In this document: piece by piece, positions 1 to 63,394 of the stretch | Layout: each line of letters begins with the position of its first letter | Numbering within the stretch: the first letter of the stretch is position 1 | Origin: a virus | Taxonomy: Duplodnaviria; Caudoviricetes | DNA length: 63,394 nucleotides | Reading direction: 5' to 3' (one strand) | IMG/VR virus record: IMGVR_UViG_3300030060_002858 | Span: 1 to 63,394 of that record | The notes under the pieces: model-generated | Databases searched by the model: none | Told to the model about the DNA's origin: nothing | The model's input: only the letters and a program-made list of their open reading frames with translations | Program-made: the position numbers and the translations under genes

Positions 1-2
1 CT

Positions 3-245
3 GTCTCTATTATATCTACTAAGATTAGAAAACCTAATCAGATTATTCAACCTTGGCAATTTGGCCACGGTGAAACTAAAGCTACTTGTCTCTGGCTTAA
101 GAATCTTCCTAAGTTAAAGCCTACGGATATTGTAGACGGACGGGAAGCTCGTATACATAATATACCTCCTAGCAAAGACCGATGGAAGATTAGGTCTACT
201 ACATATTTAGGTATTGCCAATGCAATGGCAGAACAGTGGGGATAA
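3..245 (+). CDS. DNA cytosine methyltransferase-like protein, C-terminal part (runs off the window start)
   Basis: Own translation of frame 3: VSIISTKIRKPNQIIQPWQFGHGETKATCLWLKNLP...RSTTYLGIANAMAEQWG*. This is the typical C-terminus of a common phage C5-MTase-like family. Not in the ORF track. Confidence 0.75.
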   Translation, partial: VSIISTKIRKPNQIIQPWQFGHGETKATCLWLKNLPKLKPTDIVDGREARIHNIPPSKDRWKIRSTTYLGIANAMAEQWG

Positions 246-455
246 ATGGAACGTACTTATCAAGGTAGTAAAAAAATTTCTTATCTTAATGCTTTGGCTA
301 AACTGAAAGCGTTGAAAGCGTCTTACGAATCTAAATCAGATGGATCTTCTGTGGTTTCTATGTTAACTAGGGAGATCGAAGAACTTAATTTTATAATTAT
401 TAACTGGGATACTTTAAGTAGCAAGGATACAGATGAACAAGAGAACACTAATTGA
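246..455 (+). CDS. hypothetical protein
   Basis: ORF abuts the previous stop codon and is tightly packed with its neighbours. Confidence 0.55.
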   Translation: MERTYQGSKKISYLNALAKLKALKASYESKSDGSSVVSMLTREIEELNFIIINWDTLSSKDTDEQENTN

Positions 456-642
456 TCCGGGCCAACATTGGCACAAGGATAATCTAGGCGACGAAGATTA
501 CATAGAAGTACCAGGTATTGATTACCCTAACTACGACGAACACTCTGAAGATAAAACTACATACAACGAACTTAATTGGAAACCTTTGACCTATGACTCA
601 AGCGCTCAATCGTGGGATGAGGATACCGAAATCCCTTTCTAA
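433..642 (+). CDS. small acidic protein with SSB-like C-terminal tail (DEDTEIPF)
   Basis: AAGGA RBS upstream; D/E-rich; ends in IPF. Confidence 0.55.
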   Translation: MNKRTLIDPGQHWHKDNLGDEDYIEVPGIDYPNYDEHSEDKTTYNELNWKPLTYDSSAQSWDEDTEIPF

Positions 643-1000
643 TTTTGTAGAAGGCGCTTGGGAAATAGCAAAAAAATCTAATCAAAGAAAAAGACATGTG
701 TCTGTTATAACAAGGCAAGGTCTTATTCTTTCTGCAGAAGGCAACGCTTTTGAAGTACCTGACGCATATTCTTATAGAGGATATCGAAGTCTTCACAGTG
801 AAATCCACGCTTTTATGAAAGTAAATCAACGAGATAATCTTAGTTTGTACAACTTTAGATTTAATAATCAAGGTAAACTACGTATGGCTAAGCCTTGTGA
901 GATCTGCATGCCTTGGTGTACTGCGGTCTTTGATAACATTTACTATTCTAATGACGAAGGTAATCTTGTTAAACTAATTAAGGAACCTAATGATGTATGA
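617..1000 (+). CDS. zinc-dependent cytidine/dCMP deaminase-fold protein 1
   Basis: HSE and KPCEIC give the HxE...PCxxC signature. Start placed at ATG 617 by alignment with the paralogue at 3912. Confidence 0.8.
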   Translation: MRIPKSLSNFVEGAWEIAKKSNQRKRHVSVITRQGLILSAEGNAFEVPDAYSYRGYRSLHSEIHAFMKVNQRDNLSLYNFRFNNQGKLRMAKPCEICMPWCTAVFDNIYYSNDEGNLVKLIKEPNDV

Positions 1001-1202
1001 TAATCTATACGAAATTACTCGTAGAGAGTATGAAGTTAGATTGCCTGATGAAACTCTATTGGAGATTACTGTTGATGAGCATAACTTCACTGCGTTTTAT
1101 CAAAACAAAGAACATGGAGTTTTTTGGGATGAAGTAGTACCCGCTTCTCCTTTGGAAGTACTAGCTAAGCTTATTCTTAAGGAGACTGAAAATGGAAGAT
1201 AG
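990..1202 (+). CDS. hypothetical protein
   Basis: AAGGA RBS; overlapping gene packing. Confidence 0.55.
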   Translation: MMYDNLYEITRREYEVRLPDETLLEITVDEHNFTAFYQNKEHGVFWDEVVPASPLEVLAKLILKETENGR

Positions 1203-1395
1203 GTTTGATGTCTACGGTCCTTACACTATTTCTAATGATAAAGTATACGTAAAGACATACTACTACCCGCTTGAGTTTGGGTCTGCTGATTTGAGAGATA
1301 TTATTACTAAGAAGAAGAACGAACTAACTAAAGAACTTTCTTCTTGGTGTCAACTAGAACACGATAATGAAAGAGCTATGAATGCGACAGACTGA
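1192..1395 (+). CDS. hypothetical protein, paralogue of 16268..16489
   Basis: AGGAG RBS; DVYGPYTIS..FGSADL matches DPYGPYSIS..LGSLEL. Confidence 0.65.
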   Translation: MEDRFDVYGPYTISNDKVYVKTYYYPLEFGSADLRDIITKKKNELTKELSSWCQLEHDNERAMNATD

Positions 1396-2065
1396 TGGAT
1401 GGGTTGTAGAACCTTTTGATCCTGTGGTTTATGTGGATAAGATGGGCGATGATTATGCTGTATGTGATGCAGCTCGTGTATCTTTTGATAAGACAGCTGA
1501 TACATATACGCCAGAAAATAATCAGAAACTACTTAATTATCTAGCCAAGCATAAACACTGGTCTCCTTTTGCTCATGCTCATATTAAGTTTAAGTTTCAA
1601 GCTCCTATGTTTATTGCTCGTCAGTTTGTAAAGCATCAAATTGGTTTTGCTTGGAACGAAGTAAGTCGTCGTTATGTTTCTACAGAACCTAAGTTTTTTG
1701 TTCCAACTTTATGGCGAAAACGTCCTGATAACATGAAGCAGGGTTCTGTATTTGATGGAGCGGTTCCTGTTGAAGGCGACTCTCTTACTAAGTATGTTGA
1801 TCAAATGCGTGAACATAGTAAAGACTATCGTTCTATGATTGCTGGGGGTATTTGTCCCGAACAAGTTCGTATGCTTATGCCTCAGTGCATGTTGACTGAA
1901 TGGATTTGGACAGGTTCTCTACAGGCGTGGTGGCGTTTCTTTGAACTAAGAAGCGACTCTCATGCACAAGCTGAGTGTTGGCCTTATGCTCATGCTGTTA
2001 AAGAAGAAATATCTAATCACTTTCCTATGTCATGGAAAGCTTTACAAGGAACTAACAATGCCTAA
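1382..2065 (+). CDS. thyX: FAD-dependent thymidylate synthase
   Basis: AARVSF, HWSPFAH and ARQFVKH..WNEVSRRY (ThyX signature region), followed by RSDSHAQAE. Confidence 0.95.
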   Translation: MRQTDGWVVEPFDPVVYVDKMGDDYAVCDAARVSFDKTADTYTPENNQKLLNYLAKHKHWSPFAHAHIKFKFQAPMFIARQFVKHQIGFAWNEVSRRYVSTEPKFFVPTLWRKRPDNMKQGSVFDGAVPVEGDSLTKYVDQMREHSKDYRSMIAGGICPEQVRMLMPQCMLTEWIWTGSLQAWWRFFELRSDSHAQAECWPYAHAVKEEISNHFPMSWKALQGTNNA

Positions 2066-2471
2066 TTGGTGTGAAAATAGAGTGACAATTTATTTCGATA
2101 CTTTGGATGACAAAGTTCTTTTTATTGATAGATGTCTTACAAAGTCTAGTGAAAATCTTGATTCTTATTTCCTAGATTTTCATAAGATCCGACCTTTGGG
2201 TTTGGGTGAAGATGAAAATGGTGAGCCAAATTGGGATTACAATGTAGCGGTAGATCTTTGGGGAACTAAGTGGGCAGTTGAAGAAATAGTAGCTGATCAA
2301 ACTTGGGTAGACGATAAAGAAGATCTTTGGCTTCAAATGTACTTTGAAACAGCTTGGGCTCCTCCCGATGGAATCTACAATGAGCTTAATGCAATGTTTG
2401 ACGATGCTGATATCTCTTGGTTTTATGACGAACCTGGTATGCAATTTGCTGGATATCTAGGTAACGATTAA
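2058..2471 (+). CDS. YubB/DUF1281-like ferredoxin-fold protein
   Basis: MPNWCEN start with AAGGA RBS; WGTKW, FETAWAPP and YDEPGMQFAG motifs. Confidence 0.75.
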   Translation: MPNWCENRVTIYFDTLDDKVLFIDRCLTKSSENLDSYFLDFHKIRPLGLGEDENGEPNWDYNVAVDLWGTKWAVEEIVADQTWVDDKEDLWLQMYFETAWAPPDGIYNELNAMFDDADISWFYDEPGMQFAGYLGND

Positions 2472-2477
2472 GGTGTA

Positions 2478-2550
<73 letters not shown>

Positions 2551-2553
2551 TTA

Positions 2554-2633
2554 GCACTGGCAAGCTGCGTTGGCGTGTAGCGGGTGACTTATAATCGCCG
2601 TCATTTTCGTAGGTTCGAATCCTGCCCGGTGCA
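2554..2633 (+). tRNA. tRNA-Ile(UAU), atypical D arm and variable region
   Basis: Acceptor GCACTGG/CCGGTGC; anticodon arm GGTGA-CT-TAT-AA-TCGCC; T loop GGTTCGAATCC. Confidence 0.8.
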
Positions 2634-2635
2634 TT

Positions 2636-2709
2636 GGGCTGGTAGCTTAGCGGTCTAAAGCTGTCGACTCATAATCGATAGATCGTCGGTTCGAATCCGA
2701 CCCGGCCCA
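2636..2709 (+). tRNA. tRNA with CAU anticodon (probably Ile2/lysidine type, otherwise Met)
   Basis: Acceptor GGGCTGG/CCGGCCC. The anticodon arm GTCGA-CTCATAA-TCGAT resembles bacterial ileX-type arms and lacks the initiator GGG/CCC pairs. Confidence 0.85.
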
Positions 2710-2721
2710 TTGGAGAATATT

Positions 2722-2850
2722 ATGTCTAAGTTCTGGGAAGATTTAGCTGAGTATGTAATAGAGCAATTAGAAAAACAAAAGATTGAAAAGAATGAATCTC
2801 TCATAAAAAAGTTAAAAAGTTTTCTTGGTAATAAAGAAAAGGATTCGTAA
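2722..2850 (+). CDS. small hypothetical protein (42 aa)
   Basis: GGAG RBS; own translation MSKFWEDLAEYVIEQLEKQ... Confidence 0.5.
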   Translation: MSKFWEDLAEYVIEQLEKQKIEKNESLIKKLKSFLGNKEKDS

Positions 2851-2987
2851 TGGCATCAAAGACAAACGTAGGTAATAAAGGTATGATCCGTGGTCTAAAG
2901 CCCGGTCGTCCTCGTAGATCAAAGAAGAGCAAGGGTAATACTCCTGCTCGTACTTCTCGTTCAGGTAATGGAAAGAGGATTAGATGA
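2850..2987 (+). CDS. small basic protein (45 aa)
   Basis: TAATG coupling; MASKTNVGNKGMIRGLKPGRPRRSKKSKGNTPARTSRSGNGKRIR. Confidence 0.55.
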   Translation: MASKTNVGNKGMIRGLKPGRPRRSKKSKGNTPARTSRSGNGKRIR

Positions 2988-3235
2988 GCGCACTTTCAGA
3001 AATTGAATACTTAGTCGGTAGATGGGTTCAAGATTGTATCCCACATCATTACAACGCTGAGAATAAATCAGATGCTTGGGAAGATAATTTAGAAAACTTC
3101 ATTGAGGATATAGCTTCAGAAATTGAAGGTGACTTAGAACCTATGATAGATACGTGGTTAGATAATCATTTTGAGTATCGTATTGAGACTTGGGTTGATA
3201 GTCTCCCTGAAAACGAGGAAGAAGATGAAGACTGA
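2984..3235 (+). CDS. acidic hypothetical protein
   Basis: GAGG RBS; ATGA overlap with the upstream gene. Confidence 0.6.
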   Translation: MSALSEIEYLVGRWVQDCIPHHYNAENKSDAWEDNLENFIEDIASEIEGDLEPMIDTWLDNHFEYRIETWVDSLPENEEEDED

Positions 3236-3452
3236 ATACTTTGGTATTAATGACAGCGGTGAGCTCCATAATCTAGGAGAATGGGATTGTTGGGACGATA
3301 TAGAATACGAAGGAATCCCAAATCATTATTCTTGGATTTGGACTAGAGAATCTTTTACTCACTTTCTTTCTTATGGTGTAATGCTATTAGGAAGTAAAGA
3401 AGAAGGTGACGCTAACAACGAACTTTTTAGAAATGGAAAAATTAATGACTAA
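3225..3452 (+). CDS. hypothetical protein
   Basis: ATG 3225 (MKTEYFG) with GAGG upstream. Confidence 0.5.
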   Translation: MKTEYFGINDSGELHNLGEWDCWDDIEYEGIPNHYSWIWTRESFTHFLSYGVMLLGSKEEGDANNELFRNGKIND

Positions 3453-3678
3453 GCAACTTTATGATATTATTATTGACGTATGTGAGACTACTTGGTCTGC
3501 TGCTGAAGTTGTTATTGAAGCTGAAAGCATGGAAGAGGCTATTGCTAAGTTTGAACAAGATCCTTGGAAGAACGAGTGGGATCATTGGTCAACCTATGAC
3601 AGCGAGGTTCAAGACTGGAGTGTTAATGTAGACGAAACTGAAAGAACTAATCTTTGCCATTTGGATGAAGACTGCTAA
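3445..3678 (+). CDS. acidic hypothetical protein
   Basis: ATG 3445 overlaps the end of the previous gene. Confidence 0.5.
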   Translation: MTKQLYDIIIDVCETTWSAAEVVIEAESMEEAIAKFEQDPWKNEWDHWSTYDSEVQDWSVNVDETERTNLCHLDEDC

Positions 3679-3830
3679 TGAATGATGTACAAGATATTGA
3701 TTGGTTTGAAGTAGCATCCTGTTTTTACTATGCTTCTGGCGGCGAAAGTGGTCTGCCTGATGATGACGGGCTAGACTATCTTTGCAACAAGTATGGTAAG
3801 TATTTTTCATACGATGAAGAGGAAGAATAA
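3678..3830 (+). CDS. small acidic hypothetical protein (50 aa)
   Basis: TAATG coupling; MNDVQDIDWFEVASCFYY...DEEEE. Confidence 0.45.
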   Translation: MNDVQDIDWFEVASCFYYASGGESGLPDDDGLDYLCNKYGKYFSYDEEEE

Positions 3831-3835
3831 ATCCT

Positions 3836-3909
3836 GCCCCGGTAGCTCAGCTGGACAGAGCAGCTGACTTCTAATCAGCAGGTCGTAGGTTCGAGTCCTA
3901 CTCGGGGTG
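3836..3909 (+). tRNA. tRNA-Arg(UCU)
   Basis: Acceptor GCCCCGG/TCGGGGT; anticodon arm GCTGA-CT-TCT-AA-TCAGC; GGTTCGAGTCC. Confidence 0.95.
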
Positions 3910-3911
3910 CT

Positions 3912-4271
3912 ATGAAACTAGATAAATATATTAATACAGCATTGCCTATTGCTGTAGATAACAAAAGAAAAAAGAAGCATGTGTCTTTGATTGTTCGAAA
4001 GGGTGATATTGTTTCTGTGGGTATTAATAAAATGAAGACCCACCCCCTTGCAAAACAATACGGATACAGGTATAATGAAATACATTCGGAGCTAGACGCA
4101 TTGCTTAAGTACAAGGGACCAAAAGATAAACTTGTTCTTGTTAACTTTAGGTTTAATCGTTTTGGTGATATGAGAATGAGTAAACCATGTAAGTTGTGTT
4201 TGCCGTGGTGTTCTGCGGTATTCGATAAAATTATTTATTCCACTGTTGATGGGATGGTCACGGCTCCGTAG
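3912..4271 (+). CDS. zinc-dependent cytidine/dCMP deaminase-fold protein 2
   Basis: HSE and KPCKLC motifs; clear paralogue of 617..1000. Confidence 0.8.
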   Translation: MKLDKYINTALPIAVDNKRKKKHVSLIVRKGDIVSVGINKMKTHPLAKQYGYRYNEIHSELDALLKYKGPKDKLVLVNFRFNRFGDMRMSKPCKLCLPWCSAVFDKIIYSTVDGMVTAP

Positions 4272-4335
4272 CCCAATCGGCAGAGGCAATAGACTTAAAA
4301 TCTATACAGTGTGGGTTCGAGTCCCACCGGAGCTA
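4262..4335 (+). tRNA. tRNA-Leu(UAA) with a short variable loop
   Basis: Acceptor GGCTCCG/CGGAGCT; anticodon arm ATAGA-CT-TAA-AA-TCTAT; GGTTCGAGTCC. Confidence 0.9.
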
Positions 4336-4351
4336 TTTCAAGGAGACTATT

Positions 4352-4540
4352 GTGGGTCAGTTTAAGAACAAAGCTTATAGTTGTTGGGAAATGTGGAGAT
4401 CAAATGTTGCTAAACCAGATTGGGATAAGATTGGCAAGGCCAATGGAGTCAGTCCAAGTATTGCCGAAGACATGGCAAAAGGATGGGAAGCAGAGATGTC
4501 TCGACAAGAAGTGGAACACGAACCTGATTGGATTGGGTAA
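4352..4540 (+). CDS. hypothetical protein (possible small HTH)
   Basis: AGGAG RBS before GTG; WDKIGKANGVSPSIA is HTH-like. Confidence 0.55.
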   Translation: MGQFKNKAYSCWEMWRSNVAKPDWDKIGKANGVSPSIAEDMAKGWEAEMSRQEVEHEPDWIG

Positions 4541-4641
4541 TGGCAAAGATTAAACAACACCATCCCGGATCTAAAAAGGGTAAGCCCCGTCGATCAAAGA
4601 AAAACAAATACGGAGTACGGCGTAGAGGCCGAAAGAACTAA
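4540..4641 (+). CDS. small basic protein (33 aa)
   Basis: TAATG coupling at both ends; MAKIKQHHPGSKKGKPRRSKKNKYGVRRRGRKN. Confidence 0.5.
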   Translation: MAKIKQHHPGSKKGKPRRSKKNKYGVRRRGRKN

Positions 4642-4811
4642 TGCATGGTAATAAAAAGCGAAGGGATTATAATCATAAAGATGATAGACCTAAGCAAAAG
4701 AAAGTAAAAGAAAGAGGCCGATCAACTATCAAATCTAGGTTGCGTAATCTAGAAGATAATTGGGAAATGGTTTCAGAAAAGTTTATTAAGGAAAAAAATA
4801 ATGAGTCATGA
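4641..4811 (+). CDS. small basic hypothetical protein (56 aa)
   Basis: TAATG coupling; MHGNKKRRDYNHKDDRPKQ... Confidence 0.4.
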   Translation: MHGNKKRRDYNHKDDRPKQKKVKERGRSTIKSRLRNLEDNWEMVSEKFIKEKNNES

Positions 4812-5784
4812 AATGATGGAAAACGACTCAGCTGTTTACTTTAAGAACCCCGCATGGCATGGTCTTGGTAAGACAGTTGAAGATGCAATCACTGTAAGTG
4901 AAGCAATGGATATGGCCGAGCTTAATTGGGAAGTTGATAAGTGGCCGCTGTTTACTTCTCATGGAGTACAAGCATTTGACTATCGAGGTGTAATGCGAAG
5001 CGACACCAAGGAAATCATTGGTGTTGTGTCTCCTCGTTATCAGCCTGTGCAGAACTGGGAAGCGTTCAATCTTGCTAGGTACTTTGGCAGCGATGTAAAG
5101 GTTGAGTCTGCTGGTTCTATTCGTAATGGTCGTAATGTCTATCTCCTTCTTAGGGGCGAAACATTTGATGCGGTCCCAAATGATACGGTACACAAGTACA
5201 TGGCACTGTTTTGGGGACATGATGGCACTGCGTCCTTGACAGTGCTTCCTACTTCTGTTAGAGTAGTGTGTAAGAACACTCTTGCTATGGTCATGGGACA
5301 AGCCAGAGGTACTTCTAACAAGATCTCGATTAGCCACAATGGTGACATCGCAGAAAAGATGCGGGCTGCTGAAGAGGCAGTCAAGAAGTTCAAGGAAACA
5401 GGCAAGCTATTTGAAAGCAAGGTTAAGCATATGGCAGCTTCTAACCCACGAAGAGAAAACATTAGTCAGTTCTTCTTGAACGTCTATGCTAATCTTAATA
5501 AGGTTGCTGTTGTTACTAACCCTTCTACTGAAAAGGAAGAAGAGGTTTACACAAAGGCACTTACTACTGTCAGTAAGTGGACTGAGACTTTTGAACTTGA
5601 GTCTCAGGATTTCGGTAACTGGAGTTATTGGACTGCTGCTAACGCAGTAACCAACGACATCCAGCATCGAGTTGCTGCAAGAGGAAAGAAGAAGTCCCCC
5701 GCTTCTTCAGCTTACAGCAATCTCATCGGTCAGAATGCTACAGATACCAACAAGGTATTTGCAATGGCACTGGCTGAAGTCTGA
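4801..5784 (+). CDS. DUF932 / phage-plasmid LGT (TIGR03299-like) protein
   Basis: PAWHGLG, YQPVQN, ESAGSIRNG, GHDG and TSVRVVCKNTL motifs. Confidence 0.9.
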   Translation: MSHEMMENDSAVYFKNPAWHGLGKTVEDAITVSEAMDMAELNWEVDKWPLFTSHGVQAFDYRGVMRSDTKEIIGVVSPRYQPVQNWEAFNLARYFGSDVKVESAGSIRNGRNVYLLLRGETFDAVPNDTVHKYMALFWGHDGTASLTVLPTSVRVVCKNTLAMVMGQARGTSNKISISHNGDIAEKMRAAEEAVKKFKETGKLFESKVKHMAASNPRRENISQFFLNVYANLNKVAVVTNPSTEKEEEVYTKALTTVSKWTETFELESQDFGNWSYWTAANAVTNDIQHRVAARGKKKSPASSAYSNLIGQNATDTNKVFAMALAEV

Positions 5785-5792
5785 TCAGACTA

Positions 5793-5839
5793 GGGATCCC
5801 CCTCTGGCTAGTATTCGCTCTACCAGAGGGGGTCATCCC
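5793..5839 (+). other. long intergenic hairpin (RNase III site or terminator candidate)
   Basis: Stem CCCCCTCTGG (5798-5807) / CCAGAGGGGG (5823-5832), extended by GGGAT/ATCCC. Confidence 0.6.
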
Positions 5840-5852
5840 GTTTGGAGGTTTC

Positions 5853-6140
5853 ATGGAACAAAAACACGATCAGTTAGCAGGTGGTAATTGGAATGCACAT
5901 AAACCACAAGTATGGAAAAAATTAAGAGAGAAGCATAAAAAACATAAAGCATCAGGCAAAGGTGGTCCTTCAATGCCTGAAAAACATGTGCCGTATGGCG
6001 GTGCAGGCAAGGGTGACATGAATAGAATTACTAACCAAACCAAATATTCTTTGGGCCTAGATCTTATACGCCTTGCAAAAGATAAGGGTAAAGATTCTGA
6101 AGAATATAAAGAAGCCCTTGAGGCTTGGAGGAACGCTTGA
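5853..6140 (+). CDS. hypothetical protein (GKGDxxR motif)
   Basis: GGAGG RBS; GAGKGDMNR. Confidence 0.6.
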   Translation: MEQKHDQLAGGNWNAHKPQVWKKLREKHKKHKASGKGGPSMPEKHVPYGGAGKGDMNRITNQTKYSLGLDLIRLAKDKGKDSEEYKEALEAWRNA

Positions 6141-8581
6141 TCTGGCACAAACTAACAGAAGAAGAAAAGGACATTAGAATACAATCACAAATATCCTTTG
6201 AAGAAAGTATGTTAGACTATGGAAGATCAAAGTATTGGCGTGAATATGACCGTGCTCCAGACGAAGGAATACCTGAACAAGAGCTAATTGATTCTTCTGT
6301 TCGTGAATTACAAGACTCTTATCAAGAATGGATAGATAAGGTTTGCTCTTCTGCACGCTGCCCTAAATGGTTGTACCCTCTAATTGAACTGGGTGCTAAA
6401 AAAATGGCTGACGTAACAATGCGAGCTATTGTAAGGAACTGGTTCTCTTCTTCTTATTGGGGATACAACTGGCAGAGCAATCAAATTGTACCTCCTCTTG
6501 CTCAATCTGTTGCCAGTCAAATAGCACAGGATGCTTTAGATATTATTGGATTCCAAAGAGCAAAAGATAACAACAGAGATGAGTGGCTCAAGCAATCTAA
6601 GTTTATAAAAAACTGGACAACAAAAAGATGCAAAGCATTCTCACTTAAACTAGAAGAGAATGTAAAGCTTTCAGTAAAAAACAAACATGACTTTGGTCAT
6701 AACATGTTGCGCATTGCTGCCGCATCTAATGTAATTAAATTAGTTACGCACCGAACAAGAAGAGGAAAAACATTTAGAAACTTATTGACTGTTGAGTTTC
6801 ACGCTTCTGTACTAAAAGAGTTACACAAGAGACATGAATTTTTACAGAACAGTGCCTTAATATATAGGCCAATGTTATCTCGTCCTGTACACCACAAGCT
6901 AGAATACTCTGGGGGCTACGTAAATTCAAAACTTAGAAAGCCTGTAGTACAAAGATACAAGTCAAACTTCTTTGGAGAAAAACCAAAGGATCAAAAGTTT
7001 TCTGTTCCTTCTCAGCTGGTGTTAGATGGGCTTAATTCTATGATGGATACAGAGTGGTCTATCAATACAAGAGTTTATGATGTAATGAAAACTTTGTTTG
7101 AGAATAATTCAGGGGTAGCTAACTTGCCCTACTATTCTTTTGAAGAGTTTATGTATAATGAGGAGTACCCTAAAGATGGGACTAAAGAACAACAGGCTTT
7201 GTGGTGCCAGAAAAAAGAAGAAGCTTGGGGCAAATGGTATAAGCAAGAGCAGTCAAGAGGTAGGATGCTTGTTCGGCTTGAGCTTGCAAAGGATCTTATC
7301 GAGTGCGGTTGGTTCTACCATGTATACACTTGCGACTTTAGGGGCAGAGCCTACACTGTTTGCGAGCTTTTGTCTCCTCAATCTTCCGACACTGATCGTG
7401 GATTGATACAATTCCACACGCCACAAAAACTAACAGAACGTGGAAGGTATTGGCAGAAAGTAAACATCGCCAATCTTTTTGATCAAGATAAAGTATCTTT
7501 AGATGAAAGAGTTAAGTGGGCTGATGATAACTTTGAAATGTTTACACGCATTGCTAATGATCCCTATACAAATAAAGAATGGTTAGATAGTTCGCCAAAG
7601 AAAAACAAATCATTCCAAAGACTGGCTGCAATCTTTGATATTGTTAGAGAAGATGGCTACAGTAGTATCCCAGTAAACATTGATGGCAAATGTAATGGCA
7701 ACCAGCATTGGTCTGCTATCATGGGCGATCCGGTCATAGCAAAGCTAACAGGAGTTAGTCCCGAAGATGAGCCTCATGATCTATATCAACACGTTGCTGA
7801 TAACACAACTGAATACTGTGTAAGACATAAAAAAGAAAACCAATGGTTTGAAAACTTTCTTTCATACTGGAATCATAAGATTGAAAGAGGGGTTACCAAA
7901 AGAAGTACAATGTGTGAGCCTTATGGTATAACTTTTTATGGCATTCAAAGATACATAAAAGAAGAAGGCCACTTAGATTGGGTGTCTAGAGATAAAAGAG
8001 GAGGTGCTATTGTTGAACTGGCAAGAGCAATAAAAGCAAGCCTTGATCTTTCTTTGCAAGAACCAAACAAAGGTAAAGAATATCTTAAGTCTTCTGTAGA
8101 AGAAGCAAACAAAAAGAATGTTCATGTTAAATGGACTACACCCAGCGGATTTAAAGTTGTTCATTACTATAATAAACAACAAAGAAAGAGATCATTGGCT
8201 GCGTTGTTTAATAAAAAAGAGCTTGTGTTTTATGTAAGAACAAATGACGTAAGCCCAAGAGAAGCAACGCAAGCTATCTCGCCTAACTTCATTCATAGTT
8301 TAGATGCAGCTCATATGTTTTTAACTATTGATATGATTATCAAGACTCATGGACCTATAGATTTTTGCATGATACATGATTCTTATGGTAGTCATGCGAA
8401 TGATGTTGATATAATGAGAGACTGTCTCAGAAAAACATTTGCAGATATACATTCAGAAAACCAACTGGAAATTTTCAAGAATCAACTTGAAGAACAACTC
8501 GGTGTAGAGTTGCCACCAGTCCCAGCAAGAGGCAATTTTGATATTACATCAGTCTTAGAATCAGATTACTTCTTTGCATGA
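6125..8581 (+). CDS. T7-type single-subunit DNA-directed RNA polymerase (RNAP1)
   Basis: DFRGR; motif A DGKCNG; DLY; motif B RGVTKRSTMCEPYG; SPNFIHSLD; motif C IHDSY; C-terminal YFFA. The TTG start is uncertain. Confidence 0.97.
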   Translation: MEERLIWHKLTEEEKDIRIQSQISFEESMLDYGRSKYWREYDRAPDEGIPEQELIDSSVRELQDSYQEWIDKVCSSARCPKWLYPLIELGAKKMADVTMRAIVRNWFSSSYWGYNWQSNQIVPPLAQSVASQIAQDALDIIGFQRAKDNNRDEWLKQSKFIKNWTTKRCKAFSLKLEENVKLSVKNKHDFGHNMLRIAAASNVIKLVTHRTRRGKTFRNLLTVEFHASVLKELHKRHEFLQNSALIYRPMLSRPVHHKLEYSGGYVNSKLRKPVVQRYKSNFFGEKPKDQKFSVPSQLVLDGLNSMMDTEWSINTRVYDVMKTLFENNSGVANLPYYSFEEFMYNEEYPKDGTKEQQALWCQKKEEAWGKWYKQEQSRGRMLVRLELAKDLIECGWFYHVYTCDFRGRAYTVCELLSPQSSDTDRGLIQFHTPQKLTERGRYWQKVNIANLFDQDKVSLDERVKWADDNFEMFTRIANDPYTNKEWLDSSPKKNKSFQRLAAIFDIVREDGYSSIPVNIDGKCNGNQHWSAIMGDPVIAKLTGVSPEDEPHDLYQHVADNTTEYCVRHKKENQWFENFLSYWNHKIERGVTKRSTMCEPYGITFYGIQRYIKEEGHLDWVSRDKRGGAIVELARAIKASLDLSLQEPNKGKEYLKSSVEEANKKNVHVKWTTPSGFKVVHYYNKQQRKRSLAALFNKKELVFYVRTNDVSPREATQAISPNFIHSLDAAHMFLTIDMIIKTHGPIDFCMIHDSYGSHANDVDIMRDCLRKTFADIHSENQLEIFKNQLEEQLGVELPPVPARGNFDITSVLESDYFFA

Positions 8582-8590
8582 GGTACAAAC

Positions 8591-8821
8591 ATGGCATACA
8601 TCGGGGTTCATAGCGAGTGCGACATGGAACTTGCAATCGATCACACAATTGAGGTTGCTCAAGGAAGCAGCCCAACAAAAGTAGTTACTTTAGTTTTCAA
8701 TACTGAAGGAATGATGGAAATTTTTATGAACAATTTATTTGAAGAATTCGAAGTACAACAAGTTACCAAAAACAGCGGACTACATTTAGATATACACATA
8801 GCGGAGGAATCAAATGAGTAG
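8591..8821 (+). CDS. hypothetical protein
   Basis: GAGGT RBS; tight packing. Confidence 0.55.
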   Translation: MAYIGVHSECDMELAIDHTIEVAQGSSPTKVVTLVFNTEGMMEIFMNNLFEEFEVQQVTKNSGLHLDIHIAEESNE

Positions 8822-9479
8822 GGTATTAGTTATTGGTGATTTGCACCTACCGGCAGAACGTCCCGACTATTTAGACTTTTGCCGCAACCTTAGAAAAAAA
8901 TATAAAACAAACAAGACAGTCTTTATCGGTGATGTTATTGATCACCACAGTATTTCTTTTCACAACAAACACCCTGAAGAAGACTCAGCTGTTGCTGAAT
9001 ACCATAGGGTTCAAGAAGCTATGAAAGCATGGAAGAAAAGTTTCCCTGCTGCTTTAGTTTGTATCGGTAACCATGATGAAAGAATACAAAGACTAGGAGC
9101 AAGTGTAGGCATTCCCTCAATGTACATGAAACCTTATAAGGAAATTTATGATACACCAAATTGGGAATGGGAATATACTCATGTTATTGACGGGGTTATG
9201 TATACCCACGGAACGGGTCACTCTTCTGCTGCTGTAGTGCCTGCGTTAAACACCGCCAAGGCATCAATGACAAGTACGGTCAGCGGTCATATTCACTCTT
9301 CCGCTGCAATAGCATGGTCCAAAGGGCCAAACAACTCTAAGATTTTTGGATTTAATGTACCCAATGGGGTTGACGAGCATCACAAGATGATGTATTATGG
9401 TAAGAACTTCTTACGCAAACCAGTCAACGGGGCTGGCGTAGTAATTGATGGACATCCTTTTATGGAGATAATGGACTAA
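8814..9479 (+). CDS. calcineurin-like metallophosphoesterase
   Basis: GDLH, GDVID, GNHD, HG and GHIH motifs. Confidence 0.9.
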   Translation: MSRVLVIGDLHLPAERPDYLDFCRNLRKKYKTNKTVFIGDVIDHHSISFHNKHPEEDSAVAEYHRVQEAMKAWKKSFPAALVCIGNHDERIQRLGASVGIPSMYMKPYKEIYDTPNWEWEYTHVIDGVMYTHGTGHSSAAVVPALNTAKASMTSTVSGHIHSSAAIAWSKGPNNSKIFGFNVPNGVDEHHKMMYYGKNFLRKPVNGAGVVIDGHPFMEIMD

Positions 9480-9658
9480 TGGAAACTGTCGAACAACCAA
9501 CCGATAGCGAAGATAAGATCTGGATTCCTTATGAAGAGATCAAGAAGTATCTTGGTTCTTTACAGGAAACTCTAGAACAAATGTCAAACAGCATTGTTGT
9601 TTCGTTGGAAATGATTGAAACAAATGCAAAACAAATTAAGGAAAATGATAATGAATAA
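9479..9658 (+). CDS. small hypothetical protein (59 aa)
   Basis: TAATG coupling with GGAG upstream; fills the gap before ssb. Confidence 0.5.
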   Translation: METVEQPTDSEDKIWIPYEEIKKYLGSLQETLEQMSNSIVVSLEMIETNAKQIKENDNE

Positions 9659-10184
9659 GATTCAAGCTTTCACTACTGATACTGTTAATGTAGTCTGGTC
9701 TCACCTACACGCACCCGATGATAAGTTTGGTGCTGATTCCGCAAACCACAACATCACGATTCAAGTCGATGATGATCTTAAAGAGCAGCTTGACAATATG
9801 GTCAGCTCTGCTAACGCAACTAAGATCAATGGCTTTAAGGTTGATGACGAAGGACGTACTCTTCTTAAGGTAAAGTCTAAGGCTTTCGTAAAGAAGGGTG
9901 TTCACACTTTCCCTTGCCGTGATGCAAGCACTAACAGGACTGACGCAGTTCCGTTTGGCGGAGATACCGTAAGGCTTCGCCTCTCGCCCGCAGTTCTGTC
10001 TAGGGATAACTCGCTTAGTTTCTATCTTAATGGTGTTCAGATTATCACCAAGGAGATTCGAGACACCGGGGGCTTCGAACAGACTGACGGATTTGATGGG
10101 TCGAACTTTGTTCAGCCTGTTGAAAAGTCTAACGAAGATCAGGAGGCACCAGCTGAACCCGCTGGTTCCGATATCCCCTTCTGA
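9651..10184 (+). CDS. T7 gp2.5-like single-stranded DNA-binding protein
   Basis: HLHAPDDKF, GGDTVRL and SFYLNGVQI; acidic tail ending DIPF; position in the replication module. Confidence 0.8.
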   Translation: MNKIQAFTTDTVNVVWSHLHAPDDKFGADSANHNITIQVDDDLKEQLDNMVSSANATKINGFKVDDEGRTLLKVKSKAFVKKGVHTFPCRDASTNRTDAVPFGGDTVRLRLSPAVLSRDNSLSFYLNGVQIITKEIRDTGGFEQTDGFDGSNFVQPVEKSNEDQEAPAEPAGSDIPF

Positions 10185-10561
10185 TGCCTGAGTGGTTGTT
10201 CCCAATTAGTCCAGTAGCAGCAAGTAGGCCCCGCGTGTCGAGGCGTGGGGCCTACTTCGCTGGTCCTTACAAAAGATTTAGGAAAGACATGCAAACCCTA
10301 GTGTCTACGGTTATCGGAGAAGATTTTATTCCGTTAGAATCTAAACTAAAAGTAGACTTAGAATTATTTGTAACACAACCTAAAACAACTAAACTTTCTT
10401 TACCAAGAGCTGACATTGACAACTACATTAAATCTATTTTCGATTGTTGCAACGGCAGAGTTTGGGTAGACGATGCCCAGATTAAATCTGTTTACGCAGT
10501 TAAACAATGGCAAGACAAAGGTAAAGATGGTTATTTTATTCTAGGAGTAGATGAACTATGA
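10184..10561 (+). CDS. rusA: RusA-family Holliday junction resolvase
   Basis: RPRV, DIDNYIKSIFD and WVDDAQI motifs. Confidence 0.9.
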   Translation: MPEWLFPISPVAASRPRVSRRGAYFAGPYKRFRKDMQTLVSTVIGEDFIPLESKLKVDLELFVTQPKTTKLSLPRADIDNYIKSIFDCCNGRVWVDDAQIKSVYAVKQWQDKGKDGYFILGVDEL

Positions 10562-10935
10562 AACATATATGGGTATTGCTTTTGTTGGCAGGATGTACTA
10601 CAATCCCAAAAGTACCGGGCAGCACAGAGCTGCTGACAACAGCCTTGGATCAGGAGTCTTCATCTTGCAACCCAATGCTGGGACTACTGGGGGGATTGTG
10701 TTGTCTGGGCGGAATGATTATGTTGGTGATAACTCAGGGCAAAGTAGGATGGAGGCCCATCATAGGTGGTATAGTATTTATTATGATAAACTACGCATTG
10801 GCAATGTACGCTCACTGGTTCTTTATTCCAGTAGCGATCTCAACAGGAGTCATCGGCCTAGCCTACACCTCTCGAATAGTTATCAAAATTCTAAAGAACA
10901 AAGAACTCAAGGAGCTAAAACTATGGAACTCTTAG
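10558..10935 (+). CDS. putative membrane lipoprotein
   Basis: AGGAG RBS; lipobox LLLAGC; two to three hydrophobic segments. Confidence 0.65.
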   Translation: MKHIWVLLLLAGCTTIPKVPGSTELLTTALDQESSSCNPMLGLLGGLCCLGGMIMLVITQGKVGWRPIIGGIVFIMINYALAMYAHWFFIPVAISTGVIGLAYTSRIVIKILKNKELKELKLWNS

Positions 10936-11051
10936 CGTCAAACATTCTCGGTACAATCTTTTATACCTTAGTAGTCTTCGGGCTTGGTGCTCTAAGCGGT
11001 AAGAAAATCTGGCACTGGGTAAGAGCCTTCTTCCCTTGGAATAGAAAGTAG
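10923..11051 (+). CDS. small membrane protein (42 aa)
   Basis: AAGGAG RBS; MELLASNILGTIFYTLVVFGLGALSG.. is a single TM segment. Confidence 0.55.
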   Translation: MELLASNILGTIFYTLVVFGLGALSGKKIWHWVRAFFPWNRK

Positions 11052-11056
11052 AATAA

Positions 11057-12772
11057 ATGTCTAATGTAATTTCTAGAGAACAGTGTCCCTCTTGTGCTAA
11101 ACACGGGAGGGATACTTCTTGTGACAATCTTGTTGTCTTTGCTGACAATCACAAGCATTGTTTTAGTTGTGGATATCATAAACGAGGAGACTCCAGCGTG
11201 ACTCAAACATACAACCAACAAACTGTAAGTAATTTTGTAACCGGATCTGTAGTAGGTCTACCAGATAGAAAGATCAATGAAAAGACTGCACGTTTCTACG
11301 GATACCAGTGCATTGAAAAGGATGGCGGTCGCATTGAGATTGCTTCATTCTACAACAAGGATGGCAAGGTCGTAGGCCAAAAGCTTCGTGGTCCCAACAA
11401 GGCATTCCAGTGGAGGGGTCAGGCATCTAAGTCTCCGCTATGGGGACAGCATCTGTGGAAGTCTGCTGGCGGCAAGCGTCTGGTTATTACAGAGGGCGAA
11501 GTAGACTGTATGACTGTAGGTCAGTTGCTTGATTGCAAGTGGCCTGTTGTTTCTCTTCCAAGTGGTGCAGCAGGTGCGGCAAGAGCAGTCAAAGATAACC
11601 TAGAGTTTGTCACAAGCTATGATGAAATCGTACTTATGTTTGATATGGATGAAGCAGGACAAGATGCAGTCAAGGCTGTCGCTGACATCTTGCCTCCGGG
11701 TAAGTGTAAGGTAGCTACCCTGCCATACAAAGATCCAAATGAATGTCTTCTAAATGGTCAGGGCAAGTCAATTGTTCAGGCTATGTGGGAAGCACAGATG
11801 TACTCTCCAGATGAGATTGTACACGTATCAAACATTCAGAACGACAATAGTATTGATGACGTTCGAGTTTATCCTTTCCCCTTTGACGGACTATCAGAGT
11901 TCCTGCTAGGCCAACGAAGTGGGGAGATTACTCTATGGGCTTCTGGTACTGGATCTGGCAAGTCTACTCTGCTACGTGAAGTAATCTATCATCACCTTGA
12001 TGAAGGACGTAGTGTGGGTGCCATTATGCTCGAGGAATCTCCTCAAGAAACTATTGATGACATTATCTCTCTTATGCTCAACAAACCAGTGCGTGCAATC
12101 AGGGCAAAGAAAATGATGAACAAGCTTCGAGAAGAACTAGGCAAAGCTCCTATTGATATCTCTGTAATTGACGATCTTACTGACGAAGAGTATGCTAAGG
12201 CTCGTAAGCATCTTGAGGCTACTAACCTGTATATCTATGACCATCTAGGTAACAATGGTTTACAGAACCTATGTGCTCGCATTGAGTTTATGGCTGTATC
12301 TCTGGGCGTAGATGTTATTGTACTTGATCACATTACCGCAGCAGCCGCAGGTCTGTTGACTACCGATAATGACTTTGATGGTGGCAGTTCTGAACGATTG
12401 CTTATTGACAACATCATGAAGGAACTGCGTGGCCTAGTATCTAGAACAGGAGTGCGTATCGATGTCGTATCGCAACTTAAGAAAACTCAAAAGGCTTACG
12501 AAGAAGGAGATAGAATTACCCTGCAAGATCTTCGTGGCTCTGGTTCTCTTGCTTCAGTTCCTAATACTGTTATTGCTTTGGAAAGAGATCGACAGAATCC
12601 TGATCCCCGTATTGCAAACACAACAATTGTTCGCGTGCTAAAGAATCGATTGACTGGTAAGTCTGGCATTGCCTCTTGCTTGTTCTACGATCACGGCACA
12701 GGACGAATGCGTGAGTTAGATTTCGGTATTGATGACGAAGGTAATGTTGTCAATGACTGGGATGCAGTATGA
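11057..12772 (+). CDS. T7 gp4-like primase-helicase
   Basis: Zn finger CPSC..CFSC; TOPRIM TEGEVD and FDMDEAG; Walker A GTGSGKST; LDHI; DLRGSG; LKNR. Confidence 0.96.
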   Translation: MSNVISREQCPSCAKHGRDTSCDNLVVFADNHKHCFSCGYHKRGDSSVTQTYNQQTVSNFVTGSVVGLPDRKINEKTARFYGYQCIEKDGGRIEIASFYNKDGKVVGQKLRGPNKAFQWRGQASKSPLWGQHLWKSAGGKRLVITEGEVDCMTVGQLLDCKWPVVSLPSGAAGAARAVKDNLEFVTSYDEIVLMFDMDEAGQDAVKAVADILPPGKCKVATLPYKDPNECLLNGQGKSIVQAMWEAQMYSPDEIVHVSNIQNDNSIDDVRVYPFPFDGLSEFLLGQRSGEITLWASGTGSGKSTLLREVIYHHLDEGRSVGAIMLEESPQETIDDIISLMLNKPVRAIRAKKMMNKLREELGKAPIDISVIDDLTDEEYAKARKHLEATNLYIYDHLGNNGLQNLCARIEFMAVSLGVDVIVLDHITAAAAGLLTTDNDFDGGSSERLLIDNIMKELRGLVSRTGVRIDVVSQLKKTQKAYEEGDRITLQDLRGSGSLASVPNTVIALERDRQNPDPRIANTTIVRVLKNRLTGKSGIASCLFYDHGTGRMRELDFGIDDEGNVVNDWDAV

Positions 12773-13413
12773 TAGTAGTCGCAGGATCTGGTAGATGTGG
12801 CACCAGCCTAATGATGCAGACCCTCAACCTTCTGGGTGTTCCTTTAGTGGAAAACCCAGAGGGTTGGGGGAAACATCAACTATGGCTTGGTTACGAAGAG
12901 ACTAACAACTTAAATCTCTCAAGCCTTCCTACAAATAAAAACCCAAAAGGGTACTTTGAACTTTCATACAATAAAATATTTGATATAATACACAACAAAG
13001 ACACCGATAGGTATACTGGCAAAGCTATTAAGTTTACAACTCCAGAACTTATACATCTAGATCCAGATAAAATAGATCAGATAATTTTCTGCGAGAGAAG
13101 AAATATAAGGAAGGCCGCAAAGAGCATGGCTTTACTAGCTAGGCAAGATTATGATTACGCTGTAGAACATTGCCTTGAGTTTTGTTTTGCATCTATCTAT
13201 CCTTCTGTAAAGATTAGAGACTGGGAGAAACACATGAAAATGTTTAACGAAACAACAAAAGCTTGGATGAAAGCTATTAAAAAACCTAATCTACATGTTT
13301 GGTTTGAAGACTTAGTAAATACTCCAGAGCCAATAATACAACACCTAGGAGATTTTCTTAACTTAGATAACCCCGATACGTCAGAAGCCCTGAAGAATGT
13401 GGACAAAAAATGA
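12769..13413 (+). CDS. sulfotransferase-family P-loop protein
   Basis: IVVAGSGRCGTSLMMQTL (PAPS-binding-like loop), NPKGYFE and VWFEDLVNTP. Confidence 0.7.
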   Translation: MIVVAGSGRCGTSLMMQTLNLLGVPLVENPEGWGKHQLWLGYEETNNLNLSSLPTNKNPKGYFELSYNKIFDIIHNKDTDRYTGKAIKFTTPELIHLDPDKIDQIIFCERRNIRKAAKSMALLARQDYDYAVEHCLEFCFASIYPSVKIRDWEKHMKMFNETTKAWMKAIKKPNLHVWFEDLVNTPEPIIQHLGDFLNLDNPDTSEALKNVDKK

Positions 13414-15107
13414 GACTTGTATTCGACATTGAAGCCAATGGTTTAACCGAAGTAACTATTGCAAAGAATAAAGTACATCAAGAAGCTGATACTGTTTGGT
13501 GTATTTGTTTGTACGATTTAGATACAAACGAATCATACAGCTTTGGCCCCCATCAAATTGAAGATGGCGTAAAGATGTTAAGAGAAGCTACTTTGGTTAT
13601 TGGACACAATATTATTTCTTATGATATTCCTATGCTTGAAAGACTCTACGGGCCTATCAATCCGCCAAATGTATTTGATACCCTAATTGCATCAAGACTA
13701 AAGTATCCTGACAGAGACAACCATCCTTTTGGTAGCAACTCTCTCAGAAGCTGGGGTATTCATTTGGGTTGCTTTAAGGATGATTATAACGAAGGCTTTG
13801 ATTCCTATTGTGCAACAATGCTAGAGTACTGCAAGCAAGATGTAGAAGTAACTCGCAGAGTATATGAAGAGTTAAAAAGTGTAGAAAAGAATATGGAGCT
13901 TCCATTTAAAATTGAACAAGCTATTGCAAAGATCATTGCAGAGCAAACCGATAATGGCATGGGCTTTGATTTGCATGGTGCTAATGAACTAGAGCAAGAG
14001 CTACTTATGGAAAAGGTCACAATTGAAGATGAGTTCAATGAAATCTTCCCTCCAATTGTAGAAAAAAGGTTTCATAAAACAACGGGCAAGCCGCTTAAAG
14101 ACAAGGTAACTTACTTTAATCCCGGCTCTAGAAAAATGATTGCAGAAAGATTGAATGAAAAGTATGGTTGGAATCCTCCTCAAACAGAAAAGGGTAATCC
14201 CAAAGTAGATGAAGCTGTTCTAAAGGGACTAAAATATCCTGAGTCAGAAAAACTAATCGAATACTTTTATACAATAAAGCTGCTTGGTTTTATTCACGAT
14301 TGGATTACTCGTTCCGTAAATAGTCGTGACAGTAGAATTCATTCTAGTACCAACACTCAGGGTGCTGTGTCAGGACGAATGACATGTAGCCAACCAAACT
14401 TGCAACAAGTATCTAGTGATCCTCGTGCTCGGTCTTTGTTCAGGCCAAGAGATGGGTGGGTACAAGTGGGTATTGATGCTTCAGGTTTAGAAGCTAGGCT
14501 GTTAGCAAACAGAATGGCTAAGTATGATGACGGTGCCTTTGGGGATGTAGTTCTTAATGGAGACATCCACTCAGAAAATCAAAAGGCTGCTGGACTACCT
14601 ACTAGAGACAACGCAAAGACATTCTTCTTTGGTTTAATCTACGGTGCTGGAGACAAAAAGATTGGTAAGATAATTAATCGAGACGCAAAAGCGGGTAAGG
14701 AAGTAAAGGATAGATTCTTCCATAAAATGCCTGCATTAAAGAAGGTTCTCGATAACTGCCATTTTCAAATTGCAAAGAAAGGAACTATCACTTTGCTAGA
14801 TGGAAGAGAAGTCCCTTGCCGTGCTAAGCACAAAGCATTGAACGTACAAATTCAAGGTGATGGGGCTATACTAATGAAAGTTGCCCAAGCTATTCTTTAT
14901 AAGAAACTAGAACAACAATATCCAGATGATTATTCTTTTATGATTACTGTTCACGATGAATGGCAAATTGAGTGCAGCCCAGACATCGCATCAAAAGTTG
15001 GTCAAATGGGATGTGACTCTATTCAAGAAGCAGCCAAGTTTCTTTCTTGCAAAGTACAGATGGATGGTGAATATAAAATTGGAAATAACTGGAAGGAGTG
15101 CCATTGA
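13410..15107 (+). CDS. family A DNA polymerase with 3'-5' exonuclease
   Basis: FDIEA; GHNIISYD; YCKQD; motif A DASGLEAR; motif B RDNAKTFFFGLIYG; motif C VHDE. Confidence 0.97.
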   Translation: MRLVFDIEANGLTEVTIAKNKVHQEADTVWCICLYDLDTNESYSFGPHQIEDGVKMLREATLVIGHNIISYDIPMLERLYGPINPPNVFDTLIASRLKYPDRDNHPFGSNSLRSWGIHLGCFKDDYNEGFDSYCATMLEYCKQDVEVTRRVYEELKSVEKNMELPFKIEQAIAKIIAEQTDNGMGFDLHGANELEQELLMEKVTIEDEFNEIFPPIVEKRFHKTTGKPLKDKVTYFNPGSRKMIAERLNEKYGWNPPQTEKGNPKVDEAVLKGLKYPESEKLIEYFYTIKLLGFIHDWITRSVNSRDSRIHSSTNTQGAVSGRMTCSQPNLQQVSSDPRARSLFRPRDGWVQVGIDASGLEARLLANRMAKYDDGAFGDVVLNGDIHSENQKAAGLPTRDNAKTFFFGLIYGAGDKKIGKIINRDAKAGKEVKDRFFHKMPALKKVLDNCHFQIAKKGTITLLDGREVPCRAKHKALNVQIQGDGAILMKVAQAILYKKLEQQYPDDYSFMITVHDEWQIECSPDIASKVGQMGCDSIQEAAKFLSCKVQMDGEYKIGNNWKECH

Positions 15108-15613
15108 AATCTAGGATACAGGTGTGCTTTTATTCTTCAGAAGTCTCAGAGAGAGATCGCTTTGTTCAGTGGGCTACTGGGTCTGACGTTATTCATTGTG
15201 GTATAATGATTGACTATGAAGATATGAGCATTGTACTTTGTTCAGATAAATTTTTTAACGCAAGATTTATTAACTCAAAAGCATTTCATGAAAGGTACTT
15301 GACACCAAAATATATTGTAGACCTTGGTGAAAAAGATATCTCTGTTCAACAATTAGTAAATTATATTGACTGTAGTTACAGAGGAGACTTTAGGTCTATT
15401 GCATTCTGGTGGTTTGGTGGACGTTATTTATTTCCCACTCTCATACCAAAGACTTGCACTCTATTAACAACACAACTTCTTAGAATATGTGGGTACAAGA
15501 TAAAAGATTTTGTAAGCCCTCATCAACTATTAAAGGAATTTAAAGATGCAACTAATTATCCTATCCGGTCAAGCGGGAGTGGGCAAAACAACAATAGCTC
15601 ACATGATTGCTAA
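15098..15613 (+). CDS. putative permuted papain-like (NlpC/P60, YiiX-type) hydrolase
   Basis: The N-terminal His (VIHCGI) precedes the Cys (KTCTLL), with a terminal SPxxL. Start uncertain. Confidence 0.45.
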   Translation: MPLKSRIQVCFYSSEVSERDRFVQWATGSDVIHCGIMIDYEDMSIVLCSDKFFNARFINSKAFHERYLTPKYIVDLGEKDISVQQLVNYIDCSYRGDFRSIAFWWFGGRYLFPTLIPKTCTLLTTQLLRICGYKIKDFVSPHQLLKEFKDATNYPIRSSGSGQNNNSSHDC

Positions 15614-16268
15614 AGAAGCTTTTGAACTTGGGTTTATTCCTGTTATTGGTTCTTTTGCTAAAGCACTAAAAGAAGAAGCTGCTGAAAGAGGCTGCTCAAA
15701 AGAAGAAAACCCAGAAGGCTATCGAAAGTTTTGTCAAACTTTAGGAGCAGAAAAAAGACTAGAAGATCCTATGTATTGGGTTAATAAGTTTAATGAAGGC
15801 TTAGATAAACTAGAGAAAAAAGAACAAAGAGATCTTAAGAATAAAGAAAAGTATTGGGAGCGTTGTGTTATTGTAGATGACTGTAGATACGCAAATGAAC
15901 TTAAGTATGCAAGGGAGAAAAAAGCTACGACAGTCTTTATTATGTATGGTGAACGAGATAACCCTAACAAAACAAAAGGCTGGACTAATCATGAATCAGA
16001 AGAGATGGCTAACACAGTAGCAAACTCACCAGATCAATTTAATAATGTCTTTGAATACTTTCTTTACAATGACGCTGATATTAAGTCATTAGAAGAAAAG
16101 GTTAAAATAGCTACTCCCTTTTGGTGTAAGATACAAGCAGATGAAAATGCACCGGAAAGAATGAAAGAAATTTCTAGATGTATTTCTAATTTAATTGACT
16201 TGTTACTTCTTAGTTCTCTTGAAGAAGAAGAAAAGAAAGGCAACAATTTTAAGGAAGGCGCAGACTAA
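15546..16268 (+). CDS. deoxynucleoside monophosphate kinase-like protein
   Basis: LSGQAGVGKTT, FAKALKE, YWV and IVDDCRYANE motifs. Confidence 0.8.
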   Translation: MQLIILSGQAGVGKTTIAHMIAKEAFELGFIPVIGSFAKALKEEAAERGCSKEENPEGYRKFCQTLGAEKRLEDPMYWVNKFNEGLDKLEKKEQRDLKNKEKYWERCVIVDDCRYANELKYAREKKATTVFIMYGERDNPNKTKGWTNHESEEMANTVANSPDQFNNVFEYFLYNDADIKSLEEKVKIATPFWCKIQADENAPERMKEISRCISNLIDLLLLSSLEEEEKKGNNFKEGAD

Positions 16269-16489
16269 TGAGCAGATGGCAGACAAGATCAGACCCCTAT
16301 GGACCTTACAGTATTTCTCAAGGAAAGGCTTTTATAAAGTATAGCTATGTCCCTTTTGATTTGGGTAGTTTAGAACTAAACACCGTAGTAAATAATAAAA
16401 TACAAAAGCTAACAGAAGAACTTGATAAGTGGAATGAGCTTTTAAAAGAAAACAAAAAACTATTGGAGATGCGAAATGAACCAACCTGA
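16268..16489 (+). CDS. hypothetical protein, paralogue of 1192..1395
   Basis: Shares the YGPYxIS motif and a coiled-coil tail with 1192..1395. Confidence 0.65.
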   Translation: MSRWQTRSDPYGPYSISQGKAFIKYSYVPFDLGSLELNTVVNNKIQKLTEELDKWNELLKENKKLLEMRNEPT

Positions 16490-17213
16490 CTCTGCTATTC
16501 TTGATGGAGATATATTAGCTTATCAGACTGCGTTCTGGGCAGAAGCTCACGATCCTTCTGAGTTTCCTAAGAAACTAAAGGAGTTAGTAAAGAAATGGAC
16601 TCCTAGTAATGTGTCTTCCATTAGAGTAGCATTGTCTTGTAGTCGTAGCGATAACTTTAGAAGAGATGAATGGCCTAACTATAAAATTAGCAGAGAGGAT
16701 ACTTATACTCCTGAGTATTTAAAAGATATCAAAGATTACATTCACCACAATTACTTCACAGAAACGATTGACAAGCTAGAGGCAGACGATATAATGGGAA
16801 TCAATGCCCCAGAATCAATTGCTGTTACAATCGACAAGGATCTTAAAGGCGTTTCTGGTTGGCACTTTAATCCAGATAAAGACAAAGAGCCAAAGTTTGT
16901 TGACAAAGATTCTGCTTATAGATTCTTTTGCAAGCAGTGGATGACGGGCGATGCTACTGATTGTATCCCCGGATTGTGGAGAGTCGGTCCAAAAAGAGCC
17001 GACAAGTTCCTAGATGAATGGGAACAAGCAGACTGGGAAGATAGTATTCTTAATTTATATTTAGAAGAGAAGTATATGGTTAAAGATCCTTGCGGACTAG
17101 AGCCAGAACAAGTAGCGATTGCAATGGCACGCTGCGTAAAAATCCTAGATCATACTCAATATGATTATAACACCTTAGAACACACACTTTGGAACCCTAA
17201 AAATGGGTCATAA
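16476..17213 (+). CDS. T7 gp6-like 5'-3' exonuclease
   Basis: LDGDILAY, NFR..YK, LEADD, DKD and GDATDCIPG motifs. Confidence 0.92.
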   Translation: MNQPDSAILDGDILAYQTAFWAEAHDPSEFPKKLKELVKKWTPSNVSSIRVALSCSRSDNFRRDEWPNYKISREDTYTPEYLKDIKDYIHHNYFTETIDKLEADDIMGINAPESIAVTIDKDLKGVSGWHFNPDKDKEPKFVDKDSAYRFFCKQWMTGDATDCIPGLWRVGPKRADKFLDEWEQADWEDSILNLYLEEKYMVKDPCGLEPEQVAIAMARCVKILDHTQYDYNTLEHTLWNPKNGS

Positions 17214-19149
17214 AGACAAATTGGAGAATTACATGGACAACTTCCAGCAGTTTATTGTCACCAGCAAGTATTGCAGGTGGATTGAAGAGGCCAACAGAAG
17301 AGAAACTTGGGCAGAGTGTGTGGACAGATACTTTAATTATATGATGAAAAGAACAGGGGCTGAATTTAATGCCAAACTTAGAGCGGCTTTTTCCGAAGCT
17401 AAGGATATGGTATATAACAGAGAGATTTTCCCTTCTATGCGGGGTCTAATGACTGCTGGCCCTGCTGCTGACGTAGATGACACCTGTCTTTATAACTGTT
17501 CTTATGTAGGCATTAACAGAATCAGAGCATTTAGTGACGTAATGTACATTTTATGCTGTGGTACTGGCGTTGGATTCTCTTGTGAGTCTGAAGAAATTAA
17601 CAACCTACCAGTTATCCCGGAGTCTATCGAACGAAAAGAAGGCATTGTTATTCAAGTTCCTGATAGTCGTGTAGGGTGGGCTGACTCCTTCAAAGAACTT
17701 CTTAATTACCTGTATGAGGGCGTGCATCCTACATGGGACACGTCTTTGATCAGGCCTTCCGGTGCTAGGCTCAAGACCTTTGGAGGCCGGGCATCAGGAC
17801 CAGAGCCTCTTGAACGACTGTTTAGGTATGTAGTTAACCTATTTAACAAAGCAAAAGGCCGCAAGCTAACTAGCCTAGAGGTCCATGATATTGTCTGCCT
17901 TACTGGCGAGATCGTTATTGCGGGTGCCGTTAGGCGTTCAGCCCTTATTTCTTTGTCTGATCTCCATGATGACGAGATGGCTAGGGCTAAGTCAGGCCCT
18001 TGGTGGGAAACTAGTGGACACAGAAGCCTTGCAAACAACTCAGCTGTATACGAAAGCAAGCCAACTATGAGCACTTTCCTAAAGGAGTGGTCTACTATCT
18101 TTGACTCTAGGTCAGGCGAGCGAGGCATTTGCAATAGAGAATCCTTGAAGTGGCTTGCTGGTAGAGTTGGCAGAGATACTGACTATCGATTTGGAACTAA
18201 CCCTTGCAGCGAGATTATCCTAAGACCAAATCAATTCTGCAACCTAACAGAAATTGTTATCAGACCAGAAGATACAGAAGAAACCTTAGCTAAGAAAGTT
18301 AAGTACGCTACTTTCTTGGGTACAGTACAATCATCTTGCACTAACTTTACCTATCTAGATGAAGAATGGAAAAAGAATTGCGAAGAAGAAAGATTACTAG
18401 GAGTTTCTTTTACTGGCGTATATGATAACAAGCTTATGTCGGGTCAGCTAGGAATGCCCAAGTTAAGGTGGGCCTTAAAGAATCTAAGAGACACAGCCCA
18501 GCTTGAAAATTATGCATGGGCAAAAGAACTAGGAATTAATTCAAGCTTATCTATTACATGTTGTAAACCAAGTGGAACCACAAGTTGTGTCGCTGGCACT
18601 GCTTCTGGTATGCATCCTAGATATAGCGAATTCTATATTCGAAGGGTAAGAATTGATGTAAAAGATCCTATCTGTGAGTTTATGGTTGAAAAAGGATTCC
18701 CTCATGAGAAGTGTACAATGAGGCCAGACACAACTATGGTGTTTGCTTTTCCTATGAAGTCTCCAACAGAATCTATTGTTCAAAAGGATTTATGTCCTAT
18801 TGATCACTTAGATCTTTGGTTAGAATATCAAACAACTTGGTGCGATCACAAACCTTCTGTAACTATCTCTTATTCAGATGATAAGTTTCTTGCAATTGGG
18901 GACTGGGTATGGAAGAACTGGAATATGGTTTCCGGAATTTCTTTCCTGCCTTACAATGACCATATCTATGAGCAAGCACCGTTTGAACCCATTGACGCAA
19001 GAACTTTTAATTTAATGAGAGCTACTATGCCTACCGATGTGGACTGGACTGAGCTTTCTAATTACGAAACAGAAGACAACACATCACAAGAAAAAACACT
19101 AGCTTGTTCTGGTGGTTCTTGTGAAGTTGTTGATCTAATAAAGGAGTAA
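17203..19149 (+). CDS. nrdJ: class II (adenosylcobalamin-dependent) ribonucleotide reductase
   Basis: PSMR, YNC, GGRASGP, VRRSA, TNPCSEI, CNLTE, KPSGT and C-terminal CSGGSC; no beta-subunit gene nearby. Confidence 0.92.
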   Translation: MGHKDKLENYMDNFQQFIVTSKYCRWIEEANRRETWAECVDRYFNYMMKRTGAEFNAKLRAAFSEAKDMVYNREIFPSMRGLMTAGPAADVDDTCLYNCSYVGINRIRAFSDVMYILCCGTGVGFSCESEEINNLPVIPESIERKEGIVIQVPDSRVGWADSFKELLNYLYEGVHPTWDTSLIRPSGARLKTFGGRASGPEPLERLFRYVVNLFNKAKGRKLTSLEVHDIVCLTGEIVIAGAVRRSALISLSDLHDDEMARAKSGPWWETSGHRSLANNSAVYESKPTMSTFLKEWSTIFDSRSGERGICNRESLKWLAGRVGRDTDYRFGTNPCSEIILRPNQFCNLTEIVIRPEDTEETLAKKVKYATFLGTVQSSCTNFTYLDEEWKKNCEEERLLGVSFTGVYDNKLMSGQLGMPKLRWALKNLRDTAQLENYAWAKELGINSSLSITCCKPSGTTSCVAGTASGMHPRYSEFYIRRVRIDVKDPICEFMVEKGFPHEKCTMRPDTTMVFAFPMKSPTESIVQKDLCPIDHLDLWLEYQTTWCDHKPSVTISYSDDKFLAIGDWVWKNWNMVSGISFLPYNDHIYEQAPFEPIDARTFNLMRATMPTDVDWTELSNYETEDNTSQEKTLACSGGSCEVVDLIKE

Positions 19150-19151
19150 GC

Positions 19152-19385
19152 ATGAGTATACATGGTTTAGACATGATCTACCGTAAAATGAAACTTCGTA
19201 GTGAAATTTTACCAGCAGAAATTATCCTTGTTGTTAAGGATTTCATGGTACGAATTGAAGCTTTAGAAGAACAACTAAAGAAAATGCAGGAGGAATGCAA
19301 TGCCTGTCGAACCGGAATGGAAGAAGCTCCCAAGACTGGACGTAGAACTGGTGGAGTTTCTAAGAAAAAAGTATCCTCCGATTGA
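19152..19385 (+). CDS. hypothetical protein
   Basis: AAGGAG RBS. Confidence 0.5.
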   Translation: MSIHGLDMIYRKMKLRSEILPAEIILVVKDFMVRIEALEEQLKKMQEECNACRTGMEEAPKTGRRTGGVSKKKVSSD

Positions 19386-19500
19386 GTTTAAAAACCAAAG
19401 CAAGGAAGAATTTTTAAAGCAAGCTATAATGCAAGCTGGTGCTGCTGAAGTTATTGCTAGTATCGACCGTATTATAGAACTTCAAAATAAAAAGGGGTAA
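19300..19500 (+). CDS. hypothetical protein (small gene at the replication/structural boundary)
   Basis: AGGAGG RBS; LVEFLRKKYPP motif. Confidence 0.6.
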   Translation: MPVEPEWKKLPRLDVELVEFLRKKYPPIEFKNQSKEEFLKQAIMQAGAAEVIASIDRIIELQNKKG

Positions 19501-19503
19501 GTC

Positions 19504-20355
19504 ATGACCGCAGGACAATTCGTAGATGCAGCAACTAGTTATAAAAAAACTAGGGGTATTGCTTCTAATAACCACAGAAACGAATATATTGGATCGTTTG
19601 AGGTTAGGAAGGATACAAGAACACAACTTTGGTATCTCAAAGTAAACGAAGATCGTTTAATTGGAACTAAATACCCTAGCCAAAAAGAAACGCTAGCTGT
19701 TCTTCATGGGTTGTTTACTGGTATGGATGCAAAAAAAGAAGGCATGAATGCTGTCATTGCAAAGATGGTTTCTGAAGGTCGTGGTATTATAGATGCTTCT
19801 ACTGCTCTTGTTGACGATGCTATTGTATGGGCAAAGATGCAAGAAGATACGGCTACTGATGATACAAGTGGTTTAGGAAGTGCTCCAAAGAATCAAATGA
19901 CTATAGAGGCAGATACTACTACGTATGCTGATCAAGTTGGGTGGTACAGAGATAATAGCGAAACAGCCCAGTCTTTTATAGGTGGATCAGATGGAGATAA
20001 CGGTTGGGTTAAGCTTGATGACAATACCACACAAAATTACTTTGAAGGCAATGGAGATCATGGAGTAAAACTTAGTATAGCTACAAGTGCTAGTGATGGA
20101 ACACAAATTGTAGCTGATTGGTTCGCCACTGATGCTGCGGATAAAGTTTTAATTTTAAAAGAATTAACTGGTGGTGACATTACTGAGTGGGACTTTAGTG
20201 ACGCAGACTTTAGTGAATCCTCTGGTTCTCTTAATAGAGTAAGGCTAGACTTATCAACCAATGGCACACAAGCTACTGCTATTAATAACTATCTTGCAAG
20301 TAAGTGGACCGGCTCTGGTTCGTGGTACATTCAATTAGGCAAGAACCAATTCTAG
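19504..20355 (+). CDS. putative virion accessory protein sharing an N-terminal domain with the next gene
   Basis: The first ~95 aa align with 20365..22107. Confidence 0.6.
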   Translation: MTAGQFVDAATSYKKTRGIASNNHRNEYIGSFEVRKDTRTQLWYLKVNEDRLIGTKYPSQKETLAVLHGLFTGMDAKKEGMNAVIAKMVSEGRGIIDASTALVDDAIVWAKMQEDTATDDTSGLGSAPKNQMTIEADTTTYADQVGWYRDNSETAQSFIGGSDGDNGWVKLDDNTTQNYFEGNGDHGVKLSIATSASDGTQIVADWFATDAADKVLILKELTGGDITEWDFSDADFSESSGSLNRVRLDLSTNGTQATAINNYLASKWTGSGSWYIQLGKNQF

Positions 20356-20364
20356 GAGTAGCAT

Positions 20365-22107
20365 ATGACTGGTCAATTTAATGCTGCTGACAACAAAATC
20401 TCCAGAGGAATTGCTGGCGGTATTTATAGAAATACAAGAATAGGCTCCTTTAAAATAGGAAAGAATGAAGCTACAGATCTTTGGTATCTTCTTATTAATC
20501 AGCAAAGATTGATTGGTACAGAATACCCTAGTCAAGATCACGCATTGTCTGTACTGCATGGTATCTTTACTTCTAATGACGGCAGCACTGCGGGAATGAA
20601 TGCAGTTATTGCACAGATGGTTGCAAGAGGTACAGGGATTATAGAGGCCGATGCCACAATTGGAACAGTCACTATTAGCGGTGATGCTAGTATGGATGCT
20701 GGTCAAACTAAAACTTATACAGCTGCGTTTGATGGTACAGCAACCGATGCTACATATAGCTGGTCTTCTCTCCAGACAGGTACAGCAAGTACGTCTTTCT
20801 CTACTACAACAGCAGCTTCTACAAATGTTACATTAACAGGAAACGGTTCAGTTACTTTAACTTGCACCGTAAGCTCTGCGTCTTCTTCAGATAGCCCTTC
20901 GGTTGATACACATGCCGTAAGCGTTACCGCAAACTCTCAAACAAACATTAACCCAAGTGGTATTCCCGGAGCAGTGGGAGTCTTATCTACTTCTAACCTT
21001 AGCGTAGGTGACAACGGATACGATGATATTGGTTTACTTCAAATTAACACTGTTAATAATGCTAGTGCTACATTCTATTTCTGGTCTCCTAGATCTAGAG
21101 ATAGATTTAAAGAGATGACATATTTTGATTTAGAAGGTACGTCTATAGATCCATCATCTAAAACATTTACAGAACTAGCCGCGTCATCTTCCCTTGGTTT
21201 TGGTTTGCTTCTTAGTGACGCTACTTTAGGGACAACTTGGACTACTGCACTAAACGCAGGAAGCAATGTAGACATTGAATACTCTACTACAAACGACTCT
21301 ATGCAAACTATTCAGATCGTGAAGTGGGCTAGTATTAACACCTCTGCTAAAACTGCTACGGTTACTACTGAAGTTCCTGACGTACTTCCTTCTACAGAAG
21401 TGATTGAAGATAGCCAAGCTACTTCACTTCTCGTAGGCAAGAGTAATAAAGAACCAATATTGTTTAATGGGTCTGCTGCTGATGCTTATGGAGCATCTTC
21501 AGGAACATTCCCTCAAGGAGGTCACAGTCTTTCCGACAATACTCAATGTGACTATTATTGGTCTAAGTTCCAAATCCAAATGTCTACTCCAGCTAATCCT
21601 TTAAGTTCTGTATATCAATGGGATGAAACAGAATTCCCATTAGCTGCTAACGCTCAACAAAATAAAAATCAATGGACCGCAGGTTCGTGGAAACATATAA
21701 GTAACGGAGACTCGGTTCGTTTTAAGGTGTATCACGCCTCTCCCTTAAATAATAGGCAATTATTATTTACTGTAGGCTCCAATCTACAAGATGCTTTTAC
21801 TAGTGTTATTCCTTTAGCAGGGCCTCATGAGCTTGCACCGGGTAGTGGCTTTGGATACACTAGCGGTGGTCCTCATGATCATAAGTTTACTTTGGATTTT
21901 ACTTTCTCAAAAAATAGTGAAGGTTTGTTAGAATGGATGACCAATAACCAAATAAGTTCTGGAGCAGATGCTCAACTTTGGTTTAATGGATCTAAAGAAA
22001 GTGACTTAACGGCAGCTATTGGTGCTGCTTCAGATGAAATTATTTTTACAAGAACTGACGGAGAAGCGTTAGTTGCTGGAAGAACTTATGAACTTAGACA
22101 TGTTTAG
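20365..22107 (+). CDS. putative virion accessory protein with an Ig-like domain
   Basis: Shared N-terminal domain; VTISG..TYTA..TYSWS..VTLTCTV is an Ig/PKD-like pattern; S/T-rich. Confidence 0.65.
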   Translation: MTGQFNAADNKISRGIAGGIYRNTRIGSFKIGKNEATDLWYLLINQQRLIGTEYPSQDHALSVLHGIFTSNDGSTAGMNAVIAQMVARGTGIIEADATIGTVTISGDASMDAGQTKTYTAAFDGTATDATYSWSSLQTGTASTSFSTTTAASTNVTLTGNGSVTLTCTVSSASSSDSPSVDTHAVSVTANSQTNINPSGIPGAVGVLSTSNLSVGDNGYDDIGLLQINTVNNASATFYFWSPRSRDRFKEMTYFDLEGTSIDPSSKTFTELAASSSLGFGLLLSDATLGTTWTTALNAGSNVDIEYSTTNDSMQTIQIVKWASINTSAKTATVTTEVPDVLPSTEVIEDSQATSLLVGKSNKEPILFNGSAADAYGASSGTFPQGGHSLSDNTQCDYYWSKFQIQMSTPANPLSSVYQWDETEFPLAANAQQNKNQWTAGSWKHISNGDSVRFKVYHASPLNNRQLLFTVGSNLQDAFTSVIPLAGPHELAPGSGFGYTSGGPHDHKFTLDFTFSKNSEGLLEWMTNNQISSGADAQLWFNGSKESDLTAAIGAASDEIIFTRTDGEALVAGRTYELRHV

Positions 22108-22116
22108 GAGAAAACA

Positions 22117-22308
22117 ATGACAAGCATTCAATTACCTAGTGTACCACTACCAGTAGTAGGTAATATTATTACAGACTCTATCTGTCCTATTGTATGGTCA
22201 GAGACTAATACACGATTTGAATTTGCAACTAAAGAACAAATGGCTGAGCTTATCATAGCTACCTTAGTTGAACAGGGTTACATTACTGCTCAGGAGGAGT
22301 CCCCATGA
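22117..22308 (+). CDS. hypothetical protein
   Basis: AGGAG RBS. Confidence 0.55.
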   Translation: MTSIQLPSVPLPVVGNIITDSICPIVWSETNTRFEFATKEQMAELIIATLVEQGYITAQEESP

Positions 22309-23102
22309 CAGCATCTCAAGAACAAATGATGGCAGCAATGCAAAAAGGTATGGCCCCTAAAGCCCCAAGCCCTGAAATTAAAGGTGACGAAAGTGCAGAG
22401 GCCAAGGAAGGAAGAGCTACTGATACAGTATTAGCTCACCTAACAGCAGGAGAAGTCGTAGTTCCCGTAGAGTTTCTTCAGAATAACAGAGACAAACTTA
22501 TTCTTTCTAGGTTATTTGAAAAATTTGATACCAATATTGACGAATATACTGTAGGTAATGAAGCAAATAAAGTAAACCCAGAAACAGGAAACCCTGAATT
22601 TTTCTTTCGTAAGCTGGTTAGTAAAATTACCGACGACGTTCTTGGGTTTGATCCCGGTGGTGGTGGTATTTTTGATGTTCCTGTTATTGGTGATGCTTTT
22701 ACTTATTTAGGTGCTGGTTCTCCTTTCTCCGGATTTATGCCCAGTTTTATGACAGGCCCAGCTCAAACTAAAGTAGCAAGGGAATATCTACAAAAAGATA
22801 TTGAAGAATCAGAAAAAAGAATGAAGGCTAGATTAGATGAATACTCTGCGAATATAGATGCAAAGGTTAAACAAGCAAAAGAAGAAGGCAAGAAACAAGT
22901 AGAAGAAATGAAAAATGTATCTGTTAGAAGTAAAAAAGATTTTGAAAGCGTAGTTAAGGGCAGAATCAAAGCTGAAATGGGACAGTCATTAGCCGGTGAA
23001 GGAGCAGCTGCTGGCGGTGGAGTAGAAAAATCTGCTGCTAAATTTAGTAAACGTAAACGGCGTGTAAAACGTGCTGTTACTAAATCTTCACGACCAAGAT
23101 AA
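22305..23102 (+). CDS. putative virion protein with GRxxDTxLAH...NPETGxPEF motif
   Basis: GRATDTVLAHLTAGE and VNPETGNPEFFF; AGGAGG RBS. Confidence 0.6.
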   Translation: MTASQEQMMAAMQKGMAPKAPSPEIKGDESAEAKEGRATDTVLAHLTAGEVVVPVEFLQNNRDKLILSRLFEKFDTNIDEYTVGNEANKVNPETGNPEFFFRKLVSKITDDVLGFDPGGGGIFDVPVIGDAFTYLGAGSPFSGFMPSFMTGPAQTKVAREYLQKDIEESEKRMKARLDEYSANIDAKVKQAKEEGKKQVEEMKNVSVRSKKDFESVVKGRIKAEMGQSLAGEGAAAGGGVEKSAAKFSKRKRRVKRAVTKSSRPR

Positions 23103-23113
23103 GGAGATTACTT

Positions 23114-23470
23114 ATGGCTTTTGGAGATATGAGCGTACCCATGCTTTCTGGCGAAGAACAAGAAAAACTTCTTGAAAAAGAAGCCGAGCTTGCTAAGGTT
23201 CGAGATGAAGAAGCAAGAGCTTTTACTGAAGAACAAGAAAGAATGCGGGAAGGAAGAGAGCGTGCTCAAAGAATGCTCTTAGAACAAGAAGAAAAAGCTA
23301 GGCAAACAGAATTGCGTCAGCAAGAATCAGAAGCAGCAGAAGTAACACAAGAACTAGAGGAAGAAGTAGACTCAGACTCTGCTGTAGCTTCTATGTTTTC
23401 TGCCTTAGCTTATGGTACTGAAGGTCTTCCTGAAGATATGGAAGATACTACGGATCAACGCCCTGAATAG
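23114..23470 (+). CDS. coiled-coil protein preceding portal
   Basis: AAGGAG RBS; E/R/Q-rich helical sequence. Confidence 0.6.
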   Translation: MAFGDMSVPMLSGEEQEKLLEKEAELAKVRDEEARAFTEEQERMREGRERAQRMLLEQEEKARQTELRQQESEAAEVTQELEEEVDSDSAVASMFSALAYGTEGLPEDMEDTTDQRPE

Positions 23471-23479
23471 GAGAGTTAA

Positions 23480-25066
23480 ATGGAAACTTTAGCGGATAAA
23501 TTTAGAGTGCTCGATAGTCTTAGGTGGAACAAGCTTGAACGCTCTCGCTATTGTTCTTCTTTAACTATTCCATCAATTTTGCCACCAGAAGGTTATACCG
23601 AACAACAACAACTTCCACAACCTTTTAGTTCAGTAGCCTCTAGAGGGGTAACCTCTATGGCTTCACGAATGCTTAGTGCTTTGCTTCCTTTAAACGACAT
23701 GCCTTTCTTTAAGTTTGAACTTGATTCAGGAGATACAGGAGACACCGAAGTACAACAGTATTTAGAAACACTAAGCTACCAAGTCTTTAATAAAATTTCA
23801 AGCGGCAATATTAGAGAAATTATTTATCAGGCTCTTCAGCATTTGATTGTGGTAGGAGATGTCATGATTATTATTGAAGATGACATGAACTTTAGGATTG
23901 TAAGATTAGATCGTTACGTATGCAAAAGAGACGTTTACGGAGATGTTGAAGAAGTAATTTATATTGAGTATGAAACAGTAGAAGAAGAAAATGAAATGGC
24001 AGTTCTAAATACATCTATGACAGCTATGGAAAATAAACATGGGTATAAAGAAATATTCACCCAGATTAAGAAAACAGAAGATGGTTGGTCCGTTAAAAAA
24101 GAAGACATGGATGGTGTTTCTTTAGGCGGAGGAGATTACAAAGTAGCTCCTTATATATTCTTAAGATTTTCTGGCATTCCCGGAGAAAACTACGGTCGTT
24201 CTCATTGTGAGGATGTTATTGGAGATATAAAAACCCTTGAAGGATTTACAGAAGGAATGATTAACGGTGTAGCAGCTGCTTCATTGTTTTGGATGGGAGT
24301 AGATCCAACTAGCATTACAGATGTTGACGACATTGCTGGGTCTCCAAGCGGATCTTTTGTTTCTTCTAGGATGAACGAAGTGTTTACAATATCCCCTGCG
24401 GCTACAATGAACCCACAGATTCAAGCAACGCAACAAGGAGTCCAAATACTTAGGCAAGAAGTTGGAAAAGCTTTCTTAATGGACTCGGCTAGTATGCCTA
24501 GAGGGGAACGAGTAACAGCTACCGCAGTAAGAATGGTAGGACAAGAATTAGAAAATGTTTTAGGCGGGGCTTTCTCTTCTATTGCTAGAGAGCTTATGGT
24601 TCCTATTGTTTCAAGGGCTGTATTTGTTATGATTAATGAGGGTGAGATTGACGAAAGACTTAAAGAAATGTTTGTAGACGAGGAAGGTCTTTTGTCTGTT
24701 GCTGTAGTAACAGGTCTTCAAGCTCTAAGTAGAGATAGTGACTTGCAAAAACTTATGCAAATGGGTGAGATGGTACGAAACTTACCAGAACAAGCCGCCA
24801 TGATGTTTAGATGGGATGAGTATGGCAAAGCACTTGTTACTTCTCTTGGATTTAAAGCTAGCAATTGGATTAAGTCTGAAGATAATGTTCGACAAGAACA
24901 AATGGAAATGGCTCAAGCTCAAGCTCAAATTCAAGGCCAAGCTCAGTCTACTCAAATGGCTAATCAAGCTGTTACGCAAGGTATGTTACAAGCAGCCATG
25001 CAAGATCTCGATCAAACCGGCGGCAGAAATATTCAACAAGCCGTACAACAAGCTCAAGGAGGCTAA
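23480..25066 (+). CDS. portal (T7 gp8-like head-tail connector)
   Basis: LTIPSILP, SVASRGV, GENYGRS, ERVTATAVR and GLQALSR motifs; Q-rich tail. Confidence 0.95.
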   Translation: METLADKFRVLDSLRWNKLERSRYCSSLTIPSILPPEGYTEQQQLPQPFSSVASRGVTSMASRMLSALLPLNDMPFFKFELDSGDTGDTEVQQYLETLSYQVFNKISSGNIREIIYQALQHLIVVGDVMIIIEDDMNFRIVRLDRYVCKRDVYGDVEEVIYIEYETVEEENEMAVLNTSMTAMENKHGYKEIFTQIKKTEDGWSVKKEDMDGVSLGGGDYKVAPYIFLRFSGIPGENYGRSHCEDVIGDIKTLEGFTEGMINGVAAASLFWMGVDPTSITDVDDIAGSPSGSFVSSRMNEVFTISPAATMNPQIQATQQGVQILRQEVGKAFLMDSASMPRGERVTATAVRMVGQELENVLGGAFSSIARELMVPIVSRAVFVMINEGEIDERLKEMFVDEEGLLSVAVVTGLQALSRDSDLQKLMQMGEMVRNLPEQAAMMFRWDEYGKALVTSLGFKASNWIKSEDNVRQEQMEMAQAQAQIQGQAQSTQMANQAVTQGMLQAAMQDLDQTGGRNIQQAVQQAQGG

Positions 25067-25068
25067 TA

Positions 25069-25479
25069 ATGGCAACTCTATCATCGTTATCTTTTGCATC
25101 AGCATCAGTTGCAGGATATACAGTAAAAACAACCCCTACTACAAGCGTATTATCAACGGGAACTGACACACTTGTTAGTTCTAATATTGAAAGCAATACT
25201 GATACTATTGAAGACAAAAAAATTATCATGGGTATGGATGTTAAAGTTGCTTTTTCTGATGTCAATGCAGTGCTAAAGCTTCAAGCTTCTCACAACGGAA
25301 CAGACTGGGCTGATGTATCTACATTAAGTTCTGATACTACCCCAAATGTTACTGGAGTTAAGACTTTTGTTGTTGATCTCACTAATGTATTTGCGCCTTA
25401 CTTTAGAATTATTTTTAATGATACGGGTCTTGCGGTAGGAACATCTGGCACAGCCGAGTTTTTCTTTGCTTATAAATGA
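25069..25479 (+). CDS. hypothetical beta-rich protein (probably structural)
   Basis: GGAGG RBS; LQASHNGTDW..PYFRI pattern. Confidence 0.55.
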   Translation: MATLSSLSFASASVAGYTVKTTPTTSVLSTGTDTLVSSNIESNTDTIEDKKIIMGMDVKVAFSDVNAVLKLQASHNGTDWADVSTLSSDTTPNVTGVKTFVVDLTNVFAPYFRIIFNDTGLAVGTSGTAEFFFAYK

Positions 25480-26162
25480 TTTCTTTTATTATCCCTGCGT
25501 ATAACGAAGAGAAATATATTAAGTCTTGCATAAGTTCAATTCAAATTGCATCCCGTAACTATGAGTACGAAACTATAGTTGTAAACGATAACTCATCAGA
25601 TAAAACAAAAGAGATTGCTCTAAAAAACGGAGCAGTTGTTATTGACGTAAACTATCGACATATAGGTAAGGTAAGGAATGCAGGTGCAAGATCTGCAAAA
25701 GGTAACCTTTTAGTTTTTATTGACGCAGATACCTGTATATTGTCTACTGTACTGACTGAAATAGTAAACAACAAAAATAAGTACAAAGCAGGGTGTGCAT
25801 TTGGAAAATACTACGACTTGTATTCAAATAAGTATTGTTTATTTTGCATGAATTTATACACTTGGGTAATGAAAAACCTGTGGAGAACAGGATTTGGTTA
25901 CTTTATGTGGTGCAATGCTAAGGATTTTAACAAGGGATTTAGTGAGGATCTTTACATCTTTGAAGACAAACATTTTGTTCGGTCTTTTAAAAGTAAAGAA
26001 TTCTATTTTGGTAAACAACGAGTTCTAACATCAGGCAGAAAAGTAAGAACTCACAACTTTTTAAACAAACTAGTGCCTTTCTTCATCAAATATTGTTTTA
26101 AAGGAAAGAAATTACTGAAAGATAAAAACGAACTAGATATCTGGTATGATGGAGTGCGTTAG
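25476..26162 (+). CDS. glycosyltransferase family 2
   Basis: ISFIIPAYNEE, VVNDNSSDKT, RNAGA, FIDAD, ED and TSGR motifs. Confidence 0.92.
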   Translation: MISFIIPAYNEEKYIKSCISSIQIASRNYEYETIVVNDNSSDKTKEIALKNGAVVIDVNYRHIGKVRNAGARSAKGNLLVFIDADTCILSTVLTEIVNNKNKYKAGCAFGKYYDLYSNKYCLFCMNLYTWVMKNLWRTGFGYFMWCNAKDFNKGFSEDLYIFEDKHFVRSFKSKEFYFGKQRVLTSGRKVRTHNFLNKLVPFFIKYCFKGKKLLKDKNELDIWYDGVR

Positions 26163-26177
26163 TCAAGGGAGAATAAA

Positions 26178-26381
26178 ATGACTGACGACGATTGGAAACA
26201 GTACAAAAATTTAGTACTAAAAGAATTAGACAGAAACCATGATAAGCTAGATAGAATTGAAAAAAGATTAGGGCATATCGAAGAAAGGCTAACAATTATT
26301 AATACAAAAATTTACGTAGCTGCGTTTATTGCAAGCGCAGTAATTACGAGTATGGTACAGTATACGTTAGGAACGATCTGA
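26178..26381 (+). CDS. small coiled-coil protein with a C-terminal TM segment (XhlA/holin-like)
   Basis: LDRIEKRLGHIEERL followed by a hydrophobic C-terminus. Confidence 0.5.
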   Translation: MTDDDWKQYKNLVLKELDRNHDKLDRIEKRLGHIEERLTIINTKIYVAAFIASAVITSMVQYTLGTI

Positions 26382-26428
26382 ATCAGACTCTCCAGAGAGG
26401 GGAATAATCTGTAAGGAGCATAAAACAC

Positions 26429-27319
26429 ATGGATCCAGAAAGACCACTAGGTAAAGAAGGCGAGACTGCTATTGAATCTCAACCAACTCCAACGGCTGAA
26501 CAAATTCAATACGAGCATGAAAAGGAAGCCTTCAAAACCCACATGGCAACAAGCGGCGAACAAGTTCCAGAAAACTTTAAAGATGCTGGGGCGTACTTCG
26601 ATAGCCTTAAAGAGGCTCAGAAACAATACACCCAGACTAGACAAGAGCTTTCTGAATTACGCAATTCTATGGAACAACAGCCAGAACAACCTATTGTTAC
26701 GCCAGAAGCAGAAGCTTTGATTACTAATGAGTTAAGAATTCCTGCACCCGAAGAAAAGAAAGAAGAAACAAAGGCAGAAACTCTTGGGGTTGATGAAACA
26801 ACTTACGAAAAGTGGGGCTATGAATTTGCTACACAAGGAGATCTTAGTCCAGAAACAAGAGAAGAAATTAAGAAGACTACTGGATTTACTGATAGAATGG
26901 TTTCTGATTACATTGCAGGACAAAAAGCTAAGCTTAGAGAAGGATTTGATAAAGCCGCTACAGTTGTAGGTGGCAGAGATAATCTAAATAAGCTTTTTAA
27001 ATGGGCTTCAAATAATTTAAATAAAGAACAAATGGAAAATATTAACCTCGGGCTTTCTTCGCCCACCTATGAGGTTACTTTAAGAGGACTCAATGAGATG
27101 TACAAGGAACAGGTTACTAAAGAAAAACAAAAAGAACCTGCACCAAATCCCAATTTAACACAAGTGGCAGCAAGCCAAACAGGGATTCTTCCTTTTAATA
27201 GTCAAGTTGAGTTTAAGGAAGCGCGTAGCAATCCGCAGTTTCAATTTGATCCAAAGTATAGAGACGTAGTACAGAAAAGAATGGCTATAACGGATTGGAA
27301 CACACTTCCTCTAGTGTGA
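26429..27319 (+). CDS. capsid assembly scaffold (T7 gp9-like)
   Basis: Lies between portal and capsid; acidic N-terminus; VVGG..LFKWASNNL and DPKYRDVVQKR motifs. Confidence 0.85.
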   Translation: MDPERPLGKEGETAIESQPTPTAEQIQYEHEKEAFKTHMATSGEQVPENFKDAGAYFDSLKEAQKQYTQTRQELSELRNSMEQQPEQPIVTPEAEALITNELRIPAPEEKKEETKAETLGVDETTYEKWGYEFATQGDLSPETREEIKKTTGFTDRMVSDYIAGQKAKLREGFDKAATVVGGRDNLNKLFKWASNNLNKEQMENINLGLSSPTYEVTLRGLNEMYKEQVTKEKQKEPAPNPNLTQVAASQTGILPFNSQVEFKEARSNPQFQFDPKYRDVVQKRMAITDWNTLPLV

Positions 27320-27494
27320 GGGGTTTAAGCGGACCCCATAAAGGATAGTTATCTGACAAGTCAAATCCCCCTGCGGGCAATGGATGGGCTAACGAGATAA
27401 TTACGCTTGACGAATGGACTCCTATGGAACAATCCAGACCGAGAGAATACGTAATCCGCGTTAATAGTTTTACGTTTTTATAGGAGAATTAATC
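27320..27494 (+). promoter_or_regulatory. structured leader of the major capsid gene
   Basis: 175-nt non-coding stretch with several complementary segments and an AGGAG RBS; see findings. Confidence 0.5.
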
Positions 27495-28799
27495 ATGGCT
27501 GATAGCCTAACAGAAGCACAATTAGCATATAGACAGGACGTAGCCGCAGAAGTTTCGGGTGCAGATTATAGTGACGGCGTTACCGCTGGTAAACTTTGGC
27601 TACCTATTTGGTCAGGCGAAGTTATCCACGCATATGACGAGTACAACCAATTCGAGGGTATGGTTCAGTCCAAGACTATCCCAAGTGGTACTACCGTAGA
27701 GATTCCAATCACTGGTACTGTCGGGCTTACTCCCGCTTGGAACGCTGGTGTTGAGCTACAGGGTGGAGCTGACTCGATCACTGATAGCTTCCAACTCAAG
27801 CTCGACAAGCGACCAATGGCCGCTCACTTCGAGATTGACAATGTAGACCTTATGCTTACTCAGTGGGAGTTCCGTGCAGAGCTAGCCCGTCAGGCTGCCC
27901 TCACCCTCGCTAACACTAGAGATAAGCAAATCTACTCGTATCTTGTTAGAGCTGCTGTTACTAGCCAGCTGGCTACTGATAAGGCAGAAGTTCGTGGTGA
28001 TCTTAATCTAGATTCCGCACTCTTTGGTTCTGACGGTTCTGATACTGGTAAGCTAAAGGCTGTAGGCACAACTGGTGGTTCTGCGGCTGATCGAGCTACT
28101 GGTGCTCTTTCGATGCTTGAGAAGATTGAAAAGTATGTTGTTTATCTACAAGAGAACAACATTCCTTACGGTCAGCTCTACTTATCGGTAAGTCCACGTA
28201 CTTTCATGGACATCCGTTCTCTAGGTGTTGCTCGAAGCAGTGCTGATCTCGGTGGCGCATTTAGTGCTAACTACAACACCGACGCAGTTCAAACCGATCA
28301 AAGTGGTGGTGCTCGTAATCCATACTTTGCTGGTAACTTCGGTCTTGGTGGCCCCCTTACTAGTTCGTATGGTCAGCTTGCTGATACTCTTGAGTACATG
28401 GGTTGCACCATTATCAAGACCAACCACGGTTCTGATAGCTTAAGAAACACAAAGGCTGGTACTACTCTTGGTGAAGCTAAGTACAATCTTGACTTTACTA
28501 TGGGTGCATCAGGCAGTGATAACAATGCTGGAGGCGTTCTTAACGGTGTCCGTGGTCTTATGTTTACCCCAGAGGCTGTTGGAGCAATTCGACTTCAAGG
28601 CCTTAAGGTTGATACGGTTGATGATGTTCGCCGTAACACCGTCTTTACCGTTGCATCTATGATGAGCGGTACTGGTGTTCTTAAGCCTGAATGCGCAGCA
28701 ATTATCCATACTCTTAATGGAACCAACGCTGCTCTCGATACAAGAGCTGAACTTGCTGCTGAAGCATATCTTGCTGTAGATGCTGATGGTTACGCTTGA
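27495..28799 (+). CDS. major capsid protein (T7 gp10-like)
   Basis: LWLPIWSGEV, LANTRDKQI and GTGVLKPECA motifs; position; followed by a terminator. Confidence 0.92.
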   Translation: MADSLTEAQLAYRQDVAAEVSGADYSDGVTAGKLWLPIWSGEVIHAYDEYNQFEGMVQSKTIPSGTTVEIPITGTVGLTPAWNAGVELQGGADSITDSFQLKLDKRPMAAHFEIDNVDLMLTQWEFRAELARQAALTLANTRDKQIYSYLVRAAVTSQLATDKAEVRGDLNLDSALFGSDGSDTGKLKAVGTTGGSAADRATGALSMLEKIEKYVVYLQENNIPYGQLYLSVSPRTFMDIRSLGVARSSADLGGAFSANYNTDAVQTDQSGGARNPYFAGNFGLGGPLTSSYGQLADTLEYMGCTIIKTNHGSDSLRNTKAGTTLGEAKYNLDFTMGASGSDNNAGGVLNGVRGLMFTPEAVGAIRLQGLKVDTVDDVRRNTVFTVASMMSGTGVLKPECAAIIHTLNGTNAALDTRAELAAEAYLAVDADGYA

Positions 28800-28827
28800 T
28801 ATTAAAGTTTGATTGATAGACAACTTA

Positions 28828-28867
28828 TCCCCTCCTCTGCCCTAACGGGTGGAGGGGGGCTTTCTTT
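28828..28867 (+). terminator. intrinsic terminator after the capsid gene (T-phi position)
   Basis: CCTCCTCTGCCC-TAAC-GGGTGGAGGGGG followed by TTTCTTT. Confidence 0.85.
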
Positions 28868-28885
28868 ATTTATAGGAGGATCCTC

Positions 28886-29545
28886 ATGGGAGATATTAGC
28901 AAACTAGACGCAGTAAACCACATGCTTCTGATGGCAGGAGAATCCTTGGTTTCTGATCTTGATGACAATTCTGGTCTTGATACAGAAACAGCTTTGTTTT
29001 GTTTAGAACAGTTTACTAAGGATTTTCAACTTAGGGGCGTAGCTAACAACCAGCAAATTAAAAAAATTACTTTAACAGAAGACGGTAAAATACCCATCGA
29101 TGCCACTGCTATTTCGGCAGAACTAATTAGCCACCATACTAATGCAGATAGGTATAATATTATTGGCACTTTAAAAGGAACTGGAACTGACAAGAGGTTG
29201 TTTAATACAACTGACCAAACAGATATATGGGAAAAAGACAAAGAATATAAATACCTTTTAATTAAAAGTCTTCCTTGGGAGGACATGGACACTCCTATTC
29301 AAAGAGGAATCCTAGCTTCAGCAGCAAGGCAGTATCAGTTTATTACTCAAGGTGACGGAGATGCCGATATTTATTTGCAAGAATTAGAACTACTTCATCA
29401 AGGCAAAGCAAAGGGTGCTGATTTAGACGACAAAAGAAGATCTGTATTTACTTCTGGTAGTGCAAAGCTAGAGCAAGCAAGAACTAGAACAAACTACCAT
29501 AGATCATCTACAGAATTAAGATACTGGAAGACAAACAATGGCTAA
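28886..29545 (+). CDS. tail tubular protein A (T7 gp11-like)
   Basis: KLDAVNHMLLMAGE N-terminus; LPWEDM..AARQYQ. Confidence 0.9.
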   Translation: MGDISKLDAVNHMLLMAGESLVSDLDDNSGLDTETALFCLEQFTKDFQLRGVANNQQIKKITLTEDGKIPIDATAISAELISHHTNADRYNIIGTLKGTGTDKRLFNTTDQTDIWEKDKEYKYLLIKSLPWEDMDTPIQRGILASAARQYQFITQGDGDADIYLQELELLHQGKAKGADLDDKRRSVFTSGSAKLEQARTRTNYHRSSTELRYWKTNNG

Positions 29546-32312
29546 AAAGAAAAGAAAAAGATCATCTTATTTTCCTGTTAAGATACCTATTAGCAGTCTA
29601 TCAGGAGGAGTAGGAAGACAAGCACCAAATAAAAGATTACCTAACGAAGCAGAAAATTTAAATAATGTTTTTTGTACCACAGAAAGATCTATTGATAAAA
29701 GAAATGGATTCAAACTTCCGTCTACTGGATCTAAACTAGATATTCCGGGAGGCAACGATGTGTGGTTTTACTGGTACGACGCTGGAGATGATAGAAGATT
29801 TCTTATAGGTATTAATTTTAATCAAAATGTTTCAGCAACCGAAGAAGATGTCCTATATGTTTTTAAAGTAGAAGACGATGATACTTTAATTAAACAAGAT
29901 GTAAATCCTAATATAGATCAAGACATAATTAATTATTTAACCTTTGGTAATAAAAGCTCAAAAGAAACTCTTAAGGCGTGTGCTGTTGGATCTTCTGTTT
30001 TGGTTTTAAATACTCAAGTTAAAGCTGGATTTACGAGTGACGGAAGTTTAATAACTTTTGATAACGGAACAGACGAAGGAATACAAGGTGCTGTTTTAAA
30101 AGAGCTAGATGGAACTGACTTTGAAGATCCTAGTTTAATTCATGAAGATAAAAAGGGTCCTCCTTTAGAATACGAAACTGCTGCCAGTGTCGATCCTCTC
30201 GGAAGAGCAGAGGTGTTTACTGAGTTTACTGACTTTGTTCAAGGCCAAAGAACAATTGATTTAACAGACAAAAAAAGCGAGTGGGCTGGATCAGGAACAA
30301 CCGATACTGATGATAGTAGAGATGACCAAAGGTTCGGTGTTTGGCAAGTTAAATCTTCTGTAGATACTAATAATCTTCCCGGACCTAATTACTCTAATGG
30401 AACAATTACTGCTCCTAGTGCAACATCTAGCAGATGGGAAAGAGTTAAGATAGAAGGAGCCACAGGAACAAGCATAACAGATTATTTATGGACAGACTTT
30501 ATTGATCCAGAGGATTATGTATATCCTGATCCTACCAAACTTTATTTAGGTCAGGCAGTGTCTCAATTTTCTCAATTAAAGTTTCCTTTAAGTAATTTAG
30601 ATATTGTTGCAAACAACGGAAATGATTTAGTTAACCGAGCTTTTCAAGAGTTATACCCAAACGATGGAGATGAGAGTGGCGGAGGCAAGCTATTCTTTCT
30701 CTCGCAAGCATATCTATCAAGCACTCCGGGATACTATAGGTCAGTATCTACAAAATCTCCTTATCTTTCAAAGGTAAGAACTCCAGATAAAATGAGTGTT
30801 ATTGATAATAGAAGAATGCCCATGCAAGTTTTCTTAGACACAAGTGTTGACCCAGCAACCGAGCAACCTAGAAATTTTTGGTCTATTAGAAAAGTTGATT
30901 GGGATCCAAGAGATAGCGGAAGTGTAACTTCAAACCCCGGTCCTTCTGTTTTTAGAGATGAAAAAGGAAATGCAAAAGAAGTACAGCTAAAGGCTATTTC
31001 TTTTTATAGAGATAGACTATTTCTAGCTACCGAGGATACACTATTCTCTTCTAGGCTAGGTGATTTTTCTAACTTCTTTTTAGCAAACCCAGCTAATATT
31101 ATATTCTCAGATCCTATTGATATTAAAGTATCTTCTAATGTTTTTACGCCCATTACATTCTTAAAACCATTTAAAGACTTTCTGTTTTTAGGTACATCTG
31201 GAAATACTCAATATGAATTAATTGGATCAGAAAACCAAATCTCTCCTCTTAGTGCTGAGATAGCTCCAACTTCTTTCTTTCCTATGACAGAAGATGTTGA
31301 GCCTTTAGTTATGAATAATAATTTATTTTTCTTTTCAAAGAATAGATTGTTTATTTATTTCCAAAGATTTGAAGCTGCGGGTCAACAAGCATTTGAACTA
31401 TCAAGACATGTTCCTGATTTTCTTCCTGATAATTTTTGGAATACAACAGTTTCTTCCGCACATAATATGATTTTTGCTGTCGCGGGATCTAGTCCTACTA
31501 ATACAATTTTAGTATATCGGAATCAAATAACAGGAGAACAGATTACTCAAAACGCCTTCTTTACTTTTACAATGTCTGACGACACACAAATATATAGTAT
31601 TAAAGCATTAGAAGATAGCTTGTATGCGGTTACCAGTGTAGAGTCAAAAGAAGGAAGAGTTTATGAAGTTCAAGTATTAAACTTACTACAAGATGATCCA
31701 GAAATTGCTAGATTAGATTCTAGAACACAAATAGATATTAGCAGCGTAGTATATGATCCTGAAACAAACAAAACTAAAATTAGGTTTATTCCTAATAATT
31801 TTGTTGTCGCCAGCTCTATGAATGCAGTTGTTATAAATAATACAATATATAAAAAGTTTATTTTTGAAGGAGTAGAAGACGGTGAACATGAGATATCAGT
31901 TGAGGGAGCTGTTGTAGGAATAAACAATATTGTAATAGGAACAACTTATAATACAGAAATTGAACTATCAACTTTATTTGTTAGAGACGAAAGAAATAAC
32001 ATTACTCCGGGTACGTTAAACTTAAGATACGGAGTATTTAGACACCGGAATACAGGAAACTATGATGTAGAAGTAAAAAGAAAAAATAGAGAGGGTCGAG
32101 TTTACAATTTTGCCCCAGTGCATTTAAATGAGACTGATAGTTTAGAAGAAGGAAAAACATTTGAAAAAGACGGTATCTTTAAAATACCTTTACTAGGTTT
32201 TTCAGACGACATCGTTATTAAAATATCCTCGGACTATCCCAATCCTATGAATTTAACAGACATAGAGATTACGGGCAAGTTTAAAAGAGTACCAAAGTTC
32301 TTAACAACATAG
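29538..32312 (+). CDS. tail tubular protein B (T7 gp12-like)
   Basis: LSGGVGRQAP, KRNG, FYRDRLFL, SRLGDFSNFF and DPID motifs. Confidence 0.92.
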   Translation: MAKKKRKRSSYFPVKIPISSLSGGVGRQAPNKRLPNEAENLNNVFCTTERSIDKRNGFKLPSTGSKLDIPGGNDVWFYWYDAGDDRRFLIGINFNQNVSATEEDVLYVFKVEDDDTLIKQDVNPNIDQDIINYLTFGNKSSKETLKACAVGSSVLVLNTQVKAGFTSDGSLITFDNGTDEGIQGAVLKELDGTDFEDPSLIHEDKKGPPLEYETAASVDPLGRAEVFTEFTDFVQGQRTIDLTDKKSEWAGSGTTDTDDSRDDQRFGVWQVKSSVDTNNLPGPNYSNGTITAPSATSSRWERVKIEGATGTSITDYLWTDFIDPEDYVYPDPTKLYLGQAVSQFSQLKFPLSNLDIVANNGNDLVNRAFQELYPNDGDESGGGKLFFLSQAYLSSTPGYYRSVSTKSPYLSKVRTPDKMSVIDNRRMPMQVFLDTSVDPATEQPRNFWSIRKVDWDPRDSGSVTSNPGPSVFRDEKGNAKEVQLKAISFYRDRLFLATEDTLFSSRLGDFSNFFLANPANIIFSDPIDIKVSSNVFTPITFLKPFKDFLFLGTSGNTQYELIGSENQISPLSAEIAPTSFFPMTEDVEPLVMNNNLFFFSKNRLFIYFQRFEAAGQQAFELSRHVPDFLPDNFWNTTVSSAHNMIFAVAGSSPTNTILVYRNQITGEQITQNAFFTFTMSDDTQIYSIKALEDSLYAVTSVESKEGRVYEVQVLNLLQDDPEIARLDSRTQIDISSVVYDPETNKTKIRFIPNNFVVASSMNAVVINNTIYKKFIFEGVEDGEHEISVEGAVVGINNIVIGTTYNTEIELSTLFVRDERNNITPGTLNLRYGVFRHRNTGNYDVEVKRKNREGRVYNFAPVHLNETDSLEEGKTFEKDGIFKIPLLGFSDDIVIKISSDYPNPMNLTDIEITGKFKRVPKFLTT

Positions 32313-32321
32313 GAGAAAGCC

Positions 32322-35300
32322 GTGGCTTCATATAGTAACAATAAAGAAAAAACAACCTTTATTAAAAAAACAGGGTTAGAGATTAAAAATAACAACTACA
32401 AAGTAGATGTATCGTCTCTCTTGCCTAACTCAGGGGATCTAGATGTAACCTTAAGTGATAACGATGAGCTGCTTGTTATTAGGCAGTTTGATACTAGTAG
32501 CATTACCCCTGCTATTACCGCTGATGAAGCTTGGAATGCGTACACTCTACCTAATGATACTACAAGCGGAAGTACAATGTATTCTTTGGTGTCAGGAGAA
32601 ATTGTATTTTCTCAAACAGCTTCAGATTACACTTGGACAATTTTTCAATCAGGCAGAGCTGCTGATGTAGCCTTGCCTGTGCTTGCAGACTCAGATACTA
32701 TTTACATTATTAGAAAAGTATTTATTGAAGACACTTTAGTTACTTGGGCATCCGGCTCTAAAATTACCACGTCAAATCTTAATATCAACTCAAAACAATT
32801 ACTAAACCATACCCAAGAACTTTACACTTATTTTAAAAACTTCCATACTATGAATCCTAGCATTGGAAGGCCTAACGGCATTGCTCCTTTAAACTCTGAC
32901 GGAACAATTGATTCTGCGTATGTTGATGGAAGTACGATTAACCTTCAATCTACTAACGGAGTAAGTGGTCAAGGAACAGCATCGTCTCCTCTTACTTTAA
33001 ATCTTGATGGAGATTCTTTAACCCAATCTTCTTCTGGCGTTAAGGTACAAACTCAAGATAGCCTGACTAGCTCTTCTGCAACACAACCTTTATCTGCAAA
33101 TCAAGGCAAGCTACTTAATGAGTCAATTCAAACCTTAGGTACGGGTATTGTTTATAAAGGTGCCTTCGATATGCTCGGTACAACTGAATCGGTTGTAGGT
33201 ACTTTAGCAGCTGGACTTACTGTTGCACATACAGGTAGTGGAGGAACTGCTTCGGGCTGGTCTGGAACTCCTACTGTAGCCAATGGAAATCTTGTAAGAT
33301 ACAGTGGATCCGTTTGGCAGGTTGCTGCCTCGGCTAACTCGGTATTAGCTGACGGAAGTGTAGAGTTAGCTGACGGTCAAAAGATTGCGGCTACCCCCGC
33401 TGCTAATGTTGGAAATAACTCTGACGGAACAGAACGAGAAGCTGCAACTTGTGAGTATGTAGAAGATGCAATCATTAACACAGAGCTAGATGAACTAAAA
33501 GACTGTTACGTAGATGATACATCCCCAGCAAGTAATGACATGATCTACTATGACGGTAACTCTTGGGAACCTATTCAACTTGAAAATTCATTCGGTTCGG
33601 GTGAAAAAGTTATTACCACAGGTTCTAGTATTGAAGCTTTAGGTAATGTTAATTCAGGGGCTAGTAATAACCAAGTACTTCAATGGAATGGTTCAGCTTG
33701 GGTTCCCCAAACTATTGACAGTACGGCAACCGATACAATCTTAGGGGGTAACGGTAACGGTACAACAGATGATAGGGCTACTATTCAAAGTGGATTAGAC
33801 AGTAGTGGATTTGGGTACAATGCAACTACTGCTTCAGGCACAGGGCAAGTATCATTCCTAAACTTAACAGGTAGAAGATTTGCTGTTGATGGAGAGCTTG
33901 AGTTACCGTTTAAAAAACAAATTAGAATTGGTAACGGAACCTTTGAACTTAATGTAAATGATGCTGTAGACAAAACTCTACTTAAACCAGCTACTAGTCA
34001 AAGTTCTCTGTCTACTACATTAAGTGAGGATACATTAGCAGATAGATGTGATCTTACTGTAGCAGACTCTAGTTCTTTTAGTGCTGGCGATATTATTAGA
34101 ATTGTTAGCACAACTGGTATAGATCTGCAAACAGGTAGTGATGGGGGCGTGCAAAATCTTGTTTCTTCTATGCATATTACTAGAGTAGTAAGAATTGAAA
34201 ATAATTCTTCTGCGGATAAAATTATAATTGAAGATCCCTTGCCTCATAAATTCTTTACTAATTCTGTTATTAAACGAGAAGGCGGAGGAACAAACGGAGC
34301 AGATCAATTAGAAAATGTAGTGTTTGAAAACATGAGTTTTATTGATAAAAATAGCAAGGTAATTTATCTAAACGAAGTAGACTCTCCAGTAGGAGGGACT
34401 ACACCATTTACTGTTGTTGCGGGTAATGATAATGTAACTGTAACTCTCCCTTCGGATCACGGACTAGCAGTAAATGCTGGAGTACTTATTCAAGATGCAG
34501 ATCTTGGTGGCGGGGGTTCAGGATTTATTGTAGATGAAACCCAAGATATCAATAGATGGATGATTGCGGATGTTATTGACGGATCTAGTCACTTATTCAC
34601 TTTTACAGATGGAATGGGATCCAATACTAATACAGGTAAGAGTGGATCTTACGGTAGCGATAAAGCTTATGTAGTTCTTTCTCGTCACAACGGTGTACAC
34701 TTAAAAAATGCTACTAATGTTTTATTTAAAAAATGTATCTTTAAAGGATTTAATGGTGACTTTGCTGTTATGCTAGAGCAGTGCAAGGACGTAACATTTG
34801 AAGATTGCATTTTTACAGAATGTCGAGGCCCTAACTATACAGTAGACGGGCAGTCTAATGCTGCATTAAGAATTAAAGGAAGTGTTGGAGTTACTGTAAA
34901 AAATTGTAAATTTACTAACTGCACTAGAGGAATCGTAACGGAATTTGGAACTGAAACAGTAGATAGTGCCGCTAGAAAAGTACCTTCTAGTACACTTAAA
35001 GTATTAGATTCTGAATTTATTTGTTCTGCTCCTATTGAAAGTCCTTATGAACAACAGGGTGACGATAGTTGTTTAGGATTTTTATTAGGTAGAAACGAAA
35101 TTATTAATTGTAGACTGCTTCCTTTTAGTCCTAATCCTAATAGATTAGGTTTCCGTTATTACCACGTTGGATACGAAGACGGATCTTACGTTAAAAACGG
35201 AATCAATCTTGGAGCAGAAGAGCTAATTATTAAAGGATGCAATATAGAAGCTAAAAAAGAAGATGATTTCACTTTTGATGCAGATGCTTATTGGGGCAAG

Positions 35301-36191
35301 GGAGATGGTTATACGTTCTTCACTGCTGTAGTTGGGGAACCGTCTGAAAACAGTGGGAGAATGTTTGGATTTTACAACGGTGTTTATGTAAAAAGCTATC
35401 CAAATAATTGGAGAAACTATAGAGCAGGCAAAAGAATAGGAGTAGATGTAAGAGAAACAGCAGTTACAAGCCTTGAATGCAGGGAGAATAACATTTGGTC
35501 TTTCCATGGTAATGTATTGTGGGCATGGTACGCAACACAACCTCTTGGGGAGGGATTTATAATACAACCCTCATGTAAAATCGCAGACAACACCATGAAT
35601 GGTGCTTTATATGGAGCATACCTATATAATCCTTACGATAAATCTAGCTCAGCTAACTATGCGGCCTCTAATGTACGTGTAGATAGAAATAGTATCAATG
35701 TTACATATTCTGCTAATAGAATAATTGGCTTATTTAATGGCGCAACTGGCAAAGGAGGTACTACAGCTACTTATGAGAAAGACTGGTCTGCTAATTCTTT
35801 CAAAGGAATATGGCTTAAGGCGAAGCATAGTGCAAACAATGTAGGAGGAAAGTATAGGTTGTTTTCAATTGATGATAATATATTAATTTCTCCAAACAGA
35901 GGCTCTAGTAATATAAAAGGGCAAGGAATATTAATAGGCGACTCCAGCGGGCGTTTAAAAAACAACACTTTTCATACTGGATCCATGAGAGGAAATACAA
36001 TACAAAGCTGGCAGGTTGGTGGGTATTCTTATATAGCATATAATGCAGGGGTTCCTGCAAAAGCTGTATTTAGAAAATTTACTTGCAAAAATAATACTTT
36101 ATATGATTGCGTCACTGCATTTAATTCTGCGTTTAATAGCGGATTTAATGCTGACTCAACTAACTTTGCTACTGGAAATGATAATGCTTAG
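32322..36191 (+). CDS. tail fibre/spike with a pectin-lyase-like beta-helix region
   Basis: gp17-like N-terminus (IYIIR..W.SGSKIT.SNLN..QLL..QE); YDGNSW and WNGSAW repeats; NGTTDD; repeated NVxFxxCxF beta-helix turns. Confidence 0.85.
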   Translation: MASYSNNKEKTTFIKKTGLEIKNNNYKVDVSSLLPNSGDLDVTLSDNDELLVIRQFDTSSITPAITADEAWNAYTLPNDTTSGSTMYSLVSGEIVFSQTASDYTWTIFQSGRAADVALPVLADSDTIYIIRKVFIEDTLVTWASGSKITTSNLNINSKQLLNHTQELYTYFKNFHTMNPSIGRPNGIAPLNSDGTIDSAYVDGSTINLQSTNGVSGQGTASSPLTLNLDGDSLTQSSSGVKVQTQDSLTSSSATQPLSANQGKLLNESIQTLGTGIVYKGAFDMLGTTESVVGTLAAGLTVAHTGSGGTASGWSGTPTVANGNLVRYSGSVWQVAASANSVLADGSVELADGQKIAATPAANVGNNSDGTEREAATCEYVEDAIINTELDELKDCYVDDTSPASNDMIYYDGNSWEPIQLENSFGSGEKVITTGSSIEALGNVNSGASNNQVLQWNGSAWVPQTIDSTATDTILGGNGNGTTDDRATIQSGLDSSGFGYNATTASGTGQVSFLNLTGRRFAVDGELELPFKKQIRIGNGTFELNVNDAVDKTLLKPATSQSSLSTTLSEDTLADRCDLTVADSSSFSAGDIIRIVSTTGIDLQTGSDGGVQNLVSSMHITRVVRIENNSSADKIIIEDPLPHKFFTNSVIKREGGGTNGADQLENVVFENMSFIDKNSKVIYLNEVDSPVGGTTPFTVVAGNDNVTVTLPSDHGLAVNAGVLIQDADLGGGGSGFIVDETQDINRWMIADVIDGSSHLFTFTDGMGSNTNTGKSGSYGSDKAYVVLSRHNGVHLKNATNVLFKKCIFKGFNGDFAVMLEQCKDVTFEDCIFTECRGPNYTVDGQSNAALRIKGSVGVTVKNCKFTNCTRGIVTEFGTETVDSAARKVPSSTLKVLDSEFICSAPIESPYEQQGDDSCLGFLLGRNEIINCRLLPFSPNPNRLGFRYYHVGYEDGSYVKNGINLGAEELIIKGCNIEAKKEDDFTFDADAYWGKGDGYTFFTAVVGEPSENSGRMFGFYNGVYVKSYPNNWRNYRAGKRIGVDVRETAVTSLECRENNIWSFHGNVLWAWYATQPLGEGFIIQPSCKIADNTMNGALYGAYLYNPYDKSSSANYAASNVRVDRNSINVTYSANRIIGLFNGATGKGGTTATYEKDWSANSFKGIWLKAKHSANNVGGKYRLFSIDDNILISPNRGSSNIKGQGILIGDSSGRLKNNTFHTGSMRGNTIQSWQVGGYSYIAYNAGVPAKAVFRKFTCKNNTLYDCVTAFNSAFNSGFNADSTNFATGNDNA

Positions 36192-36201
36192 GAGAAAATA
36201 G

Positions 36202-36411
36202 ATGAGTAAAATTGATAAATTAAATGACTTGCTTTTGCAATGTCTTCTAGAAGATTTAAATGATCCAACTAAATGTACTCCCGGACTTTACCAAGTTATC
36301 CGAGGAGTTATTAGCGACAATAAACAAGAGCTTGAAAATATTCCAAAGGAAGCTTTAGACTTTTTAGAAAACAAATTTACAGATGCTATTCCATTTAGAA
36401 AGGAAGCATAA
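36202..36411 (+). CDS. putative terminase small subunit (T7 gp18-like)
   Basis: Size, position upstream of terL, and L..LLEDL..TPGLY..DN..IPF pattern. Confidence 0.6.
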   Translation: MSKIDKLNDLLLQCLLEDLNDPTKCTPGLYQVIRGVISDNKQELENIPKEALDFLENKFTDAIPFRKEA

Positions 36412-36998
36412 TGAACTTAGATGATGTTAAACAAGACATGGAAAATTGGATTACAAATTACTTAGATATCCCTAATGAATATTATAACGGAATTAAACCA
36501 TGTCCATTTGCTAAAAAGGCTTGGTTCGATAATAAAGTAAAAGTAATATTGGGTCATAAAGAAGAAGTTCTTATGGAGTTAGATGATTGGGATGATAAGC
36601 ACCAGTTAGTAGCAGTTATTTTTAAAGATTTTGAAGGATTAGATGACTGGTGTCAAAGCTTAAACCCTGAATTATCAAAAGAAGATCTTTATCTTATGGC
36701 TCACGAACCTTTAGATGAAGACGAATATGAGGAAGGGGATCCTACTTTAACCTCGGAAAGTTGGGGGAAAGTTACAGACGAAGTGTATGGTTGGGTATTT
36801 ATTCAAAGACTATCGGAAGTCTGTAAATACTCGGACATATTAAGTAAGCAGGACTATTACAAAGATCTTCCTGCGGATTTTTTAGCTTATGTAGACTCAA
36901 GGAGGTCTTACTATGAAGGGTTCAAAGAAAAAGGCTGGAATGCGTGCGCCAAAGAAGGAAAAGAAAAACGGAACCACCGCAAGAATGGGTGGTGCTAA
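36411..36998 (+). CDS. DUF1415-like hypothetical protein
   Basis: PCPFAKKAW, HEP and FIQRLS motifs. Confidence 0.55.
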   Translation: MNLDDVKQDMENWITNYLDIPNEYYNGIKPCPFAKKAWFDNKVKVILGHKEEVLMELDDWDDKHQLVAVIFKDFEGLDDWCQSLNPELSKEDLYLMAHEPLDEDEYEEGDPTLTSESWGKVTDEVYGWVFIQRLSEVCKYSDILSKQDYYKDLPADFLAYVDSRRSYYEGFKEKGWNACAKEGKEKRNHRKNGWC

Positions 36999-37047
36999 GG
37001 GTGCGAGAAAAGCTGCAATGAAGCGAATGAAGAAGGGTGCAAGATAA
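36913..37047 (+). CDS. small basic protein (44 aa)
   Basis: AGGAGG RBS; MKGSKKKAGMRAPKKEKK... Confidence 0.6.
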   Translation: MKGSKKKAGMRAPKKEKKNGTTARMGGAKGARKAAMKRMKKGAR

Positions 37048-37062
37048 TATAGGAGATTAGTC

Positions 37063-37329
37063 ATGGCTAAGAAAAAGGGCGGGATGAAAGGATGTACCAT
37101 CAAGAATGGATGCAAATCCAAGAAGGGTGGACTCACTGCCAAAGGTCGTAGCATGATTAATCGCAAGACGGGATCAAAATTAAAAGCCCCCCAGCCGGGG
37201 GGTGGTCCCCGTAAGCGATCTTTTTGTGCTAGAAATAAAGGGCAGATTAAGAAGTTTAATATTAACTGCCAAAAAACTCCAAAAAAGAGAGCCTGCTTGG
37301 CTCGCAAGAGGTGGAAGTGTAGTAACTAA
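37063..37329 (+). CDS. small basic Cys-containing protein
   Basis: AGGAG RBS; GGLTAKGR..GSKLKAP..RKRSFCAR..RWKC, a common phage family. Confidence 0.75.
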   Translation: MAKKKGGMKGCTIKNGCKSKKGGLTAKGRSMINRKTGSKLKAPQPGGGPRKRSFCARNKGQIKKFNINCQKTPKKRACLARKRWKCSN

Positions 37330-37484
37330 TGGCAAAGAAAAAGAAAGCAAAACGAGATGCGTGTTATCATAAAGTTAAAAGCCGATATACTAAATGGCCT
37401 AGTGCCTATGCTTCTGGTGCTTTAGTTAAGTGCAGAAAGGTTGGTGCAAAAAACTGGGGCAATAAGTCTAAGGGGAAGAAGTAA
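37329..37484 (+). CDS. small basic protein (51 aa)
   Basis: TAATG coupling; DACYHKVKSRYTKWPSAYASGALVKCRK. Confidence 0.7.
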   Translation: MAKKKKAKRDACYHKVKSRYTKWPSAYASGALVKCRKVGAKNWGNKSKGKK

Positions 37485-37708
37485 TGGCTAAAAAAGAAGG
37501 TCTTAAGAAATGGTTCGGCAGAAACAAAGGCAAAGGCTGGGTTGACTGCAAGACTGGGAAGCCTTGTGGCAGAAAGTCTGCTAAGGGCGGAAGCAAAAGA
37601 CCTTATCCAGCCTGCCGTCCAACAAAGGCACAGTGTACATCGGCTAAAAATAGAAAGAAGGGTCCAGCTAGAATTAGTTGGAAGAAGAAAAAGAAAGGAG
37701 CAAGATAA
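37484..37708 (+). CDS. small basic protein
   Basis: TAATG coupling; LKKWF..WVD..TGKPCGR..YPACRP. Confidence 0.75.
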   Translation: MAKKEGLKKWFGRNKGKGWVDCKTGKPCGRKSAKGGSKRPYPACRPTKAQCTSAKNRKKGPARISWKKKKKGAR

Positions 37709-37842
37709 TGGCACATAAATTTAAGTGCGCGTGCGGAACTACAACTAGGATGGAGGGAAAGGAAGCAAAAGCGGTAGGGAAACATAATAACTACAAGCTA
37801 TCTCCTAAGTATAACCCAACACCTAATAGGAAAAAGAAATGA
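37708..37842 (+). CDS. small basic protein (44 aa)
   Basis: AAGGAG RBS; TAATG coupling; ATGA overlap with terL. Confidence 0.55.
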   Translation: MAHKFKCACGTTTRMEGKEAKAVGKHNNYKLSPKYNPTPNRKKK

Positions 37843-39533
37843 AAGTACCCCAAGAAATGCTTGAAGATTTTAGGAATCACCTTTGGGCTTGTTTCAAGTA
37901 CCTAGGAATTGGTGAGCCTACTCCTGCCCAATACGCAATGGCAGAAGCTCTTCAGCATTTTGGTACAGACATGCAGCTTCAGGCTGGTAGAGGGTTTGGT
38001 AAGTCTGTTATTACTTCTTGCCTTGCTTCTTGGTTTCTTTTAAAAAATCCAAATACCACAATCATGGTTGTTTCTGCAACTAGTAATAAAGCAGCTGAGT
38101 TTATCTCCATGACTAGGCGAATTTTAGATCTAGTCCCTTATTGTGAGCACCTAAGACCGGGAGATCATACGTCAGATAATGCATTTGCGTTTAATGTAGA
38201 GTGTAGAACAAAAATTGGACAGGACAAATCTTGTTTTGCTAGGGGCATAACTTCTCAGCTAACAGGATCGCACGCCGATTACGTCATTGCAGATGATGTA
38301 GAAATTGAAGGCAACTGCGAAACGGCTGCTGCAAGAGACAAGCTAATGAATAAGATTAGTGAGTTTGAGCAAATTAGAAATGTAGGTGGTCGAGTCATTT
38401 TCTTAGGTACTCCTCAGATTAAAGACTCTATCTACAACCAATTAAAAGGCGGATACAAGGTAACAAAGTTCCCTGCTGTAATGCCAGCAAAAAATGAAGT
38501 CGATCTAGAAGATGTAAATGAATTTTTATTAGAGAATGGATTTGAAGAGGGCGATCCCATACAACCTGAAAGGTTTCCTATGGAACTATTAATGGAACGG
38601 CAGGCAAAAATTGGACCTAAGTTATTCGCTCTTCACTATAAGCTAGATACATCTCTTGCTGACTTCGAAAAGTTCCCTTTAAGATTGTCTGATCTAGTTG
38701 TTATCGATGTCGATCCTAACATTTGTCCAGAAAAAATTGTATGGGCTAACTCTGTTAAGATGAAAGGTATGCCTAATCATGGATTAAGTGGAGATTTTAT
38801 TTACGAACCTATGTGGGTATCTAATAATTATATAGAATACACACAAAGAGTGCTTTGCGTAGACCCCAGCGGAAGAGGAGACGACGAAACGGCTGTCTGT
38901 ATTGGATCTTTTTCTAATGGATACATCTATATTCACGAATTACTAGGGTATCCGGGAGGATATGAAACAAATATTCTAAAGAAAATAGCAAAACTTGCCA
39001 GAGAATATAGAGTTAGTCAAGTAAAGGTAGAGGCTAACTTTGGCGATGGCATGTTTACGCAATTATTAAGACCTATAATGTTTGATATATGTGGTCCAAT
39101 TGCTCTTGATGAATACAAAGTTTCAGGGCGCAAAGAAACTCGGATAATAAATTCGCTAGAACCTGTAATGTCACAGCACAGATTAGTTTTAGATCGTAGA
39201 GTTGCAGCTCAAGAAGAAAACCAAAAACAAATAACTCGAATATTTGACAAAAGGGGAGCACTTCCTCACGATGATAGGATTGATTGCCTTTCAGCTGTTG
39301 TGAACCACTGGGAAAACTTACTATCTATTGATGTCGATGAAGTTATTCAAACAAATAAACAACGAGAGTATCAGCAAATGGTGGCTAGCTGGGCTGATGA
39401 CGACAGGAGAGGTAATTTGGTTATCGGAGCTACCTCGGGAGCAGCCAGAATAGTTAGGCCTGAGCCTAAAAAACCTTACGATATGAACCGATCTAAATGG
39501 ACAGGCTACAGAAGGACGAGAAATCGTTTCTAA
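37839..39533 (+). CDS. terminase large subunit (T7 gp19-like)
   Basis: AGRGFGKS, LTGSHAD, IADDVE, LGTP, VDPSGRGDDE, EANFG and HDDRID motifs. Confidence 0.96.
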   Translation: MKVPQEMLEDFRNHLWACFKYLGIGEPTPAQYAMAEALQHFGTDMQLQAGRGFGKSVITSCLASWFLLKNPNTTIMVVSATSNKAAEFISMTRRILDLVPYCEHLRPGDHTSDNAFAFNVECRTKIGQDKSCFARGITSQLTGSHADYVIADDVEIEGNCETAAARDKLMNKISEFEQIRNVGGRVIFLGTPQIKDSIYNQLKGGYKVTKFPAVMPAKNEVDLEDVNEFLLENGFEEGDPIQPERFPMELLMERQAKIGPKLFALHYKLDTSLADFEKFPLRLSDLVVIDVDPNICPEKIVWANSVKMKGMPNHGLSGDFIYEPMWVSNNYIEYTQRVLCVDPSGRGDDETAVCIGSFSNGYIYIHELLGYPGGYETNILKKIAKLAREYRVSQVKVEANFGDGMFTQLLRPIMFDICGPIALDEYKVSGRKETRIINSLEPVMSQHRLVLDRRVAAQEENQKQITRIFDKRGALPHDDRIDCLSAVVNHWENLLSIDVDEVIQTNKQREYQQMVASWADDDRRGNLVIGATSGAARIVRPEPKKPYDMNRSKWTGYRRTRNRF

Positions 39534-39610
39534 GCCATTACATGACGTACCCTACTGGGGGTATGCTTAATCTAATAGAAAGCCTTAGACGGGCTTTGAG
39601 GAGGTGTACG

Positions 39611-40318
39611 ATGCCTTTAGTACTTGGCGGCATAGCTATAGCCGGTGCAGTAATGGGCGGAATGCAGCAATCGCAGCAAGCAGCCCAGCAAAGAGCACAA
39701 CAAGCTCATCAAGAGTTTCAACGAAAAATGGAAACTCAAAGACAAAACAGAGCTATAGCCAAACAAAACGCTCTTAGATGGCAACAAAATAAATTCATCG
39801 CAGAAGCCGCAAACAAAGCCAGAGCCGAAAGAGATTACTACCTACGGTTAAACTACAATAATGAAACCGGGGAGTTTTCTAGAAACATGTCAAGTACAAA
39901 TAGTCGTATGCTCGGTTATTTAAATGGCCGAAATATTAAAGGTCAAACCGCCAAACAACTTATGAGACAATCTTTAGAGTCTGCAAAAAGTGCTCAAGTC
40001 AACCGGAGGTTGGCTCAAGAAAATAGATTGCTTGCTTCTGAAAGACAGCAACAAAGAGATCTATCGCAAAGAGACTTTTCTTATAACGACGCTATTTCTT
40101 TTATGCCTAATCCTCCTATGCCAGATCAAACAGGGGCTATTATGGGGGCCGCAATAACACAAGGTATCTTATCTGGAGCAGCTACTGCTTATGGGGCTAG
40201 CCAACAACAGGGATTCCAAAACGATCAGGTAGCTGCTATAAATAGACAAAATGAACTAATGACCCAATCTCTTGTTAATCAAGGTCAATATGTTCCCGGA
40301 GCAGGACCAAGAATATGA
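39611..40318 (+). CDS. putative internal virion protein (gp14-like)
   Basis: GAGGAGG RBS before ATG 39611; G/A-rich hydrophobic N-terminus followed by Q/A-rich helix. Confidence 0.6.
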   Translation: MPLVLGGIAIAGAVMGGMQQSQQAAQQRAQQAHQEFQRKMETQRQNRAIAKQNALRWQQNKFIAEAANKARAERDYYLRLNYNNETGEFSRNMSSTNSRMLGYLNGRNIKGQTAKQLMRQSLESAKSAQVNRRLAQENRLLASERQQQRDLSQRDFSYNDAISFMPNPPMPDQTGAIMGAAITQGILSGAATAYGASQQQGFQNDQVAAINRQNELMTQSLVNQGQYVPGAGPRI

Positions 40319-41325
40319 GCGCAGTAAATAAACTAAAAGAAATCATTGGCAGTAACTCACAGCCCAAGATTGAGCGAGATGATTCTTATGGACAGTCTTT
40401 AATCAATCGATCTGAAAACTGGCTAGCTACCCATGAATCATACGATAGTAAAACAAAACTAGAGGCTTGGGAAACAGAATTTAAAGATTGGGGTTTTACT
40501 TCTAACAATACTGAGTACTACTGGGAAACTCTAAAATCTCTCAGTCCTTTAGAAGGTCAAAAATTTCAAGAGTTTACAACTAATGATATTAGAACTAAAA
40601 TTGACTCAATGAGTTCCTTAGAAGAAAAGGAAAACTTCTTTAGAGACAACGCATATACGTGGCCTTCGTATGTTTTAAAAGATTTAGAAGGATACTTTAC
40701 TAATATTCGAGGAGCAAACGCGGGAAAAGAATTAGAAAGAAACAGATTAAATCAAATTATTGAATTAAAATCTTTTCTAAACGGTAAAACTTTTGACTTG
40801 AATCCTAATGTAAGTATTGAAGCACATACAGAAGATATGATTAAAGCCTATGACATGGGTTATAAAGAAGAAATTATTATAGATTCTAACGGAAGGGTAG
40901 CAATCCCCCTTGACGGAAACGAGACACCTATGTATACTCTACCTAGTCCTAACTTAAGCATGGAAGAAGAGTTTATTTCTCTTAATGATTTAAGGGGGGT
41001 TGTTAAAACTAGGTTTAAACCTATGCTTGAAACTAGTAGAAAAAAACAAAATGATCTAGAAAAACAAACACAAAAAGCACTCTTATCTAGATTTAAAACG
41101 GGAGAGATTCCTCAAGAATTTAAATCCAATGTTCTTATTGACGGACTTGGGACTGAACCAAACTCAGGCCAAAGAGCAAATCAATACATTCTTGAAAGCA
41201 TGGATTATAAATTAAAAAATAATATGTACCTTTCAATAAAAGATATGTTTATCGACTACAAAGAACAACTTAAAGATTTACATAGCAAGTTATCTAGGAG
41301 GTTAGAGGATGGAAATTATTCCTGA
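40315..41325 (+). CDS. hypothetical protein (putative internal virion protein)
   Basis: Translationally coupled within the internal virion cluster. Confidence 0.55.
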   Translation: MSAVNKLKEIIGSNSQPKIERDDSYGQSLINRSENWLATHESYDSKTKLEAWETEFKDWGFTSNNTEYYWETLKSLSPLEGQKFQEFTTNDIRTKIDSMSSLEEKENFFRDNAYTWPSYVLKDLEGYFTNIRGANAGKELERNRLNQIIELKSFLNGKTFDLNPNVSIEAHTEDMIKAYDMGYKEEIIIDSNGRVAIPLDGNETPMYTLPSPNLSMEEEFISLNDLRGVVKTRFKPMLETSRKKQNDLEKQTQKALLSRFKTGEIPQEFKSNVLIDGLGTEPNSGQRANQYILESMDYKLKNNMYLSIKDMFIDYKEQLKDLHSKLSRRLEDGNYS

Positions 41326-41698
41326 TTACGATACTCAATTTCAATCAATAGAAGCCCCAGCTCCAGTTCCTGTTCAAAGGGCGACTCAAGTAACAATTGA
41401 AGGCGGTATTTCTTTTGGGCAGTATAACGCAAATAATCCCGGATTAGATGCTATGTATAACATGGTAGGTAACCTGTTAAATACAGGGGCTACTCTATAT
41501 GAAAATATGACAAACCTTGGGTTTAAAAAAGCTGCTTTTGAGGCAGAGGAAAGAAGTAGAGAATTAAAAATGCAATTAGAAGAGCAGTATATGCGAAGTC
41601 AACTTGGTTATGAGCTTTTACAAGATGGCTATGCAGATCTTTTTCAACTAGGTTCTGGTGGCTATACCGGATCTATCATGATGGGAGGGATACAATGA
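41309..41698 (+). CDS. hypothetical protein (putative internal virion protein)
   Basis: GGAGG upstream; position in the cluster. Confidence 0.5.
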   Translation: MEIIPDYDTQFQSIEAPAPVPVQRATQVTIEGGISFGQYNANNPGLDAMYNMVGNLLNTGATLYENMTNLGFKKAAFEAEERSRELKMQLEEQYMRSQLGYELLQDGYADLFQLGSGGYTGSIMMGGIQ

Positions 41699-44600
41699 CA
41701 TATTCATTTAGAACTCCAGAACAAGAACAACAATTGCAGATTGACCTTGCTAACGCTCAGGCAAGGGCTTCAGTCAACAGAAAAAATAAACAGTTGGAAG
41801 ATCGTAGAGGCTTTACTGCTAACATGGTAGAGCTTGAAAATAAAAAAACATTAAGAAAGAAGAAATTTGAAGAGGCTTTAGGAAAACCGCAAGGAAAAAG
41901 ATATAAGGATATAGAAGAGCTTTATACCTTTTTAGAATCAGAGTACACCTCCGAAGGCCCTGAAGATACTGTAGACATTGTGTCTCTAGATAATCTAAGA
42001 CCTCAATTAAATTCTACTATAAACGATTTAATTCCAACTACAGCTCCTTCTATTTTTAGTCCAACAGGTTTTAGAAGATATGAAAATGTTTCTTTTCCCG
42101 ATGCAATGTCTTTTGCAGGAGAAAACGCTAGAGCTTTAATTAGTAATCAAGCAATAGCCGAATTAGAGTTTGAAGAATTTATTTGGGAACAGGGTGTTAG
42201 TGAAAGAATTAAAAAGTTTAGATCTTGGGAAAAAACAAGTAGAGAAATTACAAGCAGTACTAAAAAAGGAAATCCCTTTGATATGAGTTTAGTTTTTGCT
42301 GATATGGTTCTTTCGTCTATTGTAGATGATCCTAGGGAGTTTACCGAAGAAGAGCTTCGAGCAGAAATTGAAACTAATCCAGTAACATATTCAGAACTAA
42401 ATTTGCTATTTAATAAAAAGATTATGGGATCTGATTTGCTTGATAGGAGTACAACCTTTAGAACAGCTAAAGATTCCACTTCAGTTTTAGCGGCTGTTGT
42501 TCTTAAAGAGTTTGCAGAAAAACAAAAAGATCAAAGACTAGAAGAAATATCATTTGGTCAACCATCAAGATCGGAAGATGTATTTGGCGGAAGAGATTAT
42601 GACCCTAAAACAGGAATGTTTTATGGAATGAATTCTTGGGTATGGTCTGGAGAAGATAACTTCTTTAAAACTTCTATTGCAGACTTTGAAAGAAGACAAG
42701 ATACCTTTAGGCGCAATATGAGTCAAGTAGCTATAGATGGAATGATTGAAGAAGAAATGTTTTTAGAAACATTAGAAACAAATTACAAAAGAGCAAAAGA
42801 ATTTATTGCAGGCACCGCAAGAAGAGTGGCAACAGTTTTTGAAGACTCCAATAAAAAACAAAAAGCAAGAGAATTAAGCAGGGTCATGCAAGGCAATTTA
42901 TTTGAAATAGCTACAGATGCAGCAACAATTAAACCCGGAGAGACTGGACCAGAAGTTCAACTTAAATTAGGAAGTATTGAAGCAACCTTTGATTTTCTAA
43001 TCGAGCAAGAAAAATCAGGAGTTCAGACCAAGGAAGAACATCCTAAAGTTTATGAGCTTTTTGAAAAAGAAGGAATACTAGCTGCCAGCGAGGAAAATCT
43101 TACCCTAATAGAAAGATTAGAACGAAGTAAAAAATTCTTTGTAGATAATGTGGTATTTAAATTTAATCGTATGATGGAAACAATGACTACTCCTGAGGGT
43201 AGATACAAAGTCACTATGATTAATCAGTTTAAAGAGTTTGTAGATCCTAGCATAAATACTTTCCAAGGTGTTATGAAAAAGGTATATACTGCAATATACG
43301 ATAGCGATCCAAACCTTAACTATTATGAAAAGATAAAAATTATGAAATTGTATTCTACAGGTCGGTCTGCTTTTAAAAAAATGTCTTCGGTTGATGAAAA
43401 CCGATCAGCAATGGAAAAACGAATATTAGAAATTACTTCACCGCCTACAGGAACTCCTCCAGCTTCTAGTGTAACACCGCTATCTGTATTTGAAAGAGCA
43501 ACTAAAGTTGAACTAGGAGATCCAGCAAGGGCAGCCGAATTTAGACTAGGAATTATTACCGACTATAAGAATAGGATGATTAAGAACTTTGTAAATAGAT
43601 CCGGAGTAACAGAAAATCAAGCGGTTGCTGCAATTAACAACGCGGTTAAAATAGACACAACTGGAGGAGTACCAACAGCTTATATAGACTACGATGCAGT
43701 ATCTCCTTTAGAGCTTCCTTCTATTGTTGAGGTTATTTTAAATGAAATGGAAACATATAATGTTGTTGGTATTCCGCCAATTTTAGCTGGTCTTGGACAA
43801 CAAGTAAGAGAAGGGCTTGCTATATTTGGTACAGAAATTGATGTTAATACTGAAGAAGGAAAAGCAGCAGCACTCAAGGGCTTTAGAACAGTTACTGCTT
43901 TACATATTCTTTTTGGAGAAAGCGGACAACTAAGAGAAGATGTTGTAAAACAAATTCTAGGAGTTAGCGATCAAAAATACAAAGGAATTAGAAACGTAAT
44001 GGCAATCATTAAATCTATTCACGGAGATACAGCCTTTGGAGATCTGTCAAACTTCTATAATCTTCAAGATGAAAACCAACAGTTAGTTACTTCTGAAAGA
44101 TTTCAAATTGAATTCCAAAGTATTGCTAGGCAAATGCTAGCAGGCTTAGCATACGCTGGTTCTGATTTTAATTTGGTAGATGGTCAAGTATCTTCAGCTA
44201 TTCAAGACCTAGCAAATGGATCTGCTTTTCTAGGACTTGGAACTGGTTTAGATGAAGAGTCTGCTTTAACAGATAGCATAAATAAAACGGTCGGCAATAC
44301 TGGTAGAACTATAAGACAAAACATTAGAAGAAAAATGCAAATGGTTTTCGGTTTGCCTGAAATGGCAACTACAGAAGAATCTGAAGAAGTTTTTAGACCC
44401 ATTGCAACTAGGCTAGGAACAATATTAGGTTTAGATGTAGCTGCTATAGAAGAAGCAAACTATGAATATATAAACGATAGCGAGTATCCTATGGAAGATT
44501 TAACATATATTTTATTTAGAGAGCTTACTTCTAACGGGCATGTGCAACAAAAGCTAGCTAACTACATGAGTGCTCGAATGTCTGTTAGGACTGCAATTCC

Positions 44601-45465
44601 TCTTAGTATTGAAGAGACTCTTGCTATGGCAGAAACTTTTGCTACTCAGTACGGAGAAATTACGCCAAGCACAGTTATGCAAACAGGAGATTCCTCTGCA
44701 AGATTAGTCTTTGCTTCAAATTCTATGGACTCAGACTTCCTTAGAAAATTAAATAATGTAGAAATTCCCTCTACAAGTTACTCGCAAAATAAAACTTCTG
44801 TTGCTATAACCGAAAAACTTAAACGATCTAAACCTAAGTATAGCTCCGCAAGTACGCTTCCTCATTTAGAAGAAACCTTCTTAATCCAAACAGACTCACA
44901 CGAAAACGGTTTTAAAATTAGAATGGCTCAGGATTGGGGAATGGATCAAGAAAGATACAATGATATTATGCAAGAAGCTATTGAGAGAGCAAAAGAAAAT
45001 AAACACGCATCTTTGCCTGATTTTCACTTTGATGTAATATACCAAGCATTAAGTTTAGCTGAAGGTCAAGAAACAGCAGTAGATATGGAGGTAAGACAGA
45101 AAAGAGGTTATTCTTATGGGGGATTGAACTTAGATATTATGGGAAGGAAATCTCTTGAAGAAAAATATACAGTAAGGGTAGCACCTGATATTGGACAGCT
45201 TGCTGGAATGGGATACGGTTCTAACTTTGCTTCTCAAGATATTAGTGTTGAAGAAACAAGAACAAGAGAGGTAGTATCTTTTCCAAAACTAATGGAAGCA
45301 TATAAAATATTTTCCCCAGATCTTTCTACCATGAGTCCTATGGGTCAAGCATCTCAATCTCACTCTGTAGGTTTCGACCTACAAGCAGGAACTTCTAGCG
45401 GAAAAAAAGCAGGTTTTAGAATTTCCTTACCTAACATCACCTTTAAAGGAGACATCATTAAATGA
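41695..45465 (+). CDS. large putative internal virion protein (1256 aa)
   Basis: GGAGG RBS; large helical protein directly before the giant gene. Confidence 0.6.
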   Translation: MTYSFRTPEQEQQLQIDLANAQARASVNRKNKQLEDRRGFTANMVELENKKTLRKKKFEEALGKPQGKRYKDIEELYTFLESEYTSEGPEDTVDIVSLDNLRPQLNSTINDLIPTTAPSIFSPTGFRRYENVSFPDAMSFAGENARALISNQAIAELEFEEFIWEQGVSERIKKFRSWEKTSREITSSTKKGNPFDMSLVFADMVLSSIVDDPREFTEEELRAEIETNPVTYSELNLLFNKKIMGSDLLDRSTTFRTAKDSTSVLAAVVLKEFAEKQKDQRLEEISFGQPSRSEDVFGGRDYDPKTGMFYGMNSWVWSGEDNFFKTSIADFERRQDTFRRNMSQVAIDGMIEEEMFLETLETNYKRAKEFIAGTARRVATVFEDSNKKQKARELSRVMQGNLFEIATDAATIKPGETGPEVQLKLGSIEATFDFLIEQEKSGVQTKEEHPKVYELFEKEGILAASEENLTLIERLERSKKFFVDNVVFKFNRMMETMTTPEGRYKVTMINQFKEFVDPSINTFQGVMKKVYTAIYDSDPNLNYYEKIKIMKLYSTGRSAFKKMSSVDENRSAMEKRILEITSPPTGTPPASSVTPLSVFERATKVELGDPARAAEFRLGIITDYKNRMIKNFVNRSGVTENQAVAAINNAVKIDTTGGVPTAYIDYDAVSPLELPSIVEVILNEMETYNVVGIPPILAGLGQQVREGLAIFGTEIDVNTEEGKAAALKGFRTVTALHILFGESGQLREDVVKQILGVSDQKYKGIRNVMAIIKSIHGDTAFGDLSNFYNLQDENQQLVTSERFQIEFQSIARQMLAGLAYAGSDFNLVDGQVSSAIQDLANGSAFLGLGTGLDEESALTDSINKTVGNTGRTIRQNIRRKMQMVFGLPEMATTEESEEVFRPIATRLGTILGLDVAAIEEANYEYINDSEYPMEDLTYILFRELTSNGHVQQKLANYMSARMSVRTAIPLSIEETLAMAETFATQYGEITPSTVMQTGDSSARLVFASNSMDSDFLRKLNNVEIPSTSYSQNKTSVAITEKLKRSKPKYSSASTLPHLEETFLIQTDSHENGFKIRMAQDWGMDQERYNDIMQEAIERAKENKHASLPDFHFDVIYQALSLAEGQETAVDMEVRQKRGYSYGGLNLDIMGRKSLEEKYTVRVAPDIGQLAGMGYGSNFASQDISVEETRTREVVSFPKLMEAYKIFSPDLSTMSPMGQASQSHSVGFDLQAGTSSGKKAGFRISLPNITFKGDIIK

Positions 45466-48400
45466 CAACTCAGGGTATTAATAAGTGGGCAACAGAACCA
45501 CTTCCTTTTTATATGGATAATCAAGAGGAGATGAGAGAATCAGTAGGGCAGTATAACGATTTTGTTCAAGGTTTAAACCCTTTAACAGACGGCGATAATG
45601 CTCTAAATGTTCCTGATCAATTAGTTGTTGACTTAAATACCCAAGAACTAGTTAGAGGTAATTACGGTATTACAGAAGCTATGGCTCTTATGTCAGCTAG
45701 AGGATACTTTGGTGGTATGTTTGAAGACAATCAATATCAACAAAAGTATTCTGCTAATATGCAGCTAGGCATGTACAGGGGTGACAAGTATAAAGAAGGG
45801 GATCTTTTAAAGTTTGGAGCAGACGAAGAAAAACTACTAAGATACTACGCTAAAAAAAGTCCTTGGAACCTTTCAAGACTTTCGGATCCTTTTATAGACG
45901 AGACATTAGATGGCGTAGAAGATATGTGGGACGCTCCTATTTTAAATAACCTTAATGATTCTCCTAATGATTTAATGGAAGCAGAAGCTCCTCCCGATTG
46001 GTCTCCCCAAGAAGCATTAAAGGTTTTGCAATTAAGAGATCCAGAAATGTATGCCGTATATGCTAATAGTTTAGGTGCTTCAAACTTAGAGCAAATTGTA
46101 GGTGAGGCTAAAAACCCATATGATTTTTTCTATACATTAACTGATACGATTCAAACAGCAGCTTTAAATACTACCATTGCAAAGTGGTACGAAGATGCTT
46201 CTAATACAGAGATTGCTTTAGAGTACGCTAGAAACTTTATTATAGAAGGAATTGTTAATGATCCAGACCTCGCAGCAAGCTTAGGAATAACAGCAGGACT
46301 TACTACTATCGGTAGTATTGCCGGTTTAAAGGCTGGTGTTATTGCAACTCTAGCCTATAAAATACCTAAAACTTTATACCAAGGTGTTAAGTATGTTAAG
46401 TTTATAAACATGATTCGCAAAGCAGCTACCACCACCATTAGGTACATGCCTGAAAATATCGGACCTACCTTGATTCAAAAAATCCCAGCCATGAAAAATT
46501 TCAGTAGAGGAGGATTTGTACAAAAGCATTTAATTGCTAATAGAATCGGTGACGCAGGAGAAGGACTTGTAACTGGTGGTTTAGCTGAAGCAGGAAACCA
46601 GTGGAGACAGTCTACTGCTGGAGTAATTGATGAGTTTTCTTATGGCGGCATTTTTAAAGAGGCACTATTTGAAGCAGCCCTATCTCCGGCAATTAACCCT
46701 GCTATTGGGGGTATTTATAGTTTAGGCGGAGGTGCAGTAAACCTTTCCTATATGGTTTCAGATAGTGTTGCTGCAAAGGTTATTGGAGAAAAAGGACACA
46801 AAGCATTTAGTAGATTTATTGATACTACCAAGAAATACCTTAATGCAGATGACGCAATAAAAAGATTAGAAAATGCACAACTATCTTTAGAGTTATCTTC
46901 TCAAGTAAATGATCTTACTTTAGAAGGAACAGAAGTAGAAATTCAAGACGATGAGGCTAAACCAGATAGACCAGATGGAATCCTTAGCATTATACTTGGT
47001 GCTATTTGGGATCAAACTGGACTAAGTAAAGGAGACTTCCTTACTACGGTAAAAGAAATACTAGCAGATTTCCAAGCAGAAGCAGCCGATCCTAGCCACC
47101 CAAGAAATAAACTAGGAGTAGATCAAGAAATTTTACTTTCAGAGATTGCACAAGAAGTTGTTAATAGAAATAGAGATGTAATTTTAGAAGCCAATGACGG
47201 AGATACTTCGTCCTTTGAAAAGATTTTGGGATGGACTCAACATCACTTAAGACTGGCTAGCGATGCTAAAAAAGAAGGAAAGACTTATAAAGAGTATACA
47301 GAAAAAATTATTGCTGATAATGAAGAGTGGAAACTTCTTGCGCCTCAAGTATTAGAAGCAGTCAAAGAAAAGATGGGCGATAAGTTTGACTCTAGTACTA
47401 CAGAAGAAAAACTAGACGTAGCCTTAGAATACATGCAAGAAACAATTCTTAAACAACAACAAGCTATTCGAGATTTAGATACATCTACTAAAGATAAAGA
47501 AGAAACAGCTGATGGTTTAGAAGAAGAACTAGAGGCAGCAGAACCTAAACCTGATCCTAAACCAGAAGACGCTCCTACTGGAGGAGAGCCAAAGGGAGAG
47601 GATGATAAACCAAAAAGAAAACCACCTCCGGGTGACGGTCCTATCGAAAGAAGAGCAGAATTAATTGAAAGATTAAAAAGAATGAAAGAAAGAGCTGAGA
47701 AGGCAAAGGCAGAAATTCAAGAAAAACTAGATAAGGGATTCAAGGGAGTAAATAGAAAAACAAAAGAAAATATTGTAGAGCTTGGTAGAAAGATTGATGA
47801 GGAGCTAGCTTTTGTTGAAGGAGAACTAGAGTCTTTCTTAGAAACTCATGGATTAGAAGACGGTGAAGTTAAAGACTCAATTCAACTTATGAAAACTTTA
47901 GAGACTGAGTTAAATGTTCTAAAAGAAACTCTTTCTAAGGATATTACTGATACAAAGGATGGTATACTATTTGGTTTTGTTCGGTTAAATAAACTAAGGG
48001 CTGCTAGAGAAAAAGCGGGTCTTCTTTTATTCAGAGATCTTAATCTAGAAAATTCTAAAAGAACAGAAGAAGGTAAGCCTGAGCTATCAAAATTACCTTG
48101 GGATAAAACACAAGAAGATACTAGAGAAGCTTGGAAAGAGCTAGCTGAACTAACAAAGGGAGATGAAAGTAAAGCAGCACAGAGAATTAGGCAGTTTGTA
48201 AATGACTTAGAAAGCGGAAAAGAAGAAGGTATTACAATGGGCGGTGTTAAAAATACTTTTACAAACTATATGAATATGCTCGGTACAGTTATGAAAAAAC
48301 ATGAGGAAAGATATAATAAGAGAGAAGATTACAAGAAACATGTGAGTCTATTTAAACAGTACAAAGCAGCTAGAAAGAACTATCAAAGGCTAATGTCTTC

Positions 48401-51400
48401 TATCTATAGATCAGAAACATTAAAAGATATTCAACAGTTTAATGCTATTCAATTACAACAAACAGGGCTAAGAGAAAAGAAAGAGCAAGAGTCTGTATTA
48501 AATGCTAGAAGGGCTTTATTCAATGAGTTCATTGCAGAAAAAGAAGCTAGTGGCGAAGATATTACGATGGAAGAATTTTTAAACTTTTTACATCCTTATT
48601 CAGAACAAGCTCAAACAGAAGCAGCGGCTATTGAACGAGATGCTAGCAAAGGAAAAGAAACTCTTACCATTGAAGAAGCGAAAAGAATTGAAGGCAAGGA
48701 ATATCAATCTGTAAAAGATCAACTTAAGTATTTGTCTATTGGTAAACTTTCCGGAATTAATAAGGGTGGTAGGTTTAAATATGTTCGGGGTAATTGGGAA
48801 CACCAGCATAGTGATTCTGATATTCTAGGAACATCTTATGATCCTGAGTTTGTTCTTAATGAATCAAACTACGGTAAAGAATTAGATACTGATGTAGTAT
48901 TTACCAGAGATTTAAGATCCGATCTAGAAGCTTGGATTGAACTAGAGCAAAAGATTTTAGCTATTGCAAGTCATACAGATCCATCTAAAGGTATTGCTGC
49001 TTGGAGAATTCACGCTGCATTGCCTCCTTACTTTAGAGATTTCTTGGGATTAGGTCCTTATGTGGTGTTTGGTAGAGGAAATATCCTTGGTGCTGAAAAC
49101 TCTGCTTTGATGCCTACTGAAGCTTTAGACCATAACTCGTTAGACCTTACCGATGAAAAAAGTATATCAGAACTTCAAAGATATCAACATCTATTAAGAT
49201 ACGATCCTCAAAAAATCTTGGCTATTATTAGAGCATGGAAAGACCGTGGACTAGCTAAAATTGATGGATGGGAAGCTAGAGAAACATCTTTTATTTTAGA
49301 CGAGCTTTCAAAAGAAATGCAAAACGAAGGAGACCCTAACTCTGCTGCTAACTTATTCTATACTCAAAAACTTTTAGAAAGAGTTCACAATCAATCTAGA
49401 GCTATTAATATGGCGAACTGGACAAAACGCCAAGGAGAAGGTGGCGGTTATATTATAGCCGTTGATCCAGATACTGGATTCCCTACGGAGTTTACCAACA
49501 GTGCTGGAACTTATAAAAGAGAAGCTCTATACCACGCAAAAGAAAGACTACAGTTTCTATTTGGCACCAGAAGATTTACAGAGCTACAACAAGTAGCTAA
49601 ATCTCTAGGGTTACTAACAGAAATTAGTCGAACAAAAGAAGACGGAAGAACAGAAATTATTATACGAGATAGAGAAGGCAATGTAAGAGCAGATGTAGTT
49701 GAGTATCTTACAGAACAAATTGGAGAGCAAACTGATATTAACATTACTGATTTAGGAAATGGTAACGAAGACTATGCATCAGCTCAAATCGCAGGCTACG
49801 GTATAGTAGACTTTATGAGTCAAAAACCAATGCCAGCTGTCCAACAAAGAAGTGTTGTTCTAGATAAAGATGGTAATACTGTTCCTACTGAAAGCAATGA
49901 AGATAGTGAAACCGCTTCTTTACCTACTGATATCCGCCTTCCTCAAGAAGGAGAAACAAACGCAGCTATGCCCATTCCTGTAATGAAACTAGCTGAGTTA
50001 ATTCAAAACTTTAAGGCTAGAGAAAGAATGCGGTATATCTTAAGTAAGGATACTTTTACGGACGCAGAAAGAGCTGCCTATAAAGAATGGGTAGAAGCTA
50101 AATGGTCTGATGTTTTAGCTGGAATGGATCCTGATCCTACCGGAGAAAACGCACAGATCTTTGTAGTTCCCCAAATAGTAGGCGGATCTCTACATGAAGC
50201 TGTAATGTCCCGAGCCGAGGCAAAAGAATTCTTACTAGAACTTATGTTAGATATCCCAAGAAACGCAGAAGCATTTATTCACGACCAAGTTACAAGAAAA
50301 CGCGGAAGTGCTTTAATGTTTAACGAGGGTCAGGGAGAGAAGGAAATTAATGTTTTAGACAAAGAAGGAAACATTGTAACAAAGAAAATTAAAGACCTCA
50401 ATGTTGAGGGTGGTCTTATGTTTGACCTCAGCCACGGGGATCACATGCTTGTTCCTCTAGGACGAATTGGTGAAATCATGGCAATTGAAGCAATGGGTCC
50501 ACAGTTTGCTGGGCTTACCGATATTGTAATAGACAAGGTTGTGCAATACTCAGATGCAGCAAGAAAAGAAGGAACACTAGATGAACTGCTAGCTTTTGAA
50601 AACTGGAGTGACAGAACAGCTAGCGGTGTATTTGAAATGAAACTACTTTCTTTAGCAGGAGATGCAGACTCTACTATTGAAATTGAAGTAGATGGTAAAA
50701 CTAAAAAAGTAAATGCACCTAAACTTTTAGATATGATTAGAGATGGAGTTATAGAACCGGGAACAAAAGCAGAGTCAGATTTTTATCTATCAACAGCAAT
50801 TATTGCGGCACCTTTATTTGCTATGGGTAAGAAAGGCGGACTACAAACTCTATTTGATGTTATTAATAAAAACGATATTCGTAGTGTAAAAGATCTTCAA
50901 GAAAAAGAAGCTGGTCTATCTGAAGGGGATAAAAAGAAGTTAAAACTATTGCGAGAAATATTTAAAGTTCCTGTTATGAGAAGAATTTATGGCGGATCTA
51001 AACCAAACTTTGATGTAGAATTTTCAGAGGGAGGCAAGGGATACGAGGCTTTAAAGAAAGCAGGCATGACTTCTGAAGAAGATATTGCTGCTCTTAAAAA
51101 AGTTTTATTCTCTGGAAACGGAGGAGCTACGCACATCTCTAAGACTATTCTTATTGACTATGCATTGGGAGTTAACGATAGAACTAAATATCTTGTACAA
51201 AAGTATTTGGGTATTGATCAAACCAGAAGCGTACCATTGTTAGACACATGGAAAGAATTAGTTAAACTAGATAATAAAGCCTTGTCTGCTGAGTTAGAAA
51301 GATCTCAAACCCACATCAGACTATTAGAAGATTCTTTAAGACAGAAATATGAGATTGATAATCCTGCTGACTTAACATTTGAACAATGGAAAAAAACAAA

Positions 51401-54400
51401 AGGATATAACAAGAGGTTTGAAAAAGCCAAGGCTTACCTAGAAGAACAAGAAAAAGCAAGTAATCCTATTCACCCCGGTACTGTAGCCTATGAAACATTT
51501 AAAAAAATACTTCAAACCACAGATCAACTAAGTGCTGAAAGTATTGGATACTTTAGAGCACTAAATATTCTTAACTCGCAAGAGTATAGGTTAAACGTAG
51601 ATCGACTACAGTTTGTAGCTCAAAGAGTATTGGGGTTAACAGACTTTAGTGTGCAAGACTTTATGGGATTTGAGCAGCACGCCTTGTATCAGCTTATGTT
51701 GCCCACAGCAACTTCAGGAAGAACATATCCGTTAAACACAACCGGACTAAATCCTTTAGGCATCTCTTTAGAAAGAGTAGCAAGAATGCAACCCTTTGTA
51801 AAGGATGGAGTTAGGTACAATGACTTTATTGATTATGTAGAAAGAAACCCCGGACTAGATGAAGCTGAGTTTAAAAAGGATCTAGAAGATTACCTAACCA
51901 ATCACGACGGAGCAGATGCTTTCGGTGCTTTTGATCTTGAAGATCCATCTCTTAGGAAGTTTGAAACTAGAGAAGAGGCTGAAGCTGCTCTTGAAGATCT
52001 AATGATTAAACAAGAGATGATGCTATGGTCTAGTTATGATAAGCCACCTAAGGAAGTATTTAAAGACTATACCGCAGAAGACAGTGATGAAGGATTCTTT
52101 AATAATCTTCTTACACAGTGGCATCAGCACTCAGAGCAAAGGCACTTGACGCTAAAAGAAGAAATAGCTTTCGAACAAGCCGAAGCAGATAGAATGATAG
52201 CAGACGGCAAGAGACCCACAGATAGTCCAGTTCTACAATTAAAAAATAAAGCTGGTGGGTTGGTCAATAAGAAACTAGTTGAAGCATCTGAAGGAGAGTT
52301 TAGATATCTTCCTTATCATGTTTCTGAAAGAAATCCTTCTTCGGTAATGATTCACACAGCAGGTCAAAGAGGACCACTATCTATGCGTCCTCGATTTAAA
52401 GAAAGACAGTACTATGATATGGGACTATTAAGTTTACAGAAGAGGCACGTTCAAGATAGGATTACTAAAGCAATGGGGCCTATTGAAACTATTAGAACAA
52501 ACGCAGATTCTCTAACAGAAGAAGATGCTATGATTAGCGGAGTTAACATAGGACACGCTCCAGCTTGGGATTCTAACAAACTGCCTCAGGTACTTCCTAC
52601 GCTTCCTAGAGCCATTGCCGCAGATCTTAGAACAGACATGGGTCAGAGAGCAGCTAAGATTTATTATGAAGTTTCTATCTGGGCTGAAGAAAGAGGACTC
52701 GCAGATAAACTAAAAGAAGATCCAGAAAACTTTGTACGTTTTTATATTATTAGAGAAATTGAAGAAGAGCGCAAGAGACAACTTAGAAGGACCAGAGAGA
52801 GTAATATTACAAATGAGAATGATATTATTGCAGCAAGAAATAAATGGATTGGAGGACTGCACGATATTAGTAGATACTCTAGAGATTTGAAAGATCCAGA
52901 AGGTAGGCGAGGTCTTCAATTGTTTACAGAAAGACAATCCTTTGCCGCTGTAAATCCAGCTGAAGAAGGCGAACTATACATGGATCTTCTAGTTAATGTA
53001 GCCGACGAAAACAATCCAGATGGTTTCTTGTTTACTAGAAGTCTTTTAGATGACGCATTTAAATTAGGGCCAGTACCTACGGGTGAAAGAATTATTATCA
53101 CGCCAGAAAATGTATCAGATGAAAAGACAATGGAAGAGATATTTGAATTTAAGGATCTTAACTTAGAATCTTGGGCAGTACAAAATGCTGACTTTAATAA
53201 ATTCTTAGCGGCTCAGTTATTTACAGAAGCAATCGGCAAAGCCATGCTAGAGTTTGAAGGCGGTAAGTATAAGAGTGTAGCGTTTACTCCAGATCAATGG
53301 GAATTTGCAATAGATCCAGAAGACCGCAAACCTTTAATTGCACTAGCAAAACAAATGGTCATGGAAATGCCTTCGTTTGAACTTACAGTAGGAATTGAAG
53401 AGTCGCTATACAACGACGATAGTAAGATTTCAACTTATAGGATGACCATTAACAGAGAAGGCGTTGCTCCTGAAAAAGGAAAGGAACGAGATAAGAAGGC
53501 CGTACCAACTCAACAAAGAAATGTGTTTGGGGCAGCAACGGGCTTTGGTATGCAGGTGATGACTAGAACTAAGTTAAAATCTAAAAAGGCAAAGCTTGCT
53601 CTTACACCAGAGCACAGAATGCAGTTATTCTCAATACTAGAAAACGCTCAAACCATGCAGGGAATTACTTTAAGCAATTGGTTAAATAAAGGATTAGGCG
53701 TGAAGTTAACAGAGGACGGTCAGATTGTTAGAGCGGTTCCTATCCAAGATAGAGTAGCAGATGCAATGGGCTATACTGCTCGTCCTATTAGAGACGCAGC
53801 TATTAACGAAGCTGAGGCCCTAAGAAGAGTTAGTTCGGTAGACGGTGAAAGTAGTGTTAGAATGATTGACGACCCTCTTACCAGCGTAAGGGGAGCTAGA
53901 GTTAATGTAGTAGATTTAGATTACTACGCTAGGGATAACTCTTCTTGGGGAGACGGGTCTATTAATACTGCTTGGCTTGAGTCTTACGTTAGTCCTATTA
54001 CTAAACTAATTCATATGCTAGATAGATCGGGAATTCAAGCCGGTAGTGAATTGGCAGATCTTAAGTTAGAACTACAGTCTTTAATTGCTTTAACAAGAGA
54101 ACAGGACAATATGTCTAGTGTTGTTGTAAGATTAATTGCATTAAAACTAGAAGATCCTTCTTTAGATTTTAGAAAAAATAAAATCAAAATGTTTTTTACA
54201 GACGCAGAAAGAAACGGAGATGACTTTAATACTGCTATTAACAAAGCTGACTCAATTATTTTAAAAATTAAAAAACACACATCAGACTATGGAGTTACTA
54301 GAAAACTTCCCGGATATTACGAAGCTAGGCAGTTTATCACAACTCAAGAATATAGTCCTGCTAACTTTGAAGAAACACTTCTTGCTTTTAAAAAGTATCT

Positions 54401-57400
54401 AGGAGATCCTACATTTGTTGGAACAGATGATCAACTAGAAGATGCACTTAGATTTGCTTTTAGAGATTTAGACGAAGAAAGATTAGATATTGACGAAGCT
54501 ATGAGTTTCTTTGGAGGAGAAAGAATTGCTTCAGAATCTTTAGAATTATTTACTAAAGGAACTGAAGAAGAGCTTTTAACATCACTAGGGCCAGCAATTG
54601 AAGACAATCCTGAGTTAGGATTAATGGTCAGAGGTCCAATAAGAAACTTAAATAAATTAATTAGAGAACAAAAAGTTCTTTCAGAAGAAGCTGGGGTAGC
54701 TATTAAGGCTATGCTATTTAGAGCAAATCAGTTAAATCCAGATATACTTCTAAATCTAAAGTTTGAATTTATTACAGAGCGATTAGAGGGAGTAGCCCAA
54801 GCAGAAAGAAAGGGAGATAATTTTACAATTAGACTAGGCTCTAACTTTAAAACTATTACAAAAGATAATCCTTTAACTGCAATTCAAATAGTTGCTCACG
54901 AACTAGCTCACGTTGCTAGGCTAAAATTTATTGCAGATAACTCTAGAGAATATAATGGGTTATTAGGACTTTGGCAAAGCGACGAAGGCAGGGACATGTT
55001 ACGAAAGGCTGTTCAAGCTTTTCATGGTGGAGTATTTACTTCTGAAGCTAAAAAAGAATATGAAAGATATTTAAATAATCCTGAAGAATTTATCGCAGGA
55101 TTTATGTCATACTTTCTTTTAGGAGACACAAATGTTGAGATTAGAGATTTAACTAAAAAACAAAAGGGAATGTTTAATGAGTTAACTTCTATTGTAAAAA
55201 GAATGATGACTTATGTTTCTAATATTTTAAACAATCTTCAAAATGCGTTTTACACTGGAAATGAAAAGTTTGATAAAGAGGTAAGAGCACTTGCTCTTCG
55301 AGTATGGGGACATGATGCAGCGACAGGAAAGCCTGCCCTAAGACAACTTGATTCTGGTCAAGTTGCAGATGCTACATATGGATGGAGTCAAAGATTTAAA
55401 GATACTAAAGAATTTGTAGTAGACCCTGATAAAGATTTACAAATAATTAAAGGACACAAAGAATTAGCTAGACTAAACTCAAAGGCTGAACTTACAGAAG
55501 AAGAAATTCTTACTAAACATAAAATCAATGACTTCTTATACGCAGAAGGTACTTATGCTCAAGAAAACTTTGGTTTGAATGGCCTATCACGCTCTGATTA
55601 TTTAGCAACTCTTCAACAGTTAAAAGAAAAATATCCATCTAAAAAACGAAGTGATTTAGAAAATGATTCTAGAAATAACGATGAATCTATTATTGATATA
55701 CGAGAGATACTTGCTCAAGGTACTAATAAAGAAAAGGCCACTGCTTTAGCTTACCTTATGGATGCTGTATCAAAAACATACGGAGATCCTATAGCTAAAG
55801 GTCTAGGTGCCATTGGAAACAGTATAGCAGATAGCATTCCTAATGTTAAGCAAGCAGCGGCAAAACAAGCATTATTTAACTTACTACTAGGTGATACCGG
55901 ATCGGGAGAAACATTTGGTGCTGAGTTCTTACTGCCTATTCTTATTACGCAAATGCTAGATGATAATATTGTTACTGCTACGGGTAATTATCTAAACACA
56001 GCAGGAACTCCTTCTGTTAGAACAAATATTCAAAAGCTAGAGACGTTCTCAACAAGTATTAGAACCAGTAAAAATCAAATTGCAGCTGCTCTTAGAGGTA
56101 TTACAGATGTAGCAAAGAGAACAGTATTTGAGTCGTTTGTTAGTGACACCGATAAAAAAGTTATGGCTAAGTTAGACAAACAGCTTATTACAAGTGTAAC
56201 TAAATTAAACGAAGGAGAGGCAGAGTTTACTTTCGATCTTTCAGAAGATGCATTAGGGGTAGCACTAAATGATAAACAAAAAGCAGTTATTCTAAAAGCT
56301 CTTGGAGAAATTAAAAATACGTTTACTCAAATGGCAGAAGATAATATTAGAGACGGAATATCTATTGGTGAATTTGGCGAAGGTTTTACGCAAGTAGTTC
56401 CATATCGTTTAGGCAATTCATTGCGTGCCGAAGATGTAAGAGCACCAGAGTTTAAAGATACAATGACTAGCTTAATTCAAAAAAGATTATCTCAAGGAAT
56501 AGAAAGCGGTCTTCTAGATGGAACAGTAATGGCTGCGGTAGGACTTATCCCGCACTTTGGAAATAACACAGCAGCAAGAGCAGATCTAGAAAGACTTAAT
56601 GCTCAGTATCCTCAATTGGTAGATGCTATTTTAGCCGAAGCAGTTAAACAAGAGGGAGATACTGAAAGACAAACTAAAGAAAAAGTTAACCTATTAAAAG
56701 CAAAACTAAATGATACCGCTAATGTAGATTCTTTTGTAGAGTTACAAGTAGGTACTGGGCGTTTCTTAAACAAACTTGCACAGGGAACAATCACTTTAGA
56801 TAGCATATTTACTAGGGCTAGTCAACGTATTGCTTTTGTAACAGAGTATAAGACTGCTGTAGAAAATGCTAACAAAAGATCAGCAGATGCTCGAAATAGA
56901 TTAGATGCTTTAACAAAAGAAAGTGGAGACATTCGCTCTAATACATTCTTTAGTCCTACCACAAAAGATACTCCTGTAGCAGCCTTTGATAGAGCAGCTG
57001 ATAACCCAATTGAATTTATTTTTAGAAACTTTCACAAGAGAGCTTCTAGGGGAGCGTACTATCCTAACGATAACTGGGCAATCCCTAGTGTAAGAGAAGC
57101 ACTAGAAGCTAATGAAGATATCCAAAAATATTTTGTAACAGACATGGCAGCATTAGCTGAAAATGCAAAACAAGGTCTATTTAATGATATTGCTGAAAAG
57201 AAAATGTTTAGAGAGTTCGGAGTACACGGAAACATTGAGCATGTATTAACTCTTATTAGTAGCGTAGCCTTTAGCGATTATTCAGTAATGGCTCCAGACG
57301 GAACGTCAATAGAAGGTCAACGAGTAAAACAAGTTGTAGAAGTATTAAGAAACAAACATAATGCTTTAAGAAATATTATTGAAAAACCAGAAGGAACTAA

Positions 57401-59141
57401 TACGGGTTCAGTAGAAAGTTCTATTGTAGATTATGCTAATGCTGCAACAAGAATTGCATATGGAGGCAACCTATTCCTTGCTACTACTATTGTAGAAAAC
57501 GGATACAGTGCAGTAGACGAACTAATCGGAAGAGGAAATATTGTAGGATTTTTAAGAAGTGCTTTAGCTCCCTTTAGTCAACTTACAAATAGAACAGAAA
57601 GAGCAAGAGTATTAAAAGATTTTGCTTACCTAATTGAGTCAATGACACAAGGATTTTTACCTGAATACGAAAGACCGTTAGGTACAGAAGGAGATAGTAC
57701 GGTATTAAAAGCACTCAAGGGCTTGGGTTCTGCAAACATGAGGCTTGCTAAGTGGCAACTTAAAAACATTACCGCAGCCCGTGCAATAAATATTAGATCT
57801 TTTATTCAGTCATATTTAAAACCAAACAAAGATGGAACGTCTAAGTTAAGTGAATTAGCTAGATTGTTAGAAGAATCTAATCTTTCTAAATTACCAATTG
57901 AAGAACAAGAACCAGCTTTAAAAGGAATACTAAGAAAGGCAAAGATTGGAACAAACAACTTACCAATAATTTCTTACCTTATTAAAGCAGGATTATTAGA
58001 ACCTACTAGATTAAGTATGCTTTTAGAAATGATGCCTGCCGAAGGACGTTACAGTCCATTTGAAATGACTCAGGAATTGTTTACCACTAAATCTCCTAGA
58101 ACTAATGCAAAAGAGTTTCAACAAAAACTTGACATTATTACAGCCCTTAAAAATATTGAAAGAAGATATGTAGAAGAAGCTATTCTAGCTCCCAATGCAT
58201 TTGATACTGCTACTGGTCCTAGAGGAACATTTGAACAAATCTTTGAAATCTATCGTAGATATCCCGTTCTCTTTGCAAGCCAACAAGTAATTAGAAAGTC
58301 AAGCAGGGTTGGAGTAGTTAGAGCAGGTTTTAGTTTAACTTCCTTGATTCTTTTAGATATGCTTTATATGGCTGCTCTATCAATGGCAGCAGGTAAACCA
58401 CTTGAAGATGTTGTAAAGGATTATGAAGAAGCTCCTCTAGCTAGTGCAGGCAAGCTTCTTTTAAGAACTCCAATCTTTGGTAGATGGTTAGCTATGGTTG
58501 GTCCAGTTTTAGCTAAAGGTCTAGAAGCTATTGAAAAAGGTCGTATGCCATCTGGATATGAACTTACTCAAGCTTTCCAGTCTGGTTCTGGTTTTATTCC
58601 TGTAGCAGCTTTAGGAGCAGCAGCAGGTTCTCTTCTAACAACATTCCAAACTATAGGGGGCGTATTTGGACTTAATGAGATGCCTAGAGGACAAGAACTT
58701 GTTAACTCTTTACGATTAATTCCAGCAGGAGACGCAGCAATTAGACTGGCTATCTTCTCCTTAGCGGGAGATAGTATTGAAAGGAAGAAAAGACGAGGAC
58801 CAAGCGGAGCAGGATCTTATGGAGGACAGCAGCCAGTCACAGGGCTTCACTATGGAATGCACAGAAACGATGCTGCTTTTACTTGGGAAAGCATGTACAA
58901 GGACATGATGACTCCTATTCTAAATGGCGAGTTACCTCAGGTTGTAAAAGAGTATTATAAAGACATAGAACAAATGGATGCAATGCAAGAGCTGGGAGCC
59001 ACGCCCGCCTCTCCACAACCCGCCGCGCCGCCCGCAAAACCCGCGCCGTCGCAGCCAGAGATCACTACACCTAAAGTAGATCCTGTAGACTCTATACTAA
59101 ATCAAGGACCTACCAAGGCACCTGATACTTTACTCGAATAG
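45462..59141 (+). CDS. giant (4559 aa) polyvalent virion protein with T7/N4-like RNAP motifs and a zincin peptidase motif
   Basis: AAGGAG RBS; uninterrupted 13.7-kb ORF; DRTASG, SDFY, REIFKVPVMRRIYG, SGRTYPLNTTGLNPLG and HELAH..EEFIA motifs. Confidence 0.7.
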   Translation: MTTQGINKWATEPLPFYMDNQEEMRESVGQYNDFVQGLNPLTDGDNALNVPDQLVVDLNTQELVRGNYGITEAMALMSARGYFGGMFEDNQYQQKYSANMQLGMYRGDKYKEGDLLKFGADEEKLLRYYAKKSPWNLSRLSDPFIDETLDGVEDMWDAPILNNLNDSPNDLMEAEAPPDWSPQEALKVLQLRDPEMYAVYANSLGASNLEQIVGEAKNPYDFFYTLTDTIQTAALNTTIAKWYEDASNTEIALEYARNFIIEGIVNDPDLAASLGITAGLTTIGSIAGLKAGVIATLAYKIPKTLYQGVKYVKFINMIRKAATTTIRYMPENIGPTLIQKIPAMKNFSRGGFVQKHLIANRIGDAGEGLVTGGLAEAGNQWRQSTAGVIDEFSYGGIFKEALFEAALSPAINPAIGGIYSLGGGAVNLSYMVSDSVAAKVIGEKGHKAFSRFIDTTKKYLNADDAIKRLENAQLSLELSSQVNDLTLEGTEVEIQDDEAKPDRPDGILSIILGAIWDQTGLSKGDFLTTVKEILADFQAEAADPSHPRNKLGVDQEILLSEIAQEVVNRNRDVILEANDGDTSSFEKILGWTQHHLRLASDAKKEGKTYKEYTEKIIADNEEWKLLAPQVLEAVKEKMGDKFDSSTTEEKLDVALEYMQETILKQQQAIRDLDTSTKDKEETADGLEEELEAAEPKPDPKPEDAPTGGEPKGEDDKPKRKPPPGDGPIERRAELIERLKRMKERAEKAKAEIQEKLDKGFKGVNRKTKENIVELGRKIDEELAFVEGELESFLETHGLEDGEVKDSIQLMKTLETELNVLKETLSKDITDTKDGILFGFVRLNKLRAAREKAGLLLFRDLNLENSKRTEEGKPELSKLPWDKTQEDTREAWKELAELTKGDESKAAQRIRQFVNDLESGKEEGITMGGVKNTFTNYMNMLGTVMKKHEERYNKREDYKKHVSLFKQYKAARKNYQRLMSSIYRSETLKDIQQFNAIQLQQTGLREKKEQESVLNARRALFNEFIAEKEASGEDITMEEFLNFLHPYSEQAQTEAAAIERDASKGKETLTIEEAKRIEGKEYQSVKDQLKYLSIGKLSGINKGGRFKYVRGNWEHQHSDSDILGTSYDPEFVLNESNYGKELDTDVVFTRDLRSDLEAWIELEQKILAIASHTDPSKGIAAWRIHAALPPYFRDFLGLGPYVVFGRGNILGAENSALMPTEALDHNSLDLTDEKSISELQRYQHLLRYDPQKILAIIRAWKDRGLAKIDGWEARETSFILDELSKEMQNEGDPNSAANLFYTQKLLERVHNQSRAINMANWTKRQGEGGGYIIAVDPDTGFPTEFTNSAGTYKREALYHAKERLQFLFGTRRFTELQQVAKSLGLLTEISRTKEDGRTEIIIRDREGNVRADVVEYLTEQIGEQTDINITDLGNGNEDYASAQIAGYGIVDFMSQKPMPAVQQRSVVLDKDGNTVPTESNEDSETASLPTDIRLPQEGETNAAMPIPVMKLAELIQNFKARERMRYILSKDTFTDAERAAYKEWVEAKWSDVLAGMDPDPTGENAQIFVVPQIVGGSLHEAVMSRAEAKEFLLELMLDIPRNAEAFIHDQVTRKRGSALMFNEGQGEKEINVLDKEGNIVTKKIKDLNVEGGLMFDLSHGDHMLVPLGRIGEIMAIEAMGPQFAGLTDIVIDKVVQYSDAARKEGTLDELLAFENWSDRTASGVFEMKLLSLAGDADSTIEIEVDGKTKKVNAPKLLDMIRDGVIEPGTKAESDFYLSTAIIAAPLFAMGKKGGLQTLFDVINKNDIRSVKDLQEKEAGLSEGDKKKLKLLREIFKVPVMRRIYGGSKPNFDVEFSEGGKGYEALKKAGMTSEEDIAALKKVLFSGNGGATHISKTILIDYALGVNDRTKYLVQKYLGIDQTRSVPLLDTWKELVKLDNKALSAELERSQTHIRLLEDSLRQKYEIDNPADLTFEQWKKTKGYNKRFEKAKAYLEEQEKASNPIHPGTVAYETFKKILQTTDQLSAESIGYFRALNILNSQEYRLNVDRLQFVAQRVLGLTDFSVQDFMGFEQHALYQLMLPTATSGRTYPLNTTGLNPLGISLERVARMQPFVKDGVRYNDFIDYVERNPGLDEAEFKKDLEDYLTNHDGADAFGAFDLEDPSLRKFETREEAEAALEDLMIKQEMMLWSSYDKPPKEVFKDYTAEDSDEGFFNNLLTQWHQHSEQRHLTLKEEIAFEQAEADRMIADGKRPTDSPVLQLKNKAGGLVNKKLVEASEGEFRYLPYHVSERNPSSVMIHTAGQRGPLSMRPRFKERQYYDMGLLSLQKRHVQDRITKAMGPIETIRTNADSLTEEDAMISGVNIGHAPAWDSNKLPQVLPTLPRAIAADLRTDMGQRAAKIYYEVSIWAEERGLADKLKEDPENFVRFYIIREIEEERKRQLRRTRESNITNENDIIAARNKWIGGLHDISRYSRDLKDPEGRRGLQLFTERQSFAAVNPAEEGELYMDLLVNVADENNPDGFLFTRSLLDDAFKLGPVPTGERIIITPENVSDEKTMEEIFEFKDLNLESWAVQNADFNKFLAAQLFTEAIGKAMLEFEGGKYKSVAFTPDQWEFAIDPEDRKPLIALAKQMVMEMPSFELTVGIEESLYNDDSKISTYRMTINREGVAPEKGKERDKKAVPTQQRNVFGAATGFGMQVMTRTKLKSKKAKLALTPEHRMQLFSILENAQTMQGITLSNWLNKGLGVKLTEDGQIVRAVPIQDRVADAMGYTARPIRDAAINEAEALRRVSSVDGESSVRMIDDPLTSVRGARVNVVDLDYYARDNSSWGDGSINTAWLESYVSPITKLIHMLDRSGIQAGSELADLKLELQSLIALTREQDNMSSVVVRLIALKLEDPSLDFRKNKIKMFFTDAERNGDDFNTAINKADSIILKIKKHTSDYGVTRKLPGYYEARQFITTQEYSPANFEETLLAFKKYLGDPTFVGTDDQLEDALRFAFRDLDEERLDIDEAMSFFGGERIASESLELFTKGTEEELLTSLGPAIEDNPELGLMVRGPIRNLNKLIREQKVLSEEAGVAIKAMLFRANQLNPDILLNLKFEFITERLEGVAQAERKGDNFTIRLGSNFKTITKDNPLTAIQIVAHELAHVARLKFIADNSREYNGLLGLWQSDEGRDMLRKAVQAFHGGVFTSEAKKEYERYLNNPEEFIAGFMSYFLLGDTNVEIRDLTKKQKGMFNELTSIVKRMMTYVSNILNNLQNAFYTGNEKFDKEVRALALRVWGHDAATGKPALRQLDSGQVADATYGWSQRFKDTKEFVVDPDKDLQIIKGHKELARLNSKAELTEEEILTKHKINDFLYAEGTYAQENFGLNGLSRSDYLATLQQLKEKYPSKKRSDLENDSRNNDESIIDIREILAQGTNKEKATALAYLMDAVSKTYGDPIAKGLGAIGNSIADSIPNVKQAAAKQALFNLLLGDTGSGETFGAEFLLPILITQMLDDNIVTATGNYLNTAGTPSVRTNIQKLETFSTSIRTSKNQIAAALRGITDVAKRTVFESFVSDTDKKVMAKLDKQLITSVTKLNEGEAEFTFDLSEDALGVALNDKQKAVILKALGEIKNTFTQMAEDNIRDGISIGEFGEGFTQVVPYRLGNSLRAEDVRAPEFKDTMTSLIQKRLSQGIESGLLDGTVMAAVGLIPHFGNNTAARADLERLNAQYPQLVDAILAEAVKQEGDTERQTKEKVNLLKAKLNDTANVDSFVELQVGTGRFLNKLAQGTITLDSIFTRASQRIAFVTEYKTAVENANKRSADARNRLDALTKESGDIRSNTFFSPTTKDTPVAAFDRAADNPIEFIFRNFHKRASRGAYYPNDNWAIPSVREALEANEDIQKYFVTDMAALAENAKQGLFNDIAEKKMFREFGVHGNIEHVLTLISSVAFSDYSVMAPDGTSIEGQRVKQVVEVLRNKHNALRNIIEKPEGTNTGSVESSIVDYANAATRIAYGGNLFLATTIVENGYSAVDELIGRGNIVGFLRSALAPFSQLTNRTERARVLKDFAYLIESMTQGFLPEYERPLGTEGDSTVLKALKGLGSANMRLAKWQLKNITAARAINIRSFIQSYLKPNKDGTSKLSELARLLEESNLSKLPIEEQEPALKGILRKAKIGTNNLPIISYLIKAGLLEPTRLSMLLEMMPAEGRYSPFEMTQELFTTKSPRTNAKEFQQKLDIITALKNIERRYVEEAILAPNAFDTATGPRGTFEQIFEIYRRYPVLFASQQVIRKSSRVGVVRAGFSLTSLILLDMLYMAALSMAAGKPLEDVVKDYEEAPLASAGKLLLRTPIFGRWLAMVGPVLAKGLEAIEKGRMPSGYELTQAFQSGSGFIPVAALGAAAGSLLTTFQTIGGVFGLNEMPRGQELVNSLRLIPAGDAAIRLAIFSLAGDSIERKKRRGPSGAGSYGGQQPVTGLHYGMHRNDAAFTWESMYKDMMTPILNGELPQVVKEYYKDIEQMDAMQELGATPASPQPAAPPAKPAPSQPEITTPKVDPVDSILNQGPTKAPDTLLE

Positions 59142-59164
59142 CCTTTACATCCGGGGGACAGACA

Positions 59165-59425
59165 ATGGAAGCTATTGAAGGACACCTTATTGACATTTTA
59201 ATGACAGTAGTGAGCACAGCACTTTTTGGACTTATTGGTTTTGTCTGGAAGATTAGTCACAAAATTTCAAACCTAGAAAAAACCGTTGACACCTTACATA
59301 AAATGCAATCTAGAGATGTAACTGATTTAAGAAAAGATATTGATATGATATGTGCTAATATGGATAAAAACAGAGAGTGGACTACAAATAGAATGATGTC
59401 AATTGCCAAGGAGATGCCTAGATGA
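59165..59425 (+). CDS. small membrane protein (holin-like)
   Basis: One N-terminal TM segment followed by a coiled coil. Confidence 0.5.
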   Translation: MEAIEGHLIDILMTVVSTALFGLIGFVWKISHKISNLEKTVDTLHKMQSRDVTDLRKDIDMICANMDKNREWTTNRMMSIAKEMPR

Positions 59426-59970
59426 TACTATTAGATACTTGCATCCCACAGCTAAATCCTTTTGACGTACATCGATTAGAACTAGAAAATGGATACCTGC
59501 ATAGCACTGGAGGTGTAGCTACGGAAACCCGAGTAGTTGAAATAGATTATTTTGATAATAGGAGAATAGTCACAAACTTGTTTGATTCTCAAGGAACCGC
59601 AACACTTACTAACATAACTAACAATAATCATCAAGCAAGAAAAGTTAAATACCGACATCATGTAAAAATACCATATGGTGATTATGTAGTCACTCAACAC
59701 GATGACGATTACGAAGTATGTGCAATTGATGGAGAAGTTATTTTTTATGTAGAGGTTCCACTGGCTAACGGAGCAACACACGAAGTTGATTGGGTATACA
59801 CTATTGAGATTGAACCATACGGTGACTTAGACGGTGACGGTAGAATCCGAGGATATGATCTTGGTTTGTTTTTTGCTGGCTGGGGACTGCCCGGTGAAAC
59901 TGACTTTAACAATGACGGTATTACCGATGGAGAAGACATGGGTATTCTATTTGAGAACTGGACCGGATAA
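59422..59970 (+). CDS. protein with a C-terminal dockerin-like tandem Ca-binding repeat
   Basis: GDLDGDGRIRGYDLGLFFAGWG and TDFNNDGITDGEDMGILFENWTG; AAGGAG RBS. Confidence 0.75.
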   Translation: MILLDTCIPQLNPFDVHRLELENGYLHSTGGVATETRVVEIDYFDNRRIVTNLFDSQGTATLTNITNNNHQARKVKYRHHVKIPYGDYVVTQHDDDYEVCAIDGEVIFYVEVPLANGATHEVDWVYTIEIEPYGDLDGDGRIRGYDLGLFFAGWGLPGETDFNNDGITDGEDMGILFENWTG

Positions 59971-60090
59971 ATCGACTAGGGGGTCACGAATTTATCTGAG
60001 GTGATGTATAGTATTGCGCTGTTGCAGTACCCCCCGTAACCCTGTTCGAAAGGATTTGGAATTATTGTTCTTAGCTGGATACTGTTCGTC

Positions 60091-60210
60091 ATGATGGTTG
60101 TTGTCATGGTACTGGCAACCATCTCACCGTTGTTCTTTTCTTCTGAAGAGAACGATGAGGATTATCTGGAACCGGAAGAAGTAGACCCGGAGACTGGAAG
60201 GTACCACTAA
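60091..60210 (+). CDS. possible small membrane-anchored acidic peptide
   Basis: MMVVVMVLATISPLFFSSEENDEDYLEPEEVDPETGRYH; start uncertain. Confidence 0.3.
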   Translation: MMVVVMVLATISPLFFSSEENDEDYLEPEEVDPETGRYH

Positions 60211-60315
60211 CACACACCGCCTCACGCTCCCTTTACTGGGAGCATGAGGTATTCCGCAGGACTAACCCCGTCAAGGTGACGGACTAATCCTGTTACTCTA
60301 ATGGAGGGTATCCAT

Positions 60316-60702
60316 ATGGATGCTACCATTACCGTACATCGGCGTAACACTGGAACGCCGATTGAGTTCAGGACGAACGTCCTGTTCGCGTCTTCTTTCG
60401 AGAAGGCACTTCAGGATGGCAACGCCACGGAGCTGGAGCAGATGATCGTCAAGATCAAGAAGCTTCACGACTACGTGCCGGAGTCCGAAGACAGCTTCGT
60501 CTCGGAACCTCATGTCTTCGACACGATTCGTGCTGACGGACATCGATGGTACTGTGTCGCTCGTACCTGCGTCACGGCTCAGGAGTTTGAGCATCTTGAG
60601 AGAGGTCTGGAAATCATGTGGGTTCCCGAACCCTACCAGACCCTCACCGACTGGACCTTGGACATCAAGGAAGCGTCGAAGGATCTCAAGCTGTTCATCT
60701 GA
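60316..60702 (+). CDS. hypothetical early protein (GC-rich codons)
   Basis: GGAGG RBS at 60303-60307 favours ATG 60316; strong G/C third-position bias. Confidence 0.7.
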   Translation: MDATITVHRRNTGTPIEFRTNVLFASSFEKALQDGNATELEQMIVKIKKLHDYVPESEDSFVSEPHVFDTIRADGHRWYCVARTCVTAQEFEHLERGLEIMWVPEPYQTLTDWTLDIKEASKDLKLFI

Positions 60703-60972
60703 ACTCACCAGCCCTCACTGTTCCCGAAAGGGAATGGTGAGGCTTAAGGATTGTGGTTGCAAAGGATGCAACCAATAGAGATGTCTTCTCTAACACAAGG
60801 TAGTGTGGTGTAGAGAAGAGAGAATGTATGCAGACCCGTACTTGTTGTGCTGGGTCGAGGCCCTATTCGAAAGGATGTAATTTGGGCCTGTTCGTGTTTG
60901 TGGATCTAGCACGTATGCTAGGTTCGGTTCCTAACCCATCTGGTCTCAGAAGAGACAGAAAGAATTTACTCT
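60703..60972 (+). ncRNA. hairpin-dense intergenic element (candidate structured RNA, leader or promoter array)
   Basis: Seven consecutive inverted repeats; see findings. Confidence 0.45.
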
Positions 60973-62811
60973 ATGAGTAAGCTCAAGATGGCTAAGGACT
61001 TGAGGCACAGGATCCGCAGCTATGCGGACTCCCTCCTCCAGTCCAAGCTCAAGTGGTGGCTGGAGGACAAGAAGTCCGAAAGCTGGATCATGTCCGAGTT
61101 GTCCATCCCGGTGTTCATGCAGTTCCGGGATGACCTCACCCTCGATACCACTCCCATCAAGATCGATGGCAAGGAGTCTCGTCTCCTTGAGGTGGACGAT
61201 CTCAAGTCCGTTCAGCGAGAGATCTTCATCGCCCTCGATCAGAACATGGAGCGGTTGGAGTTGGACGGCTGGGAAGCTCCCCAGCGTCGTCTGGCTCATC
61301 GCACGCCTCCGACCCTCGATGGTCAGTTCGAGCCTGTGGTCGCTCGCAGGGGGGATCTCAAGATCTCCTCGGAGCAGAAGCAGGCCATGCAGCATCTCAC
61401 CAACACGCCTTGGGTCATCAACCAGAAGAACTGGGATGACATCAAGGAGTTCAGGGAGAGTCTGTCGGACGAGGATCGTAACAAGATCTTCTACGACTAC
61501 GAGGACGAAGAGGTCTCGGCTCTGATGACGGAAGAGGAACAGAGCGGCGACAAGCTCGCTTCTCTCTTCGACCGCATCGGAGACACGATCTTCTTCTTGG
61601 TCACCCGGAGGATGGATGAGGCGGGGCGTATGTATCCCTGTCCCATGCATCCGGTCTACAGCCGGTGGCTGCGGTGCGTCTTCCAGTTCCCCTCCCAAGA
61701 GTTGACGGAGGACGGCTGGAAGTTCCTGCGGAAGCACATCAAGGAGTCCTACGGACTCTGCAACGATGCCAAGCGGGATGCGTGGGCGAGGAACTGCGAC
61801 CGGGATCCCCAGAAGCTCTTCACCGAGAAGGGCAAGAAGGGTGCTGATGAGCTGGCTGCTGCACGTGGCTGGCTCGAGGCACGGGAAACCGGAGCCACTG
61901 GCTACACCGTCTCCAGAGACTTCGTGGCTCAGGGCATGGGACTGATCGCGGCAAGAGAAGGATGCCCGTGGCATCACGATCTCGTCAACGTCAATTCCGA
62001 CCAGTTCGTCTCGGCACACGATCGGTTCTCCGGTCGTATGCAGGACATGATCCGTAACTTCAGGATCCACAGCTTCGATGCTCTCAAGGGCATCTCCAAG
62101 AGCTGCATCACCCCCGGCATGTATGGGGGTGGCGGGAGTGCGATCTCCTGCAAGCTCACGGACATGTCCAAGGATGCCTTCGGTGAGTGGAACTTCGGCG
62201 AAGACGGGAAGAAGTTGCCCGAAATCGACCCGATCCTGCTCGACTACATCGGTAAGGACTTGTCCCCCGATGAGCAGATGGATGCTATCTTCAGCCTCTC
62301 GAAGAAGCTGACCCGCATCCTCCACTCGACCTTCCCGTTCCTCAGTCCCTATCAGGAAGCGGTTCGCCGCCACTGGAAGGGACACATCCAGAACGGCAAG
62401 TTCCCGGTCTTCACCGGAACCGATGGCTACGAGTACCACTCCTCTCCGTTCAACGTGAACAAGAAGTTGACCCGTTCGGTCAGGTTCTCTCGCTACCGCG
62501 ACGGCAAGAGGGTGGGGCAGCCCAGCGTTCAGTGCTGGCTGCACCAGCTGGAAGAGTCCGGCACGCCCATGTGTGCCAAGATCATCTTCATGCTGGACAG
62601 GTTGATCGCGATTCGGATCATCCTTGCACTCGCCAAGCGGGGCATTCATGTCTGCTCCATCCACGATGCGTTCCTCGTTCACCCGAACTACGGATACATC
62701 TTGGAGCAGGTGGCGACCGAGGCGTACAACTCCGTCATGTCGGAGAACGCCGATGTCATCGGTAGGATCTACCACGCCCTGCCGAACGATGCTGTCCTCC
62801 TGAGGGCCTAG
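60973..62811 (+). CDS. second, highly divergent T7-superfamily single-subunit RNA polymerase (RNAP2)
   Basis: Motifs in canonical order: AMQHLTNTPWVIN; MDEAGRMYP; motif A RDFVAQG; motif B KGISKSCITPGMYG; AKIIFMLD; motif C IHDAF. Confidence 0.85.
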   Translation: MSKLKMAKDLRHRIRSYADSLLQSKLKWWLEDKKSESWIMSELSIPVFMQFRDDLTLDTTPIKIDGKESRLLEVDDLKSVQREIFIALDQNMERLELDGWEAPQRRLAHRTPPTLDGQFEPVVARRGDLKISSEQKQAMQHLTNTPWVINQKNWDDIKEFRESLSDEDRNKIFYDYEDEEVSALMTEEEQSGDKLASLFDRIGDTIFFLVTRRMDEAGRMYPCPMHPVYSRWLRCVFQFPSQELTEDGWKFLRKHIKESYGLCNDAKRDAWARNCDRDPQKLFTEKGKKGADELAAARGWLEARETGATGYTVSRDFVAQGMGLIAAREGCPWHHDLVNVNSDQFVSAHDRFSGRMQDMIRNFRIHSFDALKGISKSCITPGMYGGGGSAISCKLTDMSKDAFGEWNFGEDGKKLPEIDPILLDYIGKDLSPDEQMDAIFSLSKKLTRILHSTFPFLSPYQEAVRRHWKGHIQNGKFPVFTGTDGYEYHSSPFNVNKKLTRSVRFSRYRDGKRVGQPSVQCWLHQLEESGTPMCAKIIFMLDRLIAIRIILALAKRGIHVCSIHDAFLVHPNYGYILEQVATEAYNSVMSENADVIGRIYHALPNDAVLLRA

Positions 62812-62834
62812 CCTCAAGTCCTACACACCACGAT

Positions 62835-62867
62835 CTCCCCTGCCCTTCGGGGTGGGGGAGTTTCTTT
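62835..62867 (+). terminator. intrinsic terminator after RNAP2
   Basis: CTCCCCTGCCC-TTCG-GGGTGGGGGAG followed by TTTCTTT. Confidence 0.88.
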
Positions 62868-63197
62868 CATTCCGGGGTTAATCACTAACGGTCAACACTG
62901 AGACCTGAGAGTGAGGGCAATACACTCCCGATACTGCGTCTCCTCCTTATCACTGTGCCGCCCACACGTCCCGCGCCCGCACGGCGGGGCGTGCGGGAGG
63001 GTTGATTTGGTTCGCGGCCCCCCGAGGCGGCGACCCAGAGTGGGTTTGACGTAAAAGTGGGTGTAAGAGTAGTTATCCCCTTAGGTCTGCCCTGATAGTC
63101 TGTTAATTAGGGTGTGATGATCGGGTAGGGTCACACCTAGACTGGATGCTAGGCCGTACACCTAGACAGTCCTTAGTACTACCCTTGGAGTAAAGTC

Positions 63198-63394
63198 ATG
63201 CCCCAGAGCATCGACATGACCCCACTTCCTCCCAAGGAGAAGAAGCCCCACTGGTCTCAGAGGGACTTGACTCCCAAAGAGGTGATCAACCTCGTCTCCA
63301 ACTGCCGTAAGGCGATGGGACAGAGCAACGACTGGTCTCCTGCCCACAAGCAGGCACTGGTTGCCAAGGCCGCAGAGCACGGCATCACCCTCAA
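63198..63394 (+). CDS. hypothetical protein, N-terminal part (runs off the window end)
   Basis: GGAG RBS; MPQSIDMTPLPPKEKKPHWSQRDLTPKEV... open to the window end; GC-rich codons. Confidence 0.6.
   Translation, partial: MPQSIDMTPLPPKEKKPHWSQRDLTPKEVINLVSNCRKAMGQSNDWSPAHKQALVAKAAEHGITL

Follow-up and report, generated by a model that had tools for sequence, protein, structure and literature searches.

The question raised by this locus is why a largely AT-rich phage genome should end in a block of GC-rich DNA, and what keeps the block so distinct in composition. The window, by which we mean the whole stretch of DNA analysed (a record of 63,394 bases with an estimated completeness of 94%), has a GC content per kb of 0.31-0.45 across positions 1-60000 and of 0.50, 0.59 and 0.59 across 60001-63000, the climb crossing 0.50 at ~60100-60300. 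The original prediction had placed an abrupt switch at about 60 kb, and per-gene counting bore this out: GC3 was 0.20-0.48 in all 49 + strand genes ending at or before 59970 and 0.69-0.81 across the last three ORFs, with GC1/GC2 nearly equal between the two sets (0.55/0.39 vs about 0.5/0.37). Non-coding DNA was also affected, with a GC content of 0.47-0.57 in the block (hereafter the island) vs mostly 0.31-0.44 elsewhere. The change is a step, and not the compositional gradient that had also been proposed.

As the block closes a linear contig and is set off by so abrupt a change, a GC-rich contig of unrelated origin might have been joined during assembly to that of an AT-rich phage. Such a chimera was refuted by spanning contigs at equal depth (12.1 vs 11.3), by independent assemblies and by the junctions of relatives. 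A Logan contig of 1709 nt covers 58697-60405 with two differences, a contig from a different study covers 59670-60029, and the contigs flanking the junction have depths of 11.8, 12.1 and 11.3, the spanning and depth evidence being drawn from contigs. The same junction was seen in two other assemblies; L004 is 99.7% identical to the window over 58703-62312 and L003 95.6% over 59956-63195. A homologous left junction is found in three further lineages, and the island is contig-internal in two complete or near-complete relatives. It is virtually certain that the GC-rich block is real and belongs to one genome with the AT-rich bulk, as had been predicted, and there is no coverage break. A Logan contig runs 4707 nt past 63394; about 1-2 kb of the island is absent from the record, and the window holds the left 3.4 kb of an island of 4.5-5.5 kb. 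The features discussed here are collected in Table 1.

Table 1. Features of the GC-rich island, from its left edge to the end of the contig, with the flanking AT-rich genes and the phage tRNA genes
Feature	Position	Strand	Details
Invariant 17-mer AAATCGACTAGGGGGTC	59969..59985	+	Precisely at the island's left boundary; overlaps the final AT-rich gene at its stop codon
39-aa ORF, hydrophobic N-terminus	60091..60209	+	Translation
Stable hairpin, no U-run, directly 3' of the first cistron	60219..60250	+	-22.7 kcal/mol, z = -5.4
Conserved 128-aa ORF	60316..60702	+	133 aa from the ATG at 60301; GC3 0.69 (60301-60702)
Conserved intercistronic hairpin, 3' of the 128-aa ORF	60714..60741	+	-24.6 kcal/mol, z = -4.65
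RNAP2, 612-aa single-chain N4-RNAPII-like single-subunit RNA polymerase	60973..62811	+	GC3 0.81
Intrinsic-type terminator, GC hairpin then TTTCTTT	62835..62870	+	Closes the RNAP2 transcription unit
Conserved non-coding block before the next island gene	63051..63180	+	Still 71-73% identical at the nucleotide level in L006 and L008
Further island ORF, start only, cut by the contig end	63198..63394	+	GC3 0.80 (63198-63392)
Last AT-rich genes: 4559-aa giant protein, 86-aa spanin-like ORF, 182-aa ORF	45462..59970	+	GC3 0.23-0.30
Five tRNA genes: Lys-UUU, Ile-UAU, Met-CAU, Arg-UCU, Leu-UAA	2478..4335	+	ARAGORN; AT-rich early/middle region

The 17-mer is identical in the window, L002/L005, L003, L004, L006/L007 and L014, and occurs once per genome. 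Strains that carry another upstream gene part from the window just 5' of it, with a breakpoint at 59956-59968. It may serve as a promoter or as a site for packaging or end processing; a unique, invariant 17-mer fits a special site at this position, and does not in itself show a DNA end there. A consensus scan of the + strand across 59971-60300 gave no sigma-70-like promoter. The 39-aa ORF is a short form of the single-pass membrane ORF of 89-139 aa that opens the island in relatives (GC3 0.71-0.80 there); all versions have a hydrophobic start, and a C-terminal motif is common to the 39-aa ORF and that of L008. The hairpin that follows was equalled in stability by 0/200 shuffles. For the 128-aa ORF, eight homologues were found at 54-100% identity (89% in G002 and 70% in G001), with no family match in Pfam or PHROG and no Foldseek match at E <= 0.001 for its AF2 model (pLDDT 59). 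The second hairpin has 13 pairs, six of which are preserved in L002 by changes on both sides.

The terminator hairpin and its TTTCTT are preserved in 5/5 lineages. Its core, TGCCC-N4-GGGTGG, occurs exactly twice in the window, at 62841 and at 28838 in the capsid terminator (28838-28852), so that the predicted sharing of this motif stands; at least two matches arose in 2/100 shuffles. Beyond it, the conserved non-coding block, which had no Rfam match, opens with 22 nt that are unique in the window; the block may be a promoter or leader.

The assignment of RNAP2 was based upon profile and residue comparisons. Profile A1 had a sole match in PDB, 6dt7_B, which is deposited as ‘RNAP2’ and which we take to be N4 gp16 (E 5.2e-6, two short stretches aligned), and the C-terminus matched phrog_2051 (E 1.6e-8). 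Residues R219, D316, Y384, D542 and D565 are invariant across 24 aligned family members; by way of T7 D537, Y639 and D812, we take D316, Y384 and D565 to be the motif A/C catalytic Asp residues and the motif B Tyr. The family comprises 71 representative clusters at E <= 0.001. RNAP2 is a single ORF and its homologues are single chains of 589-617 aa, not separately encoded heterodimer subunits. The AF2 model of RNAP2 had a mean pLDDT of 42.6, too poor for fold comparison, and it was therefore left out of the fold search.

Relatives were checked for the same contrast, as the original prediction had proposed, and four further lineages were found to keep a similar island of 4.5-5.5 kb, with polymerase identity as low as 35%. 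The island is present in 5/5 lineages and at the same site in the four with the left junction in view, L008 showing no junction. The giant-protein and lysis genes precede it, and thyX or other AT-rich genes follow; it is bordered by AT-rich DNA on both sides in L006/L007, and only the left junction is seen in L005. The related genomes G001 (82 kb) and G002 (57 kb) have exactly one island each (GC 0.51-0.58 vs 0.35-0.47 elsewhere), flanked by the same genes, including the order giant protein, spanin-like ORF and 182-aa ORF. Across orthologues, RNAP2 has a GC3 of 0.65-0.81 and the flanking genes 0.23-0.32. The block is thus a genuine feature, held at one place by a lineage of large marine T7-like phages, between the giant-protein and lysis genes and the thyX, tRNA, T7-type RNAP1 and replication genes.

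Amino-acid identity between the window and G001 is 70% for ORF133 and 65% for RNAP2, other genes with a match ranging over 26-92%; judged from these values, the island has co-diverged with the remainder of the genome. In the two most distant comparisons, those of the window with L006 and with L008, four-fold-site identity was 0.30 and 0.34, against expectations from composition only of 0.28 and 0.32. Sites this near saturation in which C and G still dominate and A is rare argue that the composition is actively maintained, and it is very probable from these alignments that we are not observing a fading import. The RNAP2 allele of G002 points the same way, being 35% identical and yet having a GC3 of 0.71. 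Of the marks of a horizontally acquired island, patchy presence was not seen in the 5/5 lineages, nor was drift towards the composition of the recipient in the two most distant comparisons.

It might still be supposed that the RNAP2 block was transferred from GC-rich phages and that its alleles have been repeatedly re-imported. The RNAP2 gene is atypical at all three codon positions (GC1 0.54-0.60, GC2 0.38-0.41, GC3 0.65-0.81), its allele has been swapped in G002, and additional RNAPs in such phages may, according to the main text of PMC12361551, derive from other phages. We consider this improbable, as AT-rich DNA meets the island at the same left-junction position in 4/4 lineages with the junction in view, its genes and the core genes show similar divergence, with no amelioration despite near-saturated synonymous sites in the two most distant comparisons, and searches for a GC-rich donor were negative: RNAP2 had no tblastn match among 50,697 phage records, profile A1 recovered nothing but the AT-rich relative G001 from one scan of viral contigs, and five single-protein scans were empty.

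The codon usage of the island bears upon a second explanation, that of the original prediction. Within their codon families, AAA, AGA, TTA and ATA take shares of 64%, 58%, 32% and 20% in bulk genes and of 5%, 7%, 1% and 2% in the pooled islands of five lineages; in the polymerase gene the counts are 0/40 Lys, 2/45 Arg, 0/55 Leu and 0/37 Ile codons, so that the depletion claimed for the GC block was upheld. The phage tRNAs match these codons of the bulk, as was also claimed. Genes for Lys-UUU, Arg-UCU and Leu-UAA are present in the 3/3 related genomes examined; between the window and G001 they are 90-93% identical, and G002 has tRNAs for Lys, Met, Arg and Leu. Furthermore, the codons most strongly avoided in the capsid genes of two genomes, among 38 common codons, are ATA, TTA, GGA, AAA, ACA and AGA, the four tRNA-read codons taking ranks 1, 2, 4 and 6. 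This avoidance suggests that the host decodes AAA, AGA, TTA and ATA poorly. The DUF932, gp2.5-like SSB, primase and capsid genes had been called intermediate, which is correct for their GC3 (0.36-0.44), but as AAA, TTA and ATA are almost absent from them they are better described as selective avoiders of these codons.

These observations favour a strict temporal codon programme, nested within our preferred explanation, whereby the island is GC-rich only for translation by host tRNAs before those of the phage are made, and the phage tRNAs afterwards license the AT-rich genes. Such a concept has been established in the case of AT-rich cyanomyoviruses with high-GC hosts (PMC3152331) and for early-versus-late codon usage (PMC5683454). 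However, the depletion reaches beyond the tRNA-read codons. A-ending codons for which the phage has no tRNA (CTA, ACA, GTA, CCA, TCA, CGA and CAA) fall just as far, to 0-14% (CTA 0%, ACA 2%, GTA 4%, CCA 6%, TCA 6%), and T-ending codons are replaced by C-ending ones, a general T-to-C and A-to-G shift of bulk usage that extends to the island's non-coding DNA. AT-rich genes (GC3 0.26-0.31 in the window) separate the island from the tRNA genes, which in G001 lie even beyond RNAP1, and the late capsid gene still avoids the codons that the phage tRNAs read. The match of tRNA to codon stood, but the island avoids A-ending codons of nearly every kind, and the strict form of the programme appears unlikely.

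The same unspecific shift raises the possibility of a neutral regional bias, namely a recombination hot spot near a concatemer junction or genome end at which GC-biased repair or gene conversion, or some different mutation bias of the region, pushes all weakly constrained sites towards G/C. In bacteria, recombination is associated with higher GC3. Mosaicism is concentrated in the island: G002 carries an RNAP2 allele that is 35% identical beside an ORF133 that is 89% identical, the downstream ORF has two alleles, and strains part at the breakpoint beside the 17-mer. Recombination-linked processes could therefore account for the GC content, and they would suit a shift that affects every codon family and the non-coding DNA within sharp boundaries. 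Island Arg codons, for example, include 21% AGG and only 14% CGC, and no codon family has a single dominant codon; such a codon set is unlike strong adaptation to a typical GC-rich host, and a compositional or neutral driver fits it equally well. Codon bias is also much stronger in the island than in the capsid gene, which is odd under translational selection alone. Against a neutral origin, the coding strand loses A far more than T (RNAP2 four-fold sites in the window: C 124, G 75, T 44, A 14), the boundaries of the island coincide with transcription-unit signals, and GCGC is avoided in the island (5 observed, 42 expected), a sign of selection acting on its sequence. As GCGC is also avoided in the bulk (20 observed, 50 expected), the same oligonucleotide constraint is common to both. 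We know of no GC-driving process of this kind documented for phages, and regard neutral bias as a doubtful account of the island.

Taken together, we prefer, with a probability of roughly 0.5, the explanation that the island is a host-dependent start-up (early) operon that has been kept host-like in composition. That it is an early operon is probable, by position and by analogy with known phages, while the chance that matching to the host caused its composition is even at best. The host would be GC-rich or poor at decoding A-ending codons, and selection, not neutral bias, would maintain the composition. Bacterial and archaeal genomes, scanned twice with the host in mind, yielded no relative. 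The operon would run from the 17-mer and a leader through a small membrane peptide, the 128-aa protein and RNAP2 to the intrinsic-type terminator, both cistrons ahead of RNAP2 being followed by a stable hairpin; past the terminator there would be a second conserved leader and then one or two more small genes. Because an unmodified host cell would have to express this module first, selection would keep it host-like and nearly without A-ending codons, and it would therefore not depend on tRNAs encoded by the phage. It may also evade host action against AT-rich incoming DNA or RNA. Transcription of the AT-rich rest of the genome would then fall to RNAP2 and next to RNAP1, and would take in the tRNA genes for AAA, AGA, UUA and AUA. 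More speculatively, some lytic phages may have a two-composition genome, a host-mimicking ‘boot sector’ with an AT-rich payload. If this were so, the former, GC-rich, with few A-ending codons and its own minimal RNA polymerase, would be readable by a naive host and might escape responses to AT-rich incoming DNA or RNA, and the latter would rely on the phage's own polymerases and tRNAs.

Among known systems, the window phage fits the two-polymerase, giant-gene group AG-10.1 of the marine Autographiviridae, as set out in the main text of PMC12361551 (Commun Biol 2025). Members have large genomes with one giant gene of 3274-5566 aa, a typical T7-like RNAP of ~800 aa upstream of the replication module and, in 23 members, an additional RNAP of ~650 aa that follows the giant gene and precedes the typical RNAP, amid small unknown genes; a Roseobacter host was predicted for some AG-10 members with low scores. 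The window is likewise of marine origin, its giant ORF (45462-59141) encodes 4559 aa, the 612-aa RNAP2 follows 1.8 kb after it, and an 818-aa ORF at 6125-8581 matches phrog_414 (E 3.9e-157), with primase/helicase and DNA polymerase genes following. The words ‘codon’, ‘island’ and ‘compositional’ are absent from the main text of PMC12361551, and the GC island is therefore not described there. That text also gives no SSB for AG-10.1, whereas the window ORF at 9615-10184 matches phrog_112, a Gp2.5-like SSB (E 5.2e-11). This discrepancy may be only a difference in annotation sensitivity.

In phage N4, RNAPII is a heterodimer of gp15 and gp16 that is made early and transcribes the class of genes expressed next. 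Among solved structures it is the nearest to RNAP2 by sequence (PDB 6dt7), and both are minimal T7-like single-subunit polymerases, although RNAP2 is one chain as opposed to two subunits, and the window phage is T7-like, not N4-like, and also encodes a full T7-type RNAP. In T7 itself, the early operon is read from host promoters, its cistrons are separated by RNase III hairpins, and the RNAP gene is followed by the terminator TE. The island resembles this class I operon in preceding the phage genes for RNAP and replication and in being polycistronic, with intercistronic hairpins, a polymerase gene and a terminal terminator. It differs in that no host-type promoters were identified in it and transcription by host RNAP is presumed, and in its distinct composition, the early region of T7 being compositionally like the rest of that genome.

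Cowe and Sharp reportedly described, in 1991, codon usage that depends on time of expression in the early versus late genes of T4. With such temporal codon systems (T4 and the cyanomyoviruses; PMC3152331 and PMC5683454) the window phage shares codon usage that differs by gene class and an AT-rich genome with tRNAs, their anticodons starting with U, for its own common codons. Compared with those accounts, the contrast here is extreme (GC3 ~0.25 vs 0.65-0.81), and it is confined to one sharp block of 4.5-5.5 kb that is lineage-wide, includes non-coding DNA and extends beyond the tRNA-read codons.

The genome changes composition abruptly near its right end, as the original prediction had proposed, with GC content per kilobase lying between 0.31 and 0.45 up to position 60000 and then rising to 0.50, 0.59 and 0.59. 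The change was also seen gene by gene: each of the 49 genes up to 59970 had a GC3 of 0.20–0.48, and the three later ORFs had values of 0.69, 0.81 and 0.80, with GC1 and GC2 nearly unchanged between the two sets. Spacers had a GC content of 0.47–0.57 within the GC-rich block (the island, which starts at 59969 and runs past the end of the window), compared to 0.31–0.44 in 14 of the 15 other spacers. The window, an entire IMG/VR record of 63,394 bases, is linear, is 94 % complete by CheckV estimate, and carries all of its long ORFs on the + strand in a T7-like layout recognized from PHROG and Pfam matches. The giant protein of 4559 aa had no sequence match in Pfam, PHROG or PDB, and its C-terminal 700 aa are 51–54 % identical in relatives.

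Features of the AT-rich bulk and of the GC-rich island, in order of position
Feature	Position	Strand	Basis or remark
Methyltransferase fragment	3–245	+	PHROG/Pfam
ThyX	start 1382	+	PHROG/Pfam
Five tRNAs	2478–4335		
DUF932 protein	start 4801	+	PHROG/Pfam
T7-type RNA polymerase (RNAP1), 818 aa	start 6125	+	PHROG/Pfam
gp2.5-like SSB	9615–10184	+	phrog_112, E 5.2e-11
RusA	start 10184	+	PHROG/Pfam
Primase/helicase	start 11057	+	PHROG/Pfam
DNA polymerase	start 13410	+	PHROG/Pfam
Ribonucleotide reductase	start 17203	+	PHROG/Pfam
Portal	start 23480	+	PHROG/Pfam
Capsid	start 27495	+	PHROG/Pfam
Tail protein	start 29538	+	PHROG/Pfam
1289-aa ORF	start 32322	+	no assignment
Large terminase	start 37839	+	PHROG/Pfam
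1256-aa ORF		+	between terminase and giant ORF
Giant ORF, 4559 aa	45462–59141	+	
Spanin-like ORF, 86 aa		+	after giant ORF
182-aa ORF	end 59970	+	after spanin-like ORF
Invariant 17-mer	59969–59985		left edge of island
39-aa ORF, hydrophobic start	60091–60209		shortened form of relatives' 89–139-aa membrane ORF
Hairpin			3' of 39-aa ORF
ORF133 (128 aa)	60316–60702		after 39-aa ORF and its hairpin; 8 homologues
Island polymerase (RNAP2) gene, 612 aa	60973–62811		after ORF133 and its hairpin
Terminator, hairpin + TTTCTT			after RNAP2 gene; retained in 5/5 lineages
Conserved non-coding block	63051–63180		ahead of next island ORF

The switch is not an assembly chimera, which was refuted by spanning contigs, even depth, other assemblies and related genomes. 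In one sequencing run, possibly that of the source sample, a 1709-nt Logan contig covers 58697–60405, at depths of 11.8, 12.1 and 11.3 with its neighbouring contigs, and a contig from a different study covers 59670–60029. Two other public assemblies, both from close strains, also hold the junction, one (L004) with 99.7 % identity over 58703–62312 and one (L003) with 95.6 % identity over 59956–63195. A Logan contig from the run with the 1709-nt contig reaches 4707 nt past 63394, so the record ends inside the island. The terminator core, which the original prediction took as weak support for both parts being one genome, was present exactly, at 28838 and 62841. In the related genome G002 the RNAP2 terminator (L014 16060–16130) has the core TGCCCTAACGGGTGG, which is letter for letter that of the window capsid terminator (28838–28852), and these two terminators therefore appear to form one class. 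A search for direct repeats joining the island to the remaining genome found none. The tetramer GCGC is almost missing from the islands of five lineages (5 seen against 42 expected; window 59969–63394, G001, G002, L006 and L008) and is underrepresented in the AT-rich part of the window (20 against 50), which places island and bulk under common oligonucleotide constraints; CGCG is also depleted in the bulk (12 against 27). This may reflect avoidance of a host restriction site.

Profile searches using the polymerase and the C-terminus of the giant protein as queries recovered four further lineages. Scans of viral contigs with single proteins (RNAP2, ORF182, P0006, P0007, P0011 and P0012) gave no close relative. 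The same switch was found in the related genomes G001 (82,250 bases) and G002 (57,086 bases), each with a single island, at a GC content of 0.52–0.56 and 0.51–0.58, respectively, against a background of 0.35–0.47. In both genomes, the giant protein and then the spanin-like ORF precede the island, and small AT-rich genes and then thyX follow it, with RNAP1 directly after thyX in G001. The left junction is as in the window in the related records L006/L007 and L005 too, and L008 is GC-rich across its full 5.2 kb, with no flank in view. Since the islands of G001 and G002 span ~4.5 kb and that of L006 ~5.4 kb, the window holds roughly the left two-thirds of its own. Polymerase orthologues have a GC3 of 0.65–0.81, compared to 0.23–0.32 in flanking genes.

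Compared with their G001 counterparts, the two island proteins of the window show 70 % and 65 % identity, a divergence inside the spread of the other genes with a match (RNAP1 51 %, DNA polymerase 46 %, capsid 43 %, terminase 81 %). Four-fold-site identity of the window polymerase gene was 0.30 to L006 and 0.34 to L008, where composition alone gives 0.28 and 0.32, and at these sites C and G are common and A is rare in every lineage. In G002 (L014 13557–16059) the polymerase is only 35 % identical to that of the window, yet ORF133 is 89 % identical; this polymerase, with a GC3 of 0.71, is an allele replacement within the island in which high GC3 was retained. Judged from these comparisons, the island is old and maintained, and not a fading import. 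Repeated import from GC-rich phages would offer another source of the composition, but no GC-rich donor was found among the phage records and viral contigs searched, and we regard it as improbable. The reverse complement of G001 also contains a second terminase-like stretch (76836–77548; 64 % nucleotide identity to window 38562–39274) and a second copy of window 37067–37713 (58683–59311); this 82-kb record may combine two related phages.

The left edge of the island is marked by a 17-mer, of which the window and each related record or locus covering this edge have a single copy. Its sequence is the same in all lineages, in the midst of DNA that is only ~65 % identical between them. In L003 and a contig from run X2, a different AT-rich gene replaces the 182-aa ORF, with a strain-level recombination breakpoint at 59956–59968, directly left of the 17-mer. 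Such mosaicism lends plausibility to a neutral GC bias linked to recombination, which we nevertheless consider an unlikely cause of the island. A G5...C5 pairing 3' of the 17-mer is conserved without covariation, and the hairpin 3' of ORF133 shows compensatory changes in 6 of 13 pairs. ORF133 belongs to no family in Pfam or PHROG and returned unnamed clusters alone in Atlas, plus a weak lead (0.88) to a DNA-mimic family; its AF2 model (pLDDT 59.2) had no Foldseek match in PDB at E ≤0.001. Beyond the RNAP2 terminator, a variable GC-rich spacer is followed by the conserved non-coding block, which is unique in the window and retains 71–73 % identity even where the polymerase is only 53–58 % identical. 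This block could be a promoter or leader; Rfam gave nothing at E ≤1 across 59000–63394. The further small ORFs after it had no family match, and neither did the small island ORFs of relatives. A motif of ~20 nt, CCCT.TTCGAAAGGAT...TTTGG, lies before the first island ORF (60040–60060) and before the polymerase gene (60861–60885). It was rejected as a phage promoter, as the two island copies are found only in the close strains L003 and L004. Also rejected were a GTGGKTGTANRAG-type motif, which was not enriched (11 found against 12 expected), and repeated intergenic 14-mers, which were mostly A-rich low-complexity sequence.

RNAP2 had no match in Pfam, but its C-terminus matched phrog_2051, and a six-sequence profile searched against PDB gave a sole match (E 5.2e-6), to chain B of 6dt7. 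This chain was deposited as RNAP2 and we take it to be N4 gp16. In an alignment of 24 family members, residues R219, D316, Y384, D542 and D565 do not vary; by comparison with T7 RNAP, D316 and D565 are presumably the catalytic Asp residues, of motifs A and C respectively, and Y384 the Tyr of motif B. An exhaustive representative search with RNAP2 gave 71 clusters at E ≤0.001, mostly of 550–640 aa. These matches, residues and sizes make RNAP2 a single-chain polymerase related to the N4 RNAPII type. Its AF2 model (pLDDT 42.6) was too poor for use.

The original prediction further held that the switch is matched by the phage tRNAs in a temporal codon programme, whereby the first-injected genes are tuned to a high-GC host and the phage tRNAs then license the AT-rich bulk. 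The tRNA-read codons are indeed depleted in the RNAP2 gene (AAA 0/40, AGA 2/45, TTA 0/55, ATA 0/37) and common in the bulk (64, 58, 32 and 20 % of their codon families, respectively). Capsid genes of the window and G001 avoid them as well: in an a priori test of 38 common codons, avoidance was strongest, in this order, for ATA, TTA, GGA, AAA, ACA and AGA. The window, G001 and G002 all carry Lys-UUU, Arg-UCU and Leu-UAA tRNAs. A tRNA with anticodon CAU (2635–2710), also in G002 and absent from G001, might be a Met tRNA, either elongator or initiator, or a lysidine-type Ile (AUA) tRNA. The link between tRNAs and bulk codons is real and fits the known idea (PMC3152331) that an AT-rich phage brings its own tRNAs for codons poorly read by the host. 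However, island depletion is unspecific and extends to other A-ending codons (CTA 0 %, ACA 2 %, GTA 4 %, CCA 6 %, TCA 6 %, CGA 8 % and CAA 14 %, pooled over five lineages), C-ending codons largely supplant T-ending ones, and Arg codons are spread across CGG, CGT, AGG and CGC. Moreover, island spacers are also raised in GC, codon bias is much stronger in the island than in the capsid gene, and AT-rich genes lie upstream of the tRNA genes. The strict programme is possible, but for these reasons is not singled out by our data.

Taken together, we favour the island as a start-up operon kept host-like in composition for expression by the unmodified host, with a probability of about 0.5, because of its position, operon signals, polymerase gene and maintained composition, and by analogies with T7 and N4. 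An unmodified host would have to express the island, and its composition would thus be held host-like; such an island would need no phage tRNAs and, more speculatively, might be spared host action against AT-rich nucleic acid. The phages carrying it are marine, uncultured and globally distributed. If selection maintains the island, it marks the genes needed before take-over, host composition and weak host tRNAs could be predicted from it, and the entry or early module and likely first polymerase could be found in uncultured phages from sequence alone. In the curation of viral metagenomes, caution is warranted before GC-rich blocks are called chimeras or fresh gene transfer.

Among cultured phages, RNAP2 and the 4.4-kb window end had no tblastn or blastn match, and the best identities were 41 % for TerL and 28 % for RNAP1, too low for a host clue. 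Searches of bacterial and archaeal genomes with RNAP2 and with the C-terminus of the giant protein turned up no relative. The closest published likeness is to group AG-10.1, described in a survey of marine Autographiviridae from 2025 (PMC12361551), which shares with the window a large genome, a giant gene (3274–5566 aa) and, in 23 members, an extra RNAP of ~650 aa downstream of the giant gene, for which the authors of the survey consider horizontal transfer possible. According to the same source, only some of the giant proteins have RNase_H, SMC_N or RNA_pol domains, and the Roseobacter host predictions made for some AG-10 members scored low. It describes AG-10.1 as having no SSB gene, whereas the window has a gp2.5-like SSB match at 9615–10184, and the words 'codon', 'island' and 'compositional' do not appear in its main text. 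In the incomplete literature collection searched, no paper was found that describes T7-like phages with a GC-rich early island. That early and late phage genes differ in codon usage is known as a modest statistical trend, and so is the offsetting of a GC gap between phage and host by phage tRNAs. The block described here, in contrast, is sharply bounded and stands 40–55 GC3 points apart through synonymous near-saturation across the phage group.

What the first reader, a model, noticed from the sequence alone, without database searches (positions are those of the whole stretch)
60973..62811. Second, minimal and very divergent RNAP with intact catalytic residues
Seen in canonical order: AMQHLTNTPWVIN (T7 AINIAQNTAWKIN); DEAGRMYP (DxxGR); LTEDGWKFL; motif A Asp316; motif B K372-x3-K376-x7-Y384-G (T7 R627/K631/Y639/G640, with R changed to K); a basic beta-hairpin-like stretch KLTRSVRFSRYRDGKRVGQPSVQ where the specificity loop would lie; and motif C IHD565. 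Only ~130 aa precede the thumb, so most of the T7 N-terminal promoter-binding domain is missing. It is too dissimilar from RNAP1 to be a recent duplicate. Inference: an active polymerase that needs an accessory factor (possibly 60316..60702) or a pre-melted or hairpin template, or that pulls the genome into the cell.
Basis: partly seen in the sequence, partly recalled or inferred. Interest (0 to 1): 0.88.

Follow-up and report, generated by a model that had tools for sequence, protein, structure and literature searches.

The report
Second, minimal RNA polymerase in phage
This marine T7-like phage carries, beside its normal RNA polymerase, a real and probably active stripped-down second polymerase in a G+C-rich gene island. 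Two-polymerase phages of this group are already in print, so it confirms rather than discovers.

Summary
Confirmed. ORF 60973-62811 (612 aa) is a real, conserved single-subunit RNA polymerase of the T7 superfamily.

- Pfam misses it. Profiles of its relatives hit only RNA polymerases in the PDB.
- An AlphaFold model (pLDDT 91.1) superposes on T7 RNAP at Z 27.6 over 448 residues.
- The equivalents of T7 D537, K631, Y639 and D812 are kept. R627 is K and H784 is F.
- About 100 residues replace T7's ~266-residue front domain.
- The gene lies in a ~3.4-4 kb island of ~55% G+C (GC3 0.65-0.81) in a ~38% G+C genome. The island is conserved in 7 related loci, so it is not an assembly chimera.
- The phage's five tRNAs all read A-ending codons. 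This suggests the island is translated early with host tRNAs.

The need for a cofactor or a melted template is untested.

Not new in kind. Du et al. 2025 (PMC12361551) describe this group (AG-10.1) with a giant protein and an additional ~650-aa RNAP. This scan also found the same arrangement on other DNA (e1-6200162, e1-6249022, e1-6173816, e1-6245486, e1-6278561). Interest is moderate.

The parts
60973..62811 (+). RNAP2: 612-aa minimal single-subunit RNA polymerase (stop codon included)
   Evidence: ORF; homologues; PDB profile hits are RNAPs only; AF2 pLDDT 91.1; VIA Z 27.6 to T7 RNAP
60973..61284 (+). Reduced N-terminal domain (residues 1-104; helices 8-31, 36-50, 75-97 and beta-hairpin 59-74)
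   Evidence: Secondary structure of the model. VIA ranges: model 105 corresponds to T7 267; model 6-610 corresponds to T7 95-882 in 1cez
61423..61578 (+). Short thumb-like region (residues 151-202) with an acidic, low-confidence loop at 175-192
   Evidence: pLDDT <50 at 175-192, flanked by helices 151-163 and 194-202; assignment as thumb is by position, inferred
61615..61629 (+). DxxGR block (D215-R219)
   Evidence: R219 invariant in 30 of 30; aligns with T7 D421/R425
61918..61920 (+). Motif A catalytic Asp (D316)
   Evidence: Invariant in 30 of 30; column of T7 D537; ends strand 313-317
62086..62127 (+). Motif B (K372-x3-K376-x7-Y384-G385)
   Evidence: K376 in 28 of 30 and Y384 in 29 of 30; columns of T7 K631 and Y639; K372 at the R627 register
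62449..62550 (+). Basic beta-hairpin region at the place of the T7 specificity loop (residues 493-526)
   Evidence: Strands 493-504, 507-509, 512-515 and 518-526; net charge +5 over the columns of T7 735-775
62587..62589 (+). F539 at the position of T7 H784
   Evidence: H in T7, RNAP1 and N4 gp16; F in the window's clade
62662..62667 (+). Motif C (H564-D565)
   Evidence: 29 of 30 each; columns of T7 H811/D812; at the turn between strands 561-563 and 566-569
62835..62870 (+). Intrinsic-terminator-like hairpin with T-run after RNAP2
   Evidence: 11-pair stem, 8 GC pairs, TTCG loop, TTTCTTTC tail
60703..60972 (+). Structured leader of RNAP2: conserved hairpins, several with AAGGAUG-type loops
   Evidence: 6-sequence alignment A4; RNAalifold gives 49 pairs, 19 with compensatory changes
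60316..60702 (+).
   Evidence: GGAGG ahead of ATG 60316; 70-72% identical orthologues in L002, L003, L007; no Pfam or PHROG family
60091..60210 (+). 39-aa small ORF with a hydrophobic N-terminus and an acidic tail; first gene of the island
   Evidence: Read. The tail EPEEVDPETGRYH matches the end of L007:115-531. Followed by a hairpin with compensatory changes
63198..63394 (+). Third island ORF, cut by the end of the record
   Evidence: orthologues in L005, L006, L008 (163 aa in L005); no Pfam family
59971..63394 (.). G+C-rich island (about 48-63% G+C in 300-nt windows) that holds RNAP2
   Evidence: the same island in L002-L008; GC3 0.69-0.81 against 0.23-0.36 elsewhere
6125..8581 (+). RNAP1: canonical 818-aa T7-type RNA polymerase
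   Evidence: PF00940 E 6.9e-81; phrog_414 E 3.9e-157
2478..4335 (+). Five phage tRNAs, all for A-ending codons (Lys-UUU, Ile-UAU, Met-CAU, Arg-UCU, Leu-UAA)
   Evidence: ARAGORN
45462..59141 (+). Giant 4559-aa protein gene just upstream of the island
   Evidence: no Pfam or PHROG family; homologues of 3397 and 4650 aa

Best explanation
RNAP2 is a genuine and probably active DNA-dependent RNA polymerase of the T7 / N4-RNAPII / mitochondrial single-subunit superfamily, reduced to 612 residues in one chain. It is the 'additional RNAP' of the large-genome marine T7-like phages that Du et al. 2025 call AG-10.1.

Shown:
- The fold.
- Conservation of the two catalytic Asp, the O-helix Lys and the sugar-selecting Tyr.
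- A front domain cut to about 100 residues.
- A long basic hairpin where T7 has its specificity loop.
- A place in a conserved G+C-rich island, with hairpin-punctuated gene units, between the giant-protein gene and the tRNA/early block that precedes RNAP1.

Inferred:
- The island's host-like codon use (GC3 about 0.8, almost no A-ending codons) lets it be translated with host tRNAs before the phage's own tRNAs for A-ending codons are made.
- RNAP2 is therefore an immediate-early enzyme. It reads its own promoters through the basic loop and hands over to RNAP1 by transcribing the next block (tRNAs, nucleotide genes, RNAP1).

Who transcribes RNAP2 itself is open. It could be the host RNAP or an injected protein.
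For: Identity:
- Profile of 6 close homologues against the PDB: the only hit at E<=1 is N4 RNAPII chain 6dt7_B, 5.2e-6.
- 11-row profile: 11 of 11 hits at E<=0.01 are RNAPs.
- 30-row profile: 18 of 18 hits are RNAPs, the best at 2.5e-27.
- hhalign against RNAP1: 96.4%, 426 columns. Against T7: 97.7%.
- AF2 pLDDT 91.1. Foldseek E 1.5e-14. VIA Z 27.6 to T7, 26.9 to human mtRNAP, 20.4 to N4 mini-vRNAP. The first non-RNAP row is at Z 15.7.

Activity:
- D316 in 30 of 30, R219 in 30 of 30, K376 in 28 of 30, Y384 in 29 of 30, H564 and D565 in 29 of 30 each.

Context:
- L002, from an 82-kb record, runs giant protein, island with RNAP2 (65% identity), early genes, then RNAP1.
- High G+C is seen in 7 of 7 close loci.
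- RNAP2 GC3 is 0.65-0.81 in 7 of 7 loci, against 0.23-0.36 for six genes outside the island.
- The tRNAs are Lys-UUU, Ile-UAU, Met-CAU, Arg-UCU and Leu-UAA.
- Island codon table: AAA 1 of 54 Lys, ATA 0 of 49 Ile, TTA 0 of 70 Leu, AGA 3 of 54 Arg.
- The loop region is basic, net +5.

Literature:
- Sections 17 and 18 of PMC12361551 were read. They describe 23 AG-10.1 members with an additional ~650-aa RNAP. It lies downstream of a 3274-5566-aa protein gene and upstream of the typical RNAP, among small unknown genes.
Against: - No expression or activity data exist.
- Pfam PF00940 does not match this protein even at E<=1.
- The T7 H784 position is Phe and the R627 position is Lys. Substrate handling may differ or activity may be low.
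- No convincing promoter family was found for either polymerase.
- The one island-specific motif (3 sites; 0 of 500 shuffles reach 3) was defined post hoc. By the strict pattern it is in only 1 site each of L002 and L005, and in none of L007 and L008.
- The early timing rests only on codon use, the tRNA set and gene order.
- The AF2 alignment held canonical RNAPs (P0032, P0034, P0036), which may pull the model toward the T7 fold.
Confidence: 0.6

Rival explanations
1. N4-RNAPII mode. RNAP2 cannot open or recognise double-stranded promoters. It works only on melted or single-stranded DNA, after recruitment by a small island-encoded cofactor such as the 128-aa protein at 60316-60702.
For: - N4 RNAPII chain 6dt7_B is the best PDB sequence hit of the close-family profiles.
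- In a 36-row tree, N4 gp16 lies with the minimal family on one side of a branch with SH-aLRT 100. The six canonical T7-type RNAPs lie on the other side.
- The front domain and thumb are cut down, as described for N4 RNAPII (passages of PMC4496689).
- The RNAP is surrounded by small ORFans, as in N4.
- The 128-aa gene is 70-72% conserved next to RNAP2 in the three further loci aligned (L003, L002, L007).
Against: - The 128-aa protein has no likeness to N4 gp1 or gp2 (probability 0.1%).
- It is absent from L005, L006 and L008, where an unrelated gene sits.
- The specificity-loop region is basic (+5). N4 gp16 is -1 over the same columns. N4's loop is reported as too acidic to bind DNA (passage of PMC7145618 citing Molodtsov and Murakami 2018).
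- 511 residues of the model align to the T7 promoter complex 1cez from T7 residue 95 on, including a beta-hairpin at 59-74. Part of the promoter-opening domain may therefore be kept.
Confidence: 0.25
2. The island is a horizontally acquired or mobile cassette. RNAP2 serves the cassette's own genes, or a counter-defence role, rather than the phage's main transcription relay.
For: - The composition break at 59965-59973 is sharp.
- Contigs of two other runs and L003 switch to different sequence exactly there.
- Many island-only contigs of 3.3-3.6 kb exist.
- Du et al. suggest horizontal transfer from other phages (section 17).
Against: - The island sits at the same place, between the giant-protein gene and the early block, in all loci long enough to tell (W, L002, L004, L005, L006).
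- The ORF upstream of L003's breakpoint is a diverged homologue of the window's 182-aa ORF. The break therefore marks a fast-evolving neighbour, not a different insertion site.
- No integrase, transposase or terminal repeats are seen in the island.
- No relative was found in 185,579 species genomes by the pattern scan, nor in 50,697 phage records.
Confidence: 0.1
3. RNAP2 is catalytically impaired or has another activity, for instance priming DNA synthesis or using unusual nucleotides. The reason would be the changed R627 and H784 positions.
For: - F539 stands where T7, RNAP1 and N4 gp16 have His.
- The residue four before the Lys is Arg in all 9 PF00940-type rows, but Arg in only 5 of the 30 family rows, with Lys in 11.
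Against: - Both catalytic Asp, the Lys, the Tyr and D542 are conserved in 28-30 of 30 rows despite 20-25% overall identity. That indicates selection on the active site.
- Half of the family (15 of 30) keeps the His.
Confidence: 0.07
4. Assembly chimera: foreign G+C-rich DNA was joined to a phage contig.
For: - G+C jumps from 38% to 55% within about 100 bases.
- The record ends inside the island.
Against: - The same island is embedded in an independent 82-kb record with 65%-identical RNAP2 and syntenic flanks on both sides.
- It is also present in L004-L008.
- A 1709-base contig of run X1 bridges 58697-60405. That run may be the source of the window and so is not independent.
Confidence: 0.02

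Closest known systems
Additional (~650 aa) RNAP of marine Autographiviridae group AG-10.1 (Du et al. 2025, Commun Biol 8:1240, PMC12361551; sections 17 and 18 read)
   Same: - A large-genome marine T7-like phage.
- A giant protein gene (4559 aa here, 3274-5566 aa in the paper).
- An extra short RNAP downstream of that gene and upstream of the typical ~800-aa RNAP, among small unknown genes.
- Low identity to typical RNAPs.
   Different: - The sections read give no structure, no motif analysis, no G+C island, no codon or tRNA argument and no link to N4 RNAPII.
- This protein is 612 aa.
- Whether this record is one of their 23 could not be checked, because the supplements are closed.
Coliphage N4 RNAPII (gp15 269 aa + gp16 404 aa; PDB 6dt7)
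   Same: - A minimal T7-type RNAP with a cut-down front domain and thumb.
- The best PDB sequence hit of the close-family profiles.
- It groups with the minimal family against canonical RNAPs (SH-aLRT 100).
- It is encoded among small early ORFans.
   Different: - One chain of 612 aa instead of two chains totalling 673 aa.
- No gp1 or gp2 homologue.
- hhalign of the close family against gp16 gives only 44% probability, and 0.7% against gp15.
- A basic rather than acidic specificity-loop region.
- Lys and Phe where gp16 has Arg and His.
- The phage also has a full-size T7-type RNAP.
T7 RNA polymerase and canonical Autographiviridae RNAPs (Pfam PF00940)
   Same: - Fold: Z 27.6, 448 residues aligned.
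- DxxGR, motifs A, B and C, and a specificity-loop-like hairpin.
   Different: - About 270 residues shorter.
- The front domain is about 100 residues, against about 266 in T7.
- No PF00940 hit.
- BLASTP against the window's own RNAP1 gives E 0.021.
Mitochondrial RNA polymerases (yeast Rpo41, human POLRMT)
   Same: - The best hits of the 30-row profile (E 2.5e-27) and of Foldseek (E 1.5e-14).
- They are cofactor-dependent relatives of T7 RNAP (PMC4496689 Table 1).
   Different: - They carry long N-terminal extensions (chains of 1088-1262 residues).
- No sign of Mtf1 or TFB2M-type partners here.

Membership tests
T7-like single-subunit RNA polymerase superfamily (fold and motifs) | Right-hand polymerase fold superposable on T7 or mitochondrial RNAP | tested here: met
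   AF2 pLDDT 91.1. VIA Z 27.6 with 448 aligned at rmsd 4.2 to 8dh5_E, and Z 26.9 to 6erp_B. Foldseek E 1.5e-14.
T7-like single-subunit RNA polymerase superfamily (fold and motifs) | Two catalytic Asp (T7 D537 in motif A, D812 in motif C) | tested here: met
   D316 in 30 of 30 and D565 in 29 of 30 rows, in the T7 columns. Their distance in the model was not measurable.
T7-like single-subunit RNA polymerase superfamily (fold and motifs) | Motif B Lys and Tyr (T7 K631, Y639) and the DxxGR Arg (T7 R425) | tested here: met
   K376 in 28 of 30, Y384 in 29 of 30, R219 in 30 of 30.
T7-like single-subunit RNA polymerase superfamily (fold and motifs) | Arg at T7 R627 and His at T7 H784 (roles recalled, not from a call) | tested here: not met
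   K372 and F539 here. All 9 PF00940-type rows have Arg, and T7, RNAP1 and N4 gp16 have His. These residues are conserved in known members but do not define the fold.
Pfam PF00940 (RNA_pol) as modelled | Score at or above the gathering cut-off (22 bits) | tested here: not met
   0 families at E<=1 for this protein. 6 of 30 family members do match. P0032, P0034 and P0036 were identified among them.
N4 RNAPII type | Heterodimer of two gene products (gp15 + gp16) | tested here: not met
   A single 612-aa ORF here and in all 7 related loci.
N4 RNAPII type | Truncated N-terminal domain and thumb | tested here: met
   Model 105 corresponds to T7 267. The thumb-like region is short, with a disordered loop at 175-192. 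The N4 description comes from PMC4496689.
N4 RNAPII type | gp2 or gp1-type cofactor encoded nearby | tested here: not met
   hhalign of the 128-aa family against N4 gp2 and gp1 gives probability 0.1% each. A non-homologous cofactor is not excluded.
N4 RNAPII type | Closer kinship to gp16 than to canonical T7-type RNAPs | tested here: inconclusive
   The tree split has SH-aLRT 100, but it comes from a quick search with long branches and gp16 fills 49% of the columns. hhalign of the close family gives 44% against gp16 and 96.4% against RNAP1.
AG-10.1 additional RNAP (Du et al. 2025) | Short extra RNAP downstream of a 3274-5566-aa protein gene and upstream of the typical RNAP, among small unknown genes | tested here: met
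   Giant ORF 45462-59141 (4559 aa), RNAP2 at 60973-62811, RNAP1 at 6125-8581. L002 shows the continuous order. Paper sections 17 and 18.
AG-10.1 additional RNAP (Du et al. 2025) | Placement of the genome in AG-10.1 by their core-gene phylogeny, or listing in their data | not testable with these tools

The most novel reading that the evidence does not exclude
A codon-programmed polymerase relay in a T7-type phage.

- The G+C-rich island is kept at host-like codon use so that its genes, above all a 612-aa self-sufficient RNAP, are made first with host tRNAs.
- RNAP2 then transcribes the A+T-rich block that carries the phage tRNAs and RNAP1.
- RNAP1 runs the rest of the genome.
- The hairpin-rich, GGA-loop leader would gate RNAP2 translation.

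If RNAP2 also initiates alone on double-stranded DNA, it would be the smallest self-sufficient T7-type RNA polymerase known to me. That ranking is recalled, not searched.
Probability: 0.25. Interest if true: 0.7.

Novelty: new member of a known kind. Interest (0 to 1): 0.42.

Why it matters
It shows that the 'additional RNAP' annotated in large marine T7-like phages is a properly folded, active-site-conserved enzyme of only 612 residues. That is shorter than the two N4 RNAPII chains together (673 aa).

It belongs to a wider family of 548-642-aa proteins that Pfam mostly misses: 24 of the 30 members scanned have no PF00940 hit.

If it is active, it is a candidate very small transcription enzyme for biotechnology. 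It would also show that T7-type phages can run staged, multi-polymerase programmes like N4.

The conserved G+C island paired with tRNAs for A-ending codons gives a concrete, testable idea of how such a phage orders its earliest gene expression.

Tried and rejected
- **First fold.** AF2 with only 6 close homologues gave pLDDT 42.6 and was unusable. The 30-row alignment was needed.
- **Binding of RNAP2 and the 128-aa protein.** Complex prediction returned no verdict (scores 0.00, 0.60, 0.00; controls not run). It is no evidence either way.
- **Expression.** The look-up of sequencing runs listed no RNA holder, so nothing can be said on expression.
- **Read laying.** Only contigs were laid. Parts without cover mean nothing.
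- **Ambigrammatic reading.** Codon-aligned antisense ORFs cover all three island genes. I rejected selection for them. A-ending codons are rare overall (A3 0.05). The antisense frame is broken in L002 (3 stops), L005 and L006 (6 each) and L008 (2).
- **Giant protein as a third polymerase.**
  - No Pfam family and no PHROG family.
  - No PDB sequence hit for residues 1401-2600.
  - hhalign against the RNAP2 family gives probability 4.6% with one sequence and 0.9% with 3 homologues.
- So it is not shown here. The aligned piece is the LNxxxYxxN ...
- **Promoters.**
  - The sigma-70 scan found no + strand site ahead of the island genes.
  - The search for 14-mers repeated between intergenic regions gave no promoter family.
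- **Rfam.** No match in the island at E<=1.
- **More relatives.**
  - Single-protein scans of viral contigs found none.
  - Genome contigs found none.
  - The 'phages' tblastn found none.
  - The search for homologous proteins with the alignment returned only the same 5.
- **Island ORFans.** No Pfam family for 8 of 8 at E<=0.1. The Atlas gave only unnamed clusters for the 128-aa protein.
- **Not in print.** I did not search specifically for 'smallest T7-like RNAP', so that ranking is recalled.
Full report
**What the window is.**
- The window is a whole IMG/VR virus record of 63,394 bases. It is linear, with estimated completeness 94%.
- It encodes a T7-type gene set on the + strand:
  - an 818-aa RNA polymerase (6125-8581; PF00940 E 6.9e-81);
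  - a primase-helicase, a family A DNA polymerase and a class II ribonucleotide reductase;
  - a portal, a capsid protein and a T7-type terminase.
- It also encodes a 4559-aa protein (45462-59141) with no Pfam or PHROG family.
- G+C is 0.33-0.44 in 2-kb windows up to base 60,000. It then rises to 0.48-0.63 in 300-nt windows from about 59,970 to the end.

**Checking the observation.**
- Pfam finds nothing, even at E<=1.
- PHROGs matches only the C-terminal 60 residues: phrog_2051 'RNA polymerase' at E 1.6e-8 and phrog_414 at 0.0095.
- The protein is nevertheless conserved.
  - 5 full-length homologues of 53-89% identity were found.
  - 32 representatives at E<=1e-3 were found among 1.84 billion proteins, 8 of them at <=1e-30. 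Most are 548-642 aa long.
- In a 30-row alignment R219 and D316 are invariant. R234, G321, K376, Y384, G485, D542, H564 and D565 are kept in at least 90% of rows.

**Is it a T7-type polymerase?**
- Sequence profiles against the PDB:
  - The profile of the 6 closest proteins has one hit at E<=1. It is chain B of N4 RNAPII (6dt7_B, 5.2e-6).
  - An 11-row profile hits 11 distinct PDB sequences at E<=0.01, all RNA polymerases: 6dt7_B at 1.8e-5 and ten mitochondrial RNAPs at about 1e-4.
  - The 30-row profile hits 18, all RNA polymerases: mitochondrial at 2.5e-27, 6dt7_B at 9e-23, T7 at 1e-14 and 6dt7_A at 2.5e-6.
- Caveat on those profiles:
  - 6 of the 30 rows match PF00940.
  - I identified three of them (P0032, P0034, P0036). 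None of these is in the 11-row set.
  - The other three were not identified.
- hhalign:
  - The 11-row profile against the window's own RNAP1 gives probability 96.4%, E 1.3e-9. The match is collinear over 426 columns (RNAP2 132-593 with RNAP1 296-780).
  - The 30-row profile against T7 RNAP gives 97.7%, E 1.8e-12.
- Structure:
  - AlphaFold2 with 6 rows failed (pLDDT 42.6).
  - With 30 rows it gave pLDDT 91.1 and pTM 0.90. Only residues 1-3 and 175-192 fall below 50.
  - Foldseek's top rows are yeast and human mitochondrial RNAP and T7 RNAP (best E 1.5e-14).
  - VIA-align gives Z 27.6 to a T7 elongation complex (448 aligned, rmsd 4.2; model 33-611 with T7 44-883).
  - It gives Z 26.9 to human mtRNAP and Z 26.2 to the T7 promoter complex 1cez (511 aligned, rmsd 6.4).
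  - It gives Z 20.4 to N4 mini-vRNAP. The first non-RNAP row, a DNA polymerase, is at Z 15.7.

**Active site.**
- In a 36-row MAFFT alignment that includes T7, three other Autographiviridae RNAPs, RNAP1 and N4 gp16, the equivalences are:

| RNAP2 | T7 | Kept in the 30 family rows |
|---|---|---|
| D215 / R219 | D421 / R425 | R in 30 |
| D316 | D537 | 30 |
| K376 | K631 | 28 |
| Y384 | Y639 | 29 |
| D542 | D787 | 28 |
| H564 / D565 | H811 / D812 | 29 each |

- In the model D316 ends strand 313-317. H564-D565 sit at the turn between strands 561-563 and 566-569, which is the usual palm arrangement.
- Two positions depart from known enzymes.
  - T7 H784 is F539. The family has H 15, F 8 and Q 4 of 30. 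T7, RNAP1 and gp16 have H.
  - The residue four before the Lys (T7 R627) is K372. It is Arg in all 9 PF00940-type rows. In the 30 family rows it is K 11, R 5 and other 14.
- The roles of R627 and H784 are recalled, not from a call.

**Architecture.**
- Model residue 105 corresponds to T7 267. About 100 residues therefore stand for T7's ~266-residue front domain.
- These residues form three helices and a beta-hairpin at 59-74.
- The thumb-like part is short, with an acidic disordered loop at 175-192.
- Long beta-hairpins at 493-526 lie where T7 has its specificity loop.
- Over the columns of T7 735-775 the net charge is +5. The window's clade ranges from -1 to +7, T7 is +1, RNAP1 is +5 and N4 gp16 is -1.
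- BLASTP of RNAP2 against RNAP1 gives only E 0.021 over 35 residues. It is not a recent duplicate.

**The island is real and conserved.**
- A related 82-kb IMG/VR record (L002, RNAP2 65% identical) shows a continuous order: giant protein, an 86-aa ORF homologue, then a ~4-kb stretch of 52-61% G+C. That stretch holds a 123-aa ORF, RNAP2 and small ORFs. Genes of ~40% G+C follow that match window 1466-2044 and 5179-5502, and then RNAP1.
- So the window's end joins its start, and the record is simply cut inside the island.
- Seven metagenome loci were found.
  - The six close ones (L003-L008, 37-99% identity) are all G+C-rich around RNAP2 and fall to 35-48% in their flanks.
  - The distant one (L009, 26%) is not.
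- RNAP2 GC3 is 0.65-0.81 in 7 of 7 loci. For RNAP1, DNA polymerase, capsid, giant protein and the two ORFs just upstream it is 0.23-0.36.
- L003 is 95.6% identical to the window from 59956 to 63195 and unlike it at the DNA level before that. Its upstream ORF is still a diverged homologue of the window's 182-aa ORF.
- Contigs of two other runs also change sequence at 59965-59973. A 1709-base contig of run X1 bridges 58697-60405, but X1 may be the source of the window.
- Chimerism is thus excluded. The left edge of the island is a boundary between a conserved module and a fast-changing neighbour.

**Codon use and tRNAs.**
- The three island ORFs have GC3 0.69-0.81 and A3 0.05-0.09. Counts are AAA 1 of 54 Lys, ATA 0 of 49 Ile, TTA 0 of 70 Leu and AGA 3 of 54 Arg.
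- The phage's five tRNAs (2478-4335) are Lys-UUU, Ile-UAU, Met-CAU, Arg-UCU and Leu-UAA. They read exactly the A-ending codons that the rest of the genome uses and the island avoids.
- My inference is that the host is richer in G+C than the phage. The island would then be translated with host tRNAs before the phage tRNAs exist. This rests on composition only.
- The full-length codon-aligned antisense ORFs are a by-product of this bias. They are broken in L002, L005, L006 and L008.

**Island anatomy.**
- The genes, in order:
  - a 39-aa hydrophobic-plus-acidic ORF (60091-60210);
  - a 128-aa ORFan (60316-60702, GGAGG ahead of the ATG);
  - RNAP2;
  - a third ORF cut by the record's end (63198-).
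- Each is followed by a stable hairpin. The one after RNAP2 is terminator-like (62835-62870). Those after the first two genes show compensatory changes among relatives.
- The 270-nt RNAP2 leader folds into conserved hairpins. Of 49 predicted pairs, 19 have compensatory changes. Several hairpins have AAGGAUG-type loops.
- None of 8 island ORFans from relatives has a Pfam family.
- RNAP2 is present in 8 of 8 sources. The 128-aa gene is in 5 of 8.

**Kinship.**
- The tree is a quick IQ-TREE run on 36 rows and 592 columns, with SH-aLRT support.
- It separates the six canonical T7-type RNAPs (T7, three phage RNAPs, RNAP1, P0032) from all other rows by a branch with support 100.
- On the other side:
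  - N4 gp16 pairs with the single-chain 634-aa P0036 (support 93).
  - A 27-row 'minimal' clade (support 100) splits into the window's 8-row clade (99) and 19 others (95).
- Branches are long, gp16 fills 49% of the columns, and no mitochondrial or vRNAP rows were included. I therefore treat the N4 link as moderate support only.
- hhalign of the close family is in fact stronger against RNAP1 (96.4%) than against gp16 (44%) or gp15 (0.7%).

**Comparison with print.**
- Du et al. 2025 (Commun Biol 8:1240, PMC12361551; abstract, passages and sections 17 and 18 read) describe AG-10.1.
  - These are marine uncultivated Autographiviridae with large genomes, all carrying a 3274-5566-aa protein gene.
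  - 23 members have an additional ~650-aa RNAP. It lies downstream of the large gene and upstream of the typical RNAP, among small unknown genes.
  - They note low identity to typical RNAPs and suggest horizontal origin and division of labour.
  - Four of their large proteins carry PF00940.
- This window fits that description. I could not check whether it is in their data, because the supplements are closed.
- For N4 (PMC4496689, passages):
  - RNAPII is gp15 (269 aa) plus gp16 (404 aa), with a truncated front domain and thumb.
  - It binds only single-stranded DNA and needs gp2 and gp1.
- PMC7145618 (passages) reports, citing Molodtsov and Murakami 2018, that N4 RNAPII's specificity loop is too acidic to bind DNA. 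I could not read the 2018 paper.
- This scan has met the same arrangement before on other DNA. Examples are e1-6200162, which already cites AG-10.1, and e1-6249022, e1-6173816, e1-6245486 and e1-6278561.

**Mechanism and verdict.**
- Shown: the gene, its family, its fold, its conserved active site, its reduced front domain and its place in a conserved island with host-like codon use.
- Inferred: it is active on rNTPs, because Tyr is kept at the Y639 position.
- Inferred: it is made very early.
- Inferred: it reads its own signals, possibly through the basic loop, and hands over to RNAP1.
The candidate partner is not universal and is unlike gp1 and gp2.
- The finding is solid but belongs to a kind already in print. 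What is added here:
  - the structural and residue-level confirmation;
  - the two unusual active-site neighbours;
  - the conserved G+C island with its matching tRNA set;
  - the hairpin-punctuated layout.

Noticed in passing
window 60703-60972 (also L002 9717-9982, L005 2890-3149, L007 1084-1341, L008 343-610): The RNAP2 leader holds five conserved hairpins, with 19 of 49 pairs showing compensatory changes. There are repeated AAGGAUG-type loops, for example GGTTGC-AAAGGAT-GCAACC and CTACAC-AAGG..-GTGTAG. From memory these resemble CsrA/RsmA binding sites or decoy Shine-Dalgarno sequences. Rfam finds nothing.
   Followed up: partly
window 60252-60266, 60923-60935, 62870-62889: The motif TTC[CG]G-N(3-12)-CTAAC follows the inter-gene hairpins. 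It occurs 3 times on the + strand of the 3.4-kb island and once in the other 60 kb (shuffle mean 0.10; 0 of 500 shuffles reach 3). The pattern was chosen post hoc. It is found once each in L002 and L005 and not in L007 or L008. It is a candidate island promoter or processing signal.
   Followed up: partly
window 60946-62817 (-), 60298-60708 (-), 63162-63392 (-): Codon-aligned antisense ORFs span all three island genes, which contain no TTA, CTA or TCA codons. This is explained by the general lack of A-ending codons, and it is not conserved in L002, L005, L006 or L008.
   Followed up: yes
window 2478-4335: Five tRNA genes (Lys-UUU, Ile-UAU, Met-CAU, Arg-UCU, Leu-UAA), all for A-ending codons. 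This points to a host richer in G+C than the phage.
   Followed up: partly
window 45462-59141 (residues about 2030-2090 of the 4559-aa protein): The only piece of the giant protein that hhalign aligns to the RNAP2 family is ALNILNSQEYRLN ... SGRTYP, which resembles the LTNTPWVIN ... DEAGRMYP blocks. Probability is only 4.6% with one sequence and 0.9% with 3 homologues. Homologues of 3397 and 4650 aa exist. The 4650-aa one has a longest contig of 63,265 bases, the same length as listed for the RNAP2 relative P0012, so they may share a record.
   Followed up: partly
window 59422-59970: A 182-aa ORF with a weak dockerin-like C-terminus (PF00404, E 0.54, below threshold). It is replaced by a diverged homologue in L003 and is absent from L002. 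The island's left edge abuts it, and several metagenome contigs change sequence at 59965-59973.
   Followed up: partly
L005 1868-1900 and 2432-2464: A near-identical ~30-nt element (GGGCTAACCATGCTATGTTGTATGGTAAACCCT) occurs twice in one relative's island, ahead of two different small genes. The ORF called from L005 2398 probably starts later than listed.
   Followed up: no
window 60919-60932 and 3886-3899: A T-arm-like sequence (TAGGTTCGGTTCCT) in the RNAP2 leader resembles the T-arm of the phage tRNA-Arg (TAGGTTCGAGTCCT). ARAGORN calls no tRNA there.
   Followed up: no
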